DNA from: an uncultured bacterium
GTDB lineage: Bacteria; Arandabacterota; Arandabacteria; Arandabacterales; Arandabacteraceae
DNA: 64,000 nucleotides
Direction of reading: 5' to 3'
Assembly (NCBI GenBank): GCA_964356335.1
Contig: CAYHHI010000004.1
Span: 36,699 to 100,698, forward strand
Shown here: one piece after another, positions 1-64,000 of the stretch
How the letters are laid out: every line of letters starts with the position of its first letter
Position numbering within the stretch: position 1 is the stretch's first letter
Program-made: the position numbers and the translations under genes
The notes under the pieces: model-generated
Database searches by the model: none
Told to the model about the DNA's origin: nothing
Seen by the model: only the letters and a program-made list of their open reading frames with translations

Positions 1-1051
1 CATCGGTCCACCACCACACGCGAGCAGGCTCATGGGAGACAAGGCAAGGGCCAGAGAAACCATGAAGAAACTCGGCCTTGATCCGATCCCCGGCTCCGAG
101 GGAACGCTCAAGAGCGCCGACGAAGCAGGCGAGGTGGCCTCGAAGATCGGTTACCCGGTGCTTCTTAAAGCGACAGCAGGAGGAGGAGGCAAGGGGATGC
201 GCGTGGCGAGGGAAGCCGGCGACCTCAAACATGCCTACGATGAGGCCTCGCTTGAAGCTGAGAAGGCCTTCGGGAATCCTTCGCTCTACCTGGAGAAGTT
301 CATCACGCGAGGCCGGCACATCGAGTTCCAGGTCCTTGCCGATGTTTTCGGCAATGCGGTCTATCTTGGCGAGCGGGAGTGCTCAATCCAGAGAAGTCAC
401 CAGAAGTTGATCGAAGAATCGCCGTCGCCTGTGATCACTGAGGACGTCCGGAGGGAATACGGGACCAAGGTGGCGAAAGCCGTCGCCGCGATCGGCTATG
501 TCAATGCAGGCACGATTGAGTTCCTGAGGGACGAAGACGGCAATCTCTACTTCATGGAAGTAAACGCAAGGCTCCAGGTGGAACACCCTGTGACCGAGAT
601 GGTAACCGGCTTTGACATCGTTAAAGAGCAGTTGAGAATTGCCGCAAACTGCCCCTTGAGCATAAAGCAGGAAGACGTCGAGCTCAGAGGCCACGCGATT
701 GAAACCAGGATAAATGCGGAGGATCCTGCGCGTGATTTTAGGCCGGACCCCGGGATGATCACTGCCTTCGAACCTCCCTCCTTCGATTCCGTGCGTGTCG
801 ACACGCACATAAGGCCCGGTTATGCGATCCCTCCCTTCTATGACTCGCTGATCTGTAAGCTGATAGGGCATGCGAACGACAGGAACGCAGCCATCGATAC
901 CGTCACGAGAGCACTCAAGAGTTTCCGAATAGAGGGCGTGAAGACAACGATCCCGCTCCATATCGAGATTCTGTCCACACCGGAATTCAGGCAAGGCAAT
1001 TACAGTACGAGCTTCGTGCAGGAGCTTTTGGCCAGAAGAACCGGCCAATAA
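1..1051 (+). CDS. biotin carboxylase (ATP-grasp subunit of a biotin-dependent acyl-CoA carboxylase); 5'-truncated by window edge
   Basis: Frame is open from nt 2 with no upstream stop, and about 110 N-terminal residues are missing. It carries ATP-grasp and biotin-carboxylase C-terminal motifs (GYPVLLKATAGGGGKGMRV, EVNARLQVEHPVTEMVTG). Carboxyltransferase and BCCP genes lie immediately downstream. Confidence 0.85.
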   Translation, partial: IGPPPHASRLMGDKARARETMKKLGLDPIPGSEGTLKSADEAGEVASKIGYPVLLKATAGGGGKGMRVAREAGDLKHAYDEASLEAEKAFGNPSLYLEKFITRGRHIEFQVLADVFGNAVYLGERECSIQRSHQKLIEESPSPVITEDVRREYGTKVAKAVAAIGYVNAGTIEFLRDEDGNLYFMEVNARLQVEHPVTEMVTGFDIVKEQLRIAANCPLSIKQEDVELRGHAIETRINAEDPARDFRPDPGMITAFEPPSFDSVRVDTHIRPGYAIPPFYDSLICKLIGHANDRNAAIDTVTRALKSFRIEGVKTTIPLHIEILSTPEFRQGNYSTSFVQELLARRTGQ

Positions 1052-1065
1052 GGAGATGAGGCATC

Positions 1066-2799
1066 ATGGCTAAAGTATTGCTCCAACCCATCGGCTCTTC
1101 ACTCGAGACCTTCATGAAGTCGGAAGCCTGCCGAGCCAATGCGGAAGCCATGGAAAAGATTGAGAGAGAGTTGCTTGCGAAGCGGGACGAGGTAAGGGCC
1201 GGTTGGGGAGATGAATACGTCGAGCGTGTGCACAAGAAAGGCAAGCTCACAACGTGGGAGCGCCTTGAGATCCTGAAGGACCCTGGAACCGAGGTGTTCC
1301 CTGTCGGAACCTTCGTCAATTATGGCCAGGAATTCGGTGAAGGCAACGACAAGAAGAAAAGCCCCGGGGCCGGCGTTGTCACGGCATTCGTGCGCGTGGA
1401 AGGCCGCTACACGATGGTCATCGCCAATGACAACACGGTGGCATCGGGTGCATGGTGGCCTCAGACACCTGAGAAGATAGAACGAGCTCAGCACATAGCC
1501 TTGAGGCTCCGGATTCCCGTGGTCTACCTCGTTGATTGCAGCGGCCTCTATCTGCCCGAACAAAGCAGGTCTTTCCCTGGACCCACGGGGGCAGGCTTCA
1601 TCTTCAAGATGAATAGTCTCTTGAGCGCCAACGGCGTCCCTCAGATTGCTGCGGTCTTCGGCGACTGTATTGCAGGCGGCGGCTATATGCCGATAATAAG
1701 CGACCGCGTTTACATGACCGAGCAGGCCTATATGGTGATCGCAGGGGCGGCCCTCATAAAGGGGGGCAAATCCCAGAACATAACCTCGCTCACCATAGGC
1801 GGCCCCGACATCCACGTCCATCTGTCGAATTGTGCGGATTTCAGAGGTCCGGATGACATATCTGTGCTGAAGATGATCCGGAAGGATGTGTCGCTCCTTC
1901 CTACGACAGGCGTCGAGTATTACAAGTATGATGGCGACACCAACGACCCCCTATATGACAGCCGCGAGCTCAAATGCATCTTCCCTTCCGACTACCGGAT
2001 GTCTTACGACACCAAGCAGGTGATCGCGCGAGTCGCTGACTCAAGCCTCTTCTGGGAACTCCTGCCGGGCAAAGGCGAGGAGATGATAATCGGGATTGCG
2101 AAGATTGGAGGCCTGTACGTCGGCATCATTGCCAACAACCAATTCTTGATTGGCCATCCTGAGTATCCCGACCAGAAGCGGCCTGGCGGCATCCTTTATC
2201 GCGAAGGCATCGCCAAGATCTCGCAGTTCTCACGGGCATGCAACGACGACGGCATCCCGATCGTCTGGCTTCAGGACATATCAGGCTTCGACATTGGTGC
2301 TGAGGCCGAGAAGGAAGGCCTTCTGGGATTCGGCTCCAACTTGATTTACACCAATTCGACTAACGCCGTGCCGATGATCACGGTGCTCCTGAGGAAATCA
2401 TCGGGCGCAGGCTACTACGCGATGGCAAGTAGTGCCTACGACCCGGTGGTTCAGCTTTCGACTCCGATCACAAGGCTCGCCGTGATGGAAGGGCGCACCC
2501 TGGCAATCGGTGCCTTCCGGACCAGGCTCGACGACAACTTCGAGATCATCGAGACAAACGAAGACGAAATCAAGAAGATCAAGCGAGGCATGCAGGAAGT
2601 CGAAGACAGGATAACGCGGGATATGGATCCTGTGAAGTCGGCGTCGATAAGGGACACCGACGAAGTTATCCTGATGCATGAGATAAGGCCGTATCTCAGA
2701 GCCATGGTTGAAATGTGCTACCAGGCAACCGGCTATCGCCGGATCAAGAACCCGAGAATATGGTCGATGCACGACCTCAACGTGTTGACGGATATTTGA
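1066..2799 (+). CDS. acyl-CoA carboxylase carboxyltransferase subunit (propionyl-/methylcrotonyl-CoA carboxylase beta-like)
   Basis: 577 aa. It has the carboxyl-transferase N-terminal signature [21 protein letters not shown] and oxyanion-type Gly motifs ([17 protein letters not shown]). It lies 15 nt after the biotin carboxylase. Confidence 0.85.
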
Positions 2800-2906
2800 G
2801 TGAGGCCGATCGCCAGACACATTAGGGATGCAAGTTGGAACGGCAGGCGGCCTCTCCGGACGGGGATCGAAAATGCCTAATCTGAAGGTTGGAGCCAGGG
2901 TGCGGT

Positions 2907-3548
2907 ATGGCAGGTAAAGATACAGACCTCGTGAGGTTGATTGGGGAACCCAAGACTTGCCTCGTCAGAGAGAGCACCGACCACAAAGGTGTCTATGAAG
3001 TCCTCTCCCCTGCCGTCGGCCTCTTCGACATGCCCCCTGCGGTCGGAACTTTTGTCCGCCCCGGATCTTTCGTCGGCTACCTCACCGTGATGAGGCGCTA
3101 TTACCATCTCATGATACCCGAGGGGCATCACGGTGTCGTGACCCATCTTCATCTTACCATGAGGAAGCAGCGCGTGGAATTCGGCCAACCGCTCTTTACG
3201 GTGAGCCCGGATGCCATGTCGGGCCTTGCGCTTGGACCAGAAAAAGCAGATGCTGCGTCCGTTGCCATGGACGATGGGATTCCTGAGGGCGCGTTCGGGA
3301 TCAAGTCTCCTACTGACGGGATCTTCTACCTGCGAGCCAATCCTCAATCGCCGGCATATGTCGAAGAAGGGGCGCTTGTGACGCAAGGTACGGTGCTGGC
3401 GCTGGTTGAAGTGATGAAGTGTTTCAACCCGATTGTCTATCCCGGCGAGCCTGAATTCCCGCCCCAAGCCCGAATTGCCAGGATCGTTTCCAAACACGCC
3501 ACCGAAGTCAAACACGGGGCGTTGCTCTTTGTTGTGGAGACGGCCTGA
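2907..3548 (+). CDS. biotin carboxyl carrier protein-like with tandem biotinyl/lipoyl-type domains
   Basis: The C-terminal domain has the biotinylation-type motif LVEVMKCFNPI (canonical E-A-M-K-M, with Lys present). The N-terminal half looks like a degenerate second biotinyl domain without the Lys (LTVMRRYYHL). The annotated start is the ATG at 2907 rather than the TTG at 2889. Confidence 0.6.
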   Translation: MAGKDTDLVRLIGEPKTCLVRESTDHKGVYEVLSPAVGLFDMPPAVGTFVRPGSFVGYLTVMRRYYHLMIPEGHHGVVTHLHLTMRKQRVEFGQPLFTVSPDAMSGLALGPEKADAASVAMDDGIPEGAFGIKSPTDGIFYLRANPQSPAYVEEGALVTQGTVLALVEVMKCFNPIVYPGEPEFPPQARIARIVSKHATEVKHGALLFVVETA

Positions 3549-3613
3549 TGCGTGAGAGCCTGGGAAATCTCTAACTTAGGCTGGACACGTGGACGATTTA
3601 AGGAGATGGAAAA

Positions 3614-4948
3614 ATGAACAGAACTATTGAGGACATCTTAAATCCTGAGAAATTCTCCGTAGAAGAGATAATTGCGCTGGAGAAAAGATATATGGCGCCG
3701 TGTATCGGCCATTATTATAAGGAGCCATTGTTCATCGCACACGGCAAAGGCGCACTGCTTTATGACAATAAAGGGAAAGAATACATAGACCTGTTCGCAG
3801 GCATCTGTACCGCTCTTGCAGGTCATTGCCATCCTGTCCAGGTCGACGCAATAAAGCGCCAGGTGGAAAAGCTCATGCATACCAGCACCTTGTATCCGAC
3901 CCTGCCGATGGCGCTGTTCGCAGAAAAGTTGATCTCTATCTGTCCCTCCCACCTGACAAAGTGTTTCTTCACCAACAGCGGGTCTGAGGCAAATGAAGCT
4001 GTCTTGCACATGATGAAGAAGTTTACTGGGGCATTCAATATTCTGTCATTGAACGGGTCGTTCCATGGCAGGACCTTGATGGCGATGAGCTTGACCAATC
4101 AAGGCACCTGGCGGCAGAATGTGCCATACGCCGCAGGAACAATCGGAGTGCCGCCGGCATATTGTTATAGATGCGATTTCGGTCAGAAGTATCCCGGCTG
4201 TGATATGGAATGTGCACGCTATGTGGAGAAGGCAATTCGATGCCAAACTCCAAATCGTATTGCGGGCATGATAGTGGAGCCGATCCAGGGAAATGGCGGC
4301 GTGGTGGACCCACCAAAAGAGTATTTCCCAATGGTGTATGAGACCGTCAAGAAATACGGCGGCCTGTTCATATGTGATGAGATCCAGACGGGGTTTGGAA
4401 GGACGGGCAAGATGTGGGGCATCGAGAATTGGGGTGTATCGCCGGATGTGATGACAATGGCCAAAGGTATAGGCTCGGGACATCCTATAGGCGCATTCGT
4501 CGCAACCGACGAGGTCGTAAGCTGCTTGCAGGTCAAAGACCTGTTCTCTACGTTTGGGGGCAATCCTGTGGCAAGCGTTGCAGGATTTGCCAACATTGAG
4601 ATATTGGTCAAAGAGAGATTTCCGGCCAGAGCTCTAGATCTTGGTGGGTATTTCAAGAAAGGGCTGGAAGATCTGATGGATAAGCACAAGTTCCTGGGCG
4701 ATGTCCGTGGAAAGGGCTTGATGCTGGGAATAGAAGTGGTCAAGGATAAGAAGACCAAAGAACCAGGCGTGGGAGAGACACAGACCATCCTGAATGAGGC
4801 CAAGGACAGAGGCGTATTGCTTGGTGCAGGCGGCCTGGACGGAAATGTAGTCAGGATAAAGCCGCCGATCGTGCTTACCAAAGACCAGATCGACAAGAGC
4901 CTTGAAGTGATAGACAAATCGTTCTCCGTTGCAGAAGGTGAAAAGTAA
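3614..4948 (+). CDS. class-III pyridoxal-phosphate aminotransferase (GABA/acetylornithine aminotransferase-like)
   Basis: 444 aa. It has the DEIQTGFGRTGKMWG and TMAKGIGSG (PLP-Lys) motifs. AAGGAG sits 9 nt upstream of the ATG. Confidence 0.85.
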   Translation: MNRTIEDILNPEKFSVEEIIALEKRYMAPCIGHYYKEPLFIAHGKGALLYDNKGKEYIDLFAGICTALAGHCHPVQVDAIKRQVEKLMHTSTLYPTLPMALFAEKLISICPSHLTKCFFTNSGSEANEAVLHMMKKFTGAFNILSLNGSFHGRTLMAMSLTNQGTWRQNVPYAAGTIGVPPAYCYRCDFGQKYPGCDMECARYVEKAIRCQTPNRIAGMIVEPIQGNGGVVDPPKEYFPMVYETVKKYGGLFICDEIQTGFGRTGKMWGIENWGVSPDVMTMAKGIGSGHPIGAFVATDEVVSCLQVKDLFSTFGGNPVASVAGFANIEILVKERFPARALDLGGYFKKGLEDLMDKHKFLGDVRGKGLMLGIEVVKDKKTKEPGVGETQTILNEAKDRGVLLGAGGLDGNVVRIKPPIVLTKDQIDKSLEVIDKSFSVAEGEK

Positions 4949-4973
4949 GAAAGCGCAGCAGGTGGGCGCAATT

Positions 4974-6392
4974 ATGGCTGACGTGAATATGGAAGAAGCC
5001 ACACAGATGATCCGCACAATGGTGAGAAAAGCCCGAGCAGCACAGGAGATCTTTGAGACCTACACCCAAGACGAGGTCGATGAGGTCGTAATGGCTATTG
5101 GCTGGGCAGTCTTTAAGAAGGAAAATGGGGAGTACCTGGCAGAACTGGAATGCCAGGAGACGGGCATGGGTAATATCGAAGATAAAGCCCTAAAGAATTA
5201 CCATCGCACTAAGGGCGCAGTGTACGATCTCATGGGCAAAAAATCGGTCGGCATCCTGGATGTGAATGTGGAGCCCGGTGTTACCCGGATCGCAAAACCC
5301 ATAGGTGTCATCGGCGCTCTTACTCCATGTACCAATGCGGCGGCAGGGACAGTTGGAAATGCTTTGATGATCTGCAAATGCCGTAACGCAGTCATATTCG
5401 CACCCAATCCACGCTCGAAGAAGACATCGGACGAGACCATACGCCTGATCAGGGAGCAATTGAAGCATGTAAGTGCACCGGTTGATATAATCCAGGGTAT
5501 CAGCGATCCCACGAAGGAAATATCTCAGGAACTGATGCGGCAAGTGGATTGCATCGTTGCAACGGGCGGCCAGGGCATGGTCAAAGCTGCGTACTCCAGC
5601 GGTAAGCCCAGCTTCGGTGTGGGCATCGGCAATGCAGTGGTCATCATTGATGAGACCGCAGATGTTGCTGATGCTGCTGAAAAGGTCAAGATGGGTAAGG
5701 TCTTCGACTACGCGAGCAGCTGCTCATCCGAGAACTCGGTCATCATTCAAGAGAGTGTATACGATCAATTGATCTCAGAACTTGAGAAGCGTGGCGGGTA
5801 TCTTGTGGACGCGCAGGAAAAAGAGCAGTTGCGGAACGCCATGTGGGAAGACGGTGCATTGACAATTAAGATAATCTGCAAACCCCCACAGGAGATCGCC
5901 AATGCCGCAGGGCTCACATCCGAAGGCGCAAAGAAAGCAAAGTTCTTCATTGTTCCGGAAACAGGGTTCGGTTCTGAGTATCCGTTCTCCGGCGAAAAAA
6001 TATCTGTTGTTCTGACCGCCTATAAATACAGGGATTTCGATGATGCCATTAAGCTTGTCAATAGCATAACTACCTACCAGGGACGAGGGCACTCCTGCGG
6101 TATCCATTCCAAGAACGAAGAGCACATCCTGAAACTGGCAGGTTCTGTCCGTTTATGCAGGGTGTTGGTCAACCAGGCCCAAGCATATGGCAACTCTGGG
6201 AATTTCAATGTCGGTCTGCCATTCACTGCGACACTTGGTTGCGGTACTTGGGGCAACAATTCCGTGAGCGAGAATCTTACCTATAAACATATGATGAACA
6301 TAACCAGGCTTGCCAGGCCCATAGAAAACCCGAAGATACCGACCGATGAAGAGGTCTTCGGGGCGTTCTGGAAGAAATGGGGTAAGGCTTAG
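4974..6392 (+). CDS. CoA-acylating aldehyde dehydrogenase (EutE/PduP/SucD-like)
   Basis: It shows ALDH-superfamily architecture with the catalytic Cys context FDYASSCSSENSVI and Gly-rich ATGGQGMVKAAYSSGKPSFGVGIGN. The ATG at 4974 has AGGTGGG 8 nt upstream, and the longer ORF from 4929 would overlap the aminotransferase. Confidence 0.7.
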   Translation: MADVNMEEATQMIRTMVRKARAAQEIFETYTQDEVDEVVMAIGWAVFKKENGEYLAELECQETGMGNIEDKALKNYHRTKGAVYDLMGKKSVGILDVNVEPGVTRIAKPIGVIGALTPCTNAAAGTVGNALMICKCRNAVIFAPNPRSKKTSDETIRLIREQLKHVSAPVDIIQGISDPTKEISQELMRQVDCIVATGGQGMVKAAYSSGKPSFGVGIGNAVVIIDETADVADAAEKVKMGKVFDYASSCSSENSVIIQESVYDQLISELEKRGGYLVDAQEKEQLRNAMWEDGALTIKIICKPPQEIANAAGLTSEGAKKAKFFIVPETGFGSEYPFSGEKISVVLTAYKYRDFDDAIKLVNSITTYQGRGHSCGIHSKNEEHILKLAGSVRLCRVLVNQAQAYGNSGNFNVGLPFTATLGCGTWGNNSVSENLTYKHMMNITRLARPIENPKIPTDEEVFGAFWKKWGKA

Positions 6393-6440
6393 AAAACCGC
6401 CTGCAGTCTAATCCTCTCGTACCTTCGAAGATCCGAGTCT

Positions 6441-7385
6441 CTACTTGAAGGTCTGAATCAGGCGCGAGACGTCCGGGACCTCGGGCCGGGTTGCAAGCAC
6501 CTTGCCCCGAAGAACGCGTTGGTCGAAAGTCGGCTTCTCAACTCGATAGAAGATCCCGATTGGGATTCGCTCGCCCTCGCCGTAGTTCCACTCCTTGGCT
6601 TTGAGGTGGGCGGCGTCCAGGCTGGAGGTGTCGTGCCCTTCGAGATCGTACACGCGGCTGTTATAGAACTGGTAGGTGTTGTAGAAGGTGAAGCAGGGCT
6701 GAAGCACATCGATGAAGGAGAAGCCCTTGTGCTTCACGGCTTGCACGATCAGATCGGCGAGCTCCTTGGCCTTGACCGAATAGCCCCTTGCGACGAAGGT
6801 CGCACCCGCCGATAGCATGAGTTCGATCGGATTCAGAGGTTCCTCGAAACTTCCTCTCGGTGTTGACCTGCCCGGAAAACCTAGAGGGCTCGTCGGTGTT
6901 GCCTGTCCAGTAGTCAGGCCATATACACGATTGTTGTGGACGATCATGGTGACATCTATATTGCGCTTGGCCGACATTATAAGATGGGCAAGCCCCTCGC
7001 CATAGGCGTCGCCATCGCCCGCATGTCCGATCACGGTGAGATTCCGGTTGGCGAGCTTTATCCCCGTGACCGTGGGGGGAACTCTCCCGTGAATCGAGTA
7101 GAAGGTGTTGACATTCACATAATCCACTATCTTGGCGTGGCAGCCAATGCCTGAGGCCAAGACGAGGCTTTCGGGGGGAAGCCCGCCGGCCACGAGCGAT
7201 TTGATGGCCTCATTGACTGCGGAAAGGATTCCAAAGTTACCACAGCCCTTGCACCAGGTGTTCTCGGCGTAAGTCCCGAGGTTCATCTGGTTCTGGGAGT
7301 TCGGTCGGTCAGCCGGAGCCGGCCCGCCGGGCTCGTTTGACGAATTCGCCCGGTTCGACTGATTCGCTTGGTTCGCAGTACTCAT
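6441..7385 (-). CDS. korB: 2-oxoacid:ferredoxin oxidoreductase beta subunit (TPP-binding, KorB/VorB-like)
   Basis: It has the WCKGCGNFG N-terminal motif and the TPP motif GHAGDGDAYGEG. Its ATG overlaps the korA stop (ATGA). It has an unusual Asn/Gln/Ser-rich 30-aa N-terminal extension. Confidence 0.8.
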   Translation of the reverse strand: MSTANQANQSNRANSSNEPGGPAPADRPNSQNQMNLGTYAENTWCKGCGNFGILSAVNEAIKSLVAGGLPPESLVLASGIGCHAKIVDYVNVNTFYSIHGRVPPTVTGIKLANRNLTVIGHAGDGDAYGEGLAHLIMSAKRNIDVTMIVHNNRVYGLTTGQATPTSPLGFPGRSTPRGSFEEPLNPIELMLSAGATFVARGYSVKAKELADLIVQAVKHKGFSFIDVLQPCFTFYNTYQFYNSRVYDLEGHDTSSLDAAHLKAKEWNYGEGERIPIGIFYRVEKPTFDQRVLRGKVLATRPEVPDVSRLIQTFK

Positions 7386-9034
7386 CTCGCCACCTCCCCC
7401 ACTCGCTTCCGCAGATCATCAATGGTGAACGGCCTCCCATCATATTTCAGGATGGTCTTATGGACCTTGATACCGTGGCAACCCAGTAGTCTCGAAAGGC
7501 AGCCCGTGGCATTATTCTCAACGCCGATGAGCTTCGTCACACCTTCAAGGGCCCGTCCGAGGTGATCCCCGGGGAAGGGTTCGAGTATAACGGGCTGAAC
7601 CACGCGCAGGCCAAGATCTTCGCCTATCTCAGTACAGGCTCCCTTGGTTGATCCCCATGTGACAAGCGCCGTCGGAGATTTCTTATCACCATAAACCTTG
7701 ACCGCTTCAACTTTGGCCATGTCTCGCAGGATGTACTCATACTTGCCCAATCTCTTGTCCTGCATCTCCACTGTCTTCTCTGCCTCTTCAGTGGTTATGC
7801 CATACTCGTCATGCTCGTAGCTGTTGCCCTTGACGACGGCTCCCTTCGTACCCGGGAAAGCCAGGGGAGAGACACCACCAGGGGTCCTCTCGTACCTCCT
7901 GTACTGGCCCCTGCCGTCCCACAGGGGGGGGTCTTCCCTTCTGACCTCATCGCCTCTCTTTTCGAAGCTAAAAGTGCTCTCGCTGAGATTCTTATCGGAG
8001 ATCACGAAGGCGGGAATCTGGTATTTCCAGGCCATATTCATGGCGAGTCCCGTGAGATAGAAAGCCTGGTCCGGGTCCCCAGGCGCCACCGCGAATCTCA
8101 CAAACTCGCCGTGACCGGCATTCAGGATGAAGAAGAGATCGCTCTGACACGTATAGGTCGGCAGCCCCGTGCTTGGGCCCGGTCTCTGGCCGACCACGAA
8201 GACCGCAGGAGATTCACTCTGGGCAGCCAGGCTCAGGCCCTCCACCATGAGGGCAAAGCCCCCGCCTGCGGTCCCCACCATGGTCCGTGCGCCGGCATAA
8301 GCCCCCCCAATCGCAGTTATGACCGCGGCGATTTCATTCTCAGGATGATAGGTGACGATGCCCAGCTCCTCCTCGTTCGCCGCAAGGAAGTGAAGAATGC
8401 TCGACGACGGAGTCATGGGATAAGATATGTAGAGATTGAGGCCCGCTCTCACGGCCCCAAGGGCAATCGCCTCGTTGCCACCGATCAGGGGCAGGGACTT
8501 GGATGAAAGCCGCTCAACATGAAGGCGCCCTTCTCCTGCCTGATCGTATGAGGCCTGCGCGATCTTGAGATTCAGATCGGTCTGCTTGGCGACTTCTGCC
8601 CTGATAATAGCCTGGACAGTGTCCCAGGCTATCCCCAGAGCCTTGGCTATCGCGCCGAGGGCAGCCAGGTTCCGCATGATGGGCTTGCCACCTGCCTGCT
8701 TGACCATGCTCGTGAGCGGGAGCCCCAGCCCATCTGCCTTGCAAGCGTCGGAATCATAGATCACAAGCCCACCTGGTTTGAGCCTCCACTTATGCTTCTC
8801 AACAGTGGTTTGATTGAGCGCTACAAGCAGATTGACATCGCTGGTGTGGGCGCCGATCTTGCGGTCGCTTGCCCTTATGATGCTGAAGTTGTGACCACCC
8901 CGAATCAACGAGGGATAGTCATCCCAGAAGTAGATGCGATAGCCAAGCGAACTGAAGAGGTGAGCGATAAGGCTGCCGACCTGTCTTATGCCGTCTCCTG
9001 CCTGTCCACCTATCAGAACCGAGTACTCCGGCAT
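7382..9034 (-). CDS. korA: 2-oxoacid:ferredoxin oxidoreductase alpha subunit (KorA/VorA-like)
   Basis: It has the YSVLIGGQAGDG and GNEAIALGAVRAGLNLYISYPMTPSS motifs. The ATG at 9034 has GGGAGG 5 nt upstream; the track ORF start at 9055 is a TTG inside the SD. Confidence 0.8.
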   Translation of the reverse strand: MPEYSVLIGGQAGDGIRQVGSLIAHLFSSLGYRIYFWDDYPSLIRGGHNFSIIRASDRKIGAHTSDVNLLVALNQTTVEKHKWRLKPGGLVIYDSDACKADGLGLPLTSMVKQAGGKPIMRNLAALGAIAKALGIAWDTVQAIIRAEVAKQTDLNLKIAQASYDQAGEGRLHVERLSSKSLPLIGGNEAIALGAVRAGLNLYISYPMTPSSSILHFLAANEEELGIVTYHPENEIAAVITAIGGAYAGARTMVGTAGGGFALMVEGLSLAAQSESPAVFVVGQRPGPSTGLPTYTCQSDLFFILNAGHGEFVRFAVAPGDPDQAFYLTGLAMNMAWKYQIPAFVISDKNLSESTFSFEKRGDEVRREDPPLWDGRGQYRRYERTPGGVSPLAFPGTKGAVVKGNSYEHDEYGITTEEAEKTVEMQDKRLGKYEYILRDMAKVEAVKVYGDKKSPTALVTWGSTKGACTEIGEDLGLRVVQPVILEPFPGDHLGRALEGVTKLIGVENNATGCLSRLLGCHGIKVHKTILKYDGRPFTIDDLRKRVGEVAR

Positions 9035-9140
9035 CACAGCCTCCCTATTTGGCAACCTGTGCCAAGTGCCATGCCGCCGCCTGGCTCAATCTTTTCAGAC
9101 TCGTCAAGGATTCCTGGCAAGCGCTATCTTCGCGTGCCTG

Positions 9141-9626
9141 CTATATCTTCTCTACTTCAGCAATTATCTCCTTTATATCAGGAACCTGCTTGATCGGATA
9201 GATCTTCTTGAAGCGGACCGTTCCCTTGGGATCAAGCACGAAAACTGCGCGCTCGCTGAAGCCGTCAGCATCTCTGAAGATGCCGAACCTGACAGCGACG
9301 CCACCGTGCAGCCAAAAGTCACTCAAGAGTCGAGTCCTTGTTATTCCCAGGTGCTCTGCCCAGGCCTTCTTGCAGGGAGCGCTGTCAACACTCAGCCCGA
9401 AGGCCACGGCACCGAGCTCCTCAAACTGCGGGGCGCTCGCCTCCAGATCCTTCATCTGCTGAGCGCAGACTGGCGTCCAGGCAAGCGGGTGGAATCCCAG
9501 GACGATCTTCTTCCCTCTCATCTCGCTCAACTTGAGTTCTTTGCCCTGATGATCCCTGAGGGTGAAATCTGGAGCGACCTCGCCAATCTCGATTGCCTCA
9601 CCAATCTTCGTTTCCTTCTCGTCCAT
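9141..9626 (-). CDS. peroxiredoxin (AhpC/TSA family, Bcp/PrxQ-like)
   Basis: It has the peroxidatic Cys motif LGFHPLAWTPVCAQQ. The ATG at 9626 has AAAGGAG 7 nt upstream. Confidence 0.8.
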   Translation of the reverse strand: MDEKETKIGEAIEIGEVAPDFTLRDHQGKELKLSEMRGKKIVLGFHPLAWTPVCAQQMKDLEASAPQFEELGAVAFGLSVDSAPCKKAWAEHLGITRTRLLSDFWLHGGVAVRFGIFRDADGFSERAVFVLDPKGTVRFKKIYPIKQVPDIKEIIAEVEKI

Positions 9627-9738
9627 GCATTTTCTCCTTTCATGATTTAAGGCGCGTGTCAATTAGATGCAGATATCGGTCTAAGCGTTGCAGCCCAGTA
9701 TATCAGTATTGCTTGTCGGATTCAGTTCTAGCTCAATC

Positions 9739-10539
9739 TTATGGCGACCAGGGTTTCACCCACTTGGGCTTTCGCTTCTCGAGGAAAGCGGCCATGCCCT
9801 CCTGGGCTTCCTCACCGCATCTAAGATCGGCTATCACATGAGCCGTATATTCACCTGCGTCGGCGAGAGGCATCGATGACACGCGGCTCAGGAGTTCCTT
9901 GCTCACACCCAACGCATGTGGGCCGCTCGTGAGGAGGTTTGAGATTTTCTCGTTTACCCTGGCGTCGAGATTGTCCTGGGTGACGACATCATTCACAAGG
10001 CCAAGTGTCTTGGCCTGATCTGCTGAGATTCTCTCGCCCGTCAGGAAGAGATCACGGCAGGCCGCCTCGCCAATCCTTTTGACGAGATACGGACCGATGC
10101 AGGCGGGAACAAGCCCTATCTTGACTTCACTCAGGCTGAATTCGGCCCGATGGGAGGCGATGACGATATCACAGGCCGCCACAAGACCATTGCTTCCACC
10201 TATTGAGGCGCCGTTGACCCGGGCGATAGTGGGCTTCGGGAGGTTGTAAAGCATATACATGAGCTCGGCAAGCCGCATCGCATCCTTGTAGTTGTCCTCA
10301 ACGGTGTAGTCCTTCATCTTCTTCATCCAGTTGAGGTCCGCACCCGAGCAGAAAGATGCACCGTTTCCCGTAAGCACCATCACCCGGATGGAATCATCCT
10401 TGCCGATCCCATCGAGAATCTGGATGAGATCCTCGATCATCACCTCATTGAAGGCATTCCTCACGTCGGGTCGGTTGAGAGCCACCCTCGCGATTCTGTC
10501 ACGAATGCTTACTTCCACGGTCTCGTATGATCTCGTCAC
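9739..10539 (-). CDS. enoyl-CoA hydratase/isomerase (crotonase) family protein; possible 3-methylglutaconyl-CoA hydratase
   Basis: It has the crotonase oxyanion motifs VMVLTGNGASFCSGADL and NGASIGGSNGLVAACDI. The likely GTG start at 10539 has AAGGGAGG 5 nt upstream. Confidence 0.8.
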   Translation of the reverse strand: MTRSYETVEVSIRDRIARVALNRPDVRNAFNEVMIEDLIQILDGIGKDDSIRVMVLTGNGASFCSGADLNWMKKMKDYTVEDNYKDAMRLAELMYMLYNLPKPTIARVNGASIGGSNGLVAACDIVIASHRAEFSLSEVKIGLVPACIGPYLVKRIGEAACRDLFLTGERISADQAKTLGLVNDVVTQDNLDARVNEKISNLLTSGPHALGVSKELLSRVSSMPLADAGEYTAHVIADLRCGEEAQEGMAAFLEKRKPKWVKPWSP

Positions 10540-10612
10540 CTCGTTCCTCCCTTTAGCCCAGCAAAACCACGGATGCATCCCCTTCTTCAGGTTCTACCGA
10601 AGGGCTGCAGGT

Positions 10613-11008
10613 TCACCTCACAGGCACGGCCTTATACCCGTAACAGAGTATGCCGGCATCGCCTTCTTCCTTCACTTTCCTGAATTCTATCTTGACGGGC
10701 ATGCCAATCTTGAGATCTTCCGGCGCGCAGTCCACAATCTGGCACTGCATGGGCACCCCACCCTCGAGCTCGATGATCCCTATGGCATACGGGACCTCAT
10801 CCACAAAATCCTTGGGCGCCACCCGTATCACCGTAAAGGTCTGGACCTTGCCCGTCTCGGCGAGTCTCACCGGCTCGAAATCGCGCGCCCGGCACGCAGG
10901 GCAGATCAGTCTTGGAGGAAACCAGACCTTGCCGCACCCCTTGCATTTTGACGCTTCAAGCCTGTAACGTTGCGGTATCTCTCTCCAGTATCTGGCCGAT
11001 GTTGACAT
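10613..11008 (-). CDS. DUF35 OB-fold/zinc-ribbon protein (thiolase/HMG-CoA synthase partner)
   Basis: 131 aa. It has a rubredoxin-like CKGCGKVWFPPRLICPAC motif followed by an OB-fold. Its start is directly adjacent to the thiolase stop. Confidence 0.7.
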   Translation of the reverse strand: MSTSARYWREIPQRYRLEASKCKGCGKVWFPPRLICPACRARDFEPVRLAETGKVQTFTVIRVAPKDFVDEVPYAIGIIELEGGVPMQCQIVDCAPEDLKIGMPVKIEFRKVKEEGDAGILCYGYKAVPVR

Positions 11009-12166
11009 CTATGCTACCTCCAATATGTGAACGATTGAGCTCGCACCAGTGCCGCCCATGTTCTGGGTGAGACCTCGCTTGGCACCCTTTACCTGCCGCT
11101 CGCCCGACTCGCCCCAGAGCTGAGCCGTGATCTCGCAGATCTGCGCCACACCGGTGGCTCCTACGGGATGCCCCTTCGATTTGAGGCCGCCGCTGGTGTT
11201 GATTGGAATTCTGCCGCCGATGGCGGTCTCGCCTGCCTCAGTTGCCGGGCCGCCTTTGCCGGGCTCGACAAGGCCAAGCGCCTCGATCGCGAGAATCTCG
11301 GCAATTGTGAAGCAGTCATGCACCTCAGCGAGATGAATGTCGGAGGGTTTGACGCCGGCCATCTTGTAAGCCTTCTGGGCGGCTATCTCCGCTGCCGCCA
11401 GATGGGTGATGTCTTTCCGCTGGTGAAGCGCGATCGTGTCAGTAGCATGGCCCGACGCGGCCACTCTGACGATGGGCCGCTTCGAGATCTTCTTCGCCAT
11501 TTCGAGCGGGCACAGAACGACCGCCGCCGCGCCATCCGTAATCGGAGAGCAATCAAGGATGGTCAGAGGATCGGCGACCTTGACGGCTCCGATCACCTGG
11601 TCCACTGTTATCTTCATGCGGTACTGCGCATGCGGGTTCTTCAAGCCGTTATCATGGTTCTTGACGGAGACCTGCGCCAACTGCTTCCGCGTGGTCCCGT
11701 ATTTGTGCATGTGGGCCCGCGCCATCATCGCATAGAGGCCTGGGAAAGTGACACCATTGTAAACCTCGTATTCCTGGTCGGCTGCCGTGGCGAGGGCATA
11801 GGTTGCCCCTGCGCCGTCGATGTCTGTCATCTTCTCCACACCGCCGACCAGCACGATGTCACTGATGCCTGAGGCAACTTCGATGAAACCCTGCCGGAAG
11901 GCCGCGCCACCCGAGGCACAAGCGGATTCCACTCTTGTTCCCGGAATGGGGCCCATTCCGAGGTAGTCAGCAAGAAGCGCACCCAGGTGTTCCTGCCCAA
12001 CGAAAAGCCCCGAACTCATGCAACCCACGTACATGGAGTCGATCCGGTCAACCCCTGCGTCTTTGACGGCGTTGAGGGCAGCCTCGACAAACACCGCGCG
12101 CAAGGATTTCTCCCAGAGCTCGCCCCACTTGATTAAGCCAACACCAATAACCGCCACATCTCTCAT
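11009..12166 (-). CDS. thiolase (acetyl-CoA acetyltransferase, SCP-x/archaeal-type)
   Basis: 385 aa with a thiolase fold. It has a Cys in SGLFVGQEH and a C-terminal GHPVGATG...NMGGTGASS. Confidence 0.8.
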
Positions 12167-12344
12167 GATTCATGCTCCTCAGTTTCGCTTGTCTCTCCCA
12201 TGGTTGATGCCCCTTCGAAAACCGGCAGTTCCTTATTCACTGACGCCTATTCGATTGCTGCGCCCCTGGGTCGCAGCGCAGAGATTCACATCTTTTCGGC
12301 TGATCCTCAATTGAGTGTTCATATGACCTGGGGCCGTTCCAGCG

Positions 12345-13391
12345 TCACTCTGCCTTTCTTATCTTCCTTCTGAACTTGGCGTAAGTTCCGTAGTCCAGAT
12401 AGGCCTTGTTCTTGTCAAGGTAGTCTGTGGTCTTCGGAGCAAGATTCTGGACGGCACCTATGCGATCCGTGACACGATATATGAAGGCATCGCTCCCCGC
12501 TCCCGAGCCATAGGACACCATGATGATTCGCTGGCCGGGCTTTGCGACGTCCAGGATAGCCGTGAGCCCGATGGGCGAAGAGCCCGAGTAAGTGTTGCCG
12601 AGCCGCGGGCAGAGAAGCCCCGTCTCGATCTGCTCGGGCTTAAAGCCCAGCTCCTTGCCTACCTGCGACGGAAACTTGCCGTTGGGTTGATGGAAAACTG
12701 CATAATCGAAATCGCCGGGCTTGGCCCCGGCCATTTTCATTATCGCCGTTGCGGCACCCTTCACATGTTTGAAGTATGAAGGCTCACCGGTGAACCGGCC
12801 TGCGTGCCTCGGATAATGCATGTACTCGCGGCGCCAGAAGTCAGGCGTGTCCGTCATGAAGGAGCAGGTATGCTCGACCTCGGCGACCGTGCCATCGCGG
12901 CCGAAAATGAAGGCAGCCGCGCCTGCCGCGGCAGAATACTCGAGGGCATCACCCGGAGCGCCCTGCGAAGTATCGGCGCCGATGGCAAGCCCGTAGTCCA
13001 TCTTGTGTGCCTCGACAAGGCCGAGCACCACGAACATACCCTCCGAGCCTGCCTTGCAAGCGAATTCGAAGTCAGCACAGTGAATGTCGGGCGTTGCGCC
13101 GATTGCCTCAGCGACGACCGTCCCGCTTGGCTTCACAGCGTACGGATGGGACTCCGAGCCGATGTAGATGGCTCCGATTTTCCTGGGATCGATTCGGGCC
13201 CTCTTGAGGGCGTTCCTCGCAGCCTCGACCGACATCGAGATGACGTCCTGGTCAGGCGCGGGAACAGATTTCTCCTCAAGCTTGAGACCCCGCTTGTAGC
13301 TTGGTGCGTCTGCGCCCCAGACCTTGGCGATCTCTTCAACCTTGATTCTGTATCGTGGGGCATATGCGCCGTAACCCACAATTCCTGCCAT
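12345..13391 (-). CDS. hydroxymethylglutaryl-CoA synthase, archaeal-type (~350 aa)
   Basis: It starts [12 protein letters not shown], has the active-site Cys in [12 protein letters not shown] and a His in [18 protein letters not shown] lies upstream. Confidence 0.8.
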
Positions 13392-13473
13392 GCCTACCTC
13401 CCATGTGTCAGAGCACAGTGATGGCTCGTGGTTTGACTCATAGAGCTCACGTCAAAACCTATCCGTGGCGGGT

Positions 13474-15309
13474 ATGTCAACCCTTGAAAGTTATCACGAG
13501 CCGTGCCCTCTGTCAATCCGAAACAGGTCGACTTCTGTGGGCTTTATTTGCTTGACCGCCCTGCCGGAATGGCCTATCTATTTTGCGATGGCTATAGCGC
13601 TCTATGCACTGACGCTGCTTTCGCTCGCCTGGCTCTTTTTCTTTCTCTGCGGGAGGCGAATTCACAAGATCTGGCTTATCCTGCTGGGACTCTCTCCGGT
13701 GGTCCTTATCTATGTCTTGAATCCCGAGTTAAGGGTCTATTCCTTCCACAGCTTCATGCATGCGGGGATCGTCTATCAGATCCTGCAGGGCAACATCCCT
13801 CCCCCCGATCCCCTCCTGGCCGGCCATGCGGCGGCTTATCCGTGGGGAGCACATATGATTGCCGCAGGCATCAGCAGACTCTTCAATGTCACCCCGTTCT
13901 TTTCGATCGCTGCCATGAACGTTGCGTCGCTTTGCCTTGTCATGATCCTCGTCTACAAGATATCGAAGATGCTCATAGATGATGAGAGAGCAAACATCCT
14001 CTCCGTACTGGTTTCAGTCTATGGGGTAACCGTCACCAATCCCTATTTCATGCGGCTCCTGGGAGGCAGCACCCCGACTGAGTTCCGAGGCGTTCCGATA
14101 CTTCTTAAATTCATAACCATTAACCTCCTGCCGATCGGCTTGGTTTTCTTCCTGCTCTTCATCTACTCTGTACTGAGGCTTGAGCGCACCGGCCGCGCCT
14201 TACCGAGTGTGCCCCTGCTCCTTTTCTCCTTACTCGGTATGGGATTCACCTATCCGGCATTTCTCCCGGGAGCGGGAGCGAGCCTGGTGCTCGCGTGGAT
14301 TGCAAGTCTGGTGTTTTTCAGGTATGAGACCCTCAGGTGGAATCTGAGAACCCTCGCCTTCACGGTTTTCACCCTCATCGCCGCAATCCTCGTGGTCAAG
14401 CCCTACCTGGCGCTCACCGGCACAGGCACCGTAAGCCAGATGCAGATTCTTTCAAAGCAAGCCGTGGTCAGTAACATCATCAAATACCTTGTCGTCGCAA
14501 TACCGATTCTTATCGTAATCCTCTTAAGCGTGCGCGCCTTCAAGCAAGTTAACCTTAAAGCTCTCCTCTTTCTGGTGATCGTCATCGTTTCAACCATGGC
14601 AGGCTACGTCGCCATCCACCTCCCAATGGACAATGAGTACAAGCTCCTTCTACTTTCGACCGTAACCCTGGGGATACTCGGTGGCGTGGCCTTCGGCGAG
14701 ATGGCAAGACGGCTCGCCGGCTACAGGATGATCGGCGTTTTCATCCTGCTTGCCCTCTTCCTCTTCCCTACTTTCCGATTCGTGAAGCTAAAACTCATTC
14801 AGGAGCGAGCCGGCCGGCCCTCACAGGCATTTGTGGAAAAGGGCAGGAGTATCCGCTCTGCCGATGGCGAAACCGACGAGTTCTACCAGTGGATCAAGAA
14901 GAACACCGACAGGCGGAGCGCCTTCATTGACCAGGAGCTCGAAATCCCCGTGCTGGCTGAGAGGCCGCTCTTCATCGGAATCGGAGGGCGTGAACCCGGA
15001 CAACGGAAAGGCTTCGGGCCGGTCGATTTGATCCTCAGGTTTCAGAGCGGCTACCCCCCCGACCTCCTGGACATGCGGAGGAGAATCGTAGAGAAGATCT
15101 ATGCGGCCAATCAGCAGTTGTCCGAGCAAGAGCTCGACGAGCTTCTCTCTTTGCCTGGCGACATCTATGTTGTCTTGCGAACAAAGGTACAGGCCGGGAA
15201 TCTCGACAATGCCGCATTCAGGGAGGTATTCGCATCGCAAGCGGGCAGATTCAAGCTCTATCAACTGAAGCGCCCGGCAGTGACCCGCGAGGCTTATCCT
15301 ACCGAGTGA
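13474..15309 (+). CDS. polytopic integral membrane protein with C-terminal soluble domain (possible GT-C-type glycosyltransferase/polymerase)
   Basis: It has at least 12 hydrophobic segments, then a roughly 170-aa hydrophilic C-terminal domain ending FKLYQLKRP. That ending resembles the C-terminus of the 53458..55413 protein. The start is uncertain (GTG 13465 / ATG 13474 / ATG 13588). Confidence 0.45.
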   Translation: MSTLESYHEPCPLSIRNRSTSVGFICLTALPEWPIYFAMAIALYALTLLSLAWLFFFLCGRRIHKIWLILLGLSPVVLIYVLNPELRVYSFHSFMHAGIVYQILQGNIPPPDPLLAGHAAAYPWGAHMIAAGISRLFNVTPFFSIAAMNVASLCLVMILVYKISKMLIDDERANILSVLVSVYGVTVTNPYFMRLLGGSTPTEFRGVPILLKFITINLLPIGLVFFLLFIYSVLRLERTGRALPSVPLLLFSLLGMGFTYPAFLPGAGASLVLAWIASLVFFRYETLRWNLRTLAFTVFTLIAAILVVKPYLALTGTGTVSQMQILSKQAVVSNIIKYLVVAIPILIVILLSVRAFKQVNLKALLFLVIVIVSTMAGYVAIHLPMDNEYKLLLLSTVTLGILGGVAFGEMARRLAGYRMIGVFILLALFLFPTFRFVKLKLIQERAGRPSQAFVEKGRSIRSADGETDEFYQWIKKNTDRRSAFIDQELEIPVLAERPLFIGIGGREPGQRKGFGPVDLILRFQSGYPPDLLDMRRRIVEKIYAANQQLSEQELDELLSLPGDIYVVLRTKVQAGNLDNAAFREVFASQAGRFKLYQLKRPAVTREAYPTE

Positions 15310-15343
15310 AGCACAAGACCTCCTGCACGTTCTGACGGACTCC

Positions 15344-15371
15344 TTTTACATCTTTTTACAATCGTTTTACA
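15344..15371 (+). promoter_or_regulatory. three TTTTACA direct repeats at 10-11 bp spacing upstream of the 15431 operon
   Basis: TTTTACA occurs at 15344, 15354 and 15365. The repeats lie 60-90 nt upstream of the ATG at 15431, with TATAGT at 15403-15408 and a strong SD GGAGGTG. Confidence 0.4.
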
Positions 15372-15430
15372 CCCCCGTGACAACTCTTCTTGCGCTCGCG
15401 GGTATAGTCATAGTGAAGGAGGTGATCGAG

Positions 15431-16486
15431 ATGACCAGGATCATCGGTTTTCTCATGGCAGTGATTGGCGCGGTCTCGCTGGCTGCTGCCACGTATGACG
15501 AGGCAACCGCAGCGACTGGCGACGAAGTGGCGGACCTCATTGAAACCCTTGAGGTCGGTGAGCCGGTGTACTATGAGAATCTTGCGATCATTCCCATATA
15601 CACCGCTCGCACGAGCGACCACTCGCGCTACACCACCCTCGATGAGGCACTGGACAACAAGTGGCTCGAGATCACAGAGGTGGAGGGTGGACGAGTGCCA
15701 CAGGTGAAGGTGACCAATCGTTCGGACAGGTACATCTACCTCATGGGAGGCGAGATTCTCACCGGGTGCAGGCAGGACAGGATCGTCGGCAGGGATGTCT
15801 TGCTGGGGCCGAAGAGCAGGGATGTCATAGTCCCCGTCTACTGCGTCGAGCAAGGCAGATGGACGTACGAATCAGACAGGTTCTACAGCAAGAAGAACCT
15901 GGGGACTTTCAGGCTTCGCGCGGAGAGCCAGAAAGCCGGGAGCGATGCCCAGACCAACATCTGGGGGGAAGTCGCAGATCTGAGCGAACGAGCCGGTGCG
16001 TCTTCGGGTACGAGCAGATTCCAGGCTGTCTTCGAATCGGAGGCGGCAAAGCGCAGGATCGACTCCCTCGAGGGTAGGATCGGCGACATCCCGAGGCTTT
16101 ATCCAGACGCTATCGGTGTGGTGGTCGGCGTCGCAGGCGAGATCACGAGCGTGGACATCTTCGCCAACCCGTCGCTCTTCAGCCGTCTTTGGCCAAAACT
16201 CCTCAGGTCTTCGGCGCTTGCTGCCTTCAGCCGCGACGGCAACGGATCCACAACTCAGAGCGATGCCGCCAGATTCCTGCGCAGATTGCATGACAAACAG
16301 TACACGCAGAAACCTGCCATCGAACTGGGCTTTGAGCTCTCCGCGGTGGATCATGAGGTAAACGCAAACGCTCTCGTTTACAGCAATGCAGTGATTCATT
16401 TGGCCGGATTCCCTGAGGAATTGCTGAAGTCTGGCGAAAAGCCCGGCGACCATGAGCGCAGAATCCCTGTGATGAGGCGTCCGTAA
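15431..16486 (+). CDS. secreted hypothetical protein (signal peptide; no recognisable family)
   Basis: The ATG at 15431 has GAAGGAGGTG 6 nt upstream. The N-terminus MTRIIGFLMAVIGAVSLAAA is a signal peptide. It has conserved-looking N-terminal motifs PVYYENLAIIPIY and PVYCVEQGRW. It is the first gene of a co-directional four-gene block. Confidence 0.6.
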   Translation: MTRIIGFLMAVIGAVSLAAATYDEATAATGDEVADLIETLEVGEPVYYENLAIIPIYTARTSDHSRYTTLDEALDNKWLEITEVEGGRVPQVKVTNRSDRYIYLMGGEILTGCRQDRIVGRDVLLGPKSRDVIVPVYCVEQGRWTYESDRFYSKKNLGTFRLRAESQKAGSDAQTNIWGEVADLSERAGASSGTSRFQAVFESEAAKRRIDSLEGRIGDIPRLYPDAIGVVVGVAGEITSVDIFANPSLFSRLWPKLLRSSALAAFSRDGNGSTTQSDAARFLRRLHDKQYTQKPAIELGFELSAVDHEVNANALVYSNAVIHLAGFPEELLKSGEKPGDHERRIPVMRRP

Positions 16487-16499
16487 ACGGAGGGGGTGC

Positions 16500-17855
16500 A
16501 TGATGAGACACGTGTCATTAGTCCTGTTGGTCGCTATCACGAGCATAGTCGGCTGCCGGAGTCTTTCGGCAGAGCCAAGGGTTCGCGTGTATGCCGATGT
16601 GGACAGGCCGGTTGTGCTCGCCGGCCATGATGGAAGTATCGTCATAAGAGTCGGCCTCTCGGGCGTTCGAGACGACTGCAAATCCAGGCGCCTGCCGCTA
16701 AACGTTGCCATAGTCCTGGACAAATCAGGTTCCATGGCGAGCGGCGCCAAGATGGCAAATGCCAAGCGCGGCACCATCGAGGTCCTCGAGCGTCTCAATT
16801 CAGACGACATCCTAGCCTTGATCGTGTATGACTCCACCCCGCGAGTGGTGATCCCGGCACAGCGCGTGAGAGATAAGGGCGCACTCATGGAGATGATCTC
16901 GAGTATCGAACCCGGTGGCAGAACGGCCCTCTACGGAGGCGTGTGGATGGGTGCCGATGAGGTGCGCGGGCACATCTCCTGGGAATATGAGAACCGGATC
17001 ATTCTTCTCTCTGACGGCCTGGCCAACGTCGGCCCCAGTTCAACCGAGGAGCTCGCCCATCTGGGAGATATACTCGGCGAGGATGACATAACGATCACCA
17101 CCATCGGCGTTGGCACGGACTACAATGAAGACCTTATGACCGCCCTCGCTGACCGCAGCGGCGGTAATGCCTACTTCGCGAGCACCTCGAGCGAACTGCC
17201 GAGGATATTCTCCGAAGAAATCGGCGAGGCCATGACCGTTGCTGCGAAGGACGTGCGTATCCGCGTCTATTGCACCGAAGGCGTGAGGCCGATCTCGATC
17301 CTGGGCAGGGGTGGGGAAATCTCCGGCCGGAGCATGTCTGTCGCCATCGGGAAGATCTACGGCAAGAACGACAAGTTTGCCCTGTTTGAGGTCCAGGTCC
17401 CCGGGGAGCCGAGTGGACAGATGTTCGATGTAGCCGATGTCAGCGTCGAATACGAGGATCCCCACACAAACCAGAAGATAAGCGACTCACGCAGGGTAAC
17501 GATCGCCTACCACGAAGATGAGAAGGTGGTCGCTGAGAAGATAAACAAGCCGGTGGTCAAGGAGGTCGCGCTCACCAAAACGTCGGAGCTGAAGCAACAG
17601 GCTGTCAAACTGGCCGACCAGGGCGACTACGCGGGCGCGGCGAGCCTCATAAAGAAGAGCGCCTTTGAACTTGAAAATGCAGCTAAACAGTGCGATAACG
17701 ATAGGGAGATCCTTGGAGAGGCCGAGACGTGTGAAGCGATTTCTCAGGATATTACAACAAACCAGGGCCTCACCAAGTGTCAGCGTAAGTGCGTTGTGAA
17801 CCAGGTCTATACCCAGACCACGCAGCAGACTTACGTTCCGAAGGAGAAGGAGTGA
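16500..17855 (+). CDS. von Willebrand factor type A domain lipoprotein (YfbK-like vWA plus C-terminal extension)
   Basis: It has lipobox SIVGC and the MIDAS motif LDKSGSM (DxSxS), plus ILLSDGLANVG. The C-terminal region of about 200 aa carries a Cys cluster (CDNDx9CEAx16CQRKC). Confidence 0.8.
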   Translation: MMRHVSLVLLVAITSIVGCRSLSAEPRVRVYADVDRPVVLAGHDGSIVIRVGLSGVRDDCKSRRLPLNVAIVLDKSGSMASGAKMANAKRGTIEVLERLNSDDILALIVYDSTPRVVIPAQRVRDKGALMEMISSIEPGGRTALYGGVWMGADEVRGHISWEYENRIILLSDGLANVGPSSTEELAHLGDILGEDDITITTIGVGTDYNEDLMTALADRSGGNAYFASTSSELPRIFSEEIGEAMTVAAKDVRIRVYCTEGVRPISILGRGGEISGRSMSVAIGKIYGKNDKFALFEVQVPGEPSGQMFDVADVSVEYEDPHTNQKISDSRRVTIAYHEDEKVVAEKINKPVVKEVALTKTSELKQQAVKLADQGDYAGAASLIKKSAFELENAAKQCDNDREILGEAETCEAISQDITTNQGLTKCQRKCVVNQVYTQTTQQTYVPKEKE

Positions 17856-17926
17856 CACCGTGGGATGCGGTGGGTGCGAAACCCGCAAGCAAGTCGCACC
17901 CACCGGCCCACTGAGGTGAGCCTAGG

Positions 17927-20071
17927 ATGATGAAACGCAGCCTGTCGCGGTACCTTGGGATAGTCTTCATCGGGGTGGTCATCATTCCGGCGATGATCCT
18001 CGGGCTCCTGGCGATCAGGTCGATCGGCCGCGAAGAGGTCTACATCGAAAGGCAGCTTGAGCGAACCCTTTCGGCGGAGGTAGACCATGTCTCCACCCGC
18101 ATCACTACTGAGGTTGGCAGAGTCCAGAGCGAGCTCGCTGGAACCGCGAGTGTTTCGTTCGGAGAGGATCCCTCCGATTCCTTCGCGCTTTGGAAGAGTC
18201 GATCTTCGTTAGTGGACATCCCCTTTCTCCTGTCGCCCCAATACGAGATTCTCTGGCCAGCACCTGACAGGCGAACAGGGGCGCGTGAATCGGACTTTAT
18301 TGAGAAGCAGCAAGCCTTCCTCCGTGGTGAGGCGGAAGTGCCTGTCTATGAGAATATCGCAGACGCATACAAGGAAGCCATCGTGGGTCAAGCGCCCGGA
18401 GCACCCGAGTCCACTGCCACAACCACGGTTGTAGTACCTGCCGAAGTATCGCTAGCCAGACAGGCCCCAATAGCCGAAAAACAGGCAACGGAGAACGAAG
18501 AGCATCAACTCGCCGTGGCTCCTCCCGACCAATCTCTGATGTCCAAGACGCAGGCGGCCGGCACAGGCCAGCCGAAGATGGAAAAAGAAGGCGTCCAAGA
18601 GCACGCGATGGGTGAGCAATCCATGAGACAGACGGCGATAAGCGAGTTCATGCAGAGCGAGCCCGTTCGCAAGAAGGTCTATGAGGAGGCGGAAAAGGAG
18701 GGGCAGCAGATCTCCTACCGCAATGTTGAACCGGCGGCGGATCGCGCGAGGCAGGAGATCGAGCTCAAGAAACCTGAGCCCAGACTCACCGATCAGGAAG
18801 TCAAGAAGGTGGGGCTGGACACCGCCAAGCGACCCGCCAAATCCGCTACTCGCGGCAGCGAAGACCGCAAGAAACTCGAGCAGGCCGAGAAGCTCAGATC
18901 TATGTTCATCGCTCAACCACTGAGGCTCGGCGAGATCGTTGCCAGGGGGCAGAGCGGAATCATTCCGCTCACAAGCGACAATGAGATCAGGCTACTCTAC
19001 TGGCAGAAGCTCTCTGGCGGCAATATTGTAGGCTGTCTGGTGGCGGCGCGCGAATTCCGCGAGCGGATCATCGGGGCACTGCCCGGCATCTACTCCTCAT
19101 CCAGGATACTCACCGTGCTTGATGAGAAGGGCCAGCCCCTGATAGTCCCCCCGGGCCAGGATGGGCGCGATTGGCGCCGGCCTTTCGTCGCCCAGGAAAT
19201 AAGCGAGGTCCTCCCCGGATGGGAGGTCGCGGCGTATCTCACCGATCCCGGCGTGATTTCATCAAGAGCTCGGACCACCACGGTAGTGATGTGGGTTCTG
19301 GTTTTCATCATGTTCGTGTCTATCGTCGCGGGCGGGGTGCTTGTCCTCCGGTCGGCATCCGCGGAGCTCAAGCTTGCCCAGCAGAAGACAACTTTCGTGG
19401 CCAATGTTTCCCATGAGCTCAAGACGCCCCTGACCTCCATCCGGATGTTTGCGGAAATGCTCAGGGAAGGACGTCAGCCAGATGAGCGGAAGCGCATGCA
19501 GTATCTCGACATCATGAAGGCCGAGACCGAGCGGCTCACGCGCCTCATTAACAACGTCTTGGATTTCTCCCGCGCGGGGCAGGGCAAGAAGCACTACACT
19601 ATGAAGCCATGCAATCTGGTTGCCGTGGCCACAAGCATCGTGGAGAGCCAGCGTGCTAGCCTCGAGAACAATGACTTCACGCTGACCCTTATCGCTCAAG
19701 ACGAGCACGTGTTCATTAACGCTGACGAAGAGGCTATCAAGCAGGCGATGGTCAACCTGCTTTCCAATGCGGAGAAATATTCTGATGCGGTAAAGGAGAT
19801 AGAGGTGAGTGTCAGCCGCGAGAGCACCAGGGCGGTGATAAGCGTCAGTGACCGGGGCATAGGCATCCCGCCGGGTGAGGCTGAGAAGATATTCTCCGAG
19901 TTCTATCGAGTCGACGATGCCCTGACATCACGGGTCAAAGGCACCGGGCTCGGCCTCACAATTGCAAGGCGGATCGCCCGGGATCACAAGGGTGAGATCG
20001 TCTACTCCAGCCGCTATGGCGGTGGCAGCACGTTCAAGATCGTGTTGCCGCTTATCGAGGACACGGCATGA
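17927..20071 (+). CDS. sensor histidine kinase (two TM segments, large periplasmic domain, HisKA+HATPase_c)
   Basis: It has an N-terminal TM and a second TM at about aa 450. The H-box is VSHELKTPLTSIRMF and the G-boxes are GTGLGLTIARRIARDHKGEI. Its stop overlaps the RR start (ATGA). Confidence 0.85.
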   Translation: MMKRSLSRYLGIVFIGVVIIPAMILGLLAIRSIGREEVYIERQLERTLSAEVDHVSTRITTEVGRVQSELAGTASVSFGEDPSDSFALWKSRSSLVDIPFLLSPQYEILWPAPDRRTGARESDFIEKQQAFLRGEAEVPVYENIADAYKEAIVGQAPGAPESTATTTVVVPAEVSLARQAPIAEKQATENEEHQLAVAPPDQSLMSKTQAAGTGQPKMEKEGVQEHAMGEQSMRQTAISEFMQSEPVRKKVYEEAEKEGQQISYRNVEPAADRARQEIELKKPEPRLTDQEVKKVGLDTAKRPAKSATRGSEDRKKLEQAEKLRSMFIAQPLRLGEIVARGQSGIIPLTSDNEIRLLYWQKLSGGNIVGCLVAAREFRERIIGALPGIYSSSRILTVLDEKGQPLIVPPGQDGRDWRRPFVAQEISEVLPGWEVAAYLTDPGVISSRARTTTVVMWVLVFIMFVSIVAGGVLVLRSASAELKLAQQKTTFVANVSHELKTPLTSIRMFAEMLREGRQPDERKRMQYLDIMKAETERLTRLINNVLDFSRAGQGKKHYTMKPCNLVAVATSIVESQRASLENNDFTLTLIAQDEHVFINADEEAIKQAMVNLLSNAEKYSDAVKEIEVSVSRESTRAVISVSDRGIGIPPGEAEKIFSEFYRVDDALTSRVKGTGLGLTIARRIARDHKGEIVYSSRYGGGSTFKIVLPLIEDTA

Positions 20072-20766
20072 AAGAGACTATACTCGTTGTGGAAGATGAT
20101 GCGGCCATCCTGGCAGGCCTGGTGGATCTGCTCGAGGGCGAAGGCTTTGCCGTGCACCGCGCCACCAATGGCAAGAAAGCTCTGGCCCTATATGAGTCGC
20201 ACAAGCCGGACTTGATCTTGCTGGATATCATGATTCCCGAAAAGAGTGGCTACGACGTGTGCAAGGAGATACGCCGCAGGGACCAATCCACACCGATCGT
20301 CATGCTCACCGCCAAAGGCGAGGAGATCGACAAAGTGGTTGGTCTCGAGATAGGCGCCGACGATTACATAGTGAAACCCTTCGGCGTAAATGAATTGCTG
20401 GCACGCGTCAGAGCAGCCTTGCGCCGGGCGAAGCCGGAGAACACCGCCAAGAAGCGGAGTGATCGCCCTATCGCCTTCGGGAAGGTCACAATTGATCCCG
20501 CTACCCTCAAAGGCCGCAAGGGCAAGCAAGAGTTCCCCCTTACCCTGCGGGAAGTCCACCTGATGCAGATCTTTGTGGAGCACGAGGGTGAAGCCTTGGA
20601 TAGGTTCAGGATTCTCGATGAGGTGTGGGGCATCAAATACGAGGGCACAACAAGAACCCTCGATCAACACGTGGCCAAGCTACGGCAGAAAATCGAGGAC
20701 GATCCTTCAGATCCGACGCACATTGTCACTGTCCACGGCGTGGGCTACCGCTTCTCGTCTAAGTAG
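20068..20766 (+). CDS. OmpR/PhoB-family response regulator (REC + winged-helix)
   Basis: It has the REC motifs VVEDDAAI, LILLDIMIP and TAKGEEIDKV. The C-terminal winged helix is trans_reg_C (HVAKLRQKIEDD...TVHGVGYRF). Confidence 0.9.
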   Translation: MKETILVVEDDAAILAGLVDLLEGEGFAVHRATNGKKALALYESHKPDLILLDIMIPEKSGYDVCKEIRRRDQSTPIVMLTAKGEEIDKVVGLEIGADDYIVKPFGVNELLARVRAALRRAKPENTAKKRSDRPIAFGKVTIDPATLKGRKGKQEFPLTLREVHLMQIFVEHEGEALDRFRILDEVWGIKYEGTTRTLDQHVAKLRQKIEDDPSDPTHIVTVHGVGYRFSSK

Positions 20767-20792
20767 CCTTTCCTTGGAAGGCACCCGGAGGA

Positions 20793-20812
20793 CCTATCAT
20801 CAGGATGATAGG
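20793..20812. terminator. 8-bp perfect hairpin between convergent genes (possible bidirectional terminator)
   Basis: CCTATCAT-cagg-ATGATAGG lies between the RR stop (20766) and the M14 stop (20858). No clear U-tract follows. Confidence 0.3.
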
Positions 20813-20857
20813 CTAGCCGGCGCCAGTGCTCACGAGCCCGTATTTCTATGGCAGTGC

Positions 20858-23083
20858 TTATTTGAGGACAACCAGCTTATTTGCCGCGCCTGCCTTGTCG
20901 CAGGAGAATTCAACAAAATAGATGCCCGGTGATGCAGCCTTGCCGTCCTCCCCTTTAAGATCCCAGGAGGTCTCGCCCGATGTAGCAACATCGACGATCC
21001 TCACAAGCCGTCCTCCAACGTCGAAGATTGAGATCTTGCCAGTCTGACGGGCAGGTGATGAGAAGGCAACCTTGCCACCGACATGCACAGGGTTTTCAAA
21101 TCTGAGGCCCACTTCAGGCTGCACGCTCCCCGGAACGCCGGCCCCAGTAGTGGTTACCGACTCCCTTCCACTCCAGTATCCCCACTGGCCATCATCGTCC
21201 CTGGCCTTGACTTCGTAATAGAATGTCCCGATGGGCCGCGTGAGACCATAGTGAGTCTCAGTGATGGTGTTGCTCAAAACTGCCGATGAGTCAAAAACCG
21301 CGACCGGGAAGATGTCATCGATGTAGATGCCTTCCCCGAGAGTCGCACCATCGGTCTTATAGCGGAAGCGTATGGAGACCGTGGAATCAGCATACGCCCC
21401 GAGCGGGAAGATTCCCCTTACCCAACCACCCGACGAGCCCGTGATCCCGTTGCCCAGATTGCTGCCATTGGGATTGTAATTGGTGGTGATATTGCCGGGA
21501 ATAGAGTAATAGTGGGCCCCGCCGTCAGATGAGACTTGGACATACGTATAATCCCAGTCAAGCTCAATATCGTACCAGCACCAGAAGTAGAGTGTATCCC
21601 CTGAGCCGGCATCGACGCCGATCCGTATCGTGAGTCTCGCGTCGCGGTTATTGGTCTTGCCACTATAGAGGCTCTGCGTCGCGCTGTGATACCGCGTCGT
21701 CTTCAGGGAGAAGCCGTCCCTTATCCAATTGACGTCTCCACCCTCCACGTCATCCGTGACTATGGACTCGCCCGTTCGCTCCATTAGAGCATAGGTGACA
21801 GGAGGATTCGAGGGATCAGCATTGGGATCCCATGATACCGTGAATTGGCCGTCGTCATCGTCCGCCAGAGGATCGAGAATGGGCGTCGCCGGCGGCAGAA
21901 TCCGTGCGATATCATCAGCATACTCGGCGAGGAGAAGGCTTGGCTCAAGATTCTGCTGGCACAGCGTGAGTATCTGGGACGTTGGCGGCAGGAATTGGCC
22001 GCCGACTTCTATGGTATAGGAGTACGCCTTGTTCTTCAGAGTCTGTTCGCCATAGAACCAGTCATCGCTATCCCCGTTTGTGACGTAAATTGTAGTGGCC
22101 GCGGGGCCCTGCGTGTAACCGTTGAAAGAAGACATGCTGTCCCCCAGGGCATTGAACAGATCGTTGTCGGCAGTGACTGCCGCGATGTAGCCCCAGGGAT
22201 AGAGAATCAGGTTGCCGTAACTGTGGAAGGAAAGAACCGTCGAGAAGTTCTGGGCGATTCCGAAATCCCTTATGGCTTGAAGCTCCGGCTCAGAGAAGGG
22301 GCCGGTACCCCTGTAGGTTTCGTCTGAGGGAGTCGGGCTTGAGCCCTCATTGTCATAGCCCCACATGTAGCCGTAGTTCCGGTTAAGATCGACACCATAA
22401 GATCCGCCGCCATTGTTGCGGCGGTTCTTTCTCCAGTTACTGTTTACGTTCTGCTGGTACTCGCGCCCGTCGGGATTCACCGTCGGTATGATCCAGATCT
22501 CGCGGTCGTTAACCAGATTGGTTACTCTCGGGTTCGTCCCATAGTTGTCAACGAAGTAATACATGAGGTAGAGAGGGATCTCGACGGTGATGATCTCGCG
22601 CGCGTGGTGGTTGCCCATGTAGAGGACGCGAGGCTCGTTCTCAGTCGTGTTCACATTATCCGATATCTTGATTGCCCAGATATTTCGACCTTCGATGCTT
22701 GTTCCGACCGACTGTACACGACAGATGTTCGGGTGGGCATCGGCGAGACTATCCATCTCAGCGTAGGCCTCTTCATAGCTGTGGTAGGCACTCCCAATGC
22801 CAAAGACACCCATCATTTGCATATGTTTGTCGATATCGGCAATCAGGACTTCGCTGTTAGGCGCAAGTTGGATGAGCTCCTGAAGGCGCTCCGCAGGCAC
22901 GACGATGTCCGCATAACGCCTTCCACCCCAGGAAGCCACGTCATCGAATTGGGAAACGACCTTCTGAAGATGCTCTAAGTTATCAAAGTAAACCCTTATT
23001 AAGACGTCAGTTGCAAAAGTCGAGGAAGCGGAGACAGATAGGGCCAAGAGCGTCAGGCCAACCAGTGCTGTAACCTTGCGCAT
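20858..23083 (-). CDS. secreted M14 zinc carboxypeptidase with C-terminal T9SS-type (Por_Secre_tail/FlgD-Ig-like) sorting domain
   Basis: It has a signal peptide. The M14 motifs are GNHHAREI (HxxE) and SFHSYGNLILYPWGY. The C-terminus is SPGIYFVEFSCDKAGAANKLVVLK. Confidence 0.8.
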   Translation of the reverse strand: MRKVTALVGLTLLALSVSASSTFATDVLIRVYFDNLEHLQKVVSQFDDVASWGGRRYADIVVPAERLQELIQLAPNSEVLIADIDKHMQMMGVFGIGSAYHSYEEAYAEMDSLADAHPNICRVQSVGTSIEGRNIWAIKISDNVNTTENEPRVLYMGNHHAREIITVEIPLYLMYYFVDNYGTNPRVTNLVNDREIWIIPTVNPDGREYQQNVNSNWRKNRRNNGGGSYGVDLNRNYGYMWGYDNEGSSPTPSDETYRGTGPFSEPELQAIRDFGIAQNFSTVLSFHSYGNLILYPWGYIAAVTADNDLFNALGDSMSSFNGYTQGPAATTIYVTNGDSDDWFYGEQTLKNKAYSYTIEVGGQFLPPTSQILTLCQQNLEPSLLLAEYADDIARILPPATPILDPLADDDDGQFTVSWDPNADPSNPPVTYALMERTGESIVTDDVEGGDVNWIRDGFSLKTTRYHSATQSLYSGKTNNRDARLTIRIGVDAGSGDTLYFWCWYDIELDWDYTYVQVSSDGGAHYYSIPGNITTNYNPNGSNLGNGITGSSGGWVRGIFPLGAYADSTVSIRFRYKTDGATLGEGIYIDDIFPVAVFDSSAVLSNTITETHYGLTRPIGTFYYEVKARDDDGQWGYWSGRESVTTTGAGVPGSVQPEVGLRFENPVHVGGKVAFSSPARQTGKISIFDVGGRLVRIVDVATSGETSWDLKGEDGKAASPGIYFVEFSCDKAGAANKLVVLK

Positions 23084-23150
23084 GTACGTTCCTCCTCATG
23101 GTGTAAAGCAACTTCAAGGCCTCAAGCAAATACAGGGCACTTAGTGAATT

Positions 23151-23172
23151 GGGGCAGCGCACGCGCTGCCCC
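23151..23172 (-). terminator. 9-bp GC hairpin downstream of clpB
   Basis: GGGGCAGCG-cacg-CGCTGCCCC lies about 95 nt past the clpB stop. The downstream tail is A/T-rich but not a clean U-run. Confidence 0.25.
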
Positions 23173-23267
23173 ACCTCTGTCTATCATAACGAAGTATACC
23201 ACGAAAGCGCCCTCAAAGTCAATCAAACAGATGTGGTGACGGCGTCTGGAACTGGTGCTGGCGTGTC

Positions 23268-25892
23268 CTACTCTCCACGAAAAGACGATACCCCCTTTTG
23301 CCCTGTCGCCTTCTTGAATTTGAGGTCGTGGGTTTTCGAGTCGAGGTCGACCTCGACGGTGTCGCCTTCGGCGAAGTCACCTTCCAACAGCTTCAAGGCA
23401 AGTGGATTCTGGATCTTCTTCTCTATGGTGCGCCTCAGCGGCCTTGCGCCGTAACTGGGATCGAAGCCATCCTTCGCGACAAACTCCTTTGCCTTGTCGG
23501 TAAGGACGATATCGAGTTTCCTCTCTTTGAGCCGATCCTTAAGCCTGTCGATCTGAAGGTCGACAATCCTCTTGATCTCATCAAGCCCAAGGCTGTTGAA
23601 GATGATGGTCTCATCAATCCTATTGAGGAACTCAGGCCGGAAGTGGCCCTGGAGAGCTTCCGTGATGCGCTTCCTCATCTCTTCGTCGTCGCCCCTCAAG
23701 TCTCTTATCCACTGGCTGCCAATGTTGGACGTCATGATAATCACGCTATTCTTGAAATCGACCGTGCGGCCCTTGCCATCGGTGAGCCGGCCGTCATCGA
23801 GAATCTGCAAAAGCAGATTGAAGACATCCTGGTGTGCCTTCTCGATCTCATCAAAAAGGATCACTGAGTAGGGCTTCCGCCGGATCGCTTCAGTCAAATA
23901 GCCACCTTCCTCGTAGCCGACATAGCCAGGTGGAGCCCCGATCAGCCTTGCGACCGAGTGCCGCTCCATGAACTCCGACATGTCGATCCACACCATCGCC
24001 CGCTCATCATCGAAAAGGAACTGGGCGAGCGCACGCGCCAGCTCGGTTTTCCCCACACCCGTGGGGCCCAGGAAAATGAACGATCCCAGGGGCCTGTTGG
24101 GATCCTGGAGGCCCGCTCTCGCCCGCCTGACGGCGTCAGACACGGCCGCAATCGCCTGATCCTGGCCAACGACCCGCAGCCTCAAGCGTTCTTCCATTTT
24201 GATCAGCTTCTCAACCTCGCCCTCGAGCATCCGCGATATGGGAATGCCCGTCCACTTCGACACGATCTCGGCGATGTCGTCCTCGTCAACTTCCTCCTTG
24301 AGCATCTTGGTGTCTTTCTGAAGCTCCTGGAGGCGCTTACTTTGGCTTTCGACCTCCTTGCTGAGAGTGACTATGCGGCTGTATCGAATCTCGGCAGCCT
24401 TCTCGAGATTGCCGGTGCGCTCGGCGGTCTCTCCCTCCTGCTTGGCCCGATCGATGTCCGCTTTGATCTTCCTGATCTTCTCGATGATATCCTTCTCGCT
24501 CTGCCAGTGTGCCTTCATGCCGCTCGACTTCTCGGTAAGGTCGGCAATCTCCTTCTCCACCTTCGCAAGCCTTTCCTTCGAGGCCTTGTCTTTCTCCTTG
24601 GAGAGCGCCTGCTTCTCGATCGTCAGTTGCATGATCCGCCGCTCGACCTCGTCGATCTCGGTAGGAAGAGAATCTATCTCGATCCTCAGGCTCGATGCAG
24701 CCTCATCAATCAGGTCAATAGCCTTATCCGGCAGGAATCTGTCGGTTATGTAGCGATGGGACAACACAGCAGCCGCGACAAGCGCCGCGTCCTTTATGGC
24801 AACACCATGATGGACTTCGTAGCGCTCCTTGAGACCCCTCAAAATCGCAATCGTGTCCTCGACGCTCGGCTCGCCGACCAGGATCGGCTGAAACCGTCTC
24901 TCGAGTGCCGGATCCTTCTCAATCCTCTTCCTGTATTCATCAATCGTCGTCGCTCCGATGGCACGAAGTTCGCCCCTTGCCAGGGCAGGCTTGAGCATAT
25001 TCGAAGCGTCCACAGCACCCTCGGCACCACCCGCTCCCACCAGGGTATGAAGCTCATCGATGAAGAGGATCACCTTGCCCTCGGCCTCCTCTATCTCCTT
25101 CAGGACCGCCTTGAGACGCTCTTCGAATTCGCCTCTGAACTTCGAACCGGCAACCAGAGCGCCAATGTCGAGTCCCACGACGCGCTTATCCCTCAAGGTC
25201 TCGGGCACGTCACCCTTCATAACTCGCTGCGCAAGCCCCTCGACAATTGCGGTCTTGCCCACTCCGGGCTCGCCGATCAGGACAGGATTGTTCTTGGTCC
25301 TCCTCGAAAGCACCTGCACCACGCGCCTTATCTCGTCATCTCTGCCGATCACGGGGTCCAGTTTGCCCTTTCTCGCCAGATCAGTGAGGTCGCGCCCGAA
25401 TTTTTGGAGAGCCTGGTACTTGTCCTCCGGAGCCTGGTCGGTCACGCGCTGGCTTCCTCGTATCTCCACTAGGGCCTTATACACGCTATCCTTGGTGACG
25501 CCGTTACGCACCAGCACCTGGCTCGTCTTGGAATCTGTATCGATCACACCCACCAGGAGATGCTCGGTGCTCAAGAACTCATCCTTGAGGCGCTCCATTT
25601 CTCTGAAGGCGTTATCGATGGCCTTCTTCAAAGCCTGGGAGAGATATGCTCCTGCCTCGGCTGCCCCGTAAACCTTGGGTAGTCTCGCGATTTCATCGCC
25701 AATCTCGCGCCTTATCGCGTCAGGGTCCGCCCCCACCTTCTTTATAATGGGCAGCACGACCCCCTCCTCCTGCGCAAGAAGTGCTGAGAGGAGATGTTCG
25801 GGAGTTATCTCCTGGTTATTGTTCTCACTTGCGATTCGCTGCGCAGCCGTCATACCTTCCTGCGCCTTTATTGTGAATCTGTCCAGCCTCAT
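23268..25892 (-). CDS. clpB: ATP-dependent chaperone ClpB (Hsp104 family)
   Basis: It has two AAA+ modules ([16 protein letters not shown]) separated by a long coiled-coil M-domain. The N-terminus [11 protein letters not shown] is typical. The start is taken as the ATG at 25892, which is SD-spaced. Confidence 0.95.
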
Positions 25893-26046
25893 ACTCATCC
25901 CTCCTCGAAACCCATCAGTCAGACGTCCTGCCCCACTGTCTTAGAATATGGTCTCCCCGTGGTCGTCGCTGCAATTCAATGTCAATTCAGGATCCTGTCA
26001 CCATCGTCTGATCTTATTGTGATTTGGCATTGTGTGACACTTGTTC

Positions 26047-26742
26047 CTATCGTCTTGAGTACCAGGAGCGCGGGCGTGGTCTGAAAAGATAGAATATGGT
26101 GATCCCGCCCAGAAAACCTCCTATGTGCGCCCACCAGGCGACACCGCCGGTCTCACCAGAGGCCACTACTGATGCAGCCCCGCTCAGGAATTGAAGTATG
26201 AACCAGAAACCGAGTACCACCAGAGCGGGCAACTCAATGAACTGGATGAAGAAGAAGATGGGCAGCAGCACCAGGATGCGTGCCCCAGGATACGAGATAA
26301 TATAAGCTCCGAGAACGCCCGCAATTGCTCCGCTTGCGCCCAGTGCCGGCAAACTCGACGCAGGATTGAGGGCATAGTGAGCGGCGTTGCCGATAAGGCC
26401 GCACAACACATAGAAAACAAGGAAGCGAACGTGGCCCAGCCTATCCTCGACGTTATCGCCGAAGATCCAGAGATACCACATGTTGCCGATTAGATGGATC
26501 CATCCTGCATGCATGAACATGGAAGAGAAGAAGGGGAAAAAGACGCGCCGGGGTTCCAACTGGGCCCCCGAAAAATAGGCCGCAACATGGCCAGGAATGA
26601 GGGCGTACCTCGTGACAAAACCTGCAAGCGCCCTCTGCCCCATGGAAACTTCGAAAAGGAAGATGACGGTATTCACCACGATCAGCGAAACCGTCATCAC
26701 GGGGAAACTTCTCGATGGAACGTTATCTCTGATTGGAAGCAT
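26047..26742 (-). CDS. rhomboid-family intramembrane serine protease
   Basis: It has six TM helices. The catalytic GxSG is GASGAIAGVLGAY and the His is in AHIGGFLGG. Confidence 0.8.
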   Translation of the reverse strand: MLPIRDNVPSRSFPVMTVSLIVVNTVIFLFEVSMGQRALAGFVTRYALIPGHVAAYFSGAQLEPRRVFFPFFSSMFMHAGWIHLIGNMWYLWIFGDNVEDRLGHVRFLVFYVLCGLIGNAAHYALNPASSLPALGASGAIAGVLGAYIISYPGARILVLLPIFFFIQFIELPALVVLGFWFILQFLSGAASVVASGETGGVAWWAHIGGFLGGITIFYLFRPRPRSWYSRR

Positions 26743-26956
26743 TCACGCGTCCTTCCAGCGATCTGATGGAATGGTAGAATTGAAGGTTGGCTGTGTCAAC
26801 CACTAGAACGCGGCCTGAAGGTCCGATGGTCTCCCAGTCCGCAGATCCATGACAAAAACGCGAGGTCGTGGGAGGGATCGCAATATAGTGTACTGTCGCC
26901 CTAATCAACCATGACAGGGACTACAGGATCGTCGGAGAGATCACTGTCGCCCTATT

Positions 26957-29461
26957 CTATCTCAGCACTATCACCTTGGCCGAAGTCTTCCCCGCGATTG
27001 TGTCTATCCTGGCGAAGTAGATGCCGGGGGCTACCTTGGCGCCCTTGCTGTCGTCAGCCAGCCAGGCTATCTCATGCCTTCCGGCAGGAAGTGAGCCCTC
27101 GTACAGGGTTCTCACTACCTTGCCTTCAATGTCATAGATGCAGGCCTTGACCATGCTCTTTGAGCCAAGAGCGAAGGAGACCTTCGTCGCAGCGCCGAAG
27201 GGATTGGGATACGCGGAAACCGCAACCGGTACCACAGGCTTCCCAACCACCGAGGCCACGGTGTCAAGCTCTGCCAACTCGGCGAGTGTCGCAATACCCA
27301 TCCGCACGACGTTGGTGCAGAAGGGCATCGTCAGATTGCCCAGGGTGTCATTTACGGTGTGGTAGTAAGGATACGGCACATTCCTGTCTTCTATGGCAAG
27401 GATGGCGTCGTAGCCCGCTCCCCAGAACATGTAATGATCACTGCCACTTACGGTCGGGTCAATCAGCCTCTTGGTGAGAAGCCCAGGCACATAAGCGTTG
27501 GCGCAGTCTATCGTGAAATCGACCAACCACGTTGAGGCCTCATTCCCGATGACATCAATGTCCTCGGGAGCGACGTCGACGTAGCCAATCATGTCGAAGT
27601 TCAAGACACCGTTGATGACGTCACCCCGACCCTTGGCCTCGGCAGCATACTCGCCGCTGCCATAAAGCCCTTGCTCTTCACCTGACCAGCCGATGAACTT
27701 TATGGTCCGCTTGAAGGGCGTCAAAGCCATCACCCTCGCGGCTTCAATCGCGGCGGCAGTGCCGCTCGCATTGTCATCCGCGCCGGGGGCACGGTTGTTA
27801 AAATCAGGAGAGGTATCATCAGCATGGCCGCAGATTATGACCTGTTCGGTCGAGACCGTACCGGGCTTGGTCGCAACGATGTTCTTGAGGAACTTGAGAT
27901 TCAGAGCAGGCAGGTTGCCCCGCTGGTTCTCCCAGGTTGCGCCGCCGTCGGTGGTGTGCAGAATCGTGCCACCATAGCCGACCGCCCAGCCATCATCGTT
28001 ATTTACGAATCTCACCCGCCTCATGCCGAAAAGCGTTGAGGCGCTTTGAATCTCCCAGGTCGCGCCGCTGTCTGTGGTGTGAAGGATGGTTCCGCTCAAG
28101 CCGGCGACCCATCCCTCGAGACTGTCCACGAAGCAGACACCCTTCAGGTAAGGATCGGCGGCAGCCGGGATGGTCTGAGGAATCCAGTTCTGGCCCCCAT
28201 CAACCGTCTTCAGAACGACCCAGCCACCTCCAACGGCCCAGCCCACATTGTCGTTTATGAAATCAACATCAAGCAGGTTCTCGATGGTTCCGCTTGTCTG
28301 AGGCGACCACGAAGTGCCATCCCAGAAACGAAGCACCCCGTTCGCGCCGCAGGCCCACCCACGGTTATTGGATCTGAAATAGCAGCCATAGAGATCCTCG
28401 CCGGTTCCACTTGCGACGGTGGTCCAGTTCGTGCCGCCGTTTGTGGTCCTTTGGACTGCCCCTCCATACCCGACCGCCCAGCCGTTCTGGGAATCCAGGA
28501 AGAAGATCTCACGGAGCCAGGAAGTCGTCCCTGAGGTCTGCCCAACCCATGTAGTCCCGCCATTTGTGGTTTTGAAAATCGCACCGCCCTGCCCTGCCAC
28601 CCAGCCAGTGAGGGTATCAACGAAGCTTACCCCAAAGAAGGTCGCGCCGGCTGCACTGACCGCCTGCCTGGTCCAGGTTGCGCCCCCATCCCACGTCCTG
28701 AAGATCTTCTGCGTACTGCCGACCGCCCAGCCGTTGTCGGCATCGCAGAAATGAGTGGAATAGAAATCGAAGGAGCAAACCACGTAGTCGTGATAAGCCA
28801 CATCCAAACCGTAACTCTGAAATCTCTCATAGATATAGTTCGCGGCGTGTTCGAAACGCCAGTTATATGAATATCGCGTAAGAAGCGTATCCAGCTGCCC
28901 GTTTATGACCACAGGCTCGCGCCCGCTCATCTGCGAAATGTACTTGCTCACAGTATCACTCGAGATGCCGGCAACGATGCTCTGAATCCTGGGATTGGGA
29001 ACAACTGCCTGGGGCCCCATCTCTGGCATGGCTTTGGCCGGTTCCGGAAAGGCCCTGGGAGCGAGTCTCACCTTCGAGAAGGGAAGAAACTTGAGATCGT
29101 CAACTTCACTCCGTGCCATCTTGGTGATGTAGAGGCCCTCACCAACTTGATAGAGTACCCCGGAGTATAGCAACTCATCCCGGAAGCTCCTCGCCCTCAG
29201 AAGGAAGATCTCATCGCCTGGAAGGACAGGCGTGATTACAGAGAACTTGGCTCCCCCCTGCTCCAGTCTCGCTGCAGCCTGCTTGTCACCCTCGACCAGA
29301 TAGGAGCTGCCAAGGTCGGTAAGAAAATGGAAGCCAGCCGTGCGCATGGCCGCAACGGCAACCGGTTTCTCGACCTTTAAGACAAGTGATTCCTCATCTG
29401 CAAAGGCGAGTGCCGAAGCAAAGAACACAGCCATAAGACAAAAAAGCGCAAACTTGCGCAT
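26957..29461 (-). CDS. secreted M28-family zinc aminopeptidase with a BNR/Ycf48-like beta-propeller inserted into the peptidase domain and a C-terminal T9SS-type sorting domain
   Basis: It has a signal peptide. The M28 ligand motifs are GHADDT, DDNASG, SGEEQG, NFDMIG and SDHYMF. Seven DGG(A/T)TW-type propeller blades lie between the first M28 segment and NIVATKPG. The C-terminus is APGIYFARIDTIAGKTSAKVIVLR. Confidence 0.75.
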   Translation of the reverse strand: MRKFALFCLMAVFFASALAFADEESLVLKVEKPVAVAAMRTAGFHFLTDLGSSYLVEGDKQAAARLEQGGAKFSVITPVLPGDEIFLLRARSFRDELLYSGVLYQVGEGLYITKMARSEVDDLKFLPFSKVRLAPRAFPEPAKAMPEMGPQAVVPNPRIQSIVAGISSDTVSKYISQMSGREPVVINGQLDTLLTRYSYNWRFEHAANYIYERFQSYGLDVAYHDYVVCSFDFYSTHFCDADNGWAVGSTQKIFRTWDGGATWTRQAVSAAGATFFGVSFVDTLTGWVAGQGGAIFKTTNGGTTWVGQTSGTTSWLREIFFLDSQNGWAVGYGGAVQRTTNGGTNWTTVASGTGEDLYGCYFRSNNRGWACGANGVLRFWDGTSWSPQTSGTIENLLDVDFINDNVGWAVGGGWVVLKTVDGGQNWIPQTIPAAADPYLKGVCFVDSLEGWVAGLSGTILHTTDSGATWEIQSASTLFGMRRVRFVNNDDGWAVGYGGTILHTTDGGATWENQRGNLPALNLKFLKNIVATKPGTVSTEQVIICGHADDTSPDFNNRAPGADDNASGTAAAIEAARVMALTPFKRTIKFIGWSGEEQGLYGSGEYAAEAKGRGDVINGVLNFDMIGYVDVAPEDIDVIGNEASTWLVDFTIDCANAYVPGLLTKRLIDPTVSGSDHYMFWGAGYDAILAIEDRNVPYPYYHTVNDTLGNLTMPFCTNVVRMGIATLAELAELDTVASVVGKPVVPVAVSAYPNPFGAATKVSFALGSKSMVKACIYDIEGKVVRTLYEGSLPAGRHEIAWLADDSKGAKVAPGIYFARIDTIAGKTSAKVIVLR

Positions 29462-29500
29462 GCCTGCCCCCTTCTTCTTGCCCTGCTTTCCTTATCTTTT

Positions 29501-29529
29501 ATTATATATGATATAATGCACCCAGTCAA
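29501..29529 (-). promoter_or_regulatory. sigma-70-type promoter (TTGACT-N17-TATAAT) for the M28 gene in an AT-rich island
   Basis: On the minus strand, TTGACT lies at 29529-29524 and TATAAT at 29506-29501, with a 17-nt spacer. It sits about 40 nt upstream of the ATG at 29461. This is an isolated AT-rich patch in a GC-rich region. Confidence 0.5.
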
Positions 29530-29711
29530 GGTACCAATATCAGCCAAATTCAATTCTGCACACTTATGGTTGCACTCTCAACGCGCCTAAACGCTGAGCC
29601 CGCGGCAGAGATCAACCTTGACAACGCTGGACTTACCCCCATCTTTGATGCAGATCCAGTGAGAGTTTACGCCGCAGTAGACTTGCGGGTTACGATCCAA
29701 TGTGGGGAGAA

Positions 29712-29939
29712 TCAGGCCCTACGCTTGCGATGCCCGCCGCCAGCCATCGCCTTAGCGATTCTTGTCCGGAGCTTTATCACGGCAGACTTAGTCAACTTGT
29801 CGTCTCGCCACTTGCGATAGATCTTGATGATCCTTCCGTGGGTATCAACGTACATGCGGCATTTCTCGCAATCCACCATGTGGCGCGTAATCTGCTCACA
29901 TATGGACTCACGTGCTTCACCCTCGAGGAAGTCCGTCAT
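29712..29939 (-). CDS. zinc-dependent anti-sigma factor (ZAS family)
   Basis: It has Cx5Hx3Cx2C (SICEQITRHMVDCEKC) and lies immediately downstream of the ECF sigma gene. The start could instead be the TTG at 29990, which overlaps the sigma stop by 8 nt. Confidence 0.55.
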   Translation of the reverse strand: MTDFLEGEARESICEQITRHMVDCEKCRMYVDTHGRIIKIYRKWRDDKLTKSAVIKLRTRIAKAMAGGGHRKRRA

Positions 29940-29982
29940 ATGAGGCAGTAGACCTTTACAGCGACCCTTGCATCGGCGCATG

Positions 29983-30591
29983 CTACACAAATCTCCCCAT
30001 CTGATTTTGATTCCTGATGTGCCTCAAAAGTTGCGCTCTTAATAAAACTCTTGTGCGATGGAGGCGGGATTTTACGGCCGGGACAGAGACCCTGAGTATC
30101 CGTGCTGTCTCGCCAGTTGAGAGGCCTTCGACGTGTCTCAGGACAAAAACTGCCCGGTAGGCCGGGGGAAGGTCTGCTATCGCATGGTCAAGGGTCTCGC
30201 GCGATTCTTTCTCCATGAGCCTGGTGAGGGGATCTGGACTGCCGTTTCGAAAATCTCGCTGGACCTCGCCCTCCTCGGTGCTCACGGGTATGTCAAGAGA
30301 TACTGATTCAACCCTCTTCTTTCTAAGCTTCATGAGAGCCAAGTTGACAGTGATGCGGTAAAGCCAGGTGGAGAATTTTGACTTCTCCTCGAACTGAGGA
30401 AGCGATCTATAGGCCTTAACGAAGGCTTCCTGGAGGACGTCTTCGGCGTCCTCGTCGGTCGCGGTCATCCGACGCGCGAGTCTGTAGATTTTGTTCTGAT
30501 AGCGCAGCACCAGCTCGCCAAATGCTCTCCGGTCGCCCTTCTTGGCAAGCCTGACGAGGTTTTGATCTTTTATGTCCGCCGCGACAGCCAT
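29983..30591 (-). CDS. ECF-type RNA polymerase sigma-70 family factor
   Basis: Its region 2 is FGELVLRYQNKIYRLARRMTATDEDAEDVLQEAFVKAYRSL. Its region 4 HTH is GLSTGETARILRVSVPAVKSRLHRTR. Confidence 0.85.
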   Translation of the reverse strand: MAVAADIKDQNLVRLAKKGDRRAFGELVLRYQNKIYRLARRMTATDEDAEDVLQEAFVKAYRSLPQFEEKSKFSTWLYRITVNLALMKLRKKRVESVSLDIPVSTEEGEVQRDFRNGSPDPLTRLMEKESRETLDHAIADLPPAYRAVFVLRHVEGLSTGETARILRVSVPAVKSRLHRTRVLLRAQLLRHIRNQNQMGRFV

Positions 30592-31218
30592 CTAAGCCTT
30601 CACTGTGCACACTGCAAGGTCCTGTGCGATTTGCAAAGCCTCTAAGCCCTGTACTGCTCTTCCCACCATCTCTTTAGCATGCTATCCGGGTTGTGTCAAT
30701 TGGAAATAGCATCGGTCAGGCCATCTTGACGTGTGGCACACTAAATGCTCGTACTCCAAGGCATGAACGAGAAACCTCAAACAAGGCGATCGGCGGAGCT
30801 GATGGAGATCAGAACGAAAAGGACCTTCCTGGTGATCCTCTTAATATGCTTCGTACTTCTGCTGTCAATCGCCAGAGGTCACCTAGTCGGCTCATTAATC
30901 CACGAAATCTCTTCCAACGCCATCAAGGCCAGTGCCAGCCAGCCGCGATCCAGCCCTGATCCAAGTAGAGCGACCTCCCGTGTGAGTGAGGCAGCAATCG
31001 TGCCTGACCCTTCTGGAATCGCGGGCAGCTACTGAGGCGGCGGACCCCAAGATAGGCGGGCGTTGAGACTGCCCATCGACCATGAATTCCAAGGTCGGGT
31101 GTAGTGCCTTGCTGTCCCCACGCATGCCGGTGCTTCAGCATGGTCAAGTTTTCTGCTTGACTGGCCCGCGCGGCTCAAATCTAATGGAGCTCGCACATCA
31201 CCGAGGAGGTAAGATCAC

Positions 31219-32154
31219 TTGGCTCGAGTCGCACTCATCTATAGTGACGTATTCCTTAAGCATGAAACCGGCGGCCATGTCGAGAACAAAGACAGGGCGA
31301 GTTCCACATACCGTTATCTCAAATCAAAACCTCTTTTCAAGAATCTCATTGAGATGGGCCCCCGCCCGGCAAAGGAAAAGGAGATATGCCTGGCGCATTC
31401 AAAGGCCTACTACGATCACATTCTCTCATTACCCAGGGACCACGCTTGCTACCTGGACCCTGATACTATCTTCGGTCCCGGCTCCCTCGAAGCGGCCCTC
31501 TCGGCAGCCGGCGCGGTCATGCTCGCCGTGGAGAAGATAAGAGACAAAGCCATCGACTCCGCGTTCTGTCTCGTGCGGCCTCCGGGACATCATGCGCGAC
31601 CCGAGCGTGCAATGGGCTTCTGCATCTTCAACAACATCGCAATCGGAGCCGCCTTCGCCACCCGCATGTGCAATTTTGAAAGAGCTGCAATCATCGACTT
31701 TGATGTTCACCACGGCAACGGGACTCAGGAGATATTCTACGATGACGGCAACGTACTCTACTGCTCACTCCACCGATGGCCTTTCTATCCCGGCACAGGA
31801 GTATTCAACGAAACAGGAGAGGGTGAGGGTAAGGGCAAGACTGTTAATGTCCCGCTGCCGGCGTATAGCGGCGAGAAGGAATACATGAAAGGCCTGCGGG
31901 ATAAGGTCTTGCCTGCCCTGCGAGATCATCGCCCATCCATCATTTTCATCTCAGCGGGCTTCGATGCGCATGAGGCCGACCCGCTCGGCGGCATGAGGCT
32001 CACGACAGACTCATACCGCAACATGACGGAAGCCATAGCCGAGGCTGCCTCTGAGGCGTGCAATGGCAGAATAGTCTCCGCCCTTGAAGGTGGGTATAAT
32101 CTACATGCTCTGGCAGCCTCAGTGTATGCACACGTTGAGGCGCTTTGGGACTAG
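31219..32154 (+). CDS. histone deacetylase-family amidohydrolase (AcuC/acetylpolyamine amidohydrolase-like)
   Basis: It has the HDAC motifs HETGGHVEN, RPPGHHA and DFDVHHGNGTQ. It uses a TTG start with GAGGAGGT 7 nt upstream. Confidence 0.8.
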   Translation: MARVALIYSDVFLKHETGGHVENKDRASSTYRYLKSKPLFKNLIEMGPRPAKEKEICLAHSKAYYDHILSLPRDHACYLDPDTIFGPGSLEAALSAAGAVMLAVEKIRDKAIDSAFCLVRPPGHHARPERAMGFCIFNNIAIGAAFATRMCNFERAAIIDFDVHHGNGTQEIFYDDGNVLYCSLHRWPFYPGTGVFNETGEGEGKGKTVNVPLPAYSGEKEYMKGLRDKVLPALRDHRPSIIFISAGFDAHEADPLGGMRLTTDSYRNMTEAIAEAASEACNGRIVSALEGGYNLHALAASVYAHVEALWD

Positions 32155-32174
32155 GAGAGCCCGCTTCCGCTAGG

Positions 32175-32369
32175 CTAACCCGGCAGCAGACGCGTCATCC
32201 GCTTCGCGTCGGCCTTATCTACCAAGCCTGGCCTTCGCAGTCGCCGCTTCCGCTTGCGCGTCTTCGAGGTAAGCAGATGCCCCTTGAGGGACTTCCTTCT
32301 TGCCAGCTTGCCGCTCGCCGTTTTCTTGAATCTCTTCGCGGCCGATCTGCTCGTTTTAGCCTTAGGCAT
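32175..32369 (-). CDS. rpmI: 50S ribosomal protein L35
   Basis: It is 64 aa and reads MPKAKTSRSAAKRFKKTASGK...KRKRRLR, matching the L35 consensus MPKxKTxxxAAKRFKKT...KRKRxLR. Confidence 0.85.
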   Translation of the reverse strand: MPKAKTSRSAAKRFKKTASGKLARRKSLKGHLLTSKTRKRKRRLRRPGLVDKADAKRMTRLLPG

Positions 32370-32380
32370 TTACCAATCTC

Positions 32381-32611
32381 CTATTTTGCGATTCCGTAGC
32401 AGCACATGGATGCTTCTTTTTCTTTCTTGTAACGCATTCCACAGACAGGGCAACGATGCTTGCCGCTCAACCTGCCGTCCTGCTCGGCTTTCTTTAGAAG
32501 CATCTCGAAGGTCGCACTGGGTTGGTCTCTTATAAGGACTTCTTCATCCTTGTAACCCAACAGAGCTACCTCCCTTCCAGTTTCTACTACCAAAACCCCT
32601 CGGGCCTGCAC
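32381..32611 (-). CDS. small hypothetical protein with Cys cluster (possible zinc ribbon)
   Basis: It is 76 aa with the motif HRCPVCGx11CC. It lies upstream of rpmI on the same strand. It has no recognisable family. Confidence 0.25.
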   Translation of the reverse strand: MQARGVLVVETGREVALLGYKDEEVLIRDQPSATFEMLLKKAEQDGRLSGKHRCPVCGMRYKKEKEASMCCYGIAK

Positions 32612-32832
32612 AAGGCCTCGACCAAGAGAGTCAAAAGGGCAACGGCTTTATGGCCTTGTCAATGTTCTCATTTTGCCCTGACGATGATCGCAGGCATCAG
32701 GTATCAGATACCTTCCATTATGTGCAATTTTTGCATCAATTTAGCATAACTCGCGGATTTGTCAAGAGAAATCGTCATTGGGGTTGACGTTCTGGGACAG
32801 GGTGTGTTAATTTGTCATGGGAGAAATCGGCC

Positions 32833-34362
32833 ATGACCGGACCAGAAGCCCAGGTAAAACCCTATACTGCCATCCTGGTCTGTCACAGCGCAGACAGATT
32901 GGCAGCCATATCTTCAGTCCTCACCAGGAACAACATTGAACAGCACACAGTGTCCGATGGAGCCGCTGCGCTCAGGACTGCGAAAAAGGCAAGGCCCGAT
33001 TTTGTGTTCGCCTATCACGAGCTCCCTGATTCGAGCGGCCTTAAGGTCATCCAGAGTGTAAAGAAGCGGTACCCGCTGGCTTTGGGTGTCGTCTTCGGTC
33101 CTCGGATCTCTCTGGAGGAGAAACGGCGAGTGACCGACGAAGGAGCCGATGCATATATCGAGACGGATGGAGCAGATGCTGAGGAGGCGAGTTCCAGCGT
33201 TGCGAGGCTGGTCGCAAGAAAACAGATCGGCATAACCGGGAAGAATGAAAGAATACTTCAGCTAATCGAAACCATCGAGACCATCGCACCTACGAAAGTG
33301 ACCGTGCTCATTACGGGCGAGAGTGGCACAGGCAAGGAACTGATTGCGAAAGCCATCCACGCAAGAAGTAACCGCGGCGACAGGCCATTCGTCGCCGTGA
33401 ATTGCGCAGCCCTGCCCCAGGGAGTCCTGGAGAGTGAGCTCTTCGGCCACGAGAAAGGTTCGTTCACCGGAGCGATCGCTCAGCGAAAGGGCAGATTCGA
33501 GGTTGCAGACGGCGGAACACTTCTCCTCGACGAGGTCGGTGAGATGCCGCCGGGCACGCAGGTGAAGCTCTTGCGAGTGCTCGAAGAGGAGCGTTTCATG
33601 CGGGTCGGCGGCTCACAGGATGTCAGGGTTGACGTGAGGGTGCTTGCGGCAACCAATAGAGATCTGCGGCAGCTTGTCGAGGAAGGGATTTTCCGGATCG
33701 ATCTTTTCTATCGGCTTAACGTTGTGCCGATTCACATGCCCCCGCTCAGAGAAAGGAAAGAGGATATCCCGGCGATTTTCCTCGGCATTGTTGAAGAAGC
33801 CTGCAGGAAAAATGGAGTTGAGTTTGGAGGCATCGACGATGACGCTCTTTGGGCTCTCAGAGAGTTCTCCTGGCCGGGCAACGTCCGGGAGCTCCGGAAC
33901 CTGGCCGAGAGTCTGGTCGTGCTTTCGGGCGGTAAGAGGATAGGGATCGGAGACTTGCCCGAATACATAATCCGGGGCGACAACGCGAGAGACCTGCCGG
34001 TTGTAATGAACCTCCCAAGGGGCGATAGCGACAGGAATCTTCTCATGTGGAGGCTCGGTGAGATCGAGAAACAGGTTTATGATCTCACAAAGATTGTCGT
34101 GGGAATGCGGGATGCCCTCGCCCGGAACAATGGCCTTTCCAAGCAGCCCGTGTATGTACCTGCCGGCGTGGCGTGCGGTGAGGCCGGCGATGCGAGTAAA
34201 GATACTCTTCCCAAGCCCGGCACCAGCATTAAGGATGTGGAGCGCGACCTGATCAAGAAGACCCTCAGAGCAATCAACGGCAACAGGCGAAAGACCGCCA
34301 ATCTCTTGGGTATGAGTGAAAGAACCCTCTACCGCAGAATGAAGGAGTATGACCTGAACTAG
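32833..34362 (+). CDS. sigma-54-dependent Fis-family transcriptional activator with an atypical N-terminal receiver-like domain
   Basis: Its AAA+ sigma-54 interaction domain has [21 protein letters not shown] and [15 protein letters not shown]. Its C-terminal Fis HTH is [21 protein letters not shown]. The ATG at 32833 has GGGAGA 8 nt upstream. Confidence 0.85.
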
Positions 34363-34372
34363 CAGCCAGCCT

Positions 34373-37138
34373 CTAATCCACCGGCGCTTCAACGTCCGAG
34401 CGCGTCGCGAGGAGGGCCGCCCTTGCCGCAGCAAGCCTTGCCACAGGAATCCTGAAGGGTGAGCAGCTCACGTAGTCGAGTCCTATCTTCTCGCAGAACT
34501 CTATCGAGCTCGGTTCCCCGCCATGTTCACCGCATATGCCAAGCTTTATGCCGGGTCGCGTAATCCTGGCCTTCTCCACGGCCAGCCTCATCAGGCCTCC
34601 GACACCGGCGGGATCGATGGATTCGAAGACATCGCGCTTCATGATTCCTACATCGATGTACTTTCTTACGACCGGACCCGCGTCGTCTCTGCTCAGACCA
34701 TAGGTCATCTGAGTGAGGTCATTTGTCCCGAAGGAGAAGAACTCAGCAACCTTTGCGATTTCATCCGCCGTCACGCAAGCTCTCGGTATCTCGATCATGG
34801 TGCCGATCAGGTAATCAAGGCTCAGTTTCCTCTCCTTCATCACCTCAGTCGCCACTTTCTCTGCCCTCTCTCTGATGAAGGAGAGCTCCCTCGCATCGCC
34901 GACAAGGGGCACCATGATCTCCGGTATCACCTCAAGGCCCTCAAGCGTGAGGTCGCACGCGGCCTCGATTATGGCTCTCACCTGCATGTCATATATCTCC
35001 GGGTGAGTTATGCCGAGCCTGCATCCGCGGTTACCTAGCATGGGATTAAATTCAAACAGGGCGGAACTCTTTTCAATGATTTCCTGCTTGGTGATCCCAA
35101 TTTCGCGAGCGGCGGCCTCGATCTCATCGTCCGTCTTCGGCAGGAATTCATGAAGCGGAGGATCGAGCAATCTTATCGTCACGGGCTTCCCGACCATCAC
35201 CCTGAGGATCTGTTTGAAATCCTCCCGCTGAAGCGGCTCGATTTTGGCAAGAGCCTGCCGCTTCTCGGCAGCGGTCGATGCCATGATCATCTGCCGCACC
35301 TTGTTTATTCTGCCTTCGGCGAAGAACATGTGCTCCGTCCGGCAAAGCCCGATGCCCTCGCAGCCGAAGGCCAGGGCCGTAGCTGCCTGGTCAGGCTGAT
35401 CCGCGTTAGCCCGTACCTTCAGCCTTCTGTACCCGTCGGACCAATCCATGACGGACTTGTAAAGCCCATAGATCTCGGACTCCCCCGGCGACAGCGATTT
35501 CTCAACCACCACGCGTTCGATTTCAGATCTGATGGTGGCAACCTTGCCAAGGATGACCTCCCCGGTTGTTCCGTCAATCGAGAGGTCGTCTCCTTCTTTT
35601 ATGACATGCTTGCCGATGGTCATCTGTTTATTTTCATAATCGATATTGAGGACTCCACAGCCGACAATGCACACCTTGCCGAGCTGCCTTGCCACCAGCG
35701 CTGCATGCGAAGTCATTCCTCCCCGCGCGGTCAAGATGCCCTGCGCCAGGCTCATCCCGCCAACGTCTTCGGGACTGGTGTCTTCCCTCACGAGTATAAC
35801 GGGCAGTTTCTTCACCTGAACAACGTCCCTCACCCTGGCGGAGCTGAAGACCACCTTGCCGCTTGCGGCGCCGGGGCCTGCATTCAAACCCCTTGCGATC
35901 ACCCGCTTCTCGGCTTTGGCCTTATCCTTCTCGCGGGAATCAAAGACGGGTCTCAGGATATGATTGAGCTGTTCGGGCTCTATCCTCAAGAGCACAGTCT
36001 CCTTATCGATCAGGTCATGCTCATACATGTCAAATGCGATCTTCAAGGCTGCAAGGCCGGTGCGTTTGCCCGATCTTGTCTGGAGCACCCAGAGCCTTCC
36101 CCGCTCGATCGTGAACTCGAGATCCTGCATGTCTTTGAAGTGGCTCTCGAGTTTATTACGCACGCCGAGGAGCTGCCCGTAAACTTCAGGCATCTCCTCT
36201 TCGAGGGATTTGAGACCAGCCTCGCCCCGCTGCGCCTCGTTTATGGGCTGGGGAGTCCTTATCCCCGCAACCACATCCTCCCCCTGGGCATTCAGGAGGT
36301 ACTCACCATAAAACACGTCTTCTCCGGTTGCAGGGTTCCTTGTGAAGGCCACGCCTGTCCCCGAGTCCCAACCGATGTTGCCGAATACCATTGCCTGGAC
36401 GTTGACCGCGGTACCCCACTCGTCAGGTATGTCGTTTATCCGCCTGTACTCAATTGCTCTCCTGTTATTCCATGATTTGAAGACCGCGTCGATGGCACCC
36501 CAGAGCTGGTCATAGGGGTTATCGGGGAAATCCACACCCTTCTCTTGCTTTATCATGCGCTTGAATTCGGCTACGAGATACTTCAGGTCATCGACACTGA
36601 GCTCGGTGTCTTTAGTAACGCCTCGCGCATTCTTCCTGGCATTTATGACCGTCTCGAAAGGATCTGGCGAAGTGTCATCCTCGGGCTTGAGCCCCAGAAC
36701 CACATCGCCGTACATCTGCACAAGCCTTCGATAGCAGTCGTAAGCGAAGCGCTCGTTGCCGCCGTTGGCGAGGCCCTTGACGGTCACATCATTGAGCCCG
36801 ATATTCAAGACCGTATCCATCATCCCCGGCATCGAGGCCCTCGCTCCCGACCTTACCGAAACCAGAAGCGGATTCATACGGTCACCGAAGCCCTTGCCCA
36901 TCGCCTGCTCGACCTGCTTGAGGCTCGCCAGCCCCGCAGGTTCAAGGCTCTGCGGGTACTTACCTCCATGGGAAGTGAAATAAGCACAGACTGCGGTAGT
37001 GATCGTGAATCCCGCAGGAATCGGAAGGCCTATCCTTGACATCTCCGCAAGATTCGCACCCTTCCCGCCGAGGAGATCCTTCATCGAGGCATCGCCATCA
37101 GCTCTGCCCGCGCCGAAGAAATATGTAAGCCCCTTCAT
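34373..37138 (-). CDS. ppdK: pyruvate, phosphate dikinase
   Basis: 921 aa. Its N-terminal ATP-grasp starts MKGLTYFFGAG...LLGGKGANLAEM. It has the central phosphohistidine motif GGMTSHAALVARQLG. Its C-terminal PEP-utilising TIM barrel has GICGEHGGEP. Confidence 0.95.
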   Translation of the reverse strand: MKGLTYFFGAGRADGDASMKDLLGGKGANLAEMSRIGLPIPAGFTITTAVCAYFTSHGGKYPQSLEPAGLASLKQVEQAMGKGFGDRMNPLLVSVRSGARASMPGMMDTVLNIGLNDVTVKGLANGGNERFAYDCYRRLVQMYGDVVLGLKPEDDTSPDPFETVINARKNARGVTKDTELSVDDLKYLVAEFKRMIKQEKGVDFPDNPYDQLWGAIDAVFKSWNNRRAIEYRRINDIPDEWGTAVNVQAMVFGNIGWDSGTGVAFTRNPATGEDVFYGEYLLNAQGEDVVAGIRTPQPINEAQRGEAGLKSLEEEMPEVYGQLLGVRNKLESHFKDMQDLEFTIERGRLWVLQTRSGKRTGLAALKIAFDMYEHDLIDKETVLLRIEPEQLNHILRPVFDSREKDKAKAEKRVIARGLNAGPGAASGKVVFSSARVRDVVQVKKLPVILVREDTSPEDVGGMSLAQGILTARGGMTSHAALVARQLGKVCIVGCGVLNIDYENKQMTIGKHVIKEGDDLSIDGTTGEVILGKVATIRSEIERVVVEKSLSPGESEIYGLYKSVMDWSDGYRRLKVRANADQPDQAATALAFGCEGIGLCRTEHMFFAEGRINKVRQMIMASTAAEKRQALAKIEPLQREDFKQILRVMVGKPVTIRLLDPPLHEFLPKTDDEIEAAAREIGITKQEIIEKSSALFEFNPMLGNRGCRLGITHPEIYDMQVRAIIEAACDLTLEGLEVIPEIMVPLVGDARELSFIRERAEKVATEVMKERKLSLDYLIGTMIEIPRACVTADEIAKVAEFFSFGTNDLTQMTYGLSRDDAGPVVRKYIDVGIMKRDVFESIDPAGVGGLMRLAVEKARITRPGIKLGICGEHGGEPSSIEFCEKIGLDYVSCSPFRIPVARLAAARAALLATRSDVEAPVD

Positions 37139-37244
37139 CAGAATTACACTCCTGCCTGAGGATTTTCGCGCCAGGTTCGTTATAAGGTAATACCAAACCT
37201 CGCTCCCCGCAATAGTTTTCGGGCAGCTACGGTTTGAGCTTTAG

Positions 37245-38951
37245 CTACTTAAGAATAAGCACTTTGGCCCTGCTGGTGCCGGGAACCTCAACGAAAACGA
37301 TGCCAGGCGCGATGCCGGGAAGGGCCGAATTGAGATTGATCTCGGTGAGCCCGGAAGGCCTCAGATCGAATTCACGAATAAGCCTTCCGGCAACATCGTA
37401 GATCCTCACAGGGCCTCGGGCTGGCGCGCCGGCATAACCTATGTAGAAACTCGCCCGGCAAGGATTGGGGTAGACCTCGAGTCTCGAGACTGGGATCCTT
37501 CCGGATGCAATGCCACTCGGCACATACCCTGAAGCGTCATACGCCTGGAGGATGCCCCAGCCATAAAGCGTGTCGGGATTTGATGACCGTGTGCCTGTAG
37601 CCATTATCGCTTCAGTCACATTGGCAGGCAGCCAGTTGGGGTGCTTCTCGAGAACGAGGGCAATTGCACCGGCAGTGAGCGGCGTGGCGAAGGAAGTGCC
37701 GCTCCCTCTCCTGTAACTAGTTGGGCCGGTGGTGTTAGCTATATAATCTGCCTGACCCATCGCCATGATGGTAGGCTTGATCCTTCCGTCGTAGGTTGGA
37801 CCCTGGGATGACCAAGAGGACCTCACGCCCGTCGAATCCACGGAACCGACCGTGACGACGCTGTCACCATCCGCCGGCGCCATGATGTATTTCCACTCAG
37901 AGGCGCCGGCATTACCGGCAGCGTTTACGACCACAATCCCATTCAGGACTGCTCTGTCGGCGGCGTTGGTGATGGGTGCGGTATCGCCGTCCATGTCCGC
38001 GTAGGTATACCAATCTGAGTAACACAGCGAACTGGATATTATCTGAGCTCCAAGGCTGTCCGCCCATTCGGCTGCGGCTATCCACCAATCCTCTTCAACG
38101 GGCTGCTCGTCTGCCATGTCTTCGGTTTTCGCAAGAATGTACTCGGCATCAAAGGCTGCACCCATCATCGTTCCCGGCGTATTCCCCGCGAGCAGCGAAA
38201 GACACATGGTGCCGTGATCATGTTGGCCGGACGGGTCTCCGGGCTGGTTGGCAGTGGTGTCGTCATTGTTTATGAAGTCATGCTCGGCTATCACATTGAG
38301 GTCCGTGAAGGTCTCGTGCTCCAGCCAGAAGCCGGTATCGAAGATCGCTACCTTGACACCCGTCCCCGTATAGCCCTCATTGTGGAGCTGAGGAACCTGG
38401 ATCAGGGTGAGCTGTCTCCACGCCTGGCCATACTGGTAAAGAGCTCCGATGCCCTTCTCCGAAGCGTCCCAGGTCACAGGCTCGGGAGATCCCGCTTTGC
38501 CGCTCACCCTCCGCAAAGATTTCACGAAGGGAAGGCCGGCGATATGTTCTATCTGGTCGCGCGTAGCAACAATGCTAGCGGCATTGAGCCACCTGGAGAA
38601 AGTTCTGAACTCCACACCTTCGGCCTTCAGGGCATCGATGTAAGGTTTGTAGAGCGGGAGATCGGATTCGTCAAAGGGCTGCGCGGGCCGTGCCCTCAGA
38701 CGCCTCTCCACGGCCCTGGGATCATAGGATGAGGCGATCTCGCTAAGCCGTGCCTGGACTTCATTCAGAGCATAATCACCCTTGTCCCTGAAGAAAACCC
38801 AGACCACAAGCTCATCCCCGCTCGGAGCAGTCTTGAGCCATTCACTAACCGAGGGTGAGACCCCTGTGAGGCCGAAAGAAGGCGTTCCGAGAGTAAAGGC
38901 AGTGAAGACAAGAGCCATAACTGAAAGTGGAATCAATTCACGTGGCTTCAT
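37245..38951 (-). CDS. secreted subtilisin-like serine protease (S8) with C-terminal T9SS-type sorting domain
   Basis: Its catalytic triad contexts are FDTGF (Asp), HGTMCLSLLAGN (His) and GTSFATPLTAGAIAL (Ser). The signal peptide is MKPRELIPLSVMALVFTAFTLG, and the ATG at 38951 has AAAGGAG upstream. The C-terminus is APGIVFVEVPGTSRAKVLILK. Confidence 0.85.
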   Translation of the reverse strand: MKPRELIPLSVMALVFTAFTLGTPSFGLTGVSPSVSEWLKTAPSGDELVVWVFFRDKGDYALNEVQARLSEIASSYDPRAVERRLRARPAQPFDESDLPLYKPYIDALKAEGVEFRTFSRWLNAASIVATRDQIEHIAGLPFVKSLRRVSGKAGSPEPVTWDASEKGIGALYQYGQAWRQLTLIQVPQLHNEGYTGTGVKVAIFDTGFWLEHETFTDLNVIAEHDFINNDDTTANQPGDPSGQHDHGTMCLSLLAGNTPGTMMGAAFDAEYILAKTEDMADEQPVEEDWWIAAAEWADSLGAQIISSSLCYSDWYTYADMDGDTAPITNAADRAVLNGIVVVNAAGNAGASEWKYIMAPADGDSVVTVGSVDSTGVRSSWSSQGPTYDGRIKPTIMAMGQADYIANTTGPTSYRRGSGTSFATPLTAGAIALVLEKHPNWLPANVTEAIMATGTRSSNPDTLYGWGILQAYDASGYVPSGIASGRIPVSRLEVYPNPCRASFYIGYAGAPARGPVRIYDVAGRLIREFDLRPSGLTEINLNSALPGIAPGIVFVEVPGTSRAKVLILK

Positions 38952-38970
38952 GTGCGCTCCTTTCTCTAGG

Positions 38971-38976
38971 ATTATA
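38971..38976 (-). promoter_or_regulatory. -10 element (TATAAT) for the S8 protease gene
   Basis: On the minus strand it reads gtagTATAATcctagagAAAGGAGcgcacATG. The direct repeats lie upstream of it. Confidence 0.4.
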
Positions 38977-39003
38977 CTACGATTTCGGCCCGGGCTCAAG
39001 GCT

Positions 39004-39106
39004 TATCAATGCTTACCCGTATCAATGCTTACCCCTGATGTCCACTTTTGACTTTGCCCAAACGTCTACTTTTGGTTTTCACGGAACAGGCTTATCAATG
39101 CTTATC
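39004..39106. repeat. three direct repeats of TATCAATGCTTA(C/T)C upstream of the S8 protease promoter
   Basis: TATCAATGCTTACCC occurs at 39004-39018 and 39020-39034 with a 16-bp period. A third copy TATCAATGCTTATC lies at 39093-39106. Read on the gene strand the core is AAGCATTGATA, which carries a TTGATA. Confidence 0.5.
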
Positions 39107-39168
39107 GGGCACACAGGAAAGCATACCAATCGCAGGGCGGCCTGGGCAGTGCTACAGCGCGGGACGCG

Positions 39169-39711
39169 TCAAGCCTTAAGGGGTTCGAAGTTAACGAAGT
39201 CAGCGTGATGGACTATTATGGCCTCGGTTGTGCGCTTCCCGAGATCGCCTTCTTTGGAATGATAGGCAATCATATGGAGTACTTCATAGGGAAGCCCATG
39301 CTTGTACGCAAGTGCCTGGCCCGAGAAGGGGTGTCTCAGAAGAGTTCCTACCTTGCTCTTGCCGATCTTCTTGCCCTGCTTCGCATACTCGAGGAGCTTC
39401 CCGACATCGTGCAGAATCGCCCCGGCGATCAGAAGATCCATATCCAGATCGATCGCACGGCCATAATTCCTGGCGAGATTCTCCGCTATGCTTATGGCGG
39501 TCTGAGTGACCGCTCTGGTATGGTGAATCAAGTCTATCTTGGTATCGGGAATCAGAAGCGTGAACGGTATCATGCGGAGGTCTTCAGGCTTCCAGCCTCC
39601 CGATTCAATCGCATCCTGCCATGCAGACGCAACCCGCATCCGCAGGTCAGCTTTCCTTATCAGCTTGATCTCCGGAATCAGCTGGTTTACCGACCGGACA
39701 CCGTGTTTCAC
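39169..39711 (-). CDS. HD-domain phosphohydrolase
   Basis: It has the HD motif LIAGAILHDVGK and the distal His in IVHHADF. The probable GTG start at 39711 overlaps the upstream gene's TGA (GTGA), and the longer ORF to 39858 would overlap that gene by 150 nt. Confidence 0.7.
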   Translation of the reverse strand: MKHGVRSVNQLIPEIKLIRKADLRMRVASAWQDAIESGGWKPEDLRMIPFTLLIPDTKIDLIHHTRAVTQTAISIAENLARNYGRAIDLDMDLLIAGAILHDVGKLLEYAKQGKKIGKSKVGTLLRHPFSGQALAYKHGLPYEVLHMIAYHSKEGDLGKRTTEAIIVHHADFVNFEPLKA

Positions 39712-40631
39712 GTCTTCGCTCCTTTGCTCTTCTTTCTGCAGATGCCGATTCCAAGAATCCTGCCGATGTTCGCCTTGCTGTCCAAATCGGGAATGATAGA
39801 GCCCCGTGAAGAGGTCATGATGGTTGTAACGCCCGGGCCATGACCCGAGAGCACGCAATCGGAATGAACCACGACTCCAATCGTGATAGCACCTCTCCTG
39901 TACATCCTCCCGAAAGTGTGGTCCGCGTCTTTAATGGCGACGACGTCTCCTAGATTGATGCCGCCGAGGCCCTCACGCTCAACCGTTCTCGGGTCCAGGA
40001 GCTGGATATCGTAATCTCCTGAGTGCGCATGAACCTTGCCTATGCCGGAACCCATCAGCGCCGACGGGATGATGTGGGAAACCCCGACCTCGATCTTGTT
40101 CTTCACAATGCTGACGTTCATCCGCGAGAGCACGTCAGGATCAAGATTCATGAGCTTGATATCGTCAAATCCCTCGATCGCGAGCCCGGTCCCGAAGGCC
40201 TTGATCAAGATATTATCGCCGATTGCAAGCTTCCCGAGGGTCTTATCGTCGAAATCCACCAGAACATGCTCAATCCCGCCGTGCTTGCCCGTCACAACAC
40301 CTCGTGAACCCTTGGCGTCCCCACTTATGACCAGGGCTCCGTTACCAATCGCGGCAAGTGTGTTCAGAGCTGCGTTGGCGCTTCTTGTGCCTTCCTTGGC
40401 CGACATGTTCTTGACGCTCACGCCAGGCTCGACATGATCAGCAACCCACCCACACGCGGGATGCCCGACCTTGATGTTATATGTTATGCCCCCTGTTCCC
40501 GGCAATATGACGGGATTTCCCGTGGAGCCGATCCTGTAGCCGGTCTCGGTCATGGTAGGACTTGCGACCTGCCCCGCGACTGAAAGCATGACGAGGTTCT
40601 GCCGATTGGTTCTAATCACTTGTTCGCCCAT
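39708..40631 (-). CDS. conserved hypothetical protein, glycine-rich beta-helix-like (possibly DUF4438-like, ~300 aa)
   Basis: It has repeated G-x-G-x-x-G-x-V units such as ISGDAKGSRGVVTGKHGGIEHVLVDF and GDNILIKAFGTGLAIEGF. It is wedged between the aminotransferase and the HD gene with 1-nt and 4-nt junctions. The ATG at 40631 is preferred over the TTG at 40652. Confidence 0.5.
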   Translation of the reverse strand: MGEQVIRTNRQNLVMLSVAGQVASPTMTETGYRIGSTGNPVILPGTGGITYNIKVGHPACGWVADHVEPGVSVKNMSAKEGTRSANAALNTLAAIGNGALVISGDAKGSRGVVTGKHGGIEHVLVDFDDKTLGKLAIGDNILIKAFGTGLAIEGFDDIKLMNLDPDVLSRMNVSIVKNKIEVGVSHIIPSALMGSGIGKVHAHSGDYDIQLLDPRTVEREGLGGINLGDVVAIKDADHTFGRMYRRGAITIGVVVHSDCVLSGHGPGVTTIMTSSRGSIIPDLDSKANIGRILGIGICRKKSKGAKT

Positions 40632-40632
40632 G

Positions 40633-41967
40633 CTATGCTCGCCCCTTTTCAACTTTAAGTACCGCCCTCTGGAACATGTCGAGGGCCATGTCGGCTTCCC
40701 GCCTGCCGATAACCAGCGGTGGGATGAATCTTAGGGAGGATGGCCCACAGGGAAGAATCAGAAGGCCAAGCGAGAAGCATGTGTCAACAATCTTGGTTCT
40801 CATCTCGGGGGCCGGCTTCATTGTCGCCCTATCCGCGACGATCTCCATGCCGATCATCAAGCCCTTCCCGCTGAGTCGCCCTATCGCCCGGCTCTTCTTC
40901 TGGATCGCCCTAAGGCGCTTCATGAGATAATCGCCCATTGCGGCCGCATTTTCAACTAAACCATTTTCGAGAAGTCTTATGGTCTCAAGACTGGCCGAGC
41001 AGGACACGGGATTCCCACCGAAGGTACTGCCATGGGCTCCGGGCTCCCACGTCATCAAACTCGCAGGAGCAATCATTGCTCCCAGCGGCAGCCCTGAAGC
41101 CACTGCCTTGGCAACGGTGATGATATCCGGGACGACATTCCAGTGCTCGATGGCGAACATCTTGCCGGTCCTGCCGAGGCCCGACTGGATCTCATCGCAG
41201 ACGAAGAGGATGCCGTATTTCTCTGCGAGCGTCTTGAGTTTGGGGTGAAACTCCGGCGGCGGCACAACGTATCCACCCTCACCTTGAATCGGCTCAACAA
41301 AGATCGCTGCAACTTCATCGGGCGGCAGAGTGCGTTTGAAGAGCGTGTCTTCAATGAACGAGACACACGCGATATCACACTTGCCATACTTGAGATTGTA
41401 TGCGCAATGCGCGCAGTCGCCGTAGGGCACGTGGACCACTCCCGGCATCAAGGGGCTAAAGCGGGCGCGCTGGCTCTCCTTGCTGGCCGTGAGCGCCATC
41501 GCCCCCATGGTTCTTCCGTGGAAGGCGCCAAAGAAAGATATGAAATACTGCCTGCGCGTGGCGTGCCTGGCGAGCTTTATGGCAGCCTCGATCGCCTCTG
41601 CACCCGAATTGCAGAAGAAGACCTTCTTGGGTTTCCTGCCCGGCGCGATCGATGCGAGCTTCTTAGCAAGCATTATCTCCGTCTCGTAGTAGAAATCCGA
41701 GCCCGACATGTGCAGGAATTTTCTTGCCTGCTCCTCTATCGCTCTGACCACCTGGGGATGACTGTGTCCGGTGCAGGTCACCGAGATGCCGGAGGTGAAA
41801 TCAAGAAACGCATTACCATCCACATCCCATACGTACGCGCCCTTGCCATGATCCATAATGAAGGGATAGCCCCGCGTGTACGAAGGGGAAATGTACTTCT
41901 TGTCGAGCTCAAGAAGCTTCTTGGCGCGCGCGCCTACACGTGATATACCCATCCTCTGTCTGACCAC
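40633..41967 (-). CDS. class-III pyridoxal-phosphate aminotransferase (second copy in window)
   Basis: It has DEIQSGLGRTGKMFAIEHW and TVAKAVASG (PLP-Lys). It uses a GTG start with AGGA 6 nt upstream. Confidence 0.85.
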   Translation of the reverse strand: MVRQRMGISRVGARAKKLLELDKKYISPSYTRGYPFIMDHGKGAYVWDVDGNAFLDFTSGISVTCTGHSHPQVVRAIEEQARKFLHMSGSDFYYETEIMLAKKLASIAPGRKPKKVFFCNSGAEAIEAAIKLARHATRRQYFISFFGAFHGRTMGAMALTASKESQRARFSPLMPGVVHVPYGDCAHCAYNLKYGKCDIACVSFIEDTLFKRTLPPDEVAAIFVEPIQGEGGYVVPPPEFHPKLKTLAEKYGILFVCDEIQSGLGRTGKMFAIEHWNVVPDIITVAKAVASGLPLGAMIAPASLMTWEPGAHGSTFGGNPVSCSASLETIRLLENGLVENAAAMGDYLMKRLRAIQKKSRAIGRLSGKGLMIGMEIVADRATMKPAPEMRTKIVDTCFSLGLLILPCGPSSLRFIPPLVIGRREADMALDMFQRAVLKVEKGRA

Positions 41968-42053
41968 GCTGAATCCTCATACCTGATGAGATGCGGGCTG
42001 TCTCGAAGATCAAGGATACTCTTAGGCGGATCAATTCTAACGCACGAGTTTCC

Positions 42054-43538
42054 TTATCTTACTACAACAAACCTTCCCGTCCTGCTGCTTCCCCCGGCGT
42101 CGACCCTGTAAATGTATATCCCGCTTACCACCTGCTTACCGTCACTGTCCCTGAGGTTCCAATCAGCTGAGCCCTTCTGCGTTTCGTTGTCGATATTGAA
42201 GCCGGGCCTGACCGTATCTATGTAACCTCCGGATGCATCATATATCCTTATGGTTGCCTTTTCGGGTACATTCACGAACTGCAGCTTGGCCTCCCCCTGC
42301 TCCCAGCCAGCCCTGAAACGATAAGGATTGGGAACCACAAAGACATCGTCGACTGTTCGACCCTTCGGAGAGGCGGTCGGATACACCTCAGTCCAGTTTA
42401 TCGGACTCATGATGAGTTCATAACCGCTAGACCAATCGTAGGTCACGACAGCGTAATCATAAGGGAAGCCATTGAGCAACACATAGGCACTTGGGTCAGG
42501 CGTGACGCCACGCCCGCTGGCCCTTATGCCCTTGTCAATGAAGTACCTCTCACCGCCAGGATCCTGCTTGCCGAATGAATCTGCAAAGAATCCGGGATCC
42601 TCACAGCGCCTCTTATCCACAGCCACCTTATACTGGCCCACGGGATCGCTGGACGTGGGGGGCCTATCTTCAACAGACCGGCGCAGAACCAGATACCCTT
42701 CAAAGGTGGAGGCCTTGATCTTGAATGCATCGGCCGGAGGATTGTCGCCTGGGCCCGCCTTCCCGAAGGGTATCCTGACATCGACCGAAAAACTCCGACC
42801 TACCTGGAACTGCCCCGCCGGGAAGGAGACCCTCAGCCCCTTGCTCACCCCGACGCTCTGGCCCGACCGCTCGACCACGATCGAACTATCTTCACCAAGA
42901 CTGGCTGCCGACCAGCTGAGAGTGATCGCGGCATTTCCTTCGGGGCCGAGCTCGCCCCCAGAGACACACGTGAACTCAAGGACCACTACTGTGTCCGCGA
43001 GTCTCCCACCTCTGTATATGCCGTCAAAAGTGGGAATGGGACAATCCTGCCAACCTTCGGGATGAAACCTGAATAGGCTGTAAGAAGGGATTGATATCTT
43101 TATGCCGTCTGAAAGGTCATAGTCATGATCGGTCGAATCCACCGTGATTGTCTTTTCGCTTTGGGACTTAGTATTCCAGTCACTCACGTACAACCAGGAA
43201 AGAAGCACCCGATCGGGAGTGGAACTCACGGTGATATTGTAGTCATGATCACAGGCTCCAACATAAAAGCTTTCATCGCTCACGGTTATAGTCGCTTTGC
43301 CTCTCCACGGGGTCTCACGTGTACCCAGCGACGGCTGGTAAACAAAAACCAGGCTTTCAGGCTGAAGATCCTTCCACTGAATCTTCACTATCCTGCCGTC
43401 GCTACGGGTGGTATCGCCTTCAGTGATATTCACAATGTGTGGCGCTTTGAGAGTGATGCCTGCCCCACAGACGCTAACGCAGAGAAGTAAGCACCCAAAC
43501 CAAAGTGCATAGACAAAACGCCTCCCGCCCTTCTGCAT
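42054..43538 (-). CDS. secreted hypothetical protein with C-terminal T9SS-type sorting domain
   Basis: Its signal peptide is MQKGGRRFVYALWFGCLLLCVSVCGAG, from the ATG at 43538 with GGAGG upstream. Its C-terminus is VVPNPYRF...IRIYDASGGYID...SGIYIYRVDAGGSSRTGRFVVVR. Confidence 0.6.
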   Translation of the reverse strand: MQKGGRRFVYALWFGCLLLCVSVCGAGITLKAPHIVNITEGDTTRSDGRIVKIQWKDLQPESLVFVYQPSLGTRETPWRGKATITVSDESFYVGACDHDYNITVSSTPDRVLLSWLYVSDWNTKSQSEKTITVDSTDHDYDLSDGIKISIPSYSLFRFHPEGWQDCPIPTFDGIYRGGRLADTVVVLEFTCVSGGELGPEGNAAITLSWSAASLGEDSSIVVERSGQSVGVSKGLRVSFPAGQFQVGRSFSVDVRIPFGKAGPGDNPPADAFKIKASTFEGYLVLRRSVEDRPPTSSDPVGQYKVAVDKRRCEDPGFFADSFGKQDPGGERYFIDKGIRASGRGVTPDPSAYVLLNGFPYDYAVVTYDWSSGYELIMSPINWTEVYPTASPKGRTVDDVFVVPNPYRFRAGWEQGEAKLQFVNVPEKATIRIYDASGGYIDTVRPGFNIDNETQKGSADWNLRDSDGKQVVSGIYIYRVDAGGSSRTGRFVVVR

Positions 43539-43578
43539 ACATACCTCCAGCCATAGAAACGCGATGTATTTCCTGAGA

Positions 43579-45837
43579 CTAGAAAGCCCTGGGCTTCCCT
43601 TCATCGAATAATTCCAAGAGATTCCGTATCAGAGTCTTGACCTCGTCGTGGTTGAAGAACCACGGAGGGATTCCGATATAGGCTGCATACCCCCGCCCCG
43701 TCTTGCTATCGCCAGGAACATACACTCCAATCCACTTACCCTGCAACCTCATGCCAGAGGGGGTCATGATCTCCCTCCCGCACTCTGGATCTCCTATGCG
43801 CTGCCCCTTATCATTGACCGGTACAACCGAGTAAATCGGACGGACATCGATACTGTCATCGTATCTAAGCTCTGTTATGTAAAAAGCATTGTCAACTCTG
43901 CCCGGCCAGCCGGCGACACCAGGAATCCGATCTGTTGTGACGGGATCCCAGTACTGCGTTGTGTCATCCAGAGGCTTCGCTGTATACTTAGTTGTACACG
44001 GGTACATGGTCTTGAAGCTAACCCTGGGATTGCCGATCAACATCTTCGCTATTCCGAACGTCTCCCAGTTGAAGTTGTAGATCAAGGTTGAGTCAACGGG
44101 GTTCACCCTCGGGGTGAAATCCAAGCTGGTCTGGGAACCTCTGGTTCCGCGAGGAGGCGTCTTGTCGGGCCAGAACATGCAGGAGTAAATCGGATCCAGA
44201 CCTATCACGATTATATTCCCGCCAACCTTGACGTAGGAATTGAGGTAATTGCCCCTGTTGAAGCAAACCTCGGTGAGATGAATATCTGGGCTCTCTGTAT
44301 CTTGATCAGCAAGCCAGATCACGGTTGAGGCATCCGCCACCCGCCTGATCGGCACCTCGTTCTTGTAATCGCTGCCCGTATCAAACTCCTGCCAATTGTA
44401 ACCCTTGAGGATATCGGCCCACAGGCTGTCACTGGCTCGTTCATAGTAGAGGTAGGGGTTTCCCAGCCACTTGGCATGATCGTCGTCAACAAGATAAATG
44501 AACTTCTCCTTGCCTCGAGGGCCTTTGAGCACCTCCAAGCGAAACTCACAATGGCTTGTATCTCTATTCAGGTCTCTGAGCTCGACAACAAAGTTGTGAG
44601 TACCAAGACTGGGAATAAACGGTTTGCCGTCCGAGGGATATCTCACGAGCCACTCGACACCTGTTGTCCTTTCCCTGAGAGGGTCGACACTGGTCCAGTA
44701 GTTCCATGTTGACGTTGCGGGATCTTCAGAATCGTCGAAGTAATAACGACATGCAGCCACCAGTTTCCCCTGGCTCCGATCCTCAGACCCCCAGAACTTG
44801 AACGATACGGGCGTACCCTCAAACAACCCGGCAACATTGCTCAAATACCCTTGCCTGTCGTCGCTCGACCTCACCCCCAATGCGCCTGCATCAATGTTGG
44901 TGGTGACACCCGCACCCTGAGTGATGACGAGCAACCTGACCCAATTATTGTCGCTGTTATAAGTTCCATAAAGAGACTTGGGCAGCACAGCACCACCCTC
45001 GTCCTTACAGGTGACAAACGCCATCACCTTCTCTCCCTTAACTGCATAGGTAGAGAGATTGAGGTCCTTCACGTACGTGCAGTCTGCCGGAACCCACTCA
45101 CTCCAATAACTGACTGCAGGCGCCGCATAGGGCTTGTGCCTAGGGTCGGTGTCGACCACGTCGAGACTGTCTAACCGCGACGCAGTCCCGGGAGGTGTCG
45201 GCCATTTGCCGCCGGGCAATTCCTTCTCAGGAATGAGAATATACTTGAAAAGCATCTTCGAAACATCGCCATCCGAGTCCTCTCCACGCCACTCGATATA
45301 AACGTGAGGAGGAGAGAGACAGGGGACAGTCGGTATCTTCACTGGAATCGTTATCTTTGCCTTAGGAAGCACATTGGACGCCTGAAAGAAAACACTGGCT
45401 CCTGCAGAATCCACTGCCCCATCATTGTCAAGAGCCCTGACGATTATGCCCCAGTAGGAGAGGCCAAATCTGACAGTACCCACAGAAGAACAGCACGAAT
45501 CGGCCGTAACCACAAAAGTGCTTTCGGTTCTTGCAGTCTCAGCCCACTCGAGCTTATCGCGATCAAGATTATCAAGCGCTTCCCTGCTCAGGCCCTTGAC
45601 AGTCGCCACTTCATACCTTGCAATGGTCCCGTCCTCATCCGTACCGTACCAGTATGCTTGAACCTTGAAATAGGTCCTTGCTTCCTCCTTCGGCCCGAAA
45701 GAGATGAAGGTGTGCGGGGGGATATTGGTTACTCTTGTTCCGCCAGCCTTTTCGCCGCAGCCGCAGAACAAGAGTGCGAGACAGCATAATGCAATCCAGA
45801 CGATGCCAGCCGAGCCCGTGTACTTCCTGGTACTCAT
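43579..45837 (-). CDS. large lipoprotein, hypothetical (mosaic; shares its N-terminal repeat domain with the next gene and a central domain with the 1105-aa protein)
   Basis: It has a signal plus Cys-rich lipobox-like LLFCGCG. It has repeated PxxxFxWxGxDxDGxVxxYxY units. The segment FIYLVDDDHAKW...DASTVIWLADQD...GGNIIVIGLD parallels LLVDGHGRNLYDW...DYDAVVWFTGP...SGCVVLCGD in 47623..50940. Its ATG overlaps the upstream stop (ATGA). Confidence 0.6.
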   Translation of the reverse strand: MSTRKYTGSAGIVWIALCCLALLFCGCGEKAGGTRVTNIPPHTFISFGPKEEARTYFKVQAYWYGTDEDGTIARYEVATVKGLSREALDNLDRDKLEWAETARTESTFVVTADSCCSSVGTVRFGLSYWGIIVRALDNDGAVDSAGASVFFQASNVLPKAKITIPVKIPTVPCLSPPHVYIEWRGEDSDGDVSKMLFKYILIPEKELPGGKWPTPPGTASRLDSLDVVDTDPRHKPYAAPAVSYWSEWVPADCTYVKDLNLSTYAVKGEKVMAFVTCKDEGGAVLPKSLYGTYNSDNNWVRLLVITQGAGVTTNIDAGALGVRSSDDRQGYLSNVAGLFEGTPVSFKFWGSEDRSQGKLVAACRYYFDDSEDPATSTWNYWTSVDPLRERTTGVEWLVRYPSDGKPFIPSLGTHNFVVELRDLNRDTSHCEFRLEVLKGPRGKEKFIYLVDDDHAKWLGNPYLYYERASDSLWADILKGYNWQEFDTGSDYKNEVPIRRVADASTVIWLADQDTESPDIHLTEVCFNRGNYLNSYVKVGGNIIVIGLDPIYSCMFWPDKTPPRGTRGSQTSLDFTPRVNPVDSTLIYNFNWETFGIAKMLIGNPRVSFKTMYPCTTKYTAKPLDDTTQYWDPVTTDRIPGVAGWPGRVDNAFYITELRYDDSIDVRPIYSVVPVNDKGQRIGDPECGREIMTPSGMRLQGKWIGVYVPGDSKTGRGYAAYIGIPPWFFNHDEVKTLIRNLLELFDEGKPRAF

Positions 45838-47405
45838 CTTCCGCCTCCCGACGAGTTTGTACTCGAAACAAACACAGAATCACGCATTGAGTCAGACCTG
45901 GTCAACAAGTAGTCGCCGTTATACGCCTCGAGCTTGAACCTGTGCCACCCCGACGCAAGTCCTTCAACCTCAACCCCCGGCACGTACAAACCCTGCCTGT
46001 CCTTAGCAGTCACCTGTATCCAGGGACCATCATCAACTTTGTATCGGTATGTGACAAGGGCTTGCTCGCCACTGCTTCCCCGGTTGATATCCTGATCCAC
46101 GTCACGACATTTCCAGTCGAACTTCACCTTTCCTGGGCCAATGACCATGAGGGTATCCCAGGTTATCACCGGCGCATAGTTCACCTTGAAGGTGAAGAGA
46201 GCAGGAGTGCCGTCCACCTTACCCAAGTCGTCCCTTGCTCTCACCAGCAGGGCTAGCTCGTAATCTGTATCAAGATTGGGGTTGTTCTGGCCTGTGGCAG
46301 TTACGTCACAGAAGGCTGTGTCGCACGGCGTCCCTACCCAAGGCTGCTTCGGGTCGGCACCAGATTGGATCAGAGTGCCTCGGATGCTCCATCTAAACGA
46401 GTCTGGACGTGCCCCATCTTTATCCCAGCCATGGAACCTGAACCGTAACTGGCCGAAGTGGTACGCGACCGCGGTCGTGTCGCTCGGGTAGATCTGCTTC
46501 TCGGCAAGAGGAATGCCGCCCTGACCACTTTGACCTGACCCCCTGAATGTCCAAACGCCATCGATATATGTGTTGGGATCATAGTTTACGACAAACCTTG
46601 CGATCTTCTCATCACTCTTTGCACCGGCATCGTCCACGGCGACCAGCCTGAACTCATGGAAACCCAGCCAGACATCGCTGCTTTCGATTATGCAAGGCCA
46701 ATACCTGTACTCCGTGCTGTGGGTCTCAAAGGGGACTGTGACCTCATTGCCCGAGTCAAGCCGATATCTCCATTCTTGTACGGATCCATCAGGGTCGCGT
46801 CCTTGCCAATCAAATCTTACCACTATCGGCGGAGTGGTCATATCGCAAGGACCGGGATACCTGAGGTTGATCGCAGGAATCGTGTCGCCTTTATCCGGAG
46901 GGACGCGAGGAATAGTATCGATGCTGCTTGATATGAGAACTTGGATCTCGGGAAGAGCGTAGTCAATAGCCATGAAGTTGGTCGCTGCGGGCTTCGGATC
47001 TGCCTTGCCCTCGTTATCGACGGCAGCAACGTATAGGCTGTGACTTCTCGAATTGGGCCTGTCAGCTCGAAACACAAAGAGGCTCTCTGTAGCGTCCGTG
47101 GTTCTCCAGGGAAGACTCAAGAGATACTGGTCAATGTCCTCCTGGTTCCTGAGCCCACTGTATAGCTCATCCTCAGATACTGATGCCACCCTGTATGCCA
47201 CAACCACACCGTCTTCATCGTATCCCGTCCAGTGCACGAGGTACTTATGGAAAACCTTGTCGTCCATGCCCGGCGCAACCGAAAGTACGGTCTCGGGAGC
47301 AGTATTCTTGTCATATCTTGTGACGTTCTCCTCCTCGCAACCGACGAGGCCTATGAGGCCCAGCGCCACTGCAAAACCCACGAGGAGGCTCCTTCTTGTC
47401 ACCAT
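45834..47405 (-). CDS. lipoprotein with four tandem WxGxDxDG beta-sandwich-like repeats
   Basis: It has lipobox LVGC. The ATG at 47405 has GAGGAG 7 nt upstream. Its repeats include HWTGYDEDGVVVAYRV, FDWQGRDPDGSVQEWRYRL, FRFHGWDKDGARPDSFRWSI and FDWKCRDVDQD...YRYKV. Confidence 0.6.
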   Translation of the reverse strand: MVTRRSLLVGFAVALGLIGLVGCEEENVTRYDKNTAPETVLSVAPGMDDKVFHKYLVHWTGYDEDGVVVAYRVASVSEDELYSGLRNQEDIDQYLLSLPWRTTDATESLFVFRADRPNSRSHSLYVAAVDNEGKADPKPAATNFMAIDYALPEIQVLISSSIDTIPRVPPDKGDTIPAINLRYPGPCDMTTPPIVVRFDWQGRDPDGSVQEWRYRLDSGNEVTVPFETHSTEYRYWPCIIESSDVWLGFHEFRLVAVDDAGAKSDEKIARFVVNYDPNTYIDGVWTFRGSGQSGQGGIPLAEKQIYPSDTTAVAYHFGQLRFRFHGWDKDGARPDSFRWSIRGTLIQSGADPKQPWVGTPCDTAFCDVTATGQNNPNLDTDYELALLVRARDDLGKVDGTPALFTFKVNYAPVITWDTLMVIGPGKVKFDWKCRDVDQDINRGSSGEQALVTYRYKVDDGPWIQVTAKDRQGLYVPGVEVEGLASGWHRFKLEAYNGDYLLTRSDSMRDSVFVSSTNSSGGGR

Positions 47406-47558
47406 AAGCACACTCCTCAATCCTGCGTGATTAAGTTCCTTGCGTCTAAGGAATTTGTGTCTATGCTACAGCATAGCTGGCCCCACGATAAGACACAGCC
47501 GAGAAACTATAACAACGCATTCCTGCCTTGTCAACACCAAAACTGGTCAAGCCTGGGC

Positions 47559-47597
47559 AATAAAGAACCGGGGCTTCCACTGGTATGAAAGCCCCGG
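47559..47597 (-). terminator. intrinsic terminator downstream of the 1105-aa surface protein gene
   Basis: The minus strand reads GGGGCTTTCATACCAGTGGAAGCCCCGG with a 9-bp stem, followed by TTCTTTATT. It lies about 30 nt after the stop at 47623. Confidence 0.45.
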
Positions 47598-47622
47598 CCT
47601 CAATGCCTTGTAGGGTCTACTT

Positions 47623-50600
47623 CTACTTCACAACCAACATCTTCTTCACGGCTGAATACTTATCAGCTTCCATCTTGTAGAAGTACACTCCACTCGATAC
47701 ACGCTCGCCAACCTGGTTCTTTCCGTCCCAGGCTACCGAGTGCTTACCAGCCTTCATCTGCTCATCCTTCAGTACCTGCACCAACTGCCCCATCGCGTTA
47801 TAGACCTTGATGGAAACCTTGCTGGCACTGGCGACCTCAAAGTCTATCTTGGTCCCAGTCGACAGCGGGTTTGGTCCGTTCTGCCTGAGTCCCCAGACAT
47901 ACGCAACAGGACTGGTGGGACCCGGCACATTGGCCATCGCATTCGGAACGATACCAAAGAGGTTGTAAAGGATGGTCCTTAGCAACTCGACGCGGCCAAA
48001 GTAGTAACCTGGCGCGAAGTCAGGTGCTGGAGCAGGAGTCACTCCAGTGCACAAAGTCCTCGCGTGGTTGACTGTGGCGCACAGGTCGAAGTTGACATAC
48101 ACGCACCGTCCCTTGCCATTCTGGTACTCAGTGTAGATCGCTCCATCAGCGAGAGGAACCCCGATGGGATTGGTTACCCGGAGAAACTGCTGTGCCGTGT
48201 AGCCGGGCTTCGGGCTCGGGCTGGTCAGAACGTAGCTCATGTCCTTCAGATACGGACACTCCCTGTAAATCACGACCGTATCCAACGCCGTCGTAGGAAT
48301 GTTCACGGCTGAACCCCTCACGTTGACCGTAGCCGCCGCATCCATGTAAACAAACGGCAAGGTAAACCCTGCTTCCATCTCCTTCAGGTAGTCGGTCCCC
48401 ATGATGCCGTTCAAGAACTCGCCGCCAAGCGAATCCTCGCCATTGCCACCCTCAGCCTGAGTCGCCATATCGTAGGCCAGCCTGTCACCGCACAGCACCA
48501 CACACCCACTGTCCGCAAGATAAGCCCTCAGGGCTAACTGGGCTTCCTTGTCAAACAGGTAGTTGGAGAAGTACGGCCCAGTGAACCACACAACAGCATC
48601 ATAATCCGAGAACGTAATCGGATGTATGTGCTGGTTCGAACCGGCACCACTGATGTCGAACTTGTCGTAGTAGCAATACCCGGCATCAGCCAGCGTCCTC
48701 TCGTAGATGTCCTCGAGAGGCATCGTGTTGTCAAGGTCGGTCAAGCAAGGCGACCAGTCATAGAGATTCCTGCCATGTCCATCAACAAGCAGAATCTTCT
48801 GACCCTCGCCGACCCCCGGGGCAACTATCGGGAGGATTGAGAACCCCCAATAATCGTCCTTCGTCCAATTGTGGGCCGAGTTCTTCGGATCCGCTCTGGC
48901 TGGGAAGTACGCCTGGTTACCCAGGTTGTCCTGAGCCAGGACATAATACAGGATCTCGCTGCCGACCGTCCATGCTATAGCACCAGGACTGAAGTCACCT
49001 GCCTGGACAGTCCCATAGTACTCGCCACCAAGAGCAAGGTTCAACGGATCAGCGGGCACCGCCAGAGTCATTGTCTTCTCAATCCAGGTAGCGCCATTGG
49101 TGATGCTAGCCTTGATCTTGACGGATGCCAGATTGTTCTTGTCCGTGCAGTTGATGTAGAGCTGCTGCCCCTTGGGAAGTATCGGCGCCGGGGGAGAAGC
49201 TCCCGAGTACTTGTTCAGCGTGTCGGTCTCATAGGTATCAAAGAACGAGTTGTACGCCTGAGCTACCTGTGGGAAGAACGTATCGTGGAGAATGTCAATC
49301 CCACGAGCGCTGAACTGGGTTGCCGTGCCATCGAAGAAGCCGATGGAAACGTTGTCAATCAGGTTCTCGGTGTCCTTGTGCTTGCCATAGCACATGTCAC
49401 CAGGGTTGGAGGTATCCAGCAGATCAAATCCAAACTGCATGGAGTCGTTGTTTGCCCCGTAGAACTGGGTGACATTATCCCAGTCATCGAAGTTCCAGAA
49501 GAAACAGCCGCCATACATGATGTACCCGTCGATGTTGATCCATGGACACCATGTCTGGTTGACCTTGTCGTAGAACCTCACCTGGGTATCCGTGTAGTCG
49601 CAGGTGATGTCCTTGCCGCACATGAACTCGTCATACTGGACTATACAGCCCGTGTTGGCAAGCTTGACCTTGGGCGTAAGGAGCCTGTAGAAGAAGCCCT
49701 GCCTCTGGGGTGAGCCAGGAGGGAAGGCATTCTCAGGTCTCGCGCGCCAGACCCACGAGGAGTCCAACAGACAGGTCGTGCGGGCGCCCCCATCACCACC
49801 CTCATAGGGCGGATCAGGGTCATGCACCAAGTGCCATCCCTGCGCTACACCAGAAGGCTGCTGGAGACTCCAGTACTGGGGAAGCGCTCCGAAAACACTG
49901 CAGAGCTCGAAGTCCTGAGTGTACGCGCTGCCCGCATCACCAACCATCCACACGTTGTCAACAAAGGCAGCTCCGTCGGTATCGCCTCTGCCATCCATGT
50001 CACTCCACGCTCCGTCAGACTTGAATCTGAATCTGATCTTCGGCGCGTTGGTGACCGTGCCCCACATGGCAGGAGTGATCACTCCCATGTAGGCCGGAAT
50101 GCCAGGAGTCCCCCTCTGCTGCCAGTTGCAGTTGGCAAGCCTGTTCACATCCGTGTTGCCCCAGTTGTCAGGATTCGGCTTCGAGGGAGCACCACAGACA
50201 CCGCCCGGGTTGTTGCTCGTCGCGTTGAACATGGCGAGCGTGACCCACGCGGTGGTGGCAGGCGGACCTGCTACACCCTGCTGGTAGTCCACATAGAGGT
50301 AATCGTACTTGCACTCGGTATCGTACCTGGGATCGAAGTACAGTGTACAGCCCCCCGCCACGTTAAACGACGACGGCAGGTCGAGCTCCACAATGCAGTT
50401 CCACTGGTTACCATAACCAGGCGGATTGATCCAGGTACCGCACTCGACAGGCTTACCGGGCGGCGCGCCCCAAACCGCGGCCGAACCGCACCACAGTGCG
50501 CGGGTACCCGTATAGCCCCCGGGCGCCGGCACAGTGCGGTAGCTGTCGACGTGCCAATAGTTGACATTGGTCTGCGAAGGCAGACTACGAATATCAACGT

Positions 50601-50940
50601 ACTTGAAGCAGTTGGTGATGAACGGTGCTACTGTTCCGCATGTATCACCGACTCCTCCCTCCACGCACCAGGTCTGGGTAGGACCGGGCCCACCCGTCGC
50701 CTCACCACCGTGTCCTCCAAGCGGATCGCCAGGGCAGCGGGTACTATTAGCATGTACCTCTACCCATGTCGTATTTCCCGCCTGGACCATCACGAATGGC
50801 ATGGCTAAGGGCATCCCTCCCACCGCGTTAGCGGGCGGCAGAAGCGGCTTTGCCGGTTCCTGCATACCTAGTGCAACGGAGGCGAGCCCCATTACAAGGA
50901 CCCCCACTGCCACGATAGATACTGCTCTAAATCTCATCAT
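47623..50940 (-). CDS. very large secreted protein with a ThuA/class-I-glutamine-amidotransferase-like central domain and C-terminal T9SS-type sorting domain
   Basis: Its signal peptide is MMRFRAVSIVAVGVLVMGLASVALG, from the ATG at 50940 with GGAGGG upstream. Its central segment is GQKILLVDGHGRNLYDW...DYDAVVWFTGP...ADSGCVVLCGDRLAY. Its C-terminus is SGVYFYKMEADKYSAVKKMLVVK. Confidence 0.65.
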   Translation of the reverse strand: MMRFRAVSIVAVGVLVMGLASVALGMQEPAKPLLPPANAVGGMPLAMPFVMVQAGNTTWVEVHANSTRCPGDPLGGHGGEATGGPGPTQTWCVEGGVGDTCGTVAPFITNCFKYVDIRSLPSQTNVNYWHVDSYRTVPAPGGYTGTRALWCGSAAVWGAPPGKPVECGTWINPPGYGNQWNCIVELDLPSSFNVAGGCTLYFDPRYDTECKYDYLYVDYQQGVAGPPATTAWVTLAMFNATSNNPGGVCGAPSKPNPDNWGNTDVNRLANCNWQQRGTPGIPAYMGVITPAMWGTVTNAPKIRFRFKSDGAWSDMDGRGDTDGAAFVDNVWMVGDAGSAYTQDFELCSVFGALPQYWSLQQPSGVAQGWHLVHDPDPPYEGGDGGARTTCLLDSSWVWRARPENAFPPGSPQRQGFFYRLLTPKVKLANTGCIVQYDEFMCGKDITCDYTDTQVRFYDKVNQTWCPWINIDGYIMYGGCFFWNFDDWDNVTQFYGANNDSMQFGFDLLDTSNPGDMCYGKHKDTENLIDNVSIGFFDGTATQFSARGIDILHDTFFPQVAQAYNSFFDTYETDTLNKYSGASPPAPILPKGQQLYINCTDKNNLASVKIKASITNGATWIEKTMTLAVPADPLNLALGGEYYGTVQAGDFSPGAIAWTVGSEILYYVLAQDNLGNQAYFPARADPKNSAHNWTKDDYWGFSILPIVAPGVGEGQKILLVDGHGRNLYDWSPCLTDLDNTMPLEDIYERTLADAGYCYYDKFDISGAGSNQHIHPITFSDYDAVVWFTGPYFSNYLFDKEAQLALRAYLADSGCVVLCGDRLAYDMATQAEGGNGEDSLGGEFLNGIMGTDYLKEMEAGFTLPFVYMDAAATVNVRGSAVNIPTTALDTVVIYRECPYLKDMSYVLTSPSPKPGYTAQQFLRVTNPIGVPLADGAIYTEYQNGKGRCVYVNFDLCATVNHARTLCTGVTPAPAPDFAPGYYFGRVELLRTILYNLFGIVPNAMANVPGPTSPVAYVWGLRQNGPNPLSTGTKIDFEVASASKVSIKVYNAMGQLVQVLKDEQMKAGKHSVAWDGKNQVGERVSSGVYFYKMEADKYSAVKKMLVVK

Positions 50941-51165
50941 GGTCCAAACCCTCCGATGCGAAACTCGTTGCTGGCCAGTCTCCTGACTGACCATAGTACC
51001 CAAAGGGAAATCACTTGTTGTCGGACAGGTTCTTTCCCCACGCGGCAAACGGAAAATCGGAGGTACTTAAATCACTACAGCGTGTCTCCGTCTCACCCCC
51101 TTCCTTCAGCGAAGATCGCTGCAACCTTCAATCCACAATTGACACAATCACCCTACATCCGCCTA

Positions 51166-51195
51166 TATTATACCAAACTGGTGTGCCAAGTGTCA
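51166..51195 (-). promoter_or_regulatory. consensus sigma-70-type promoter TTGACA-N18-TATAAT
   Basis: On the minus strand, TTGACA lies at 51195-51190 and TATAAT at 51171-51166, with an 18-nt spacer. It is oriented toward the 1105-aa gene and lies about 225 nt upstream of its ATG, which implies a long 5' leader. Confidence 0.5.
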
Positions 51196-51340
51196 AGACG
51201 GTTTGTGCTTGCAGGGGGACACCCGGGTTCAGCGCGTACACTTCAAAGATGAGTAGATTATGAGATCGGGGCATGCGAGAGGGCGATTTCGGCCAGGAGT
51301 GTGCCCATTGAAGAGCAATCAGCCGCGAAGCCTCTTTGCT

Positions 51341-53287
51341 CTATTTTATGAAGCGCGAAAGGTCCGCAACCCAGATCTCATAGTCGTCTGGTACGGCTCC
51401 GCCGCGGCAGACCGAAATCGAAGCCACAAGCTTTGGAGGCTGACCCGGAAACCAGCCGACACGCTCGGGAATCCGCCAGCATTCGACATCGTCTCCGGCC
51501 TGACCCGGCAAGCCAATCACAATTGATTGCGCCTCACCGGTCCCGGCGAGAACCCCGGATACGTCACAGATGACGATCTCTCTCGAAATGTCCTGGCCCC
51601 TTATGAATGCAACATAATTGCCGTCAGGACTGAGAGCAGGCTCTGAGATGGGCAGGCTGCTAGTGGTAACCAGATACATCTTGTCGCCATCAACAGATGC
51701 CTCATTTCCAAGGTCCACCAGCCAGATGCCGTTGGTTGCACCCGCCGTCAGACTGCGGCTGGGCGCTAGCCGGGCACTCAAAGTCGAGGAGCGATGATTC
51801 GGTTCCGCTTGTCGGCTCCTCGCCGGCACGCCGGTACAATCCAGTGACACATAGGTGGTTTCACCGGGACGCACAGCGACAAAGGCTGTGTCGCTGCAAC
51901 GCGTCTTATTGACATCGGGGTTAGCAGCAAAAACAAAGTGCATGCCCGGAACCTGGCATTCTGTGAAGATGTAATCTGTGGACGAGGCCGGGGTGGGAGC
52001 ATCCAGCCAGCGACCATCGAGATTCACTAGCTTGCCCCCAGGATTCGAGCTCAGCCCCACAAGCCCGCACCTACAATCCAATGTCACATAAGTGGTCTCC
52101 CCGGCACGCACCGTGACATCGAGCGTGTCGCTACAGCGCTTCCCATCACTGACGTTTGCAGCAAAAGCAGTGTGAATGCCCGGAAGCAAGCATTTGAGCA
52201 GAATATACTCCGTGGACAAGTCCGGGGTACGCACACTCTGCAGGCGGCCGTCGAAGTAAACCAGCCTGACCCCGGGATTTGAGCTCAGCCCCACCGCCCC
52301 GCGTTCTTGCACAAAGTCAAGAACGATGGTGTTGAGCACATCGGGCTCCGGTATGATGCTGTCATACGGTTGAGTGCAATATTCAGGAAGTACTCCTCTT
52401 ACTTCAATCTTAGCCACTCCAGCCGGCCTGTATCTGAACGTATAGGGCGTGGTCTTGCCGGAATCCTTGGCATTCAAGAAAATCTCCGCGGATGCATCCG
52501 TCGTATCAGAATCCTGGCCAGGAGGGCCTACGACCTTACGGGCTGTGACCCTGATGTCGCCGACCTTGACCCTGTCAGGGGAGGCAAACGCAATCAGGCT
52601 GGTACCATTTCCCGCAGGTTGCTCATCCTTGAAAATGGCGCTGAGCACTCCATTCTCATCCTTGGCAAAGTCCGCCGGCTCACGGGAGATCCGCGTAAGA
52701 CGGTCACCCTGCGGATAACGCTTGACAAAGATATCAAAATTGACTCCGCCCACGGAGGAATTGCTGAACGCGATCCAGGTAGTATCGCCGATAACTGCCC
52801 AAGTCGGGCTCCAGCTCGAGTTAGGCAGGGACGCACGATCGGTCAATCGTTCAAGAGTACGAGCAGTCGCCGGCAATTCGAGATCGGTCACATCGACGAC
52901 GAATATGTCCGACTTGTCAAGGGAGCGTCTTTCAAACGCAATCCTAGTGCCATCAGGTGACCAGACAGGTTTGAAATCATCATAGGCATCGCATGTGATC
53001 TGATAGAACGTCGAATTGTCGCCTTCCTCTTCCGGCAACATAGCGACCCAGATGTGGTAAGATCCTTCGCAGATGCTTGTGTCGGTCTCCGGTGAAGTAA
53101 ATGCCACAAGCCTGGGATCAACGGGAGAAACGGCGGGAAAACGGCCGACCCTTCCGAATGCTTTCTGCCAGAAATCGCAATTGAGGCATTTGGGGCCAGC
53201 GCTCTTATCCTCTCCGCACGAGGTCAGAAGTAAGACCGAAAGCCCTATTACGAGTATGAGAATTGTGACCTTACGGGTGTTGCCCAA
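51341..53287 (-). CDS. TolB-like beta-propeller lipoprotein with an internal tandem duplication of a ~79-aa Cys-containing domain
   Basis: It has lipobox LLTSC. Its PD40-type blades include KPVWSPDGTRIAFERR, WSPTWAVIGDTTWIAFSNS and ALSPDGNYVAFIRG. It has two adjacent homologous units that each end CSDTxxVxVRxGETTYVxLDC. Confidence 0.7.
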   Translation of the reverse strand: MGNTRKVTILILVIGLSVLLLTSCGEDKSAGPKCLNCDFWQKAFGRVGRFPAVSPVDPRLVAFTSPETDTSICEGSYHIWVAMLPEEEGDNSTFYQITCDAYDDFKPVWSPDGTRIAFERRSLDKSDIFVVDVTDLELPATARTLERLTDRASLPNSSWSPTWAVIGDTTWIAFSNSSVGGVNFDIFVKRYPQGDRLTRISREPADFAKDENGVLSAIFKDEQPAGNGTSLIAFASPDRVKVGDIRVTARKVVGPPGQDSDTTDASAEIFLNAKDSGKTTPYTFRYRPAGVAKIEVRGVLPEYCTQPYDSIIPEPDVLNTIVLDFVQERGAVGLSSNPGVRLVYFDGRLQSVRTPDLSTEYILLKCLLPGIHTAFAANVSDGKRCSDTLDVTVRAGETTYVTLDCRCGLVGLSSNPGGKLVNLDGRWLDAPTPASSTDYIFTECQVPGMHFVFAANPDVNKTRCSDTAFVAVRPGETTYVSLDCTGVPARSRQAEPNHRSSTLSARLAPSRSLTAGATNGIWLVDLGNEASVDGDKMYLVTTSSLPISEPALSPDGNYVAFIRGQDISREIVICDVSGVLAGTGEAQSIVIGLPGQAGDDVECWRIPERVGWFPGQPPKLVASISVCRGGAVPDDYEIWVADLSRFIK

Positions 53288-53457
53288 GACAGAAACCTCC
53301 AGTGCTGTCGCCTGTCACGGAAAATTCCAAATCGCCTGTCTTAAACCGTTTCACTATAAGCAAGCCCAGAGAGCCTGTCAAGCCATTTTTGACCTTGCAA
53401 GTTAGGCCTGTTGAGGCTTAAGATCTCGACAACTCATAGCAAGGGAGAGGGCTTGGG

Positions 53458-55413
53458 ATGACCCGCAAACTCACTCTATCGGCGCTCTTTGCGTGGGTTG
53501 CACTAGTCGCGATAGCATTCGGTTTCTATCAGTTTGCAGGCCTTGTCAGAGCAAACCCATTCGGAGATTGCTTCGCCTCTGCTCTCAAGGTCCTGGCGGT
53601 GATGTTGGTGGCGGCCTCCATGGGACTCCGCCTAATCCCGGGCGCAAAGCCCTGTCTCAGAGACATCATGCTGGCCTCGGCGGTGGGACTTGCCCTGCTG
53701 GGAATCGCCACCTTCTTGCTCGGGACTGTTGGGCTGGTGAGACCCTACGTAATTTGGCCGGCCGTTGCCATGGTGGGGGCGATCTCGTACAGGCAGATCG
53801 GGCAGATGCTGGCGTGGCTCAGGCGGCTCGCGGTGCCGTCGCTTGATGTGTACGAGATGTGTTTCGCCGGCCTCATGGTTTTTGCGTCGCTTTTCGTGCT
53901 TGCGAACTGTCTCGCACCCATAACCGCAAACGATGCGCTCGTATATCACCTCAATCTCCCCAAGCTCTATGCGGCTGCCTCCGGTCTGGTGAGGCTGCCA
54001 TATAATGTATATGCCAACATGCCTCATTACGGCGAGGTGCTGTACACTCTCTTTTACTCGCTGGCGGGAGAGACCGGAGCCAGGATCTTCTACTTCCTGG
54101 TCGTCATGGGTGCCACGCTTTCCATCTATGTTCTGGCAAAGAGGTTCGCCCCTCGCAGGCTGGCTATGGCCGCAGCGGGCTTTTTCCTCGTGCAGCCTCT
54201 GGTACTTGATGACCGGATCATCTGCAATGTTGACATCCTGCTTGGATACCTTTATGTCTCCTCCGTCATTCTGCTCGTCGATCCACCGGGATTGAAGGCG
54301 AATCTCAGACAGATCCTGCCCGTCGCAGTTCTCGCAGGCTTCATGCTTGGGATCAAATACACGGCCATTGCCCCATGTCTATCGCTCCTGGTCATCCCCT
54401 TGGTCGGTTCCCCCAAGCGCCCCCGTCCGAGGAGATTTGTCATCGCAGGCCTGGTGGCCTTGGCTCTTTTTGCCCCCTGGCTCATAAAGAACCAGGTATA
54501 TGTCGGGAATCCCTTCTATCCTCTGGTTGAAAGCAAGCTTGACGGCTCAAACTGGGACGCGACCCAGGAGGCACAGCTCCTGAGTTGGCAGCGGGGCATG
54601 GGAATGGGCAGAACAGCCCTGAATTATCTTCTTCTGCCTTTCAATATAAGCACGAGGGGCAGGCCCGCAGCCAATTACACCAGGTTTGATGGCATCATGA
54701 CGCCGCTTTTCCTCATCCTGTTTCCGCTCGCTCTCCTCAGACGTCGAAAGGAAACCACTGCGCTAATCGTGATGGTACTGGCGACCTTCGTTTTCTGGGC
54801 ACTCACATCACAGCAGCTGCGTTTCCTCATTCCCACGATAGCCCTTGCAGCGGTGCTCGCGGCAGCCGGCCTCGCCAACCTGGCGGGCCTCGCCGGCGTA
54901 AGGCCGTCGAACTTTGTGCTCGGTCTTGCTATTCTTGTCACGGGCTCCACAATTGTCCTGCCCGATCAATTCGGGAGGCCCTTTGTGACAATCCCTATCA
55001 GCGCCACATCGCGGGTCGTGTTTGGCCTTGAACCCAGGCAACAGTACCTCGAAAGGAATTTTCAGGCGTTCAGCATGTGCGAGTACATCCGCACTAGCCT
55101 GCCTCCCCGCGAACCCATCTTCATGGTCTGGGAGAACCGCGGCTACTACCTTGACAACCCCTATTTTGCCGACAGCTTCTATGAGGCCTCAACCCTCATG
55201 CAAATCGTGGCGAGATCTCGGGACGCCGACGACCTCAAACAGATCATACGAGGGATGGGCTTCAGGTACGTTCTTGTCAATGAAATGCTGGGCGATGTCT
55301 TCTCGAGATTCTATCCGCCGGCAGAGGTCGCCAAGCTCAGGGAATTTATGAAGAACGATCTTGAAGCCGTTCATTCCGCAGCCAAGATCACGCTTTACAG
55401 GATCGCGCCTTAG
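53458..55413 (+). CDS. polytopic membrane protein, GT-C-like (ArnT/PMT-family-like) putative glycosyltransferase
   Basis: It has at least 12 TM segments. Its first loop has ANDALVYHLNLPKLY. Its C-terminal soluble domain ends ITLYRIAP, as in the 13474..15309 protein. AGGGAGAGG SD lies upstream. Confidence 0.5.
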   Translation: MTRKLTLSALFAWVALVAIAFGFYQFAGLVRANPFGDCFASALKVLAVMLVAASMGLRLIPGAKPCLRDIMLASAVGLALLGIATFLLGTVGLVRPYVIWPAVAMVGAISYRQIGQMLAWLRRLAVPSLDVYEMCFAGLMVFASLFVLANCLAPITANDALVYHLNLPKLYAAASGLVRLPYNVYANMPHYGEVLYTLFYSLAGETGARIFYFLVVMGATLSIYVLAKRFAPRRLAMAAAGFFLVQPLVLDDRIICNVDILLGYLYVSSVILLVDPPGLKANLRQILPVAVLAGFMLGIKYTAIAPCLSLLVIPLVGSPKRPRPRRFVIAGLVALALFAPWLIKNQVYVGNPFYPLVESKLDGSNWDATQEAQLLSWQRGMGMGRTALNYLLLPFNISTRGRPAANYTRFDGIMTPLFLILFPLALLRRRKETTALIVMVLATFVFWALTSQQLRFLIPTIALAAVLAAAGLANLAGLAGVRPSNFVLGLAILVTGSTIVLPDQFGRPFVTIPISATSRVVFGLEPRQQYLERNFQAFSMCEYIRTSLPPREPIFMVWENRGYYLDNPYFADSFYEASTLMQIVARSRDADDLKQIIRGMGFRYVLVNEMLGDVFSRFYPPAEVAKLREFMKNDLEAVHSAAKITLYRIAP

Positions 55414-55466
55414 GGCACGGGCTCTGCCACACCAGTGGTTCCTGAGTGCTGGGGTCGCTCACAGTT

Positions 55467-56798
55467 CTACTGGATGTAGCCCAAGGCTTTGAGTTTCTGC
55501 TTTACCTTATCATCCACCGGGGACCTCATGGGTTGGCCGGTCCGCCTGGGCTCTGTCTCATACGTGGGGATGAACTGGACGGGATTGGTCTTGAGGAATC
55601 CCGTGTCGAAGGCGTCTGTGATGACGCTGCCGTCCATGTCTCTCGCAACCGGGAGTCCCAGCGCATAGAGGATGGTCGGCGTGATATCGAGCACGTCAGC
55701 ATCAGGTATGTGTCCCCCCCTGCGCACGTCTTTGCCCATGAAGCCGACAATGCCGTACGGGCTGTGCATGTCAACACCGAGAAGGAGTGCCCCGTCGTCG
55801 GTATGCCAGGGGCCGCGGAAGCCATGATCGGACGCGATCACCAGCAGGGTTCTGTCGTCAACAAGGTTCATGAACTCGCCGAGGACTTTGTCAATCCACA
55901 CGTAATAGTTGTCTATCACCTTGTTGAGCGGGTGCGCCGCCTGCCCCCTGTAGTCCCAGCAGCTATGACACAGCGAGTCTATACCGTTGAAGTAGACCGC
56001 AAGAAACTGAACGCCTCTGCCTGCAAGCTCGAGGGCAATCCGCCTGAAGGTCTCATCCGTGGCGTAGACCATTTTGACATAGCCCTTGACCCATTCCAGG
56101 CCCGCCAGGGCGTCAGGGGGAGCCGTGACCGGGTAGAACTGCGATATGGTCTCATCGCTTACGTCGGCTTCAGAGAGCCTCAGGCTGTCTATCTCCTGGA
56201 AGAGGTCCTCCGGGTAGGTTTGCTTGTCCAGCTTTATGCCCTTTTCGTTCTCATACTGGATGTAGTCGCTCACGAGGTATCCATTGACAGGCTCAGCAGG
56301 CCAAGTGACCATCCACCCTACCACTCCGACCTTCATGCCCTTCTCGCCGAGGATGTCCCAGATGGCCTTCACTCGTCTCACATTGCCGGTGTAAGGGACC
56401 GAGTCGCCTTTAGCCACCGGTGCGAGGAAGCCGCCGATTCCATGCTTGTCAGGGAACATCCCTGTGGCGATTGAAGTCCAGATGATCGGCGACTTCTGCA
56501 GAGGGTCGAGCGTCGCGAGCTTTCCCGTAGCGCCCCGCGAGACTAGCCTCGAGAGGTTAGGGAGTCTGCCCTCGTCAAGCAAGGGCTTGATCAGGTTCCA
56601 GTCGGCAGCATCAATCCCCACGAAGATGACCTTGGTAGGATGCTTCACCTTGGGTGAGCACGCGGGCCCCAAGGCGAGAAGAGCGACCGAGCACAGGGCG
56701 AGCAAAGTTCTCGCCAGGCTCAGGCTCTTGCCCCCGGCCGCTGCGCATGTCGCTCGTGTGCTCGGCAGGCGCCTCTCCAGCACTGGTCGCGCCGTCAT
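55467..56798 (-). CDS. alkaline-phosphatase-superfamily enzyme (type I phosphodiesterase/nucleotide pyrophosphatase-like), probable lipoprotein
   Basis: It has VIFVGIDAADWNLI (metal-binding Asp) near the start of the mature protein and LLVIASDHGF near the C-terminus. The signal is ARTLLALCSVALLALGPAC. The ATG at 56798 is preferred over the upstream extension. Confidence 0.7.
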   Translation of the reverse strand: MTARPVLERRLPSTRATCAAAGGKSLSLARTLLALCSVALLALGPACSPKVKHPTKVIFVGIDAADWNLIKPLLDEGRLPNLSRLVSRGATGKLATLDPLQKSPIIWTSIATGMFPDKHGIGGFLAPVAKGDSVPYTGNVRRVKAIWDILGEKGMKVGVVGWMVTWPAEPVNGYLVSDYIQYENEKGIKLDKQTYPEDLFQEIDSLRLSEADVSDETISQFYPVTAPPDALAGLEWVKGYVKMVYATDETFRRIALELAGRGVQFLAVYFNGIDSLCHSCWDYRGQAAHPLNKVIDNYYVWIDKVLGEFMNLVDDRTLLVIASDHGFRGPWHTDDGALLLGVDMHSPYGIVGFMGKDVRRGGHIPDADVLDITPTILYALGLPVARDMDGSVITDAFDTGFLKTNPVQFIPTYETEPRRTGQPMRSPVDDKVKQKLKALGYIQ

Positions 56799-56900
56799 TG
56801 GATTTGTTGCCACCTGGCTTGTTGCCACTGGCCTTGCTCCCATCGGCCTTCCTGCGCCCATGACACCACGTATCAACACCGGGTTCTTCTGCGAATCGAC

Positions 56901-59291
56901 CTAATTCCCCCGGCCAGTTGACTTGGCCTCCAGATCCTTCAGATGATTGCGCAGCTCAGGAGTTCCCCCCGTGAGCTCAATGTAACGCTTGAGGTGAGAG
57001 GCTGCGCGGCCATAGTCCTTGAGGTGCTCTTCATAGCACATGGCAAGGTTGATGTGCGCAGCACTTGAAGTGGGATCAACCCTGAGTTCGTCCTCGAATT
57101 CGCGGCAGGCAAGACTTATGTCTCCCTTGCGATAGGCGATCACGCCCCTCGCAAAGTGCGCGCCGTTATGAGTCGGTGCGGCTTTCAGGAGACGATCGAA
57201 CTGCGCCATGGCCCGGTCAAGGTCTCCCATGTCGAAATACACGCTTCCTGCCTGGAAGCGTGCCGCACCTGACAGGCTGTCCGTCTCGATCGCCCGCATG
57301 TACGCATCGAGTGCTCTCGCCGTAAGTCCTAAGGATGCGAGGTTGTCGCCTCGCAGAAGATACTGGTCAGAGAGCCGCTGGTAGCCACGCTGCCGAGAGG
57401 CGATCCATGCTTGCCTCTCAGGAAGAAGCTTAAGGAGGGATTCTACTTGAGTATTCGACTGCTGGTTGAGTGTGGCATCGTTCTTGAGCGCCCCAAGCAG
57501 AGAAGCTGCCTCCTGGAGATTTGCCATCTCGTAGTATGCGCCTGCTTTGGCCAGATTGGCAAGACTGTACCCAGGATTCAGGGCAAGCGCCCGGTCAAGC
57601 ATGACGACGGCGGAATCGTTCTTGCCTGTCTCCGCATAGACCAGACCCAGGTTATAGAAAGCCTTGTCGTAGTCCGGATCGCGCACGGTCGCATCTCTGA
57701 GTTCTTTTTCGGCCTCCTCGTATTTCCCCTGCCGCGAGAGGAGAATACCGAGGTTCACATGGGCTTGAGCGATTGCCGGATCGATCTCAAGTGCCTTCTT
57801 ATAATTGGCAAGCGCCGAGGCCTGATCACCCTTGCCTTCATAGATGATGCCAAGCCTGTAGTAGGATTGGGCAAAACCGTTGAGGGGATGTATCCTGTAG
57901 AAGTTGATGTGGACCAGGACGAAGAGAGCGAAGAAACCCACAAGCGAATAGGCGATCGGCTTCCAGCGCCCGTCAGCGCCCGCTGATATAAGCCAGAACA
58001 GGTAATAGGCGGCGAAGACCATCAGCACAGGGACCATGGGCAGCCTGTACCTTGCGACGACGAAGAAAGTGATGATGCCGGCCGAATAGGCAAGGATGAA
58101 AAGCAGAAACAGCCATGCCTCCTTCCGGCGCCGGAGCGCGAGTGCGATTCCCACGATGCCAAGGGGACAGACCATGCCGAAAGAGGGCGTAGGAATCCTC
58201 AGGATGCGTGAGTACTGTCTTTCAAACGGCAGATGCTCGATCTGGGGTATCTCGTAGACCGACCAGAAAAAGAAGAATTTTCGAACCATGTTGTAGGCGA
58301 AGGCGCCGGGATCCCGGCGGATGAAGTCGAGCGCCCGCCTCTTCCACCAGGCCGATACTGCCGACGGCTTGAGCTCGTGCCCAACTGCGCGCTCGGCGAG
58401 TACCTTGCCCTCAGGATCGGTGTAGATGTCGAGGCCATCGGGCTTCACATATGCGCCTGTGGCCTTGGCACTGTTGCCGATATAGAAGTTGAGCCCGGCA
58501 TTGGAAGTGAGCGGCACGAGATCTCTTCCGACCGCATAATTACGGATCATGATGGGAGTCACGATCGCGGCGATACCCACTGCGAAGAGCACGGCTTTGC
58601 GGATACGGGCATCGAGCGGGGAGCTTCCATATAGAACGATGAAGCCGAGGGCAAGAGGTGCAAAGGCAAGGATGCTAGCGTTGCCCGCTGCCGAGAGGCC
58701 CGCGAACACGCCGGCAAGCAAGAAGGCGCCCATGCTCTCCCGCACCACACCCCGGTAGAGGAAATAGAGCATGAGTGTATTGAGGAGAGTCGCCAGCACC
58801 GGAAGAAGAATCAGCGTATCCGTGAATATGAAAGGCACGTACAGCGCTGCCAGAAGTCCTGCGATCGCCCCGACACCTACTCCGAAAGCCTCCCTGCCCA
58901 GAAGATAAACTACCCCTGCCGTAAAGGCGCCGACAATGCTCTGCACGAGTTTCGCAGCAAGCAGGCTGGGCCCAAAGATCTTGTAGATCACGCCAAGGAA
59001 GTAGGGATAGAGCGGCCCCATGAAGAAGGCTTCGTTTCCTACCCAGTCCCCGGCCGCGATTCTCTTGGCCCAGGAATCATAGAACTTGGTGTCGAGATCG
59101 AGATGATCGAAGAAAGGGCTCCCGCGCGAGGCAAGCGTATAAGCAAGCCGAATGGCGGCAGCAAGCGCGACCAAGAATATGAAGTAGAATGTGACTGACC
59201 GATATACTCTGCGCCCCTGCTGGGGTCCCTGTGTCTCGGGACGTTCCAGAGGGGGTTTACGTTTTGATCCCGAATCTGATCTGGAGCCCAT
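56901..59291 (-). CDS. TMTC-like protein: N-terminal GT-C-type multi-pass domain fused to C-terminal tetratricopeptide repeats
   Basis: Its first 450 aa are polytopic. It then has at least 8 TPR units, for example AFYNLGLVYAETGKNDSAVVMLDRALALNP and AHFARGVIAYRKGDISLACREFEDELRVDP. Confidence 0.7.
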   Translation of the reverse strand: MGSRSDSGSKRKPPLERPETQGPQQGRRVYRSVTFYFIFLVALAAAIRLAYTLASRGSPFFDHLDLDTKFYDSWAKRIAAGDWVGNEAFFMGPLYPYFLGVIYKIFGPSLLAAKLVQSIVGAFTAGVVYLLGREAFGVGVGAIAGLLAALYVPFIFTDTLILLPVLATLLNTLMLYFLYRGVVRESMGAFLLAGVFAGLSAAGNASILAFAPLALGFIVLYGSSPLDARIRKAVLFAVGIAAIVTPIMIRNYAVGRDLVPLTSNAGLNFYIGNSAKATGAYVKPDGLDIYTDPEGKVLAERAVGHELKPSAVSAWWKRRALDFIRRDPGAFAYNMVRKFFFFWSVYEIPQIEHLPFERQYSRILRIPTPSFGMVCPLGIVGIALALRRRKEAWLFLLFILAYSAGIITFFVVARYRLPMVPVLMVFAAYYLFWLISAGADGRWKPIAYSLVGFFALFVLVHINFYRIHPLNGFAQSYYRLGIIYEGKGDQASALANYKKALEIDPAIAQAHVNLGILLSRQGKYEEAEKELRDATVRDPDYDKAFYNLGLVYAETGKNDSAVVMLDRALALNPGYSLANLAKAGAYYEMANLQEAASLLGALKNDATLNQQSNTQVESLLKLLPERQAWIASRQRGYQRLSDQYLLRGDNLASLGLTARALDAYMRAIETDSLSGAARFQAGSVYFDMGDLDRAMAQFDRLLKAAPTHNGAHFARGVIAYRKGDISLACREFEDELRVDPTSSAAHINLAMCYEEHLKDYGRAASHLKRYIELTGGTPELRNHLKDLEAKSTGRGN

Positions 59292-62200
59292 ACAGGATAC
59301 CGGCGAGGAGCCCTAAACAGGTCACTATGAGCCCCAGACTTAAGGTCCCCGGCTTGAATTCCATGATGACCCTGTGATCTCCTCTGCCGATCTCGATCGC
59401 TCGCGTGCCGACATCGGTCAAGAGGATCTCTGCGCGCTTTCCGTCAACTGATGCCTTCCAGCCAGGGTAGTAAGCATCCTGGACAATGAGGAAGGCGTCG
59501 CGGTCGGGAGACACTTCGATCTCGACCTTCTCAGGCTTGTAGGATACGATCTCGCTCTTGCCGCATCGCATATTAGGAAGGTCGGCGAGCCTCTCCCCTA
59601 TCTTCAGAATGCGCGAGCCATCGGCCGCGCCGAGGCGAACCTCAGACGCCGCGACGCAAAACACTTTTTCCATGGCTGCAGCATTCTCATAGATGTACAT
59701 GTCCCCGGTATAGATGAGGTCGTATCCGGTTGCCTCAGGATGCGGCCCGTAAACCAGGCGGCTTGCCAGGAGGCTGAAGCTCGAGTCCGATCTCACCAGT
59801 AGCCTGTCAACCGCTTTTTCTCCGAGATCGACCATCACCCTTCTCATTCTTAGATAAGGCGGGAAGCTCACCCGGCGCAACAGTTTTCCAGAACTACTCT
59901 GTATCTCAAGCGGCACTTCCCTGGCAGGGCCCGCAATCTCCAGGCTGAGTGCCGCTTTTTTCTCGTCGGTGCGCCCGGGGTAGACTACGTAACCTCCGCT
60001 CGCTTTCTCAAAGGCACAGTCACTTAACACAAACTCGAACCCACCCCAGCCCGCAAGAGCATCGTGACGAACGCCCGAGTCATCAGCCGTAGGACTGACT
60101 AGAGCCTTGGCAGCGCCCGCCCCGACGGGTAGAACCGCAAGCGCGAGCCTGCCGTATCCGGCGCCTACCGAAGCGACATCGAGGCTTCCCTCGTACCAGC
60201 GCCCGCCTCCGGAAGAGACGCCGAGGCTTCTGCGGAATTCGGCCTCCCCGGTCGGGCTCTCCCAGATGACTACGAAGGCCATGGAGTCGACATCGCTGGG
60301 GACCCCCTCAAAGCCGAAGAAGAAATCGATTCGCGCCCGAGAAGGAATATAGGTGTCCACGCTCAGCGTTTCCCCTGCTCTCTGGCAGAAGGCCAGCCGG
60401 CCTTCGCCGCCCAGATTGAGAATCTTGAAGTCTCGCAGCACGCCTTCCCTCTTGGCGGTCACCTCTTTCGCGACTGCCTGGAAGACAGAAGATGGAGTGA
60501 GCGTGGGATCAAACCCGCTCCTGAGGAGGTATCTTACAGACATGAGTCCGGCCAGTTCTGGGGTTGGGCCAGGGCCTTCAAATATCCGCCCGCGCTGTGC
60601 CGCCCCCGCCTCCTGCCCCGTCTCGAGGAAGTATGCGTATGCCCTCGGCATTATTGTCGATCTACCCCGCAATGACTCGAGGCCAAAGAGCTGATTTGTG
60701 TTGGGCGGAAGAACCCAAGTACCAGATTCCTCATTGAGGGTGCGCCACTCGCCCTTGGTGCCTGCCGCCTCGCGCAAGACCTTTATGCCTTCGGTCTCGA
60801 AGACACTCCGGGAGGGCTCGCTGACATAATAGGTTCTGGCGACCAGTACGATGTCCGCCGTGACCCATAGAACGAACAGGAGACTCGCCAAACCTGCAAG
60901 GCGCTTCCTGCGGGACGAAGCCAGGCCGCAGACCAGCAGCAGAGCCCAGCTCACCGAGGCAAGGATGAGGCCGCGTACGATTTGCATCTTCTCATAAGCG
61001 AGCCACTCCGGCCCCCGACCTTGCACCCACTCCACGATCCTCTCCGATCCTACCGCAGACCAGGTTTTCCCGAGCAAGGCGTGTGACTTCTCGATGAGGC
61101 GCGAGGCTATGCCGTCCCCGCCAAATGCAAAGATGATCGATCCCGCCACCAGGAAGACAACGACCGCACCTGCCACGGCAAGGAAGACCCGCTTCGATCG
61201 CCGGTCCGGAGTGGACGCGAGGAGGGAGAGACTCTTGCCGGCCAGGGCTGCAATCGCAAAGCATGCCATCACCGATATCCGATCTATCTGGGAATATCTG
61301 AAGAGCGGTATCGCAGCATAGACCACCTTCAGGAGGAAGCCACTGGTCCCGATTCCTACGCTCAAGAGGAGGATGAGAAGGAGCCCTCGTACATGCTCGG
61401 ACTGCCTGATGAAAGCCAACCCACCCAGGGTGGCCATGAGCGTGCCCACGCCGCAATAAACCATGAAGCCGAGATTATACGGGTGCGCGCCTTGCTGGAT
61501 CAGGGGCACCCAGTTTGTGCCCTCAACCGGATTGCCGAAGAAACCGGGCAGGACCACGCGCAAGAGCATGACAGGTTTGGAGACATACAGTTGCCTCATC
61601 TGGTCAAGGCCGATGCCAAGCCCCACCGAATTCCTCAAGAATTCCCAGAAGGGAATGAGGTGAACGGCAACCACCAGGAGGGCAAGGCCACCGGAGATGC
61701 CGATCGTCCGGGCCGACGCCAGCAACTGCCCGCGAGCGCCACGCACACGCTGGTCGAGGGCCAAGCTCAGAGCATAGATCACAAGCCCTGCGACCCCAAA
61801 GATAAACACCTGGGGAAATCCTGAGAGGTATCCCATCACGAAGAACGCTGCAAGCATGATGGTGCCGGTGCGCTCACTCCGGCGGGCTCGCTCAAAGCCG
61901 TAAAAGAGAAACGGGATCCAAGCTGCAGAGGCGACAAACGTGGGATGGCCCATCCTGTTCGCGAAGAAGGATGAGAAGCCGAAGGCAAACGCACCCAGAA
62001 TCGCACCCGGCGTTGAGGCGGCAATCGTCCGGAGGAAAAGATACATGCCTATGATTGCGAGCAAGAAATGCACTGCGACATCGTACCCCATGGCCTTCTC
62101 GGCATTGAAAGGAACCAAGAGAAGCGAGATGGGATAGAGCACCCGCGACTGAGGATCGGCGAAGAAGGGTGCGCCGGTCAGGATGGAAGGATTCCAGAGG

Positions 62201-62433
62201 GGAAACCTCCCTGAGGCGATGCTCTGAGAGAGCTCGGCGCGCCGCGGCAAGTACGTGAGAATGGAATCCATCCTGTACGTCCTTCTGTGGAGATCCTGCT
62301 CGCCGGCGTAACTGCGCCAGGGATCGTAAAGCGATGGATTTGCCGTAAGAAGAACCTTGCCGCCAAGAATGACGTCGAAGAAAAAACCGAGGACAACAAT
62401 CACGAATATGGCGATCACAAGCGTGGTTTTCAT
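59257..62433 (-). CDS. very large polytopic membrane protein, YfhO-like (GT-C superfamily) candidate
   Basis: 1058 aa. Its N-terminal loop is DPWRSY...HRRTYRMDSILTYLPRR...GRFPLWNPSILTGAPFFADPQSRVLYP. It has many TM helices and a large C-terminal extracytoplasmic domain. It overlaps the TMTC-like gene by 35 nt. Confidence 0.5.
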   Translation of the reverse strand: MKTTLVIAIFVIVVLGFFFDVILGGKVLLTANPSLYDPWRSYAGEQDLHRRTYRMDSILTYLPRRAELSQSIASGRFPLWNPSILTGAPFFADPQSRVLYPISLLLVPFNAEKAMGYDVAVHFLLAIIGMYLFLRTIAASTPGAILGAFAFGFSSFFANRMGHPTFVASAAWIPFLFYGFERARRSERTGTIMLAAFFVMGYLSGFPQVFIFGVAGLVIYALSLALDQRVRGARGQLLASARTIGISGGLALLVVAVHLIPFWEFLRNSVGLGIGLDQMRQLYVSKPVMLLRVVLPGFFGNPVEGTNWVPLIQQGAHPYNLGFMVYCGVGTLMATLGGLAFIRQSEHVRGLLLILLLSVGIGTSGFLLKVVYAAIPLFRYSQIDRISVMACFAIAALAGKSLSLLASTPDRRSKRVFLAVAGAVVVFLVAGSIIFAFGGDGIASRLIEKSHALLGKTWSAVGSERIVEWVQGRGPEWLAYEKMQIVRGLILASVSWALLLVCGLASSRRKRLAGLASLLFVLWVTADIVLVARTYYVSEPSRSVFETEGIKVLREAAGTKGEWRTLNEESGTWVLPPNTNQLFGLESLRGRSTIMPRAYAYFLETGQEAGAAQRGRIFEGPGPTPELAGLMSVRYLLRSGFDPTLTPSSVFQAVAKEVTAKREGVLRDFKILNLGGEGRLAFCQRAGETLSVDTYIPSRARIDFFFGFEGVPSDVDSMAFVVIWESPTGEAEFRRSLGVSSGGGRWYEGSLDVASVGAGYGRLALAVLPVGAGAAKALVSPTADDSGVRHDALAGWGGFEFVLSDCAFEKASGGYVVYPGRTDEKKAALSLEIAGPAREVPLEIQSSSGKLLRRVSFPPYLRMRRVMVDLGEKAVDRLLVRSDSSFSLLASRLVYGPHPEATGYDLIYTGDMYIYENAAAMEKVFCVAASEVRLGAADGSRILKIGERLADLPNMRCGKSEIVSYKPEKVEIEVSPDRDAFLIVQDAYYPGWKASVDGKRAEILLTDVGTRAIEIGRGDHRVIMEFKPGTLSLGLIVTCLGLLAGILYGLQIRFGIKT

Positions 62434-63419
62434 GATTCGGGATGAGTCGGGGCTGGCTCTCGGGATTTTCCCAGACTCCTCATGCCATAGAGAACTCCGC
62501 CAATGACGGCAAACACGAAGAACACAGCATACACAACGATACCGAACGAGAAGCCCAGGCTGTCCTCAACTCCGAATTGCCTCAGCATCATAACAAACGC
62601 CGCCTCTCTCACACCGATGCCGCTTATGGAAACGGGTATCATCCTCATAAGCTCGACTATGGGAACCACGAGCAGCAAGCCGGCAACGCTGAGTCTCAGG
62701 GAGAAGGCTCTGGCGATGAAGTAACAGGCCAAGATCCAGAGTAGTCTTGAGAGGACCGAGAGGACAAGTCCACCCAATACGGCGCGCCTGGAATTCTTGT
62801 AGATGACGATCGATGTGTAAACACGCTCGAGCCTCGTCCTCGCCTTGAATCTCTTCAGCAGGTCGAAGACCGGATTCAGGACATGCGAGAAAGTCCTGGC
62901 CACGGGCCTCAGGAGGAGGATCAGGAAACCCACAAGAAGCACCACCCCGACCGCCTCGGCAGTGAGAATCATCTTCCATTCTTTGAGCTCGCCGGCCACA
63001 AAAGGTATGGCGATCAAGCTCACGGGCAAGAGAACAAAGAAACCCATGATGCGTTCGACCACGATGGATGCGACGGCGTCCGCTTTCTTCTCCGTCGCGG
63101 TAGAGACGGCGACTATTCGTGCGAAATCTCCCCCCACGCTTGTCGGTAGGAAGGCGCTGAAGAAGATGCTCACCAGATAGTAGTAGACCAACTTGGTCAT
63201 CCTGATCGTGATACCTCTTGCGCGAAGCAGAACGCTCCATCTCCAGGCCTGGGTAACGATCATCAAGAAGTCCAGGCCTGCCGCAAGAACCAGCGGCAAG
63301 AGGGCCAGCCCCTTGAGGTGAGCGGCGATCCGGCCCACATCAAGCCTCACGATAAGAAACACGATCAGGCCTGCGCTCACCAAGAGCCTCACGATTTTTA
63401 GGACCACGGAAGTCTTCAT
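62430..63419 (-). CDS. flippase-like membrane protein (LPG_synthase_TM / MprF TM-domain family)
   Basis: 329 aa with 8 TM segments. Its N-terminus is MKTSVVLKIVRLLVSAGLIVFLIVRLDV...AWRWSVLL. It has ATGA overlaps with both neighbours. Confidence 0.6.
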   Translation of the reverse strand: MKTSVVLKIVRLLVSAGLIVFLIVRLDVGRIAAHLKGLALLPLVLAAGLDFLMIVTQAWRWSVLLRARGITIRMTKLVYYYLVSIFFSAFLPTSVGGDFARIVAVSTATEKKADAVASIVVERIMGFFVLLPVSLIAIPFVAGELKEWKMILTAEAVGVVLLVGFLILLLRPVARTFSHVLNPVFDLLKRFKARTRLERVYTSIVIYKNSRRAVLGGLVLSVLSRLLWILACYFIARAFSLRLSVAGLLLVVPIVELMRMIPVSISGIGVREAAFVMMLRQFGVEDSLGFSFGIVVYAVFFVFAVIGGVLYGMRSLGKSREPAPTHPES

Positions 63420-64000
63420 GGCTTCTTTCGAAGAACCTTTACCCAGCCTATGCCGTCGACCATCACATAGTTCTGGAGTATCCAGTCCCGCACCGGCCCG
63501 GCATACTCACTGAAACTTTCCGACGTCTGGCCGATCTTCGCTCCCTCAAATGGTTCGGTGAGGAGAATGTAATTGGTGCCATGGGATTTTATGTCATCGA
63601 TGTATCGCTGCTCCTCCTCCCCCGAGAGTCTTCTCCTGTAGTGCGCATATCGGGTCGGGTTTCTTCTGTCGAAGAGGAAGTATAACGTTTGAAGCTGTGG
63701 GACTGCCAGCACATACTCGCCCGGCGAAGTGTCGGCATCCAGGAACCTCTTGATCCCCGAGAAGAACCTGGCTTCCCCGGGAGTGACATACACGGGTGCC
63801 CTCTTGAGATCGAGCCCGGTGTTGTTTCCGACTCTCACGAGCACCGATCCCAGATACTCGCTGTCGCCGACGCTCAAGCCCTCCTTCTGGAACCTGGCAC
63901 CTATCCCGGGGTTGGTTGTAGCGAGCGTGCAGGCGACAGTGACCCAGACGAGAGCCAGGGGAGCCCCCAGGAGTAGGACATATTTCAGCGCCAGGGACCC
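63416..64000 (-). CDS. hypothetical secreted/lipoprotein, 5' end beyond window
   Basis: The ORF is open to the window end. Its N-terminal region (...SLALKYVLLLGAPLALVWVTVAC...) looks like a signal peptide with lipobox. Its stop overlaps the next gene's start. Confidence 0.4.
   Translation of the reverse strand, partial: GSLALKYVLLLGAPLALVWVTVACTLATTNPGIGARFQKEGLSVGDSEYLGSVLVRVGNNTGLDLKRAPVYVTPGEARFFSGIKRFLDADTSPGEYVLAVPQLQTLYFLFDRRNPTRYAHYRRRLSGEEEQRYIDDIKSHGTNYILLTEPFEGAKIGQTSESFSEYAGPVRDWILQNYVMVDGIGWVKVLRKKP

What the first reader, a model, noticed from the sequence alone, without database searches (positions are those of the whole stretch)
26957..29461. M28 aminopeptidase with a seven-bladed BNR/Ycf48-like propeller inserted where PA domains normally sit
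The first M28 segment (...ANYIYERFQSYGLDVAYHDY) is separated from the rest of the catalytic domain (NIVATKPG...GHADDT...) by ~330 aa of DGGxTW repeats. The insertion site corresponds to the loop that hosts protease-associated (PA) domains in other M28/M8 enzymes. I do not recognise a propeller in that position as a described architecture.
Basis: partly seen in the sequence, partly recalled or inferred. Interest (0 to 1): 0.5.

Follow-up and report, generated by a model that had tools for sequence, protein, structure and literature searches.

The report
Propeller-inserted secreted M28 zinc aminopeptidase
This gene encodes a secreted zinc aminopeptidase whose catalytic domain is split by a seven-bladed Ycf48-like beta-propeller, inserted exactly where related enzymes carry a "PA" lid domain; the layout is real, conserved across several uncultured bacterial phyla, and apparently undescribed, but it is a variation on a well-known enzyme family.

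Summary
ORF 26957-29461 (minus strand, 834 aa) reads: signal peptide; N-terminal double ferredoxin-like domain; M28 piece 1 (aa ~152-228); seven-bladed Ycf48/BNR-type propeller (aa ~230-519); M28 piece 2 (aa ~521-736); T9SS-type C-terminal sorting domain.

Four lines of evidence show one M28 fold with an excursion:
- Uninserted M28 relatives align across the gap.
- An in-silico propeller deletion aligns end-to-end with Vibrio aminopeptidase.
- A propeller-deleted family profile hits that enzyme at E=2e-47.

PA-bearing M28 enzymes (PaAP, BSAP, 2EK8, GCPII) resume homology at the same junction. All di-zinc ligands and the catalytic Glu are invariant.

At least 85 homologues share the layout, in Eisenbacteria, Zixibacteria, Ignavibacteria, Coatesbacteria, Latescibacterota and Krumholzibacteriota. 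The insert is 283-305 aa, with identical junctions and blade phase.

Databases give only generic automated names. I found no solved structure or paper describing it.

The most likely role of the propeller is a substrate gate or selector over the active site, by analogy with PA domains and prolyl oligopeptidase. That is inferred, not shown.

Verdict: new variant of a known kind, moderate interest.

The parts
26957..29461 (-). Whole gene: 834-aa secreted M28 peptidase with inserted propeller (stop codon included)
   Evidence: ORF list; full-length orthologues of 825-850 aa at 45-98% identity
29501..29529 (-). Near-consensus sigma-70-type promoter (TTGACT-17-TATAAT, 11 of 12 matches) about 40 bp upstream of the ATG, followed by a purine-rich RBS
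   Evidence: Consensus scan and sequence. Pattern match only, not shown to be functional
29399..29461 (-). Signal peptide, aa 1-21 (MRKFALFCLMAVFFASALAFA): Sec type, no lipobox
   Evidence: Read from the sequence; modelled as a low-confidence N-terminal helix. Inference, as no signal-peptide predictor was available
29057..29395 (-). N-terminal domain, aa 23-135: two tandem beta-alpha-beta-beta-alpha-beta (ferredoxin-like) units. Possibly a prodomain; function unknown
28778..29008 (-). M28 catalytic domain, piece 1 (aa 152-228): helices 157-164, 168-178 and 203-216 plus strand beta1 220-228; invariant R196
27905..28774 (-). Inserted seven-bladed Ycf48/BNR-type beta-propeller (aa 230-519), followed by a conserved N-[LIVM]-P linker
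   Evidence: Pfam PSII_BNR 3e-34; PDB Ycf48 1.4e-22; Foldseek Ycf48 5ojr_D E=6.9e-19, target TM 0.75-0.77; seven blade motifs; pLDDT mostly above 90; junction alignment
27254..27901 (-). M28 catalytic domain, piece 2 (aa 521-736), carrying the metal ligands H546, D563, E596, D623, H701 and the catalytic E595
   Evidence: Pfam Peptidase_M28 1e-29; Vibrio aminopeptidase residues 76-284; these residues are invariant in 46 orthologues and in the 23-sequence set that includes uninserted relatives
26960..27223 (-). C-terminal Ig-like beta-sandwich sorting domain (aa 747-834), T9SS type A / FlgD_ig type
   Evidence: NCBIfam TIGR04183 31.6 bits (cut-off 23); Pfam FlgD_ig 32.7 bits (cut-off 27). The same domain ends four other proteins in the window

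Best explanation
The gene encodes an exported, catalytically competent di-zinc M28 aminopeptidase from an Eisenbacteria-lineage bacterium. After the signal peptide comes a double ferredoxin-like N-domain, which may be a prodomain. The M28 fold is discontinuous: aa ~152-228 give the first helices and strand beta1, and aa ~521-736 give the rest, including all metal ligands. A complete seven-bladed Ycf48-like propeller is spliced into the beta1-beta2 hairpin, the same hotspot that holds the PA (apical) domain in PaAP, BSAP, 2EK8 and GCPII. A T9SS-type C-terminal domain directs export to the cell surface or the medium. The architecture is shown. The following is inferred: being tethered by two short, rigid connectors at the site from which PA domains cover the active site, the propeller acts as a lid or substrate selector. 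It would limit access to unfolded peptides and/or bind and present peptide substrates. This is the design used by prolyl oligopeptidase, which has a discontinuous catalytic domain plus a seven-bladed propeller. The insertion most likely happened once, into an Ndom-M28-CTD ancestor, using a propeller module that is common in secreted proteins of these phyla.
For: Architecture:
- (sequence).
- (AF2, pLDDT 86, pTM 0.78).
- (Foldseek: Ycf48 is the top hit; PA-bearing M28s align across both pieces over 609-661 columns).

Catalytic competence: H546, D563, E595, E596, D623 and H701 are invariant and map onto H97, D117, E151, E152, D179 and H256 of the Vibrio enzyme (alignment).

Same site as PA domains: (resumption at profile 71-84 against junction 79|80) and PMC10449631 (PaAP domain limits).

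PA domains gate access:
- PaAP's PA domain swings ~40 degrees to open the active site (PMC10449631).
- The BSAP PA domain is a 'lid'; deleting it leaves pNA activity unchanged but improves polypeptide hydrolysis (PMC3954873).

POP topology: hydrolase domain 1-71 + 428-710, propeller 72-427 (PMC5446394).

This propeller family can bind peptides: the top Foldseek hits are Ycf48-D1 peptide complexes.

Selection on the insert:
- Length is held to 283-305 aa in 85 proteins.
- Connectors are short and high-confidence, with pLDDT 88-93 around aa 221-240 and 511-530.

Single origin: same entry and exit points, same blade phase and a shared N-[LIVM]-P linker across phyla. Uninserted relatives have the same Ndom and CTD.

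Export: TIGR04183 scores above its cut-off, and four other CTD-bearing proteins lie in the window, two of them peptidases (M14, S8).
Against: - I could not obtain model coordinates or PAE, so the orientation of the propeller relative to the zinc site is not established. The gating role rests on analogy.
- Conservation inside the propeller is almost purely the structural repeat motif. There is no conserved pocket or Arg patch; only Q388, S390 and D446 are blade-specific. That does not point to a defined ligand site.
- Ycf48-like propellers are promiscuous add-on modules in many secreted proteins of these phyla. A 1,300-aa subgroup adds more of them after the M28 domain, which fits a generic binding role as well as it fits gating.
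- NJ trees of the catalytic domain and of the propellers interleave inserted and uninserted forms, so a single origin is not proven.
- The N-domain's role as a prodomain is weakly supported, and it also occurs without any peptidase (P0242).
- No biochemical data exist.
Confidence: 0.6

Rival explanations
1. The architecture is as described, but the propeller is a targeting or adhesion module rather than a gate. It would bind a polymer (glycan, cell-wall or detrital material) or a surface partner protein, and so hold the aminopeptidase on its substrate or on the cell, as CBM-like modules do in other secreted hydrolases.
For: - Ycf48/BNR-type propellers about 40-47% identical to this one occur in many other secreted proteins of the same phyla, alongside dockerin, cohesin, FN3, PKD and phosphatase domains and T9SS CTDs.
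- The 1,300-aa M28 variants add further propellers in tandem after the catalytic domain.
- The propeller has no conserved pocket.
- BNR/Asp-box propellers occur in glycan-active enzymes and in Sortilin (established knowledge; weak Pfam Sortilin-Vps10 and BNR hits).
Against: - A pure targeting module could be appended at either end, as in the tandem cases. Here it is kept strictly inside the beta1-beta2 hairpin, with a tightly constrained length and short rigid linkers, in more than 85 proteins. That suggests its position next to the active site matters.
- The two roles are not mutually exclusive.
Confidence: 0.3
2. Two independent, complete domains in tandem (a propeller followed by an intact M28 domain). 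On this reading the segment at aa 152-228 belongs to something else, and there is no insertion.
For: Pfam maps Peptidase_M28 at aa 527-713 starting at profile position 1, which looks like a complete domain after the propeller.
Against: - PF04389 omits the first ~75 residues of the fold: Vibrio aminopeptidase aligns only from its residue 76.
- Uninserted relatives and the Vibrio enzyme align to aa 152-228 once the propeller is removed.
- R196 is invariant in both inserted and uninserted relatives.
Confidence: 0.02
3. A non-catalytic M28-fold protein, a receptor or scaffold like the transferrin receptor or nicastrin, in which the propeller is the functional part.
For: M28 folds with an insertion at this same site have lost catalysis in the transferrin receptor and nicastrin (established knowledge; weak Pfam Nicastrin hit, E=0.043).
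Against: All five zinc ligands and the catalytic Glu are invariant across 46 orthologues down to 33% identity, and also in the uninserted relatives. The motifs HxD, APGADDN, GEEQGL, DM and H..D are intact.
Confidence: 0.03
4. An assembly or gene-calling artefact that fuses separate genes.
For: None beyond the unusual layout. The exact protein is not on record in the collection.
Against: There is one uninterrupted ORF. A 98%-identical protein and dozens of 834-aa orthologues come from independent JGI, ENA, NCBI and Logan assemblies, including complete MAG chromosomes such as CP070702.1.
Confidence: 0.01

Closest known systems
PA-domain-bearing M28 aminopeptidases (P. aeruginosa PaAP 8AC7/8AC9, B. 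subtilis BSAP/YwaD 6HC6, Aneurinibacillus AM-1 2EK8) and GCPII with its apical domain
   Same: Secreted di-zinc M28 catalytic domain that is discontinuous at the same beta1-beta2 hairpin. An N-piece of about 70 residues is followed by an inserted accessory domain and then the rest of the fold (PMC10449631).
   Different: The insert is a ~293-aa seven-bladed Ycf48-like propeller, not a ~125-155-aa PA alpha/beta domain; there is no Pfam PA hit. The connectors are short, not the two extended strands of PaAP. The protein has an extra N-terminal double ferredoxin-like domain and a T9SS-type CTD. PaAP's autoinhibitory C-terminal propeptide is not evident here.
Vibrio/Aeromonas proteolytica aminopeptidase (AAP, 1AMP/1RTQ) and LapA-type leucyl aminopeptidases
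   Different: AAP has a contiguous catalytic domain with no insert. The NCBIfam LapA equivalog model scores far below its cut-off here (62.8 against 600), so this protein is not an orthologue.
Ycf48/HCF136 photosystem II assembly factor
   Same: The inserted domain is a seven-bladed propeller of the same Pfam family (PSII_BNR, 119 bits against cut-off 27). Ycf48 structures are the best Foldseek matches (E=7e-19, target TM ~0.76), and Ycf48 is known to bind a peptide.
   Different: It is not a stand-alone lipoprotein and is not from an oxygenic phototroph. The NCBIfam Ycf48 equivalog model scores 128.8 against cut-off 326. No Arg is conserved anywhere in the propeller, so Ycf48's Arg patch is not retained.
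Prolyl oligopeptidase family S9 (POP, acylaminoacyl peptidase)
   Same: Same topological design. A short N-terminal segment belongs to the catalytic domain, a seven-bladed propeller is inserted after it, and the rest of the catalytic domain follows (POP: 1-71 / 72-427 / 428-710; PMC5446394, PMC3574126). In POP the propeller restricts access to oligopeptides.
   Different: Unrelated catalytic fold and chemistry (Ser-Asp-His alpha/beta-hydrolase against a di-zinc M28). The propeller family is also unrelated. The similarity is an analogy, convergent at most, and not homology.

Membership tests
Peptidase family M28 (clan MH co-catalytic zinc peptidases) | Sequence match to the family model above its curated threshold | tested here: met
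   Pfam PF04389: 104.1 bits against cut-off 21.3, E=1e-29. The propeller-deleted family profile hits AAP at E=1.9e-47.
Peptidase family M28 (clan MH co-catalytic zinc peptidases) | Five zinc ligands (His, bridging Asp, Glu, Asp, His) plus the catalytic Glu | tested here: met
   H546, D563, E596, D623, H701 and E595 align with AAP H97, D117, E152, D179, H256 and E151. They are invariant in 46 orthologues and in the 23-sequence set that includes uninserted relatives.
Peptidase family M28 (clan MH co-catalytic zinc peptidases) | Complete alpha/beta aminopeptidase fold | tested here: met
Peptidase family M28 (clan MH co-catalytic zinc peptidases) | Zinc-dependent exopeptidase activity | not testable with these tools
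   Needs an enzyme assay.
PA-domain-containing M28 peptidases (PaAP/BSAP/GCPII type) | Accessory domain inserted in the beta1-beta2 hairpin of the M28 fold | tested here: met
   Homology to 2ek8, 6hc6, 8ac9, 3iib and GCPII resumes at profile positions 71-84, and the junction is 79|80. Foldseek aligns 2ek8 and PaAP across both pieces. PaAP domain limits are given in PMC10449631.
PA-domain-containing M28 peptidases (PaAP/BSAP/GCPII type) | The inserted domain has the PA (protease-associated) fold | tested here: not met
   No PA hit in Pfam at E<=1. The insert is a seven-bladed propeller.
Ycf48/HCF136 photosystem II assembly factors | PSII_BNR seven-bladed propeller domain | tested here: met
   Pfam PF14870 119.1 bits against cut-off 27. 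Foldseek hits to Ycf48 structures, E=7e-19, target TM 0.73-0.77.
Ycf48/HCF136 photosystem II assembly factors | Equivalog-level similarity to true Ycf48 | tested here: not met
   NCBIfam NF010237 128.8 bits against cut-off 326.
Ycf48/HCF136 photosystem II assembly factors | Stand-alone protein of oxygenic phototrophs with a conserved Arg patch | tested here: not met
   The domain is embedded in a peptidase of Eisenbacteria, Zixibacteria, Ignavibacteria and related lineages. No Arg reaches 85% conservation anywhere in aa 225-525. The exact Arg-patch positions were not mapped.
Prolyl oligopeptidase family S9 | Discontinuous catalytic domain with an inserted seven-bladed propeller | tested here: met
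   The topology is the same (against PMC5446394).
Prolyl oligopeptidase family S9 | Ser-Asp-His alpha/beta-hydrolase catalytic domain | tested here: not met
   The catalytic domain is M28. There are no S9 hits in Pfam or PDB.
T9SS type A cargo proteins | C-terminal sorting domain above the family threshold | tested here: met
   TIGR04183 31.6 bits against cut-off 23. However, Pfam Por_Secre_tail scores 22.3, below its cut-off of 27, while FlgD_ig scores 32.7 against 27.
T9SS type A cargo proteins | T9SS machinery (PorU/PorV/SprA etc.) encoded in the same genome | not tested
   I did not search for it. No T9SS component was noticed among the window genes I annotated.
LapA/AAP-type leucyl aminopeptidase equivalog | Score above the NCBIfam equivalog cut-off | tested here: not met
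   NF045908 62.8 bits (68.4 when spliced) against cut-off 600.

The most novel reading that the evidence does not exclude
A metallo-aminopeptidase has independently arrived at the prolyl-oligopeptidase design. A seven-bladed propeller, recruited from a Ycf48-like peptide-binding module, is spliced into the catalytic domain at the M28 'PA hotspot'. There it works as a gate that admits only unfolded peptide termini, or that captures peptides and feeds them to the di-zinc site. If so, the M28 beta1-beta2 hairpin is a general docking point for lid domains of unrelated folds, and Ycf48-type propellers would have a documented function outside photosynthesis.
Probability: 0.4. Interest if true: 0.55.

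Novelty: new variant of a known kind. Interest (0 to 1): 0.4.

Why it matters
- It shows that the M28 insertion hotspot, known for PA/apical domains (PaAP, BSAP, GCPII, transferrin receptor), can host a completely different and much larger fold. It also gives a second, metallo-enzyme example of the "propeller spliced into a peptidase" design, so far typified by the S9 family.
- It assigns a concrete context to the many Ycf48-like propellers of non-photosynthetic bacteria.
- It flags a conserved surface or secreted exopeptidase in poorly known, uncultured FCB-group phyla (Eisenbacteria, Zixibacteria, Coatesbacteria and others) that are thought to live on proteinaceous organic matter.
- It exposes an annotation pitfall. 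Pfam's M28 model starts after the insertion point, so domain maps make split M28 enzymes look like simple tandem fusions.
- The practical impact is modest until the propeller's role is tested.

Tried and rejected
1. AFDB Foldseek search for full-length precedents: the library was not available.
2. Model coordinates and PAE, to measure the distance from the propeller to the active site: not exposed by the tools, so the orientation is unknown.
3. NJ trees of the catalytic piece and of the propellers, to test for a single origin: inserted and uninserted forms interleave, there are no support values, and propeller repeats add noise. I treated these as inconclusive and relied on junction homology instead.
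4. Gene neighbourhood as a clue to function: the ECF sigma/anti-sigma, rhomboid and ClpB neighbours are kept only in close Eisenbacteria relatives (L002, L009) and not in other phyla. Rejected as evidence for function.
6. Looking for a conserved ligand pocket in the propeller: only structural repeat residues are conserved.
7. Literature searches for M28 with Ycf48, M28 with a beta-propeller insertion, and Eisenbacteria peptidases found nothing relevant.
8. Exact-sequence look-up of the window protein: not on record.
9. PF25852, listed for some orthologues: it did not appear when P0010 and P0065 were rescanned. Not pursued.
Full report
**Observation.** The window has a single uninterrupted ORF at 26957-29461 on the minus strand, 834 aa.
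- Pfam finds PSII_BNR/Ycf48 (E=3e-34, four stretches across aa ~239-511), Peptidase_M28 (E=1e-29, aa 527-713) and a C-terminal FlgD_ig/Por_Secre_tail domain.
- NCBIfam adds the T9SS type A sorting domain TIGR04183 above its cut-off (31.6 against 23 bits).
- Seven 'GW[AV]G' blade motifs sit at aa 244, 286, 327, 368, 407, 450 and 491, each followed by an Asp-box-like T.DGG..W turn. The one at ~380 is degenerate.
The insert is ~293 aa, not ~330, and PA domains belong to M28 and S8 peptidases, not 'M8'.

**Is the M28 domain really split?** A plain domain map looks like a refutation, because Pfam's M28 model matches from its position 1 at aa 527, after the propeller. That model simply lacks the first ~75 residues of the fold: the 291-residue Vibrio/Aeromonas aminopeptidase (AAP) aligns to the query only from its residue 76. 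Four tests show the missing part is aa ~152-228.
1. Ordinary single-domain M28 peptidases of ~340 aa (for example P0152 and P0168, 35-37% identical) align to aa ~155-228, skip the whole propeller, and resume at 'KNIVATKPG'. R196 is invariant.
2. Joining aa 150-228 to 520-740 in silico gives a sequence that aligns to AAP residues 10-284 in one stretch.
3. A profile of propeller-deleted family members plus uninserted relatives hits AAP at E=1.9e-47 over profile 19-290 = chain 7-286.

**Same site as PA domains.** With the spliced profile, PA-bearing M28 enzymes resume homology right at the splice junction (profile 79|80): 2ek8 at 81, BSAP 6hc6 at 74, PaAP 8ac9 at 79, 3iib at 84, GCPII at 71. Foldseek aligns 2ek8 and PaAP over 609-661 columns, across both pieces. 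The PaAP paper gives M28 = residues 44-116 + 274-510 and PA = 117-273 (PMC10449631), which matches.

**Catalytic competence.** H546, D563, E595, E596, D623 and H701 align with AAP H97, D117, E151, E152, D179 and H256. They are invariant in 46 orthologues down to 33% identity and in the set that includes uninserted relatives. A transferrin-receptor-like inactive scaffold is therefore unlikely.

**The other parts.**
- The N-terminus is a Sec-type signal peptide (read from the sequence).
- This N-domain also precedes uninserted M28 relatives. It also occurs alone with a sorting domain (P0242) and as tandem repeats in a 2,028-aa protein. A prodomain role is possible but not shown.
- The C-terminal beta-sandwich is a T9SS-type sorting domain. 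Four other proteins in the window end with it, including an M14 carboxypeptidase and an S8 subtilase.
- The gene has its own near-consensus sigma-70-type promoter.

**Distribution and origin.** Among 240 fetched homologues:
- 68 are Ndom-M28N-propeller-M28C-CTD;
- 17 lack the N-domain;
- 4 (~1,300 aa) keep the inserted propeller and add more after the catalytic domain;
- the insert is 283-305 aa (median 294) in 85 proteins.

Of the 80 best-matching loci in a collection of species-representative genomes, ~20 carry the layout. They come from Eisenbacteria, Zixibacteria, Ignavibacteria, Coatesbacteria, Latescibacterota and Krumholzibacteriota. The closest uninserted relatives (Aminicenantes, WOR-3, Acidobacteriota) have M28N directly abutting M28C. 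Quick NJ trees interleave inserted and uninserted forms and are inconclusive. The junctions, however, are homologous across all groups: the same entry point 2-4 residues after beta1, the same blade phase, the same exit after the blade-7 Asp-box, and a shared N-[LIVM]-P linker. That favours one ancestral insertion. Synteny is kept only among close Eisenbacteria relatives, which also places the window in that lineage.

**How it most likely works.**
- Shown: a discontinuous, intact di-zinc M28 domain with a Ycf48-type propeller at the PA hotspot, in an exported protein.
- Inferred: the propeller acts as a lid or substrate selector.

Support comes from what PA domains do at this site. PaAP's PA domain swings ~40 degrees to open the active site and may present peptides (PMC10449631). 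BSAP's PA domain is a 'lid', and removing it leaves pNA activity unchanged but improves polypeptide hydrolysis (PMC3954873). Further support comes from the short, confident connectors and the tight length constraint, and from the prolyl oligopeptidase family, which has the same topology (hydrolase 1-71 + 428-710, propeller 72-427; PMC5446394). Ycf48, the nearest structural relative (Foldseek E=7e-19, target TM ~0.76), has been crystallised with a bound peptide.

Three things count against this reading. I could not see coordinates or PAE. The propeller shows only structural-motif conservation, with no conserved Arg or pocket. And such propellers are promiscuous modules in secreted proteins of these phyla, which fits a targeting or adhesion role about as well.

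**Membership.**
- It is an M28 peptidase: model score, ligands and fold are all met.
- It is not a PA-domain M28, because the insert has a different fold.
- It is not a true Ycf48: the equivalog model scores 128.8 against 326, the context is wrong, and there is no conserved Arg.
- It is not an S9 peptidase, which is an analogy only.
- It is not a LapA equivalog (62.8 against 600).

**Novelty.** Orthologues sit in NCBI and UniProt under generic automated names such as 'M28 family peptidase', 'M20/M25/M40 family metallo-hydrolase' and 'YCF48-related protein'. I found no curated family for the whole architecture in the libraries I scanned, no solved structure and no paper. It is best called a new variant of a known kind: real, conserved and undescribed, but a domain-architecture variation on a well-understood enzyme family. 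Interest is moderate at 0.4.

Noticed in passing
window 20858-23083 (-): A 741-aa secreted M14 zinc carboxypeptidase (Pfam E=1e-79) with an InhA-like MAM domain and the same FlgD_ig-type C-terminal sorting domain as the target. Together they would trim peptides from both ends.
   Followed up: partly
window 37245-38999 (-): A 584-aa S8 subtilase that also ends in the family's C-terminal sorting domain (module HMM E=6e-8). It is a third exported peptidase within 20 kb.
   Followed up: partly
window 42054-51048 (-): Four consecutive minus-strand ORFs (516, 752, 528 and 1,141 aa) with no Pfam domain, except that the first and last carry the same T9SS-type C-terminal domain. This is a block of uncharacterised secreted proteins.
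   Followed up: partly
P0242, P0249 (relatives of window aa 23-150, nt 29012-29395): The target's N-terminal double ferredoxin-like domain is an autonomous module. P0242 (268 aa) is just this domain plus a T9SS sorting domain. P0249 (2,028 aa) has about nine tandem copies of the ~60-aa unit plus SBBP propeller repeats. No curated family covers it.
   Followed up: partly
P0074, P0076, P0079, P0082 (~1,300 aa homologues): A subgroup keeps the propeller inserted in the M28 domain and adds two or three further Ycf48-like propellers between the catalytic domain and the sorting domain.
   Followed up: partly
window 29712-30591 (-): An ECF sigma factor (202 aa) overlaps by 8 nt a 92-aa Cys-rich ORF with no Pfam hit, probably a zinc-binding anti-sigma factor, directly upstream of the target. 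The pair is also found near the orthologue in L009 but not in other phyla.
   Followed up: partly
window 26047-26742 (-) and 23268-25898 (-): A rhomboid intramembrane protease and ClpB lie directly downstream. The rhomboid has its own promoter-like site (TTGACA-17-TACCAT at 26799-26771). The order is conserved in the Eisenbacteria locus L002 only.
   Followed up: yes
Pfam PF04389 against window aa 527-713: Pfam's Peptidase_M28 model begins at strand beta2, after the PA/propeller insertion point. Domain maps therefore hide the N-terminal ~75 residues of the fold and make split M28 enzymes look like tandem fusions. This is a general annotation caveat.
   Followed up: yes

What the first reader, a model, noticed from the sequence alone, without database searches (positions are those of the whole stretch)
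39169..41967. Translationally coupled aminotransferase / glycine-rich DUF / HD hydrolase operon
There are three minus-strand genes with 1-nt and GTGA junctions. They are a class-III aminotransferase, a ~300-aa protein with repeated GxGxxG beta-helix-like units that I can only loosely place as DUF4438-like, and a small HD phosphohydrolase. The tight coupling implies a shared pathway, possibly an amino-sugar or aminophosphonate modification. I cannot assign it.
Basis: partly seen in the sequence, partly recalled or inferred. Interest (0 to 1): 0.5.

Follow-up and report, generated by a model that had tools for sequence, protein, structure and literature searches.

The report
Aminotransferase, DUF4438 and HD gene string
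Three tightly packed genes are really there, but comparison with relatives shows that only the unknown-function DUF4438 gene and the HD hydrolase gene travel together, and only in this bacterial lineage, so this is an ordinary lineage-specific gene string and not a recognisable new pathway.

Summary
The gene calls are confirmed. On the minus strand lie a class-III aminotransferase (40633-41967), a full-length DUF4438/TM1086-family protein (39708-40631) and a 180-aa HD-domain protein (39169-39711). They are joined by a 1-nt gap and a GTGA overlap.

The aminotransferase is closest to Pyrococcus PH1423, an ornithine/lysine omega-aminotransferase (48% identity). The HD protein is closest in fold to the HD domain of the exoribonuclease YhaM, but it has no OB domain.

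I compared 168 DUF4438 loci. No neighbouring gene family is shared across DUF4438 lineages. The HD partner is found only in the window's Eisenbacteria-like clade. Within that syntenic block the aminotransferase is missing in three of eight species, and close HD homologues in Zixibacteria stand alone.

My reading is a conserved DUF4438-HD pair with an optional aminotransferase placed in front of it, not a three-step pathway. The amino-sugar and aminophosphonate ideas find no support.

One weak lead remains. Unrelated DUF4438 loci carry a lysine 6-transaminase or proC nearby, which hints at ornithine/lysine-derived cyclic imines. The function of DUF4438 remains unknown.

The parts
40633..41967 (-). 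Class-III (fold-type I) PLP aminotransferase, 444 aa, GTG start. It belongs to the PH1423/TK2101-like omega-aminotransferase family (NF004426/PRK05769).
   Evidence: Pfam PF00202 E 6.5e-123. NCBIfam NF004426 scores 616.6 bits against a cutoff of 552. The best solved relative is 7VNO (P. horikoshii PH1423), E 6e-124 and 48% identity over 428 aa, with the TVAKA lysine motif aligned. PH1423 and TK2101 are listed as ornithine delta/omega-aminotransferases in PMC9986279. The identical product is called on an NCBI contig.
39708..40631 (-). DUF4438 / TM1086-family protein, 307 aa, ATG start. The fold is built of small beta-barrels and the function is unknown.
39169..39711 (-). Stand-alone HD-domain metal-dependent hydrolase, 180 aa, GTG start. 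Invariant H64, H101-D102, H127, H151 and D171 are consistent with a two-metal site.
40632..40635 (-). AT/DUF4438 junction: TAG stop of the aminotransferase (40635-40633), one spacer base (40632), then the ATG of DUF4438 at 40631. AAGGGG lies 8-13 nt upstream of the ATG.
   Evidence: Read directly from the sequence. TAA-g-ATG, TGA-g-ATG or ATGA occur at the same junction in L001, L092 and L002.
39708..39711 (-). DUF4438/HD junction: GTGA, in which the GTG start of HD overlaps the TGA stop of DUF4438. AAGGAG lies 7 nt upstream.
   Evidence: Read directly from the sequence. An overlapping start/stop is kept in L001-L005, L092, L093 and L094, with ATG, GTG or TTG as the start.
41968..42053 (-). 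86-nt gap between the upstream 516-aa gene and the aminotransferase. It is the only plausible place for a cluster-specific promoter, but none was detected.
   Evidence: Gap measured. The sigma-70 and terminator scan finds nothing in the gap and no terminator after HD. No Rfam family matches anywhere in the window.
42054..43604 (-). Context: upstream 516-aa protein with no Pfam domain. It is the constant left-hand neighbour of the block, and it abuts DUF4438 directly in the species that lack the aminotransferase.
   Evidence: No Pfam hit. tblastn synteny in L001, L002, L004, L005, L006, L092, L093 and L094.
34373..38999 (-). Context: right-hand neighbours of the block, a subtilisin-like S8 peptidase (37245-38999) and pyruvate phosphate dikinase (34373-37138). 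The peptidase is itself absent in L092.
   Evidence: PF00082 E 6e-42. PPDK domains are annotated in the relatives and synteny holds.

Best explanation
This is a lineage-specific, probably co-transcribed gene string in an Eisenbacteria-like bacterium. It is not a dedicated three-enzyme pathway.

Its stable core is a two-gene module, DUF4438 followed by a small HD-domain hydrolase. The HD start codon overlaps the DUF4438 stop. I infer that the two are made together and probably act together in this clade.

An omega-aminotransferase gene of the PH1423/TK2101 type sits in front of the pair in some species and has been lost from, or never entered, that position in others.

Inferred from family membership: the aminotransferase uses PLP to move the terminal amino group of ornithine, lysine or an omega-amino acid onto 2-oxoglutarate. 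This gives glutamate plus a semialdehyde, which for ornithine and lysine cyclises to P5C or P6C.

Shown here: DUF4438 has the TM1086 fold built of small beta-barrels.

Inferred: its unusually conserved His/Asp/Glu/Cys set suggests a metal-dependent catalytic or binding site. The crystal contents of TM1086 suggest that it works as a large homo-oligomer.

Inferred from motif and fold: the HD protein is a two-metal phosphoesterase whose nearest structural relative is the nuclease domain of YhaM.

The substrates of DUF4438 and of the HD protein are not established.
For: - Gene identities and junctions.
- Synteny across nine related loci is up752 - up516 - [AT] - DUF4438 - HD - [S8] - PPDK. The aminotransferase is present in the window, L001, L002, L005 and L092. 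It is absent in L004, L006 and L093/L094, where up516 abuts DUF4438.
- Loci with and without the aminotransferase interleave in a DUF4438 neighbour-joining tree; for example L093 pairs with L005.
- DUF4438 and HD are adjacent with an overlapping junction in every clade locus that reaches it.
- Outside the clade, clustering the neighbours of 168 DUF4438 loci finds no family shared between DUF4438 lineages. S26e, a CBS protein, a CDP-alcohol transferase and dihydroorotase recur only inside the Bathyarchaeia-type lineage.
- About 25 other contexts are all different.
- An HD-family profile finds no HD in any non-clade DUF4438 locus.
- Zixibacterial HD homologues (61-65% identity) sit alone, in front of a TrpB-like gene and Thi4.
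- Aminotransferase family.
- Folds.
- TM1086 crystals hold 5 and 30 chains per deposited entry, more than 1 MDa in the asymmetric unit (PMC2661377).
Against: - Tight overlaps with conserved Shine-Dalgarno sites are what a functional operon looks like, and the aminotransferase junction (1 nt or ATGA) is also kept wherever the gene is present. Co-function of all three in the species that have them cannot be excluded.
- Two unrelated DUF4438 loci put it next to enzymes of the same chemistry: lysine 6-transaminase 800 nt upstream in L007 (TIGR03251, 686 bits against a cutoff of 521), and proC 15 nt downstream in L152/L163. That is more than I would expect by chance.
- All clade loci share inherited synteny, so the constancy of DUF4438-HD is one evolutionary observation, not eight.
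- Transcription was not measured, and no promoter or terminator was found.
Confidence: 0.6

Rival explanations
1. A real pathway centred on omega-transamination of ornithine or lysine. The aminotransferase would make glutamate or aminoadipate semialdehyde (P5C/P6C). DUF4438 would be a still-unrecognised enzyme acting on that semialdehyde or cyclic imine, or supplying the diamino acid. The HD protein would carry out an accessory hydrolytic step.
For: - The aminotransferase is nearest PH1423, an ornithine/lysine omega-aminotransferase.
- Independent contexts touch the same chemistry: L-lysine 6-transaminase upstream of a 57%-identical DUF4438 in L007; proC 15 nt downstream in L152/L163; proB/proA 3.4-5.8 kb away in Fonticella; DapF and a class-I/II aminotransferase flanking it in L009; and an Ldh_2-family gene beside it in L162.
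- DUF4438 has an enzyme-like set of invariant His/Asp/Cys residues.
Against: - Three of eight clade species lack the aminotransferase at the locus.
- About 140 Bathyarchaeia-type loci, and the Thermotoga, Zhenhengia, Caloranaerobacter, C. nigeriense and Scalindua loci, show nothing of the kind.
- Amino-acid genes are common, so a few such neighbours among about 30 contexts are expected by chance.
- L007 is a relative within the same superphylum: its TrpB-like protein is 75% identical to a zixibacterial one.
- The DUF4438 fold has no known cofactor-binding or redox module.
- The HD protein has no obvious role in this chemistry.
Confidence: 0.15
2. DUF4438 plus HD form a split nucleic-acid-processing enzyme. 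The HD protein would be a YhaM-like phosphodiesterase that lacks YhaM's OB domain. The beta-barrel oligomer DUF4438 would supply substrate binding. The aminotransferase would be an unrelated passenger.
For: - DUF4438 is co-directional, about 35-39 nt upstream of ribosomal protein S26e in 95 loci, and sits near aminoacyl-tRNA synthetase genes in Thermotoga, L030 and L058.
Against: - DUF4438 occurs without this HD in every lineage but one.
- The same HD occurs without DUF4438 in Zixibacteria.
- Ribosomal and synthetase neighbours are confined to inherited synteny or are single cases.
- No nucleic-acid-binding motif was identified.
Confidence: 0.1
3. One reading: an amino-sugar or aminophosphonate modification pathway using the aminotransferase and the HD hydrolase.
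For: - PbfA (a lyase with a class-III aminotransferase fold) and PhnZ (an HD oxygenase) both act on 1-hydroxy-2-aminoethylphosphonate.
- The aminotransferase gives a sub-threshold hit to the PbfA model.
- The HD protein has the six-ligand H/HD/H/H/D pattern, which the PhnZ-type enzymes also have according to my own knowledge of that family.
Against: - The PbfA model scores 287.7 bits against a cutoff of 525, whereas NF004426 passes its cutoff.
- No NCBIfam PhnZ hit was found.
- No phosphonate gene (phnW/X/Y, pepM) and no sugar-nucleotide gene was identified among the neighbours I scanned.
- The aminotransferase is dispensable at the locus.
Confidence: 0.03
4. Mere adjacency: the three genes are independently expressed and the tight junctions are a by-product of genome compaction.
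For: - Short overlaps are common between same-strand bacterial genes.
- The whole 14-kb block is one long run of minus-strand genes with several overlaps.
Against: - Start/stop overlap leaves no room for an internal promoter or terminator.
- The DUF4438/HD overlap and its Shine-Dalgarno site persist across the clade despite roughly 30% protein divergence and changes of start codon.
Confidence: 0.05

Closest known systems
Pyrococcus horikoshii PH1423 (PDB 7VNO) and Thermococcus kodakarensis TK2101, ornithine delta/omega-aminotransferases of the PRK05769/NF004426 family
   Same: The window's aminotransferase has the class-III fold-type I sequence family over its full length. It is 48% identical over 428 aa, passes the NF004426 cutoff, and its PLP-lysine motif aligns.
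   Different: It is bacterial rather than archaeal. Its substrate range is untested; the same family also holds amino-acid racemases (9WQZ, 9WRF) and an epimerase (4YSN) at 285-334 bits. Here it is fused into a string with DUF4438 and HD, an arrangement I found described in no paper.
Thermotoga maritima TM1086 (PDB 3N99, 3DCL), the structural-genomics representative of Pfam DUF4438 + DUF4438_C
   Different: In Thermotoga the gene is followed by a rhomboid protease and Trk genes, with no aminotransferase or HD nearby. No function has been published for either protein.
HD domain of the 3'-5' exoribonuclease YhaM (PDB 9H3F)
   Different: The window protein is 180 aa and has no OB-fold domain. Sequence similarity is marginal (E 0.05). 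Nuclease activity is untested.
Lysine 6-transaminase / P5C reductase route to pipecolate or proline (LAT + ProC)
   Same: This is the chemistry suggested by the neighbours of DUF4438 in three unrelated contexts: the PH1423-like aminotransferase here, LAT in L007 and proC in L152/L163.
   Different: No locus has the full set. DUF4438 has no assigned step, and most DUF4438 loci lack any such gene.

Membership tests
Class-III aminotransferase (Pfam PF00202) | Full-length match above the Pfam gathering score | tested here: met
   410.8 bits against a cutoff of 30.5, covering profile positions 10-403 of 403.
NF004426 / PRK05769 (PH1423-type omega-aminotransferase family) | Score above the NCBIfam equivalog cutoff | tested here: met
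   616.6 bits against 552. Every other NCBIfam model listed (the best 25 of 69 hits), including argD, GABA-AT, putrescine-AT, racemases and PbfA, falls below its own cutoff.
NF004426 / PRK05769 (PH1423-type omega-aminotransferase family) | PLP-binding lysine in the conserved VAK motif | tested here: met
   Query ITVAKAVASG aligns with 7VNO VTVAKALGGG.
NF004426 / PRK05769 (PH1423-type omega-aminotransferase family) | Activity on L-ornithine or L-lysine with 2-oxoglutarate | not testable with these tools
   Only inferred from 48% identity to PH1423. Racemases of the same family are also close.
PbfA (1-hydroxy-2-aminoethylphosphonate ammonia-lyase, NF049939) | Score above the model cutoff | tested here: not met
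   287.7 bits against 525.
DUF4438 / TM1086 family | Both Pfam domains (PF14505 and PF20999) above cutoff, in order and full length | tested here: met
   181.9 bits against 24.9 and 151.8 bits against 27, covering residues 32-168 and 171-293.
DUF4438 / TM1086 family | TM1086 three-dimensional fold | tested here: met
   There are zero GxGxxG and only two GxGxG. The closest hits after 3N99 are small closed barrels. The model has long strands and five helices.
HD-domain metal-dependent phosphohydrolase superfamily (PF01966) | Pfam match above cutoff and conserved H...HD...D metal ligands | tested here: met
   54.5 bits against 22. H64, H101-D102, H127, H151 and D171 are invariant in 28 homologues.
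YhaM-type 3'-5' exoribonuclease | N-terminal OB-fold nucleic-acid-binding domain joined to the HD domain | tested here: not met
   The protein is 180 aa, almost all helical (two 4-residue strands) and has no OB domain. Only the HD domain matches.
PhnZ/TmpB-type HD oxygenases | Specific sequence or fold similarity beyond the generic HD core | tested here: not met
Conserved functional gene cluster (operon kept across lineages) | The same partners next to DUF4438 in independent lineages | tested here: not met
   No shared neighbour family across 14 DUF4438 lineages in 168 loci. HD is a neighbour only in the window's clade. The aminotransferase is missing in 3 of 8 clade species.
Anti-phage defence systems (PADLOC) | Match to a defence-system protein model | tested here: not met
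   Nothing for the aminotransferase or DUF4438. The HD protein gives only weak, generic Cas3-HD similarity (E 2.6e-6 or weaker).

The most novel reading that the evidence does not exclude
DUF4438 is found in Thermotogae, Clostridia, Bathyarchaeia, Planctomycetes and the Eisenbacteria-like clade, with 45-59% identity between the window protein and its bacterial and archaeal homologues outside its own clade. The most novel reading is that it is an unrecognised metal-dependent enzyme of ornithine/lysine metabolism. It would act on the semialdehyde or cyclic-imine (P5C/P6C) products of omega-transamination, and in this clade it would work as a stoichiometric pair with a YhaM-like HD hydrolase. This window would then be the context that first ties the family to a substrate class.
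Probability: 0.1. Interest if true: 0.6.

Novelty: new member of a known kind. Interest (0 to 1): 0.27.

Why it matters
As it stands this is routine. All three genes fall into known families, and the arrangement is a clade-specific piece of synteny.

Its modest value is as a lead for DUF4438. That family comprises 788 clusters at 50% identity. A crystal structure has existed since 2008 (PDB 3DCL is listed in PMC2661377, 2009), but no function has been published.

The work here yields three usable points:
- DUF4438 has no universal operon partner.
- It has one stable, translationally coupled partner, the HD hydrolase, in one clade.
- It sits next to ornithine/lysine omega-aminotransferases or proC in three unrelated contexts.

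These observations turn 'unknown' into two cheap, testable hypotheses.

Tried and rejected
- **Literature.** Searches for DUF4438, PF14505, PF20999, TM1086, 3N99 and 3DCL found only a crystallisation-methods table; other hits were unrelated uses of the same strings.
- **Beta-helix idea.** Rejected by motif count and fold.
- **Domain fusions as a clue.** The long DUF4438 representatives are one tandem duplication (P0361) and truncated chimeras with fragments of sulfatase, SAM synthetase or clostripain. These are probably assembly or gene-call artefacts and are not informative.
- **Riboswitch or leader upstream of monocistronic clostridial DUF4438 genes.** No Rfam hit at those positions. No Rfam hit anywhere in the window.
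- **Defence-system role.** PADLOC was negative.
- **Plasmid-borne copies with annotation.** None found.
- **Radical-SAM genes next to DUF4438 in L007 and L136.** The two proteins are unrelated to each other.
- **Membrane or lipid theme** (rhomboid, Rce1-like, DAGK, CDP-alcohol transferase, Caroten_synth neighbours). Each is confined to one lineage, so I did not pursue it.
- **Promoter and terminator scan.** Uninformative; hit counts were within 1.1 sd of the shuffle means.
- **AFDB fold search.** The library was unavailable.
- **Context look-up for the window's own protein.** It returned nothing.
Full report
**What is in the sequence**

The region 39169-41967 holds three co-directional minus-strand ORFs:
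- a 444-aa protein at 40633..41967, with a GTG start;
- a 307-aa protein at 39708..40631, with an ATG start;
- a 180-aa protein at 39169..39711, with a GTG start.

Read on the minus strand, the first junction is GCA-TAG-c-ATG, a one-base spacer. The second is GAC-GTGA-AAC, a start/stop overlap. Shine-Dalgarno-like GAGGA, AAGGGG and AAGGAG lie in front of the three starts.

Exactly these three products are on record as called genes on one 124-kb NCBI contig. The nearest named relatives are Candidatus Eisenbacteria MAGs. The flanking genes are T9SS-tailed secreted proteins, S8 and M28 peptidases, PPDK and a sigma-54 activator, which is consistent with that placement.

**The three proteins**

- **Aminotransferase.** It is a full-length class-III enzyme (PF00202, E 6.5e-123). 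It passes the NCBIfam model NF004426/PRK05769 (617 bits against 552). It fails every other listed model, including argD, GABA aminotransferase, putrescine aminotransferase, the racemases and PbfA. Its best solved relative is 7VNO, P. horikoshii PH1423 (E 6e-124, 48% identity over 428 residues, PLP-lysine motif aligned). PMC9986279 lists PH1423 as an ornithine delta-aminotransferase that also accepts L/D-lysine and, less well, 5-aminovalerate, 6-aminohexanoate and GABA. It lists TK2101 as the T. kodakarensis counterpart.
- **Middle protein.** It is a firm DUF4438 member, not a loose one. Both Pfam domains score highly (E 5.9e-54 and 1e-44). It matches TM1086 (PDB 3N99/3DCL) at E 2e-79.
- **HD protein.** It has the HD domain (PF01966). 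H64, H101-D102, H127, H151 and D171 are invariant in 28 homologues. This is the ligand pattern of two-metal HD enzymes (my knowledge of the superfamily).

**Folds**

The strict motif GxGxxG does not occur at all. The protein is simply glycine-rich, at 14.7%.

**Is the trio a conserved unit?**

I collected 168 DUF4438 loci:
- 80 from a one-genome-per-species collection;
- 80 from metagenomes;
- the rest from exact-protein look-ups (the look-ups came after the count and were examined separately).

Searches with the window's aminotransferase and HD proteins, and with an HD-family profile, find them next to DUF4438 only in the window's own clade, where DUF4438 is 70-74% identical.

De novo clustering of all neighbours finds no family shared between DUF4438 lineages. 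Ribosomal protein S26e, a CBS protein, a CDP-alcohol phosphatidyltransferase and dihydroorotase recur only within the Bathyarchaeia-type lineage, which is inherited synteny.

Every other context differs:

| Locus or organism | Genes next to DUF4438 |
|---|---|
| Thermotoga | rhomboid protease |
| Zhenhengia | Rce1-like protease |
| Caloranaerobacter | unknown 547-aa protein and a lipid kinase |
| C. nigeriense, Fonticella | monocistronic |
| Scalindua | protoglobin |
| L120 | adenylate kinase |
| L030 | PfkB kinase |
| L159 | short-chain dehydrogenase (SDR) |
| L027 | Pyr_redox_2 and DUF1667 |

**Inside the clade**

tblastn with seven window proteins shows one syntenic block: up752 - up516 - [AT] - DUF4438 - HD - [S8] - PPDK.

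- The aminotransferase is present in the window, L001, L002, L005 and L092.
- It is absent in L004, L006 and L093/L094, where the 516-aa homologue abuts DUF4438.
- The S8 peptidase is missing in L092.
- Loci with and without the aminotransferase interleave in a rough DUF4438 neighbour-joining tree. This suggests repeated loss, or gain, of the aminotransferase.
- DUF4438-HD is constant. Its overlapping junction is kept, with ATG, GTG or TTG starts, in all eight loci that reach it.

Conversely, HD homologues at 61-65% identity in Zixibacteria stand alone in front of a TrpB-like gene and Thi4.

My conclusion is that DUF4438-HD is the stable module in this clade and the aminotransferase is facultative. 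The constancy of the pair is a single inherited observation, not several independent ones.

**Other lines of evidence**

- The family has 788 representatives at 50% identity with E 1e-3 or better. Nearly all of the 150 best-scoring ones that are listed with lengths are single proteins of about 285-300 aa or shorter fragments.
- The few long representatives are a tandem duplication or truncated chimeras, so there is no Rosetta-stone clue.
- No paper in the library discusses the family's function.
- TM1086 crystals carry 5 (3DCL) and 30 (3N99) chains, more than 1 MDa per asymmetric unit (PMC2661377). This hints at a large homo-oligomer.
- Thirty-eight homologues share 62 invariant columns, including many His, Asp, Glu and Cys residues. 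To me this looks like a metal or active site, but that is inference.
- There are no Rfam elements, no defence-system signal and no plasmid copies.

**A lead worth recording**

Three unrelated contexts place DUF4438 beside enzymes of one chemistry:
- the PH1423-like ornithine/lysine omega-aminotransferase in this window;
- a bona fide L-lysine 6-transaminase (TIGR03251, 686 bits against 521) 800 nt upstream in L007;
- proC (TIGR00112) 15 nt downstream in L152/L163.

Fonticella has proB/proA within 6 kb.

By my rough estimate, two class-III omega-aminotransferase neighbours among about 20-30 independent contexts is more than chance would give. Against this, amino-acid genes are common, most loci show nothing of the kind, and L007 is a Zixibacteria-like relative. 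I rate this rival at about 0.15.

A second rival builds on the YhaM-like HD and the RNA-binding-type barrels. It proposes a split nuclease. It rests on weak fold scores, and I rate it at about 0.1.

The aminophosphonate idea fails the PbfA model cutoff. PhnZ is only a distant HD match. No sugar or phosphonate gene was identified among the neighbours I scanned.

**Verdict**

This is a real, tightly packed and probably co-transcribed string. It consists of a known-family omega-aminotransferase followed by a conserved DUF4438-HD pair, and it is specific to one lineage.

It is a new member of known kinds. It is of modest interest, mainly as a handle on a structurally solved but functionally blank family.

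Noticed in passing
window 42054-47420 (minus strand): Three large proteins (516, 752 and 528 aa) with no Pfam domain. Their ends overlap by 26 nt and 4 nt. The 752-aa type recurs as two to three paralogous copies per locus in every related genome (L001, L002, L005, L093). A 1141-aa protein with a T9SS sorting tail lies just upstream (47623-51048). This looks like a clade-specific family of secreted or surface proteins of unknown function.
   Followed up: partly
L009-L080 and L095-L172 (Bathyarchaeia-type loci); example L045:8914-9225: In 95 loci DUF4438 is followed, on the same strand and about 35-39 nt downstream, by ribosomal protein S26e (named by me from the representative sequence, not checked against a family model). 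It is flanked by a divergent CBS-domain protein (Pfam-confirmed in L075) whose C-terminus carries cysteine pairs that look like a zinc ribbon, and by a convergent CDP-alcohol phosphatidyltransferase. The arrangement is strongly conserved but confined to one lineage.
   Followed up: partly
L152:5552-6349 and L163:1327-2124: Pyrroline-5-carboxylate reductase (proC, TIGR00112, 271 bits) lies 15 nt downstream of DUF4438 in gut-metagenome contigs whose DUF4438 is about 82% identical to a Peptostreptococcaceae MAG protein. An unannotated 117-aa gene follows it.
   Followed up: partly
L007:1454-2893 and L007:3709-4593: L-lysine 6-transaminase (TIGR03251, 686 bits) lies 800 nt upstream of a DUF4438 gene, on the same strand, in a Zixibacteria-like MAG. 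A radical-SAM gene, an ABC transporter and a TrpB-like gene lie downstream. The 800-nt spacer holds only short antisense ORFs.
   Followed up: partly
L086-L090, just upstream of position 7001: Zixibacterial homologues of the HD protein are preceded by a 145-935-nt stretch with no called gene (L088 has a 56-aa ORF inside its gap). They are followed by a TrpB-like PLP enzyme (NF009057) and Thi4. The gap was not examined for a regulatory RNA.
   Followed up: no
L075 (Candidatus Acidoferrum MAG): This bacterial MAG carries DUF4438 in the Bathyarchaeia-type context, with a CBS protein on one side and a CDP-alcohol transferase on the other. That suggests either bin contamination or a transferred block.
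   Followed up: no
P0361 (636 aa, from the representatives search): A protein made of two complete DUF4438 units in tandem. It is the only apparently real multi-domain form seen. Other long forms are truncated chimeras with sulfatase, SAM synthetase or clostripain fragments.
   Followed up: partly
window 38971-38999 (minus strand): The best sigma-70-like match in the region (TTGAGC, 17-nt spacer, TATAAT; 10 of 12 positions) lies in front of the probable ATG start of the S8 peptidase gene, inside the longest ORF from TTG 38999. This suggests the peptidase has its own promoter, so a transcript could end after the HD gene without a recognisable terminator.
   Followed up: no
window 41143-41943 (+), 39205-39843 (+), 35150-36475 (+): Long antisense ORFs (266, 212 and 441 aa) lie inside the aminotransferase, HD/DUF4438 and PPDK genes. 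I take them to be shadow ORFs of GC-rich coding sequence, not genes. Antisense ORFs also clustered across loci in my neighbour analysis (clusters 1 and 6).
   Followed up: partly

What the first reader, a model, noticed from the sequence alone, without database searches (positions are those of the whole stretch)
42054..50940. Mosaic cluster of four large surface proteins with shared domains and a possibly inactivated paralogue
There are three overlapping minus-strand genes (494 aa, 752 aa, 523 aa) and a separately transcribed 1105-aa gene. The 752-aa lipoprotein shares its N-terminal WxGxDxDG repeat domain with its upstream neighbour. It shares a central ThuA/GATase1-like segment with the 1105-aa protein. 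The His-Gly and Cys positions (GHG, LCGD) of the large protein are replaced in the 752-aa copy (DDDH, IGLD), suggesting a catalytically dead partner. None of the four has an assignable function. Two carry T9SS CTDs and two are lipoproteins. This is a candidate novel cell-surface complex.
Basis: partly seen in the sequence, partly recalled or inferred. Interest (0 to 1): 0.65.

Follow-up and report, generated by a model that had tools for sequence, protein, structure and literature searches.

The report
Conserved Eisenbacteria envelope-protein gene cluster
This is a real, conserved cluster of four uncharacterised secreted or lipid-anchored proteins in an uncultured Eisenbacteria-type bacterium; two of them share a ThuA-like domain, but the proposed "active enzyme plus dead copy" pair is not supported and the function is still unknown.

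Summary
The four minus-strand genes exist as described: A 494 aa, B 752 aa, C 523 aa, D 1105 aa. D has its own strong promoter and terminator. C, B and A form an operon.

- **Secretion signals:** B and C are lipoproteins. A and D carry type-A T9SS C-terminal domains.
- **B and C:** they share N-terminal Ig-like "WxGxDxDG" modules (hhalign E=1e-32).
- **Catalytic claim refuted:** within D's own family the "GHG" His is usually Tyr, and the "LCGD" Cys is present in only about 60% of members. No Cys/His pair exists to be lost.
- **Conservation:** the order GT-C glycosyltransferase, PD40 lipoprotein, D, C, B, A is kept in every sufficiently long Eisenbacteria-type contig examined, down to 24-29% identity.
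- **Paralogy:** D and B also have paralogues elsewhere in these genomes without the partner genes.

The best reading is a lineage-specific envelope module that probably handles glycans. A physical complex and surface exposure are untested. Interest is modest.

The parts
47623..50940 (-). Gene D, 1105 aa. It has a signal peptide, a Cys-rich beta-rich N-terminal region, an Ig-like module, a ThuA-like domain and a T9SS type-A C-terminal domain. It is transcribed alone.
   Evidence: ORF. GGAGGG ribosome-binding site 9 nt before the ATG at 50940. Public gene call of 1105 aa. Family of at least 189 homologues at 47-68% identity. AlphaFold model pLDDT 76.8.
47953..48807 (-). D residues about 712-996: ThuA-like/GATase1-like alpha/beta domain.
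47626..47883 (-). D residues about 1020-1105: T9SS type-A C-terminal sorting domain.
   Evidence: TIGR04183 37.2 bits (cut-off 23). PF13860 E=4.6e-12, PF18962 E=1.2e-7.
49306..50775 (-). D residues about 56-545: beta-rich, Cys/Trp-rich region of unknown function. It is probably two jelly-roll-like domains. It has no HExxH motif.
51167..51196 (-). Sigma-70-type promoter upstream of D: TTGACA-18-TATAAT with an extended TG.
   Evidence: 12 of 12 match, located in the intergenic region.
47566..47599 (-). Intrinsic-terminator-like hairpin just after D's stop codon: 15-bp stem followed by a T-run.
47506..47534 (-). Promoter of the C-B-A operon: TTGACA-17-TATAGT with TG.
   Evidence: 11 of 12 match.
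45834..47405 (-). Gene C, 523 aa. It is a lipoprotein (LVGC|EEEN) built from about four WxGxDxDG beta-sandwich modules.
   Evidence: GAGGAG ribosome-binding site before the ATG at 47405. Motifs at residues 59, 200 and 324. 280 representative relatives at E<=1e-3. Alignment A4.
43579..45837 (-). Gene B, 752 aa. It is a lipoprotein with three Ig-like modules followed by a ThuA-like domain. Its start overlaps C's stop by 4 nt.
   Evidence: AlphaFold model pLDDT 85.7, pTM 0.76.
44527..45714 (-). B residues about 42-437: three beta-sandwich (Ig/FN3-like) modules. The first one and a half are homologous to C.
   Evidence: Secondary structure. Foldseek hits to tandem Ig/MG/FN3 proteins. hhalign against the C family E=1.2e-32.
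43609..44499 (-). B residues about 447-743: ThuA-like/GATase1-like alpha/beta domain, a paralogue of the one in D.
42054..43538 (-). Gene A, 494 aa. It has a signal peptide, an N-terminal region of about 390 aa of unknown fold, and a T9SS type-A C-terminal domain.
   Evidence: GGAGG ribosome-binding site 6 nt before the ATG at 43538. TIGR04183 25.4 bits. Family. Only the C-terminal domain is related to D. No relation to B.
51341..53287 (-). PD40/TolB-like beta-propeller lipoprotein, always found upstream of the cluster copy of D.
   Evidence: PF07676 E=2.7e-10. Conserved position in L001, L003, L008, L010-L012, L018, L029, L034, L036, L041 and L053.
53458..55413 (+). Divergently transcribed GT-C-type membrane glycosyltransferase (PMT_2/DUF8201), conserved next to the cluster.
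   Evidence: PF13231 E=1.6e-9. Conserved in the same loci.

Best explanation
**Shown**
- This is a lineage-specific envelope gene cluster of Candidatus Eisenbacteria-type bacteria, with conserved gene order.
- Gene D is transcribed alone and encodes a large T9SS-type cargo protein.
- The downstream operon C-B-A encodes two lipoproteins built on Ig-like modules and a second T9SS-type cargo protein.
- B and D each carry a divergent domain from the ThuA-like branch of the class-I glutamine-amidotransferase fold. The two domains are distant paralogues.
- Neither domain has the Cys-His-Glu triad. Each keeps its own deeply conserved acidic residues at the C-terminal ends of strands 1-3 of the sheet.

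**Inferred**
- These domains are not amidotransferases, and they are not an active/dead pair. They are more likely ligand-binding (probably glycan-binding) or oligomerisation modules. Many of their structural neighbours play that kind of role in carbohydrate-active enzymes and in OST48, IFT52 and GldG-type proteins.
- Together with the conserved PD40 lipoprotein and the GT-C glycosyltransferases upstream, the four proteins probably act on, or are part of, a glycosylated outer envelope layer.
- Under this reading the Ig-like stalks of B and C hold their functional domains away from the membrane, and A and D are delivered by the T9SS.
For: - **Gene models, signals and transcription units:**
- **B-C homology:**
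- **B-D homology:**. The motifs line up in the same order in both families: LLVD[DG], [FY]D[TI][GS], [TA]V[IV]W, GG[NK]xxxxG.
- **Deeply conserved residues:** D720, D752, D759, D762, W785, D819 and R820 in D; D451, D452, D486, W508, D511 and N541 in B. All persist in orthologues at 24-29% identity.
- **Cluster conservation:** the order GT, PD40, D, C, B, A is kept in L001, L003, L010, L011, L012, L018 and L029, and in the distant L008, L009 and L053, even though downstream genes differ.
- **Neighbourhood:** upstream genes are rich in GT-C and YfhO glycosyltransferases.
Against: - No experiment or interaction prediction was possible. Neither a complex nor surface exposure of B and C has been shown.
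- The residues after the lipidated Cys (B: C-S-E-K; C: C-E-E-E) only loosely resemble the Bacteroidetes surface-export signal K-(D/E)2 (PMC5080379).
- D is a multi-copy family, with 3-5 paralogues per genome and frequent tandem copies, most without C, B or A nearby. B paralogues also stand alone.
- Part of the conserved order could be plain synteny. The aminotransferase, DUF4438, HD, S8 and PPDK genes downstream are also conserved among the closer genomes.
- The N-terminal regions of A and D have no assignable fold family. The glycan idea rests only on structural neighbours and gene neighbours.
- Whether this organism has T9SS machinery was not checked.
Confidence: 0.5

Rival explanations
1. 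D's central domain is an active Cys/His enzyme, either GATase1-type or a clan-CD-like peptidase. B carries an inactivated copy that serves as a non-catalytic partner.
For: In this window D has GHG and LCGD where B has DDDH and IGLD, and hhalign aligns those positions. The fold belongs to the class that includes Cys-His-Glu amidotransferases.
Against: - The His is Tyr in most D homologues and is His in only about 18 of 113.
- The Cys site is C in 62, A in 19, L in 18, I in 2 and S in 2.
- The distant orthologue has Tyr and Glu at these positions.
- The His sits after strand 1, which is not the GATase1 His position.
- The best structural matches are triad-less ThuA-like proteins.
- The gingipain-like sortase PorU matches only weakly, below the GATase1-like hits, and at sequence level only through its C-terminal domain.
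Confidence: 0.03
2. The four are independent envelope proteins with no functional unit. They are unrelated adhesins or binding proteins that remain neighbours through slow genome rearrangement. The shared domains reflect a common phylum-wide toolkit of modules.
For: - D and B have several paralogues elsewhere without the partner genes.
- The WxGxDxDG module occurs in hundreds of other proteins, including giants of 1400-2100 aa.
- A ThuA-like domain followed by a T9SS C-terminal domain occurs in a Calditrichota M23-like protein.
- Wider synteny is also conserved in the closer genomes.
Against: - The order D-C-B-A with PD40 upstream survives to 24-29% identity, while the downstream genes change.
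- C and B are translationally coupled by a 4-nt overlap, and A follows 40 nt later with no terminator detected between them.
- Each genome with enough contiguous sequence has exactly one cluster-linked D.
Confidence: 0.3
3. The ThuA-like domains are enzymes with a non-canonical active site. One example would be a sugar-modifying activity that uses the invariant Asp/Arg at the nucleophile-elbow position of D. The cluster would then remodel a surface polysaccharide.
For: - D819 and R820, just after strand 4, are conserved in all 37 sequences (R820 in 35), including the distant orthologue.
- D720, D759 and D952 are also conserved.
- B keeps D451, D452, D486, D511 and R658.
- ThuA itself is linked to disaccharide catabolism (my own knowledge, not checked here).
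- GT-C glycosyltransferases are encoded nearby.
Against: - No homology to any characterised enzyme was detected at sequence level.
- B lacks a conserved residue at the elbow position (L547 and D548 vary).
- Many of the closest structural neighbours are non-catalytic accessory domains.
Confidence: 0.15
4. The cluster encodes lineage-specific T9SS accessory or attachment components. A and D would be analogues of PorU and PorZ, which also carry C-terminal sorting domains, and B and C would be the lipoprotein partners.
For: - A and D carry T9SS sorting domains whose best sequence matches to solved structures, apart from FlgD itself for D, are PorU and PorZ.
- The cluster is single-copy, strongly conserved and sits among housekeeping genes.
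Against: - Similarity to PorU and PorZ is confined to the sorting domain.
- There is no peptidase motif or conserved Cys/His.
- D-family paralogues are numerous, as expected for cargo rather than machinery.
Confidence: 0.04

Closest known systems
ThuA-like and 'GATase1-like' proteins of unknown or sugar-related function (PDB 1t0b, 4jqs, 4e5v, 3rht, 2gk3)
   Different: - Only 10-15% identity, and no Pfam ThuA or related model matches even at E<=10.
- Here the domain is extracytoplasmic. In B it is fused to a lipoprotein Ig-like stalk. In D it is fused to beta-rich domains and a T9SS sorting domain.
- The solved relatives are small single-domain proteins of about 240-280 residues.
Class-I glutamine amidotransferases (HisH, PdxT, GuaA glutaminase domains)
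   Different: The nucleophile Cys and the His-Glu pair are absent or not conserved in either family. These proteins are exported, where a glutamine-dependent amidotransfer role is implausible.
Non-catalytic GATase1-like accessory domains: the GH42 trimerisation domain, the IFT52/GldG 'GIFT' domain, and the OST48/WBP1 N-terminal domain
   Different: No sequence relationship was detected. Oligomerisation or sugar binding by the B and D domains is inferred, not shown.
Bacteroidota surface systems that combine lipoproteins with T9SS cargo (Sus-like lipoprotein complexes; T9SS cargo with type-A sorting domains)
   Same: Lipobox lipoproteins and type-A sorting-domain proteins are encoded side by side. 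Ig-like stalk modules are present.
   Different: - There is no SusC/SusD pair or TonB-dependent transporter in the cluster.
- The organism is an Eisenbacteria-type candidate lineage (record names). I take it to be a sister lineage of Bacteroidota in the FCB group, from my own knowledge.
- Its lipoprotein surface-export signal and T9SS machinery are unverified.

Membership tests
Class-I glutamine amidotransferase (catalytic) | GATase1 alpha/beta fold | tested here: met
   [not shown]
Class-I glutamine amidotransferase (catalytic) | Conserved nucleophile Cys on the elbow after strand 4 | tested here: not met
   D position 817 is C in 62, A in 19, L in 18, I in 2 and S in 2 homologues, and Glu in the distant orthologue. 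The aligned B position is Ile or Val.
Class-I glutamine amidotransferase (catalytic) | Conserved His-Glu pair after the last core strand | tested here: not met
   The nearly invariant His residues (D H959, B H730) are replaced by Arg or Thr in the distant orthologues, and no adjacent conserved Glu is present.
ThuA family (Pfam PF06283) | Match to the family profile | tested here: not met
   No Pfam hit at E<=10 for either isolated domain.
ThuA family (Pfam PF06283) | ThuA-like three-dimensional fold | tested here: met
   [not shown]
T9SS type-A sorting-domain cargo | C-terminal domain matching TIGR04183/PF18962 above the cut-off | tested here: met
   D scores 37.2 bits and A scores 25.4 bits against a cut-off of 23. 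The A-D sorting domains align with hhalign probability 96%.
T9SS type-A sorting-domain cargo | T9SS machinery (SprA, PorV, PorK-N and others) encoded in the same genome | not tested
   None is in the 64-kb window, and the rest of the genome was not examined. Three other peptidases with sorting domains lie in the window.
Bacterial lipoprotein | Signal peptide ending in a lipobox with a conserved +1 Cys | tested here: met
   B has L-x-G-C with invariant C27. C has L-V-G-C with C23 at least 90% conserved.
Surface-exposed lipoprotein (Bacteroidetes-type export signal) | K-(D/E)2 or Q-A-(D/E)2 directly after the lipidated Cys (PMC5080379) | tested here: inconclusive
   B has C-S-E-K and C has C-E-E-E (family consensus C-R-x-E). 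Both are acidic but do not match the consensus, and the signal has not been validated outside Bacteroidota.
Clan CD cysteine peptidase / PorU-type sortase | Conserved His-Gly ... Cys dyad | tested here: not met
   [not shown]
Immune inhibitor A (M6) metallopeptidase | HExxH zinc-binding motif and catalytic domain | tested here: not met
   [not shown]

The most novel reading that the evidence does not exclude
The unit GT-C glycosyltransferase, PD40 lipoprotein, D, C, B, A could be a previously unrecognised, phylum-specific outer-surface machine of Eisenbacteria. The paralogous ThuA-like domains of the lipid-anchored B and the T9SS-delivered D would pair with each other. Together with C and A they would build or remodel a glycosylated surface layer. 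That would be a new use of the GATase1 fold as an extracellular assembly module.
Probability: 0.12. Interest if true: 0.6.

Novelty: new variant of a known kind. Interest (0 to 1): 0.3.

Why it matters
Candidatus Eisenbacteria has no cultured member, and nothing is known about its cell envelope. This cluster is one of its best-conserved sets of exported proteins. It defines several protein families that current domain libraries miss:
- two extracytoplasmic branches of the ThuA-like fold;
- a widespread WxGxDxDG Ig-like module;
- the N-terminal regions of A and D.

If the proteins work together, they would show how a sister lineage of Bacteroidota combines lipoproteins with T9SS cargo.

As it stands, the result is mainly a correction and an annotation gain. 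The pseudoenzyme story is wrong. The fold assignment and the cluster conservation are right.

Tried and rejected
- **Domain libraries:** Pfam and NCBIfam scans of the full proteins and the isolated domains hit only the sorting domains.
- **Sequence search of solved structures:** profiles of the A, B and D families returned only FlgD, PorU and PorZ sorting-domain matches, or nothing.
- **BLASTP of B against D** found nothing. Only profile methods detect the relationship.
- **M6/InhA-like protease idea for D's N-terminus:** rejected. There is no HExxH motif and no profile similarity to the InhA-like MAM domain of the neighbouring M14 peptidase.
- **Clan-CD/PorU-like sortase idea:** rejected because the His and Cys are not conserved.
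- **A's N-terminus against B or D:** no relationship.
- **Rfam scan of the region**, including D's roughly 220-nt leader: nothing.
- **Literature:** searches for Eisenbacteria with T9SS found nothing, and searches on ThuA function gave nothing usable.
Full report
**What is there.** The region holds four minus-strand genes. Their lengths match the public gene calls for this contig: A 494 aa (42054-43538), B 752 aa (43579-45837), C 523 aa (45834-47405) and D 1105 aa (47623-50940). Ribosome-binding sites support the chosen starts of D, C and A: GGAGGG before D, GAGGAG before C and GGAGG before A.

A perfect TTGACA-18-TATAAT promoter with an extended TG lies upstream of D. A 15-bp hairpin with a T-run follows D's stop codon, and a TTGACA-17-TATAGT promoter precedes C. 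D is therefore its own transcription unit. C-B-A looks like an operon: C and B overlap by 4 nt, and B and A are 40 nt apart rather than overlapping.

B and C have lipoboxes with a conserved Cys. D and A match the T9SS type-A sorting domain above NCBIfam's cut-off. Nothing else in any of the four proteins matches Pfam or NCBIfam, even when the domains are scanned alone at E<=10.

**Shared domains.** B and C share their signal peptide, their first module and the start of the second. BLASTP gives E=4e-16, and family-profile comparison gives E=1.2e-32 with probability 99.9%. The modules carry the WxGxDxDG motif, twice in B and three times in C, plus degenerate copies. An exhaustive search found 280 representative relatives, including proteins of 1400-2100 aa with up to 19 repeats. 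The module is therefore widespread but not catalogued.

The E-value is 8.5e-4 for the full alignments and 1.6e-4 for the cropped domains. It falls to 2.3e-5 (probability 76%) after adding orthologues at about 24% identity. Mismatched domain pairs used as controls give E=0.09-0.29. A shares only its sorting domain with D and shares nothing with B.

**Structures.** The AlphaFold model of B (pLDDT 85.7, pTM 0.76) shows three beta-sandwich modules (residues 42-437) followed by an alpha/beta domain (447-743). The model of D (pLDDT 76.8) shows five parts:
- a beta-rich, Cys-rich N-terminal half;
- an Ig-like module;
- an alpha/beta domain (712-996, pLDDT about 85-95) with the same order of strands and helices as B's;
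- a low-confidence linker;
- the sorting domain.

Further down both lists are triad-containing amidotransferases. There are also many accessory domains of carbohydrate-active or assembly proteins: GH42, GH164, a fucosidase, Agd3, PelA, OST48/WBP1 and IFT52.

**The catalytic claim.** In the alignment of D homologues, the His of "GHG" is not conserved. LLVDGYG is the commonest form, and His occurs in about 18 of 113 sequences. The Cys of "LCGD" is C in 62, A in 19, L in 18, I in 2 and S in 2. The distant orthologue has Tyr and Glu at these positions. The His also lies after strand 1, which is not where a GATase1 His sits.

Different residues are conserved down to 24-29% identity:
- in D: D720, D752, D759, D762, W785, D819, R820 and D952;
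- in B: D451, D452, D486, W508, D511, N541 and R658.

Both domains look functional in their own way, most likely in binding. I could not check whether these residues form one pocket.

**Conservation and paralogy.** Homologues of all four proteins come from MAGs labelled Candidatus Eisenbacteria or simply "bacterium". The order GT-C glycosyltransferase (divergent), PD40 lipoprotein, D, C, B, A is intact in two loci fetched through B homologues (L001, L003). A scan of one genome per species found it intact in five contigs with enough flanking sequence, one of which is the same contig as L001. Seven truncated contigs are consistent with it. In total, six distinct contigs carry the complete order.

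The order also survives in a distant lineage. In L008 the D, C, B and A orthologues are 24-29% identical to the window proteins, and L009 carries C, B and A. The downstream genes there are different. One variant has an extra B copy upstream of C-B-A (L005).

D is also a multi-copy family. Each genome has 3-5 paralogues, often in tandem, and only one is linked to the cluster. B paralogues can stand alone. A ThuA-like region followed by a sorting domain also occurs behind an M23-like head in a Calditrichota protein.

**Context.** Upstream of the cluster lie further GT-C/PMT_2, YfhO-like and LPG-synthase-type membrane proteins and a phosphodiesterase. Elsewhere in the window are three peptidases with T9SS-type sorting domains.

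**Interpretation.** The anatomy, the homologies and the conservation are shown. The function is inferred. I favour an envelope module that handles glycans, in which the ThuA-like domains bind ligand or mediate assembly. This rests on the structural neighbours and on the glycosyltransferase-rich neighbourhood.

The main rival is that these are independent modular envelope proteins kept together by synteny. A non-canonical enzyme role for the ThuA-like domains cannot be excluded. A physical complex, surface exposure of the lipoproteins and the presence of T9SS machinery are all untested.

**Novelty.** The folds are known, but the families are not in Pfam or NCBIfam. The architectures are not ones I could find described: a lipoprotein Ig stalk fused to a ThuA-like domain, and beta-rich domains fused to a ThuA-like domain and a T9SS sorting domain. 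Literature searches for Eisenbacteria with T9SS returned nothing. I rate this a new variant of a known kind, of modest interest.

Noticed in passing
L010-L054 (genome scan); for example L013, L015, L020, L024, L027, L035: D-type proteins form a multi-copy family in Eisenbacteria-type MAGs. Each genome has 3-5 paralogues, several as head-to-tail tandem pairs. Only one copy per genome sits next to PD40 and C-B-A.
   Followed up: partly
L056 8768-11020 and 11035-13500 (Calditrichaeota MAG): A 750-aa protein has a weak M23-peptidase head. Its C-terminal region is 24-26% identical to D residues 775-1105, that is, the second half of the ThuA-like domain plus the sorting domain. Next to it is a GH18 chitinase-type protein with a sorting domain. 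This suggests the ThuA-like-plus-sorting-domain unit is a reusable cargo module in the FCB group.
   Followed up: partly
[not shown]
   Followed up: no
window 20858-23083, 26957-29461, 37245-38999 (all minus strand): Three further predicted T9SS-type cargo proteins lie in the same window. They are an M14 carboxypeptidase with an InhA-like MAM domain, a BNR/M28 peptidase and an S8 subtilase.
   Followed up: partly
window 53458-63419: A run of envelope-glycosylation-type membrane proteins lies upstream of the cluster: PMT_2, PMT_2 with TPR repeats, YfhO/DUF6044 and LPG_synthase_TM, plus a type-I phosphodiesterase. The first two genes are also conserved next to the cluster in other genomes.
   Followed up: partly
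window 51341-53287 (minus strand), protein residues about 330-480: The PD40 lipoprotein contains two tandem copies of a roughly 75-aa segment (GLSSNPG...GETTYV.LDC). One copy has a weak TIGR03000 match. It may be a PEGA-like insert between the propeller parts.
   Followed up: no
window 50941-51166 (minus strand): If the perfect promoter is used, D has a leader of about 220 nt. No Rfam family matches it.
   Followed up: partly
window 39169-41967 (minus strand) and L001, L003, L005: The trio aminotransferase class III, DUF4438 and HD-domain protein directly downstream of A is also conserved in the closer genomes. It is replaced by other genes in the distant ones.
   Followed up: partly
window 48871-49713 and 49822-50808 (plus strand): Long antisense ORFs of 280 and 328 aa lie inside gene D. 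They were not examined and are most likely artefacts of base composition.
   Followed up: no
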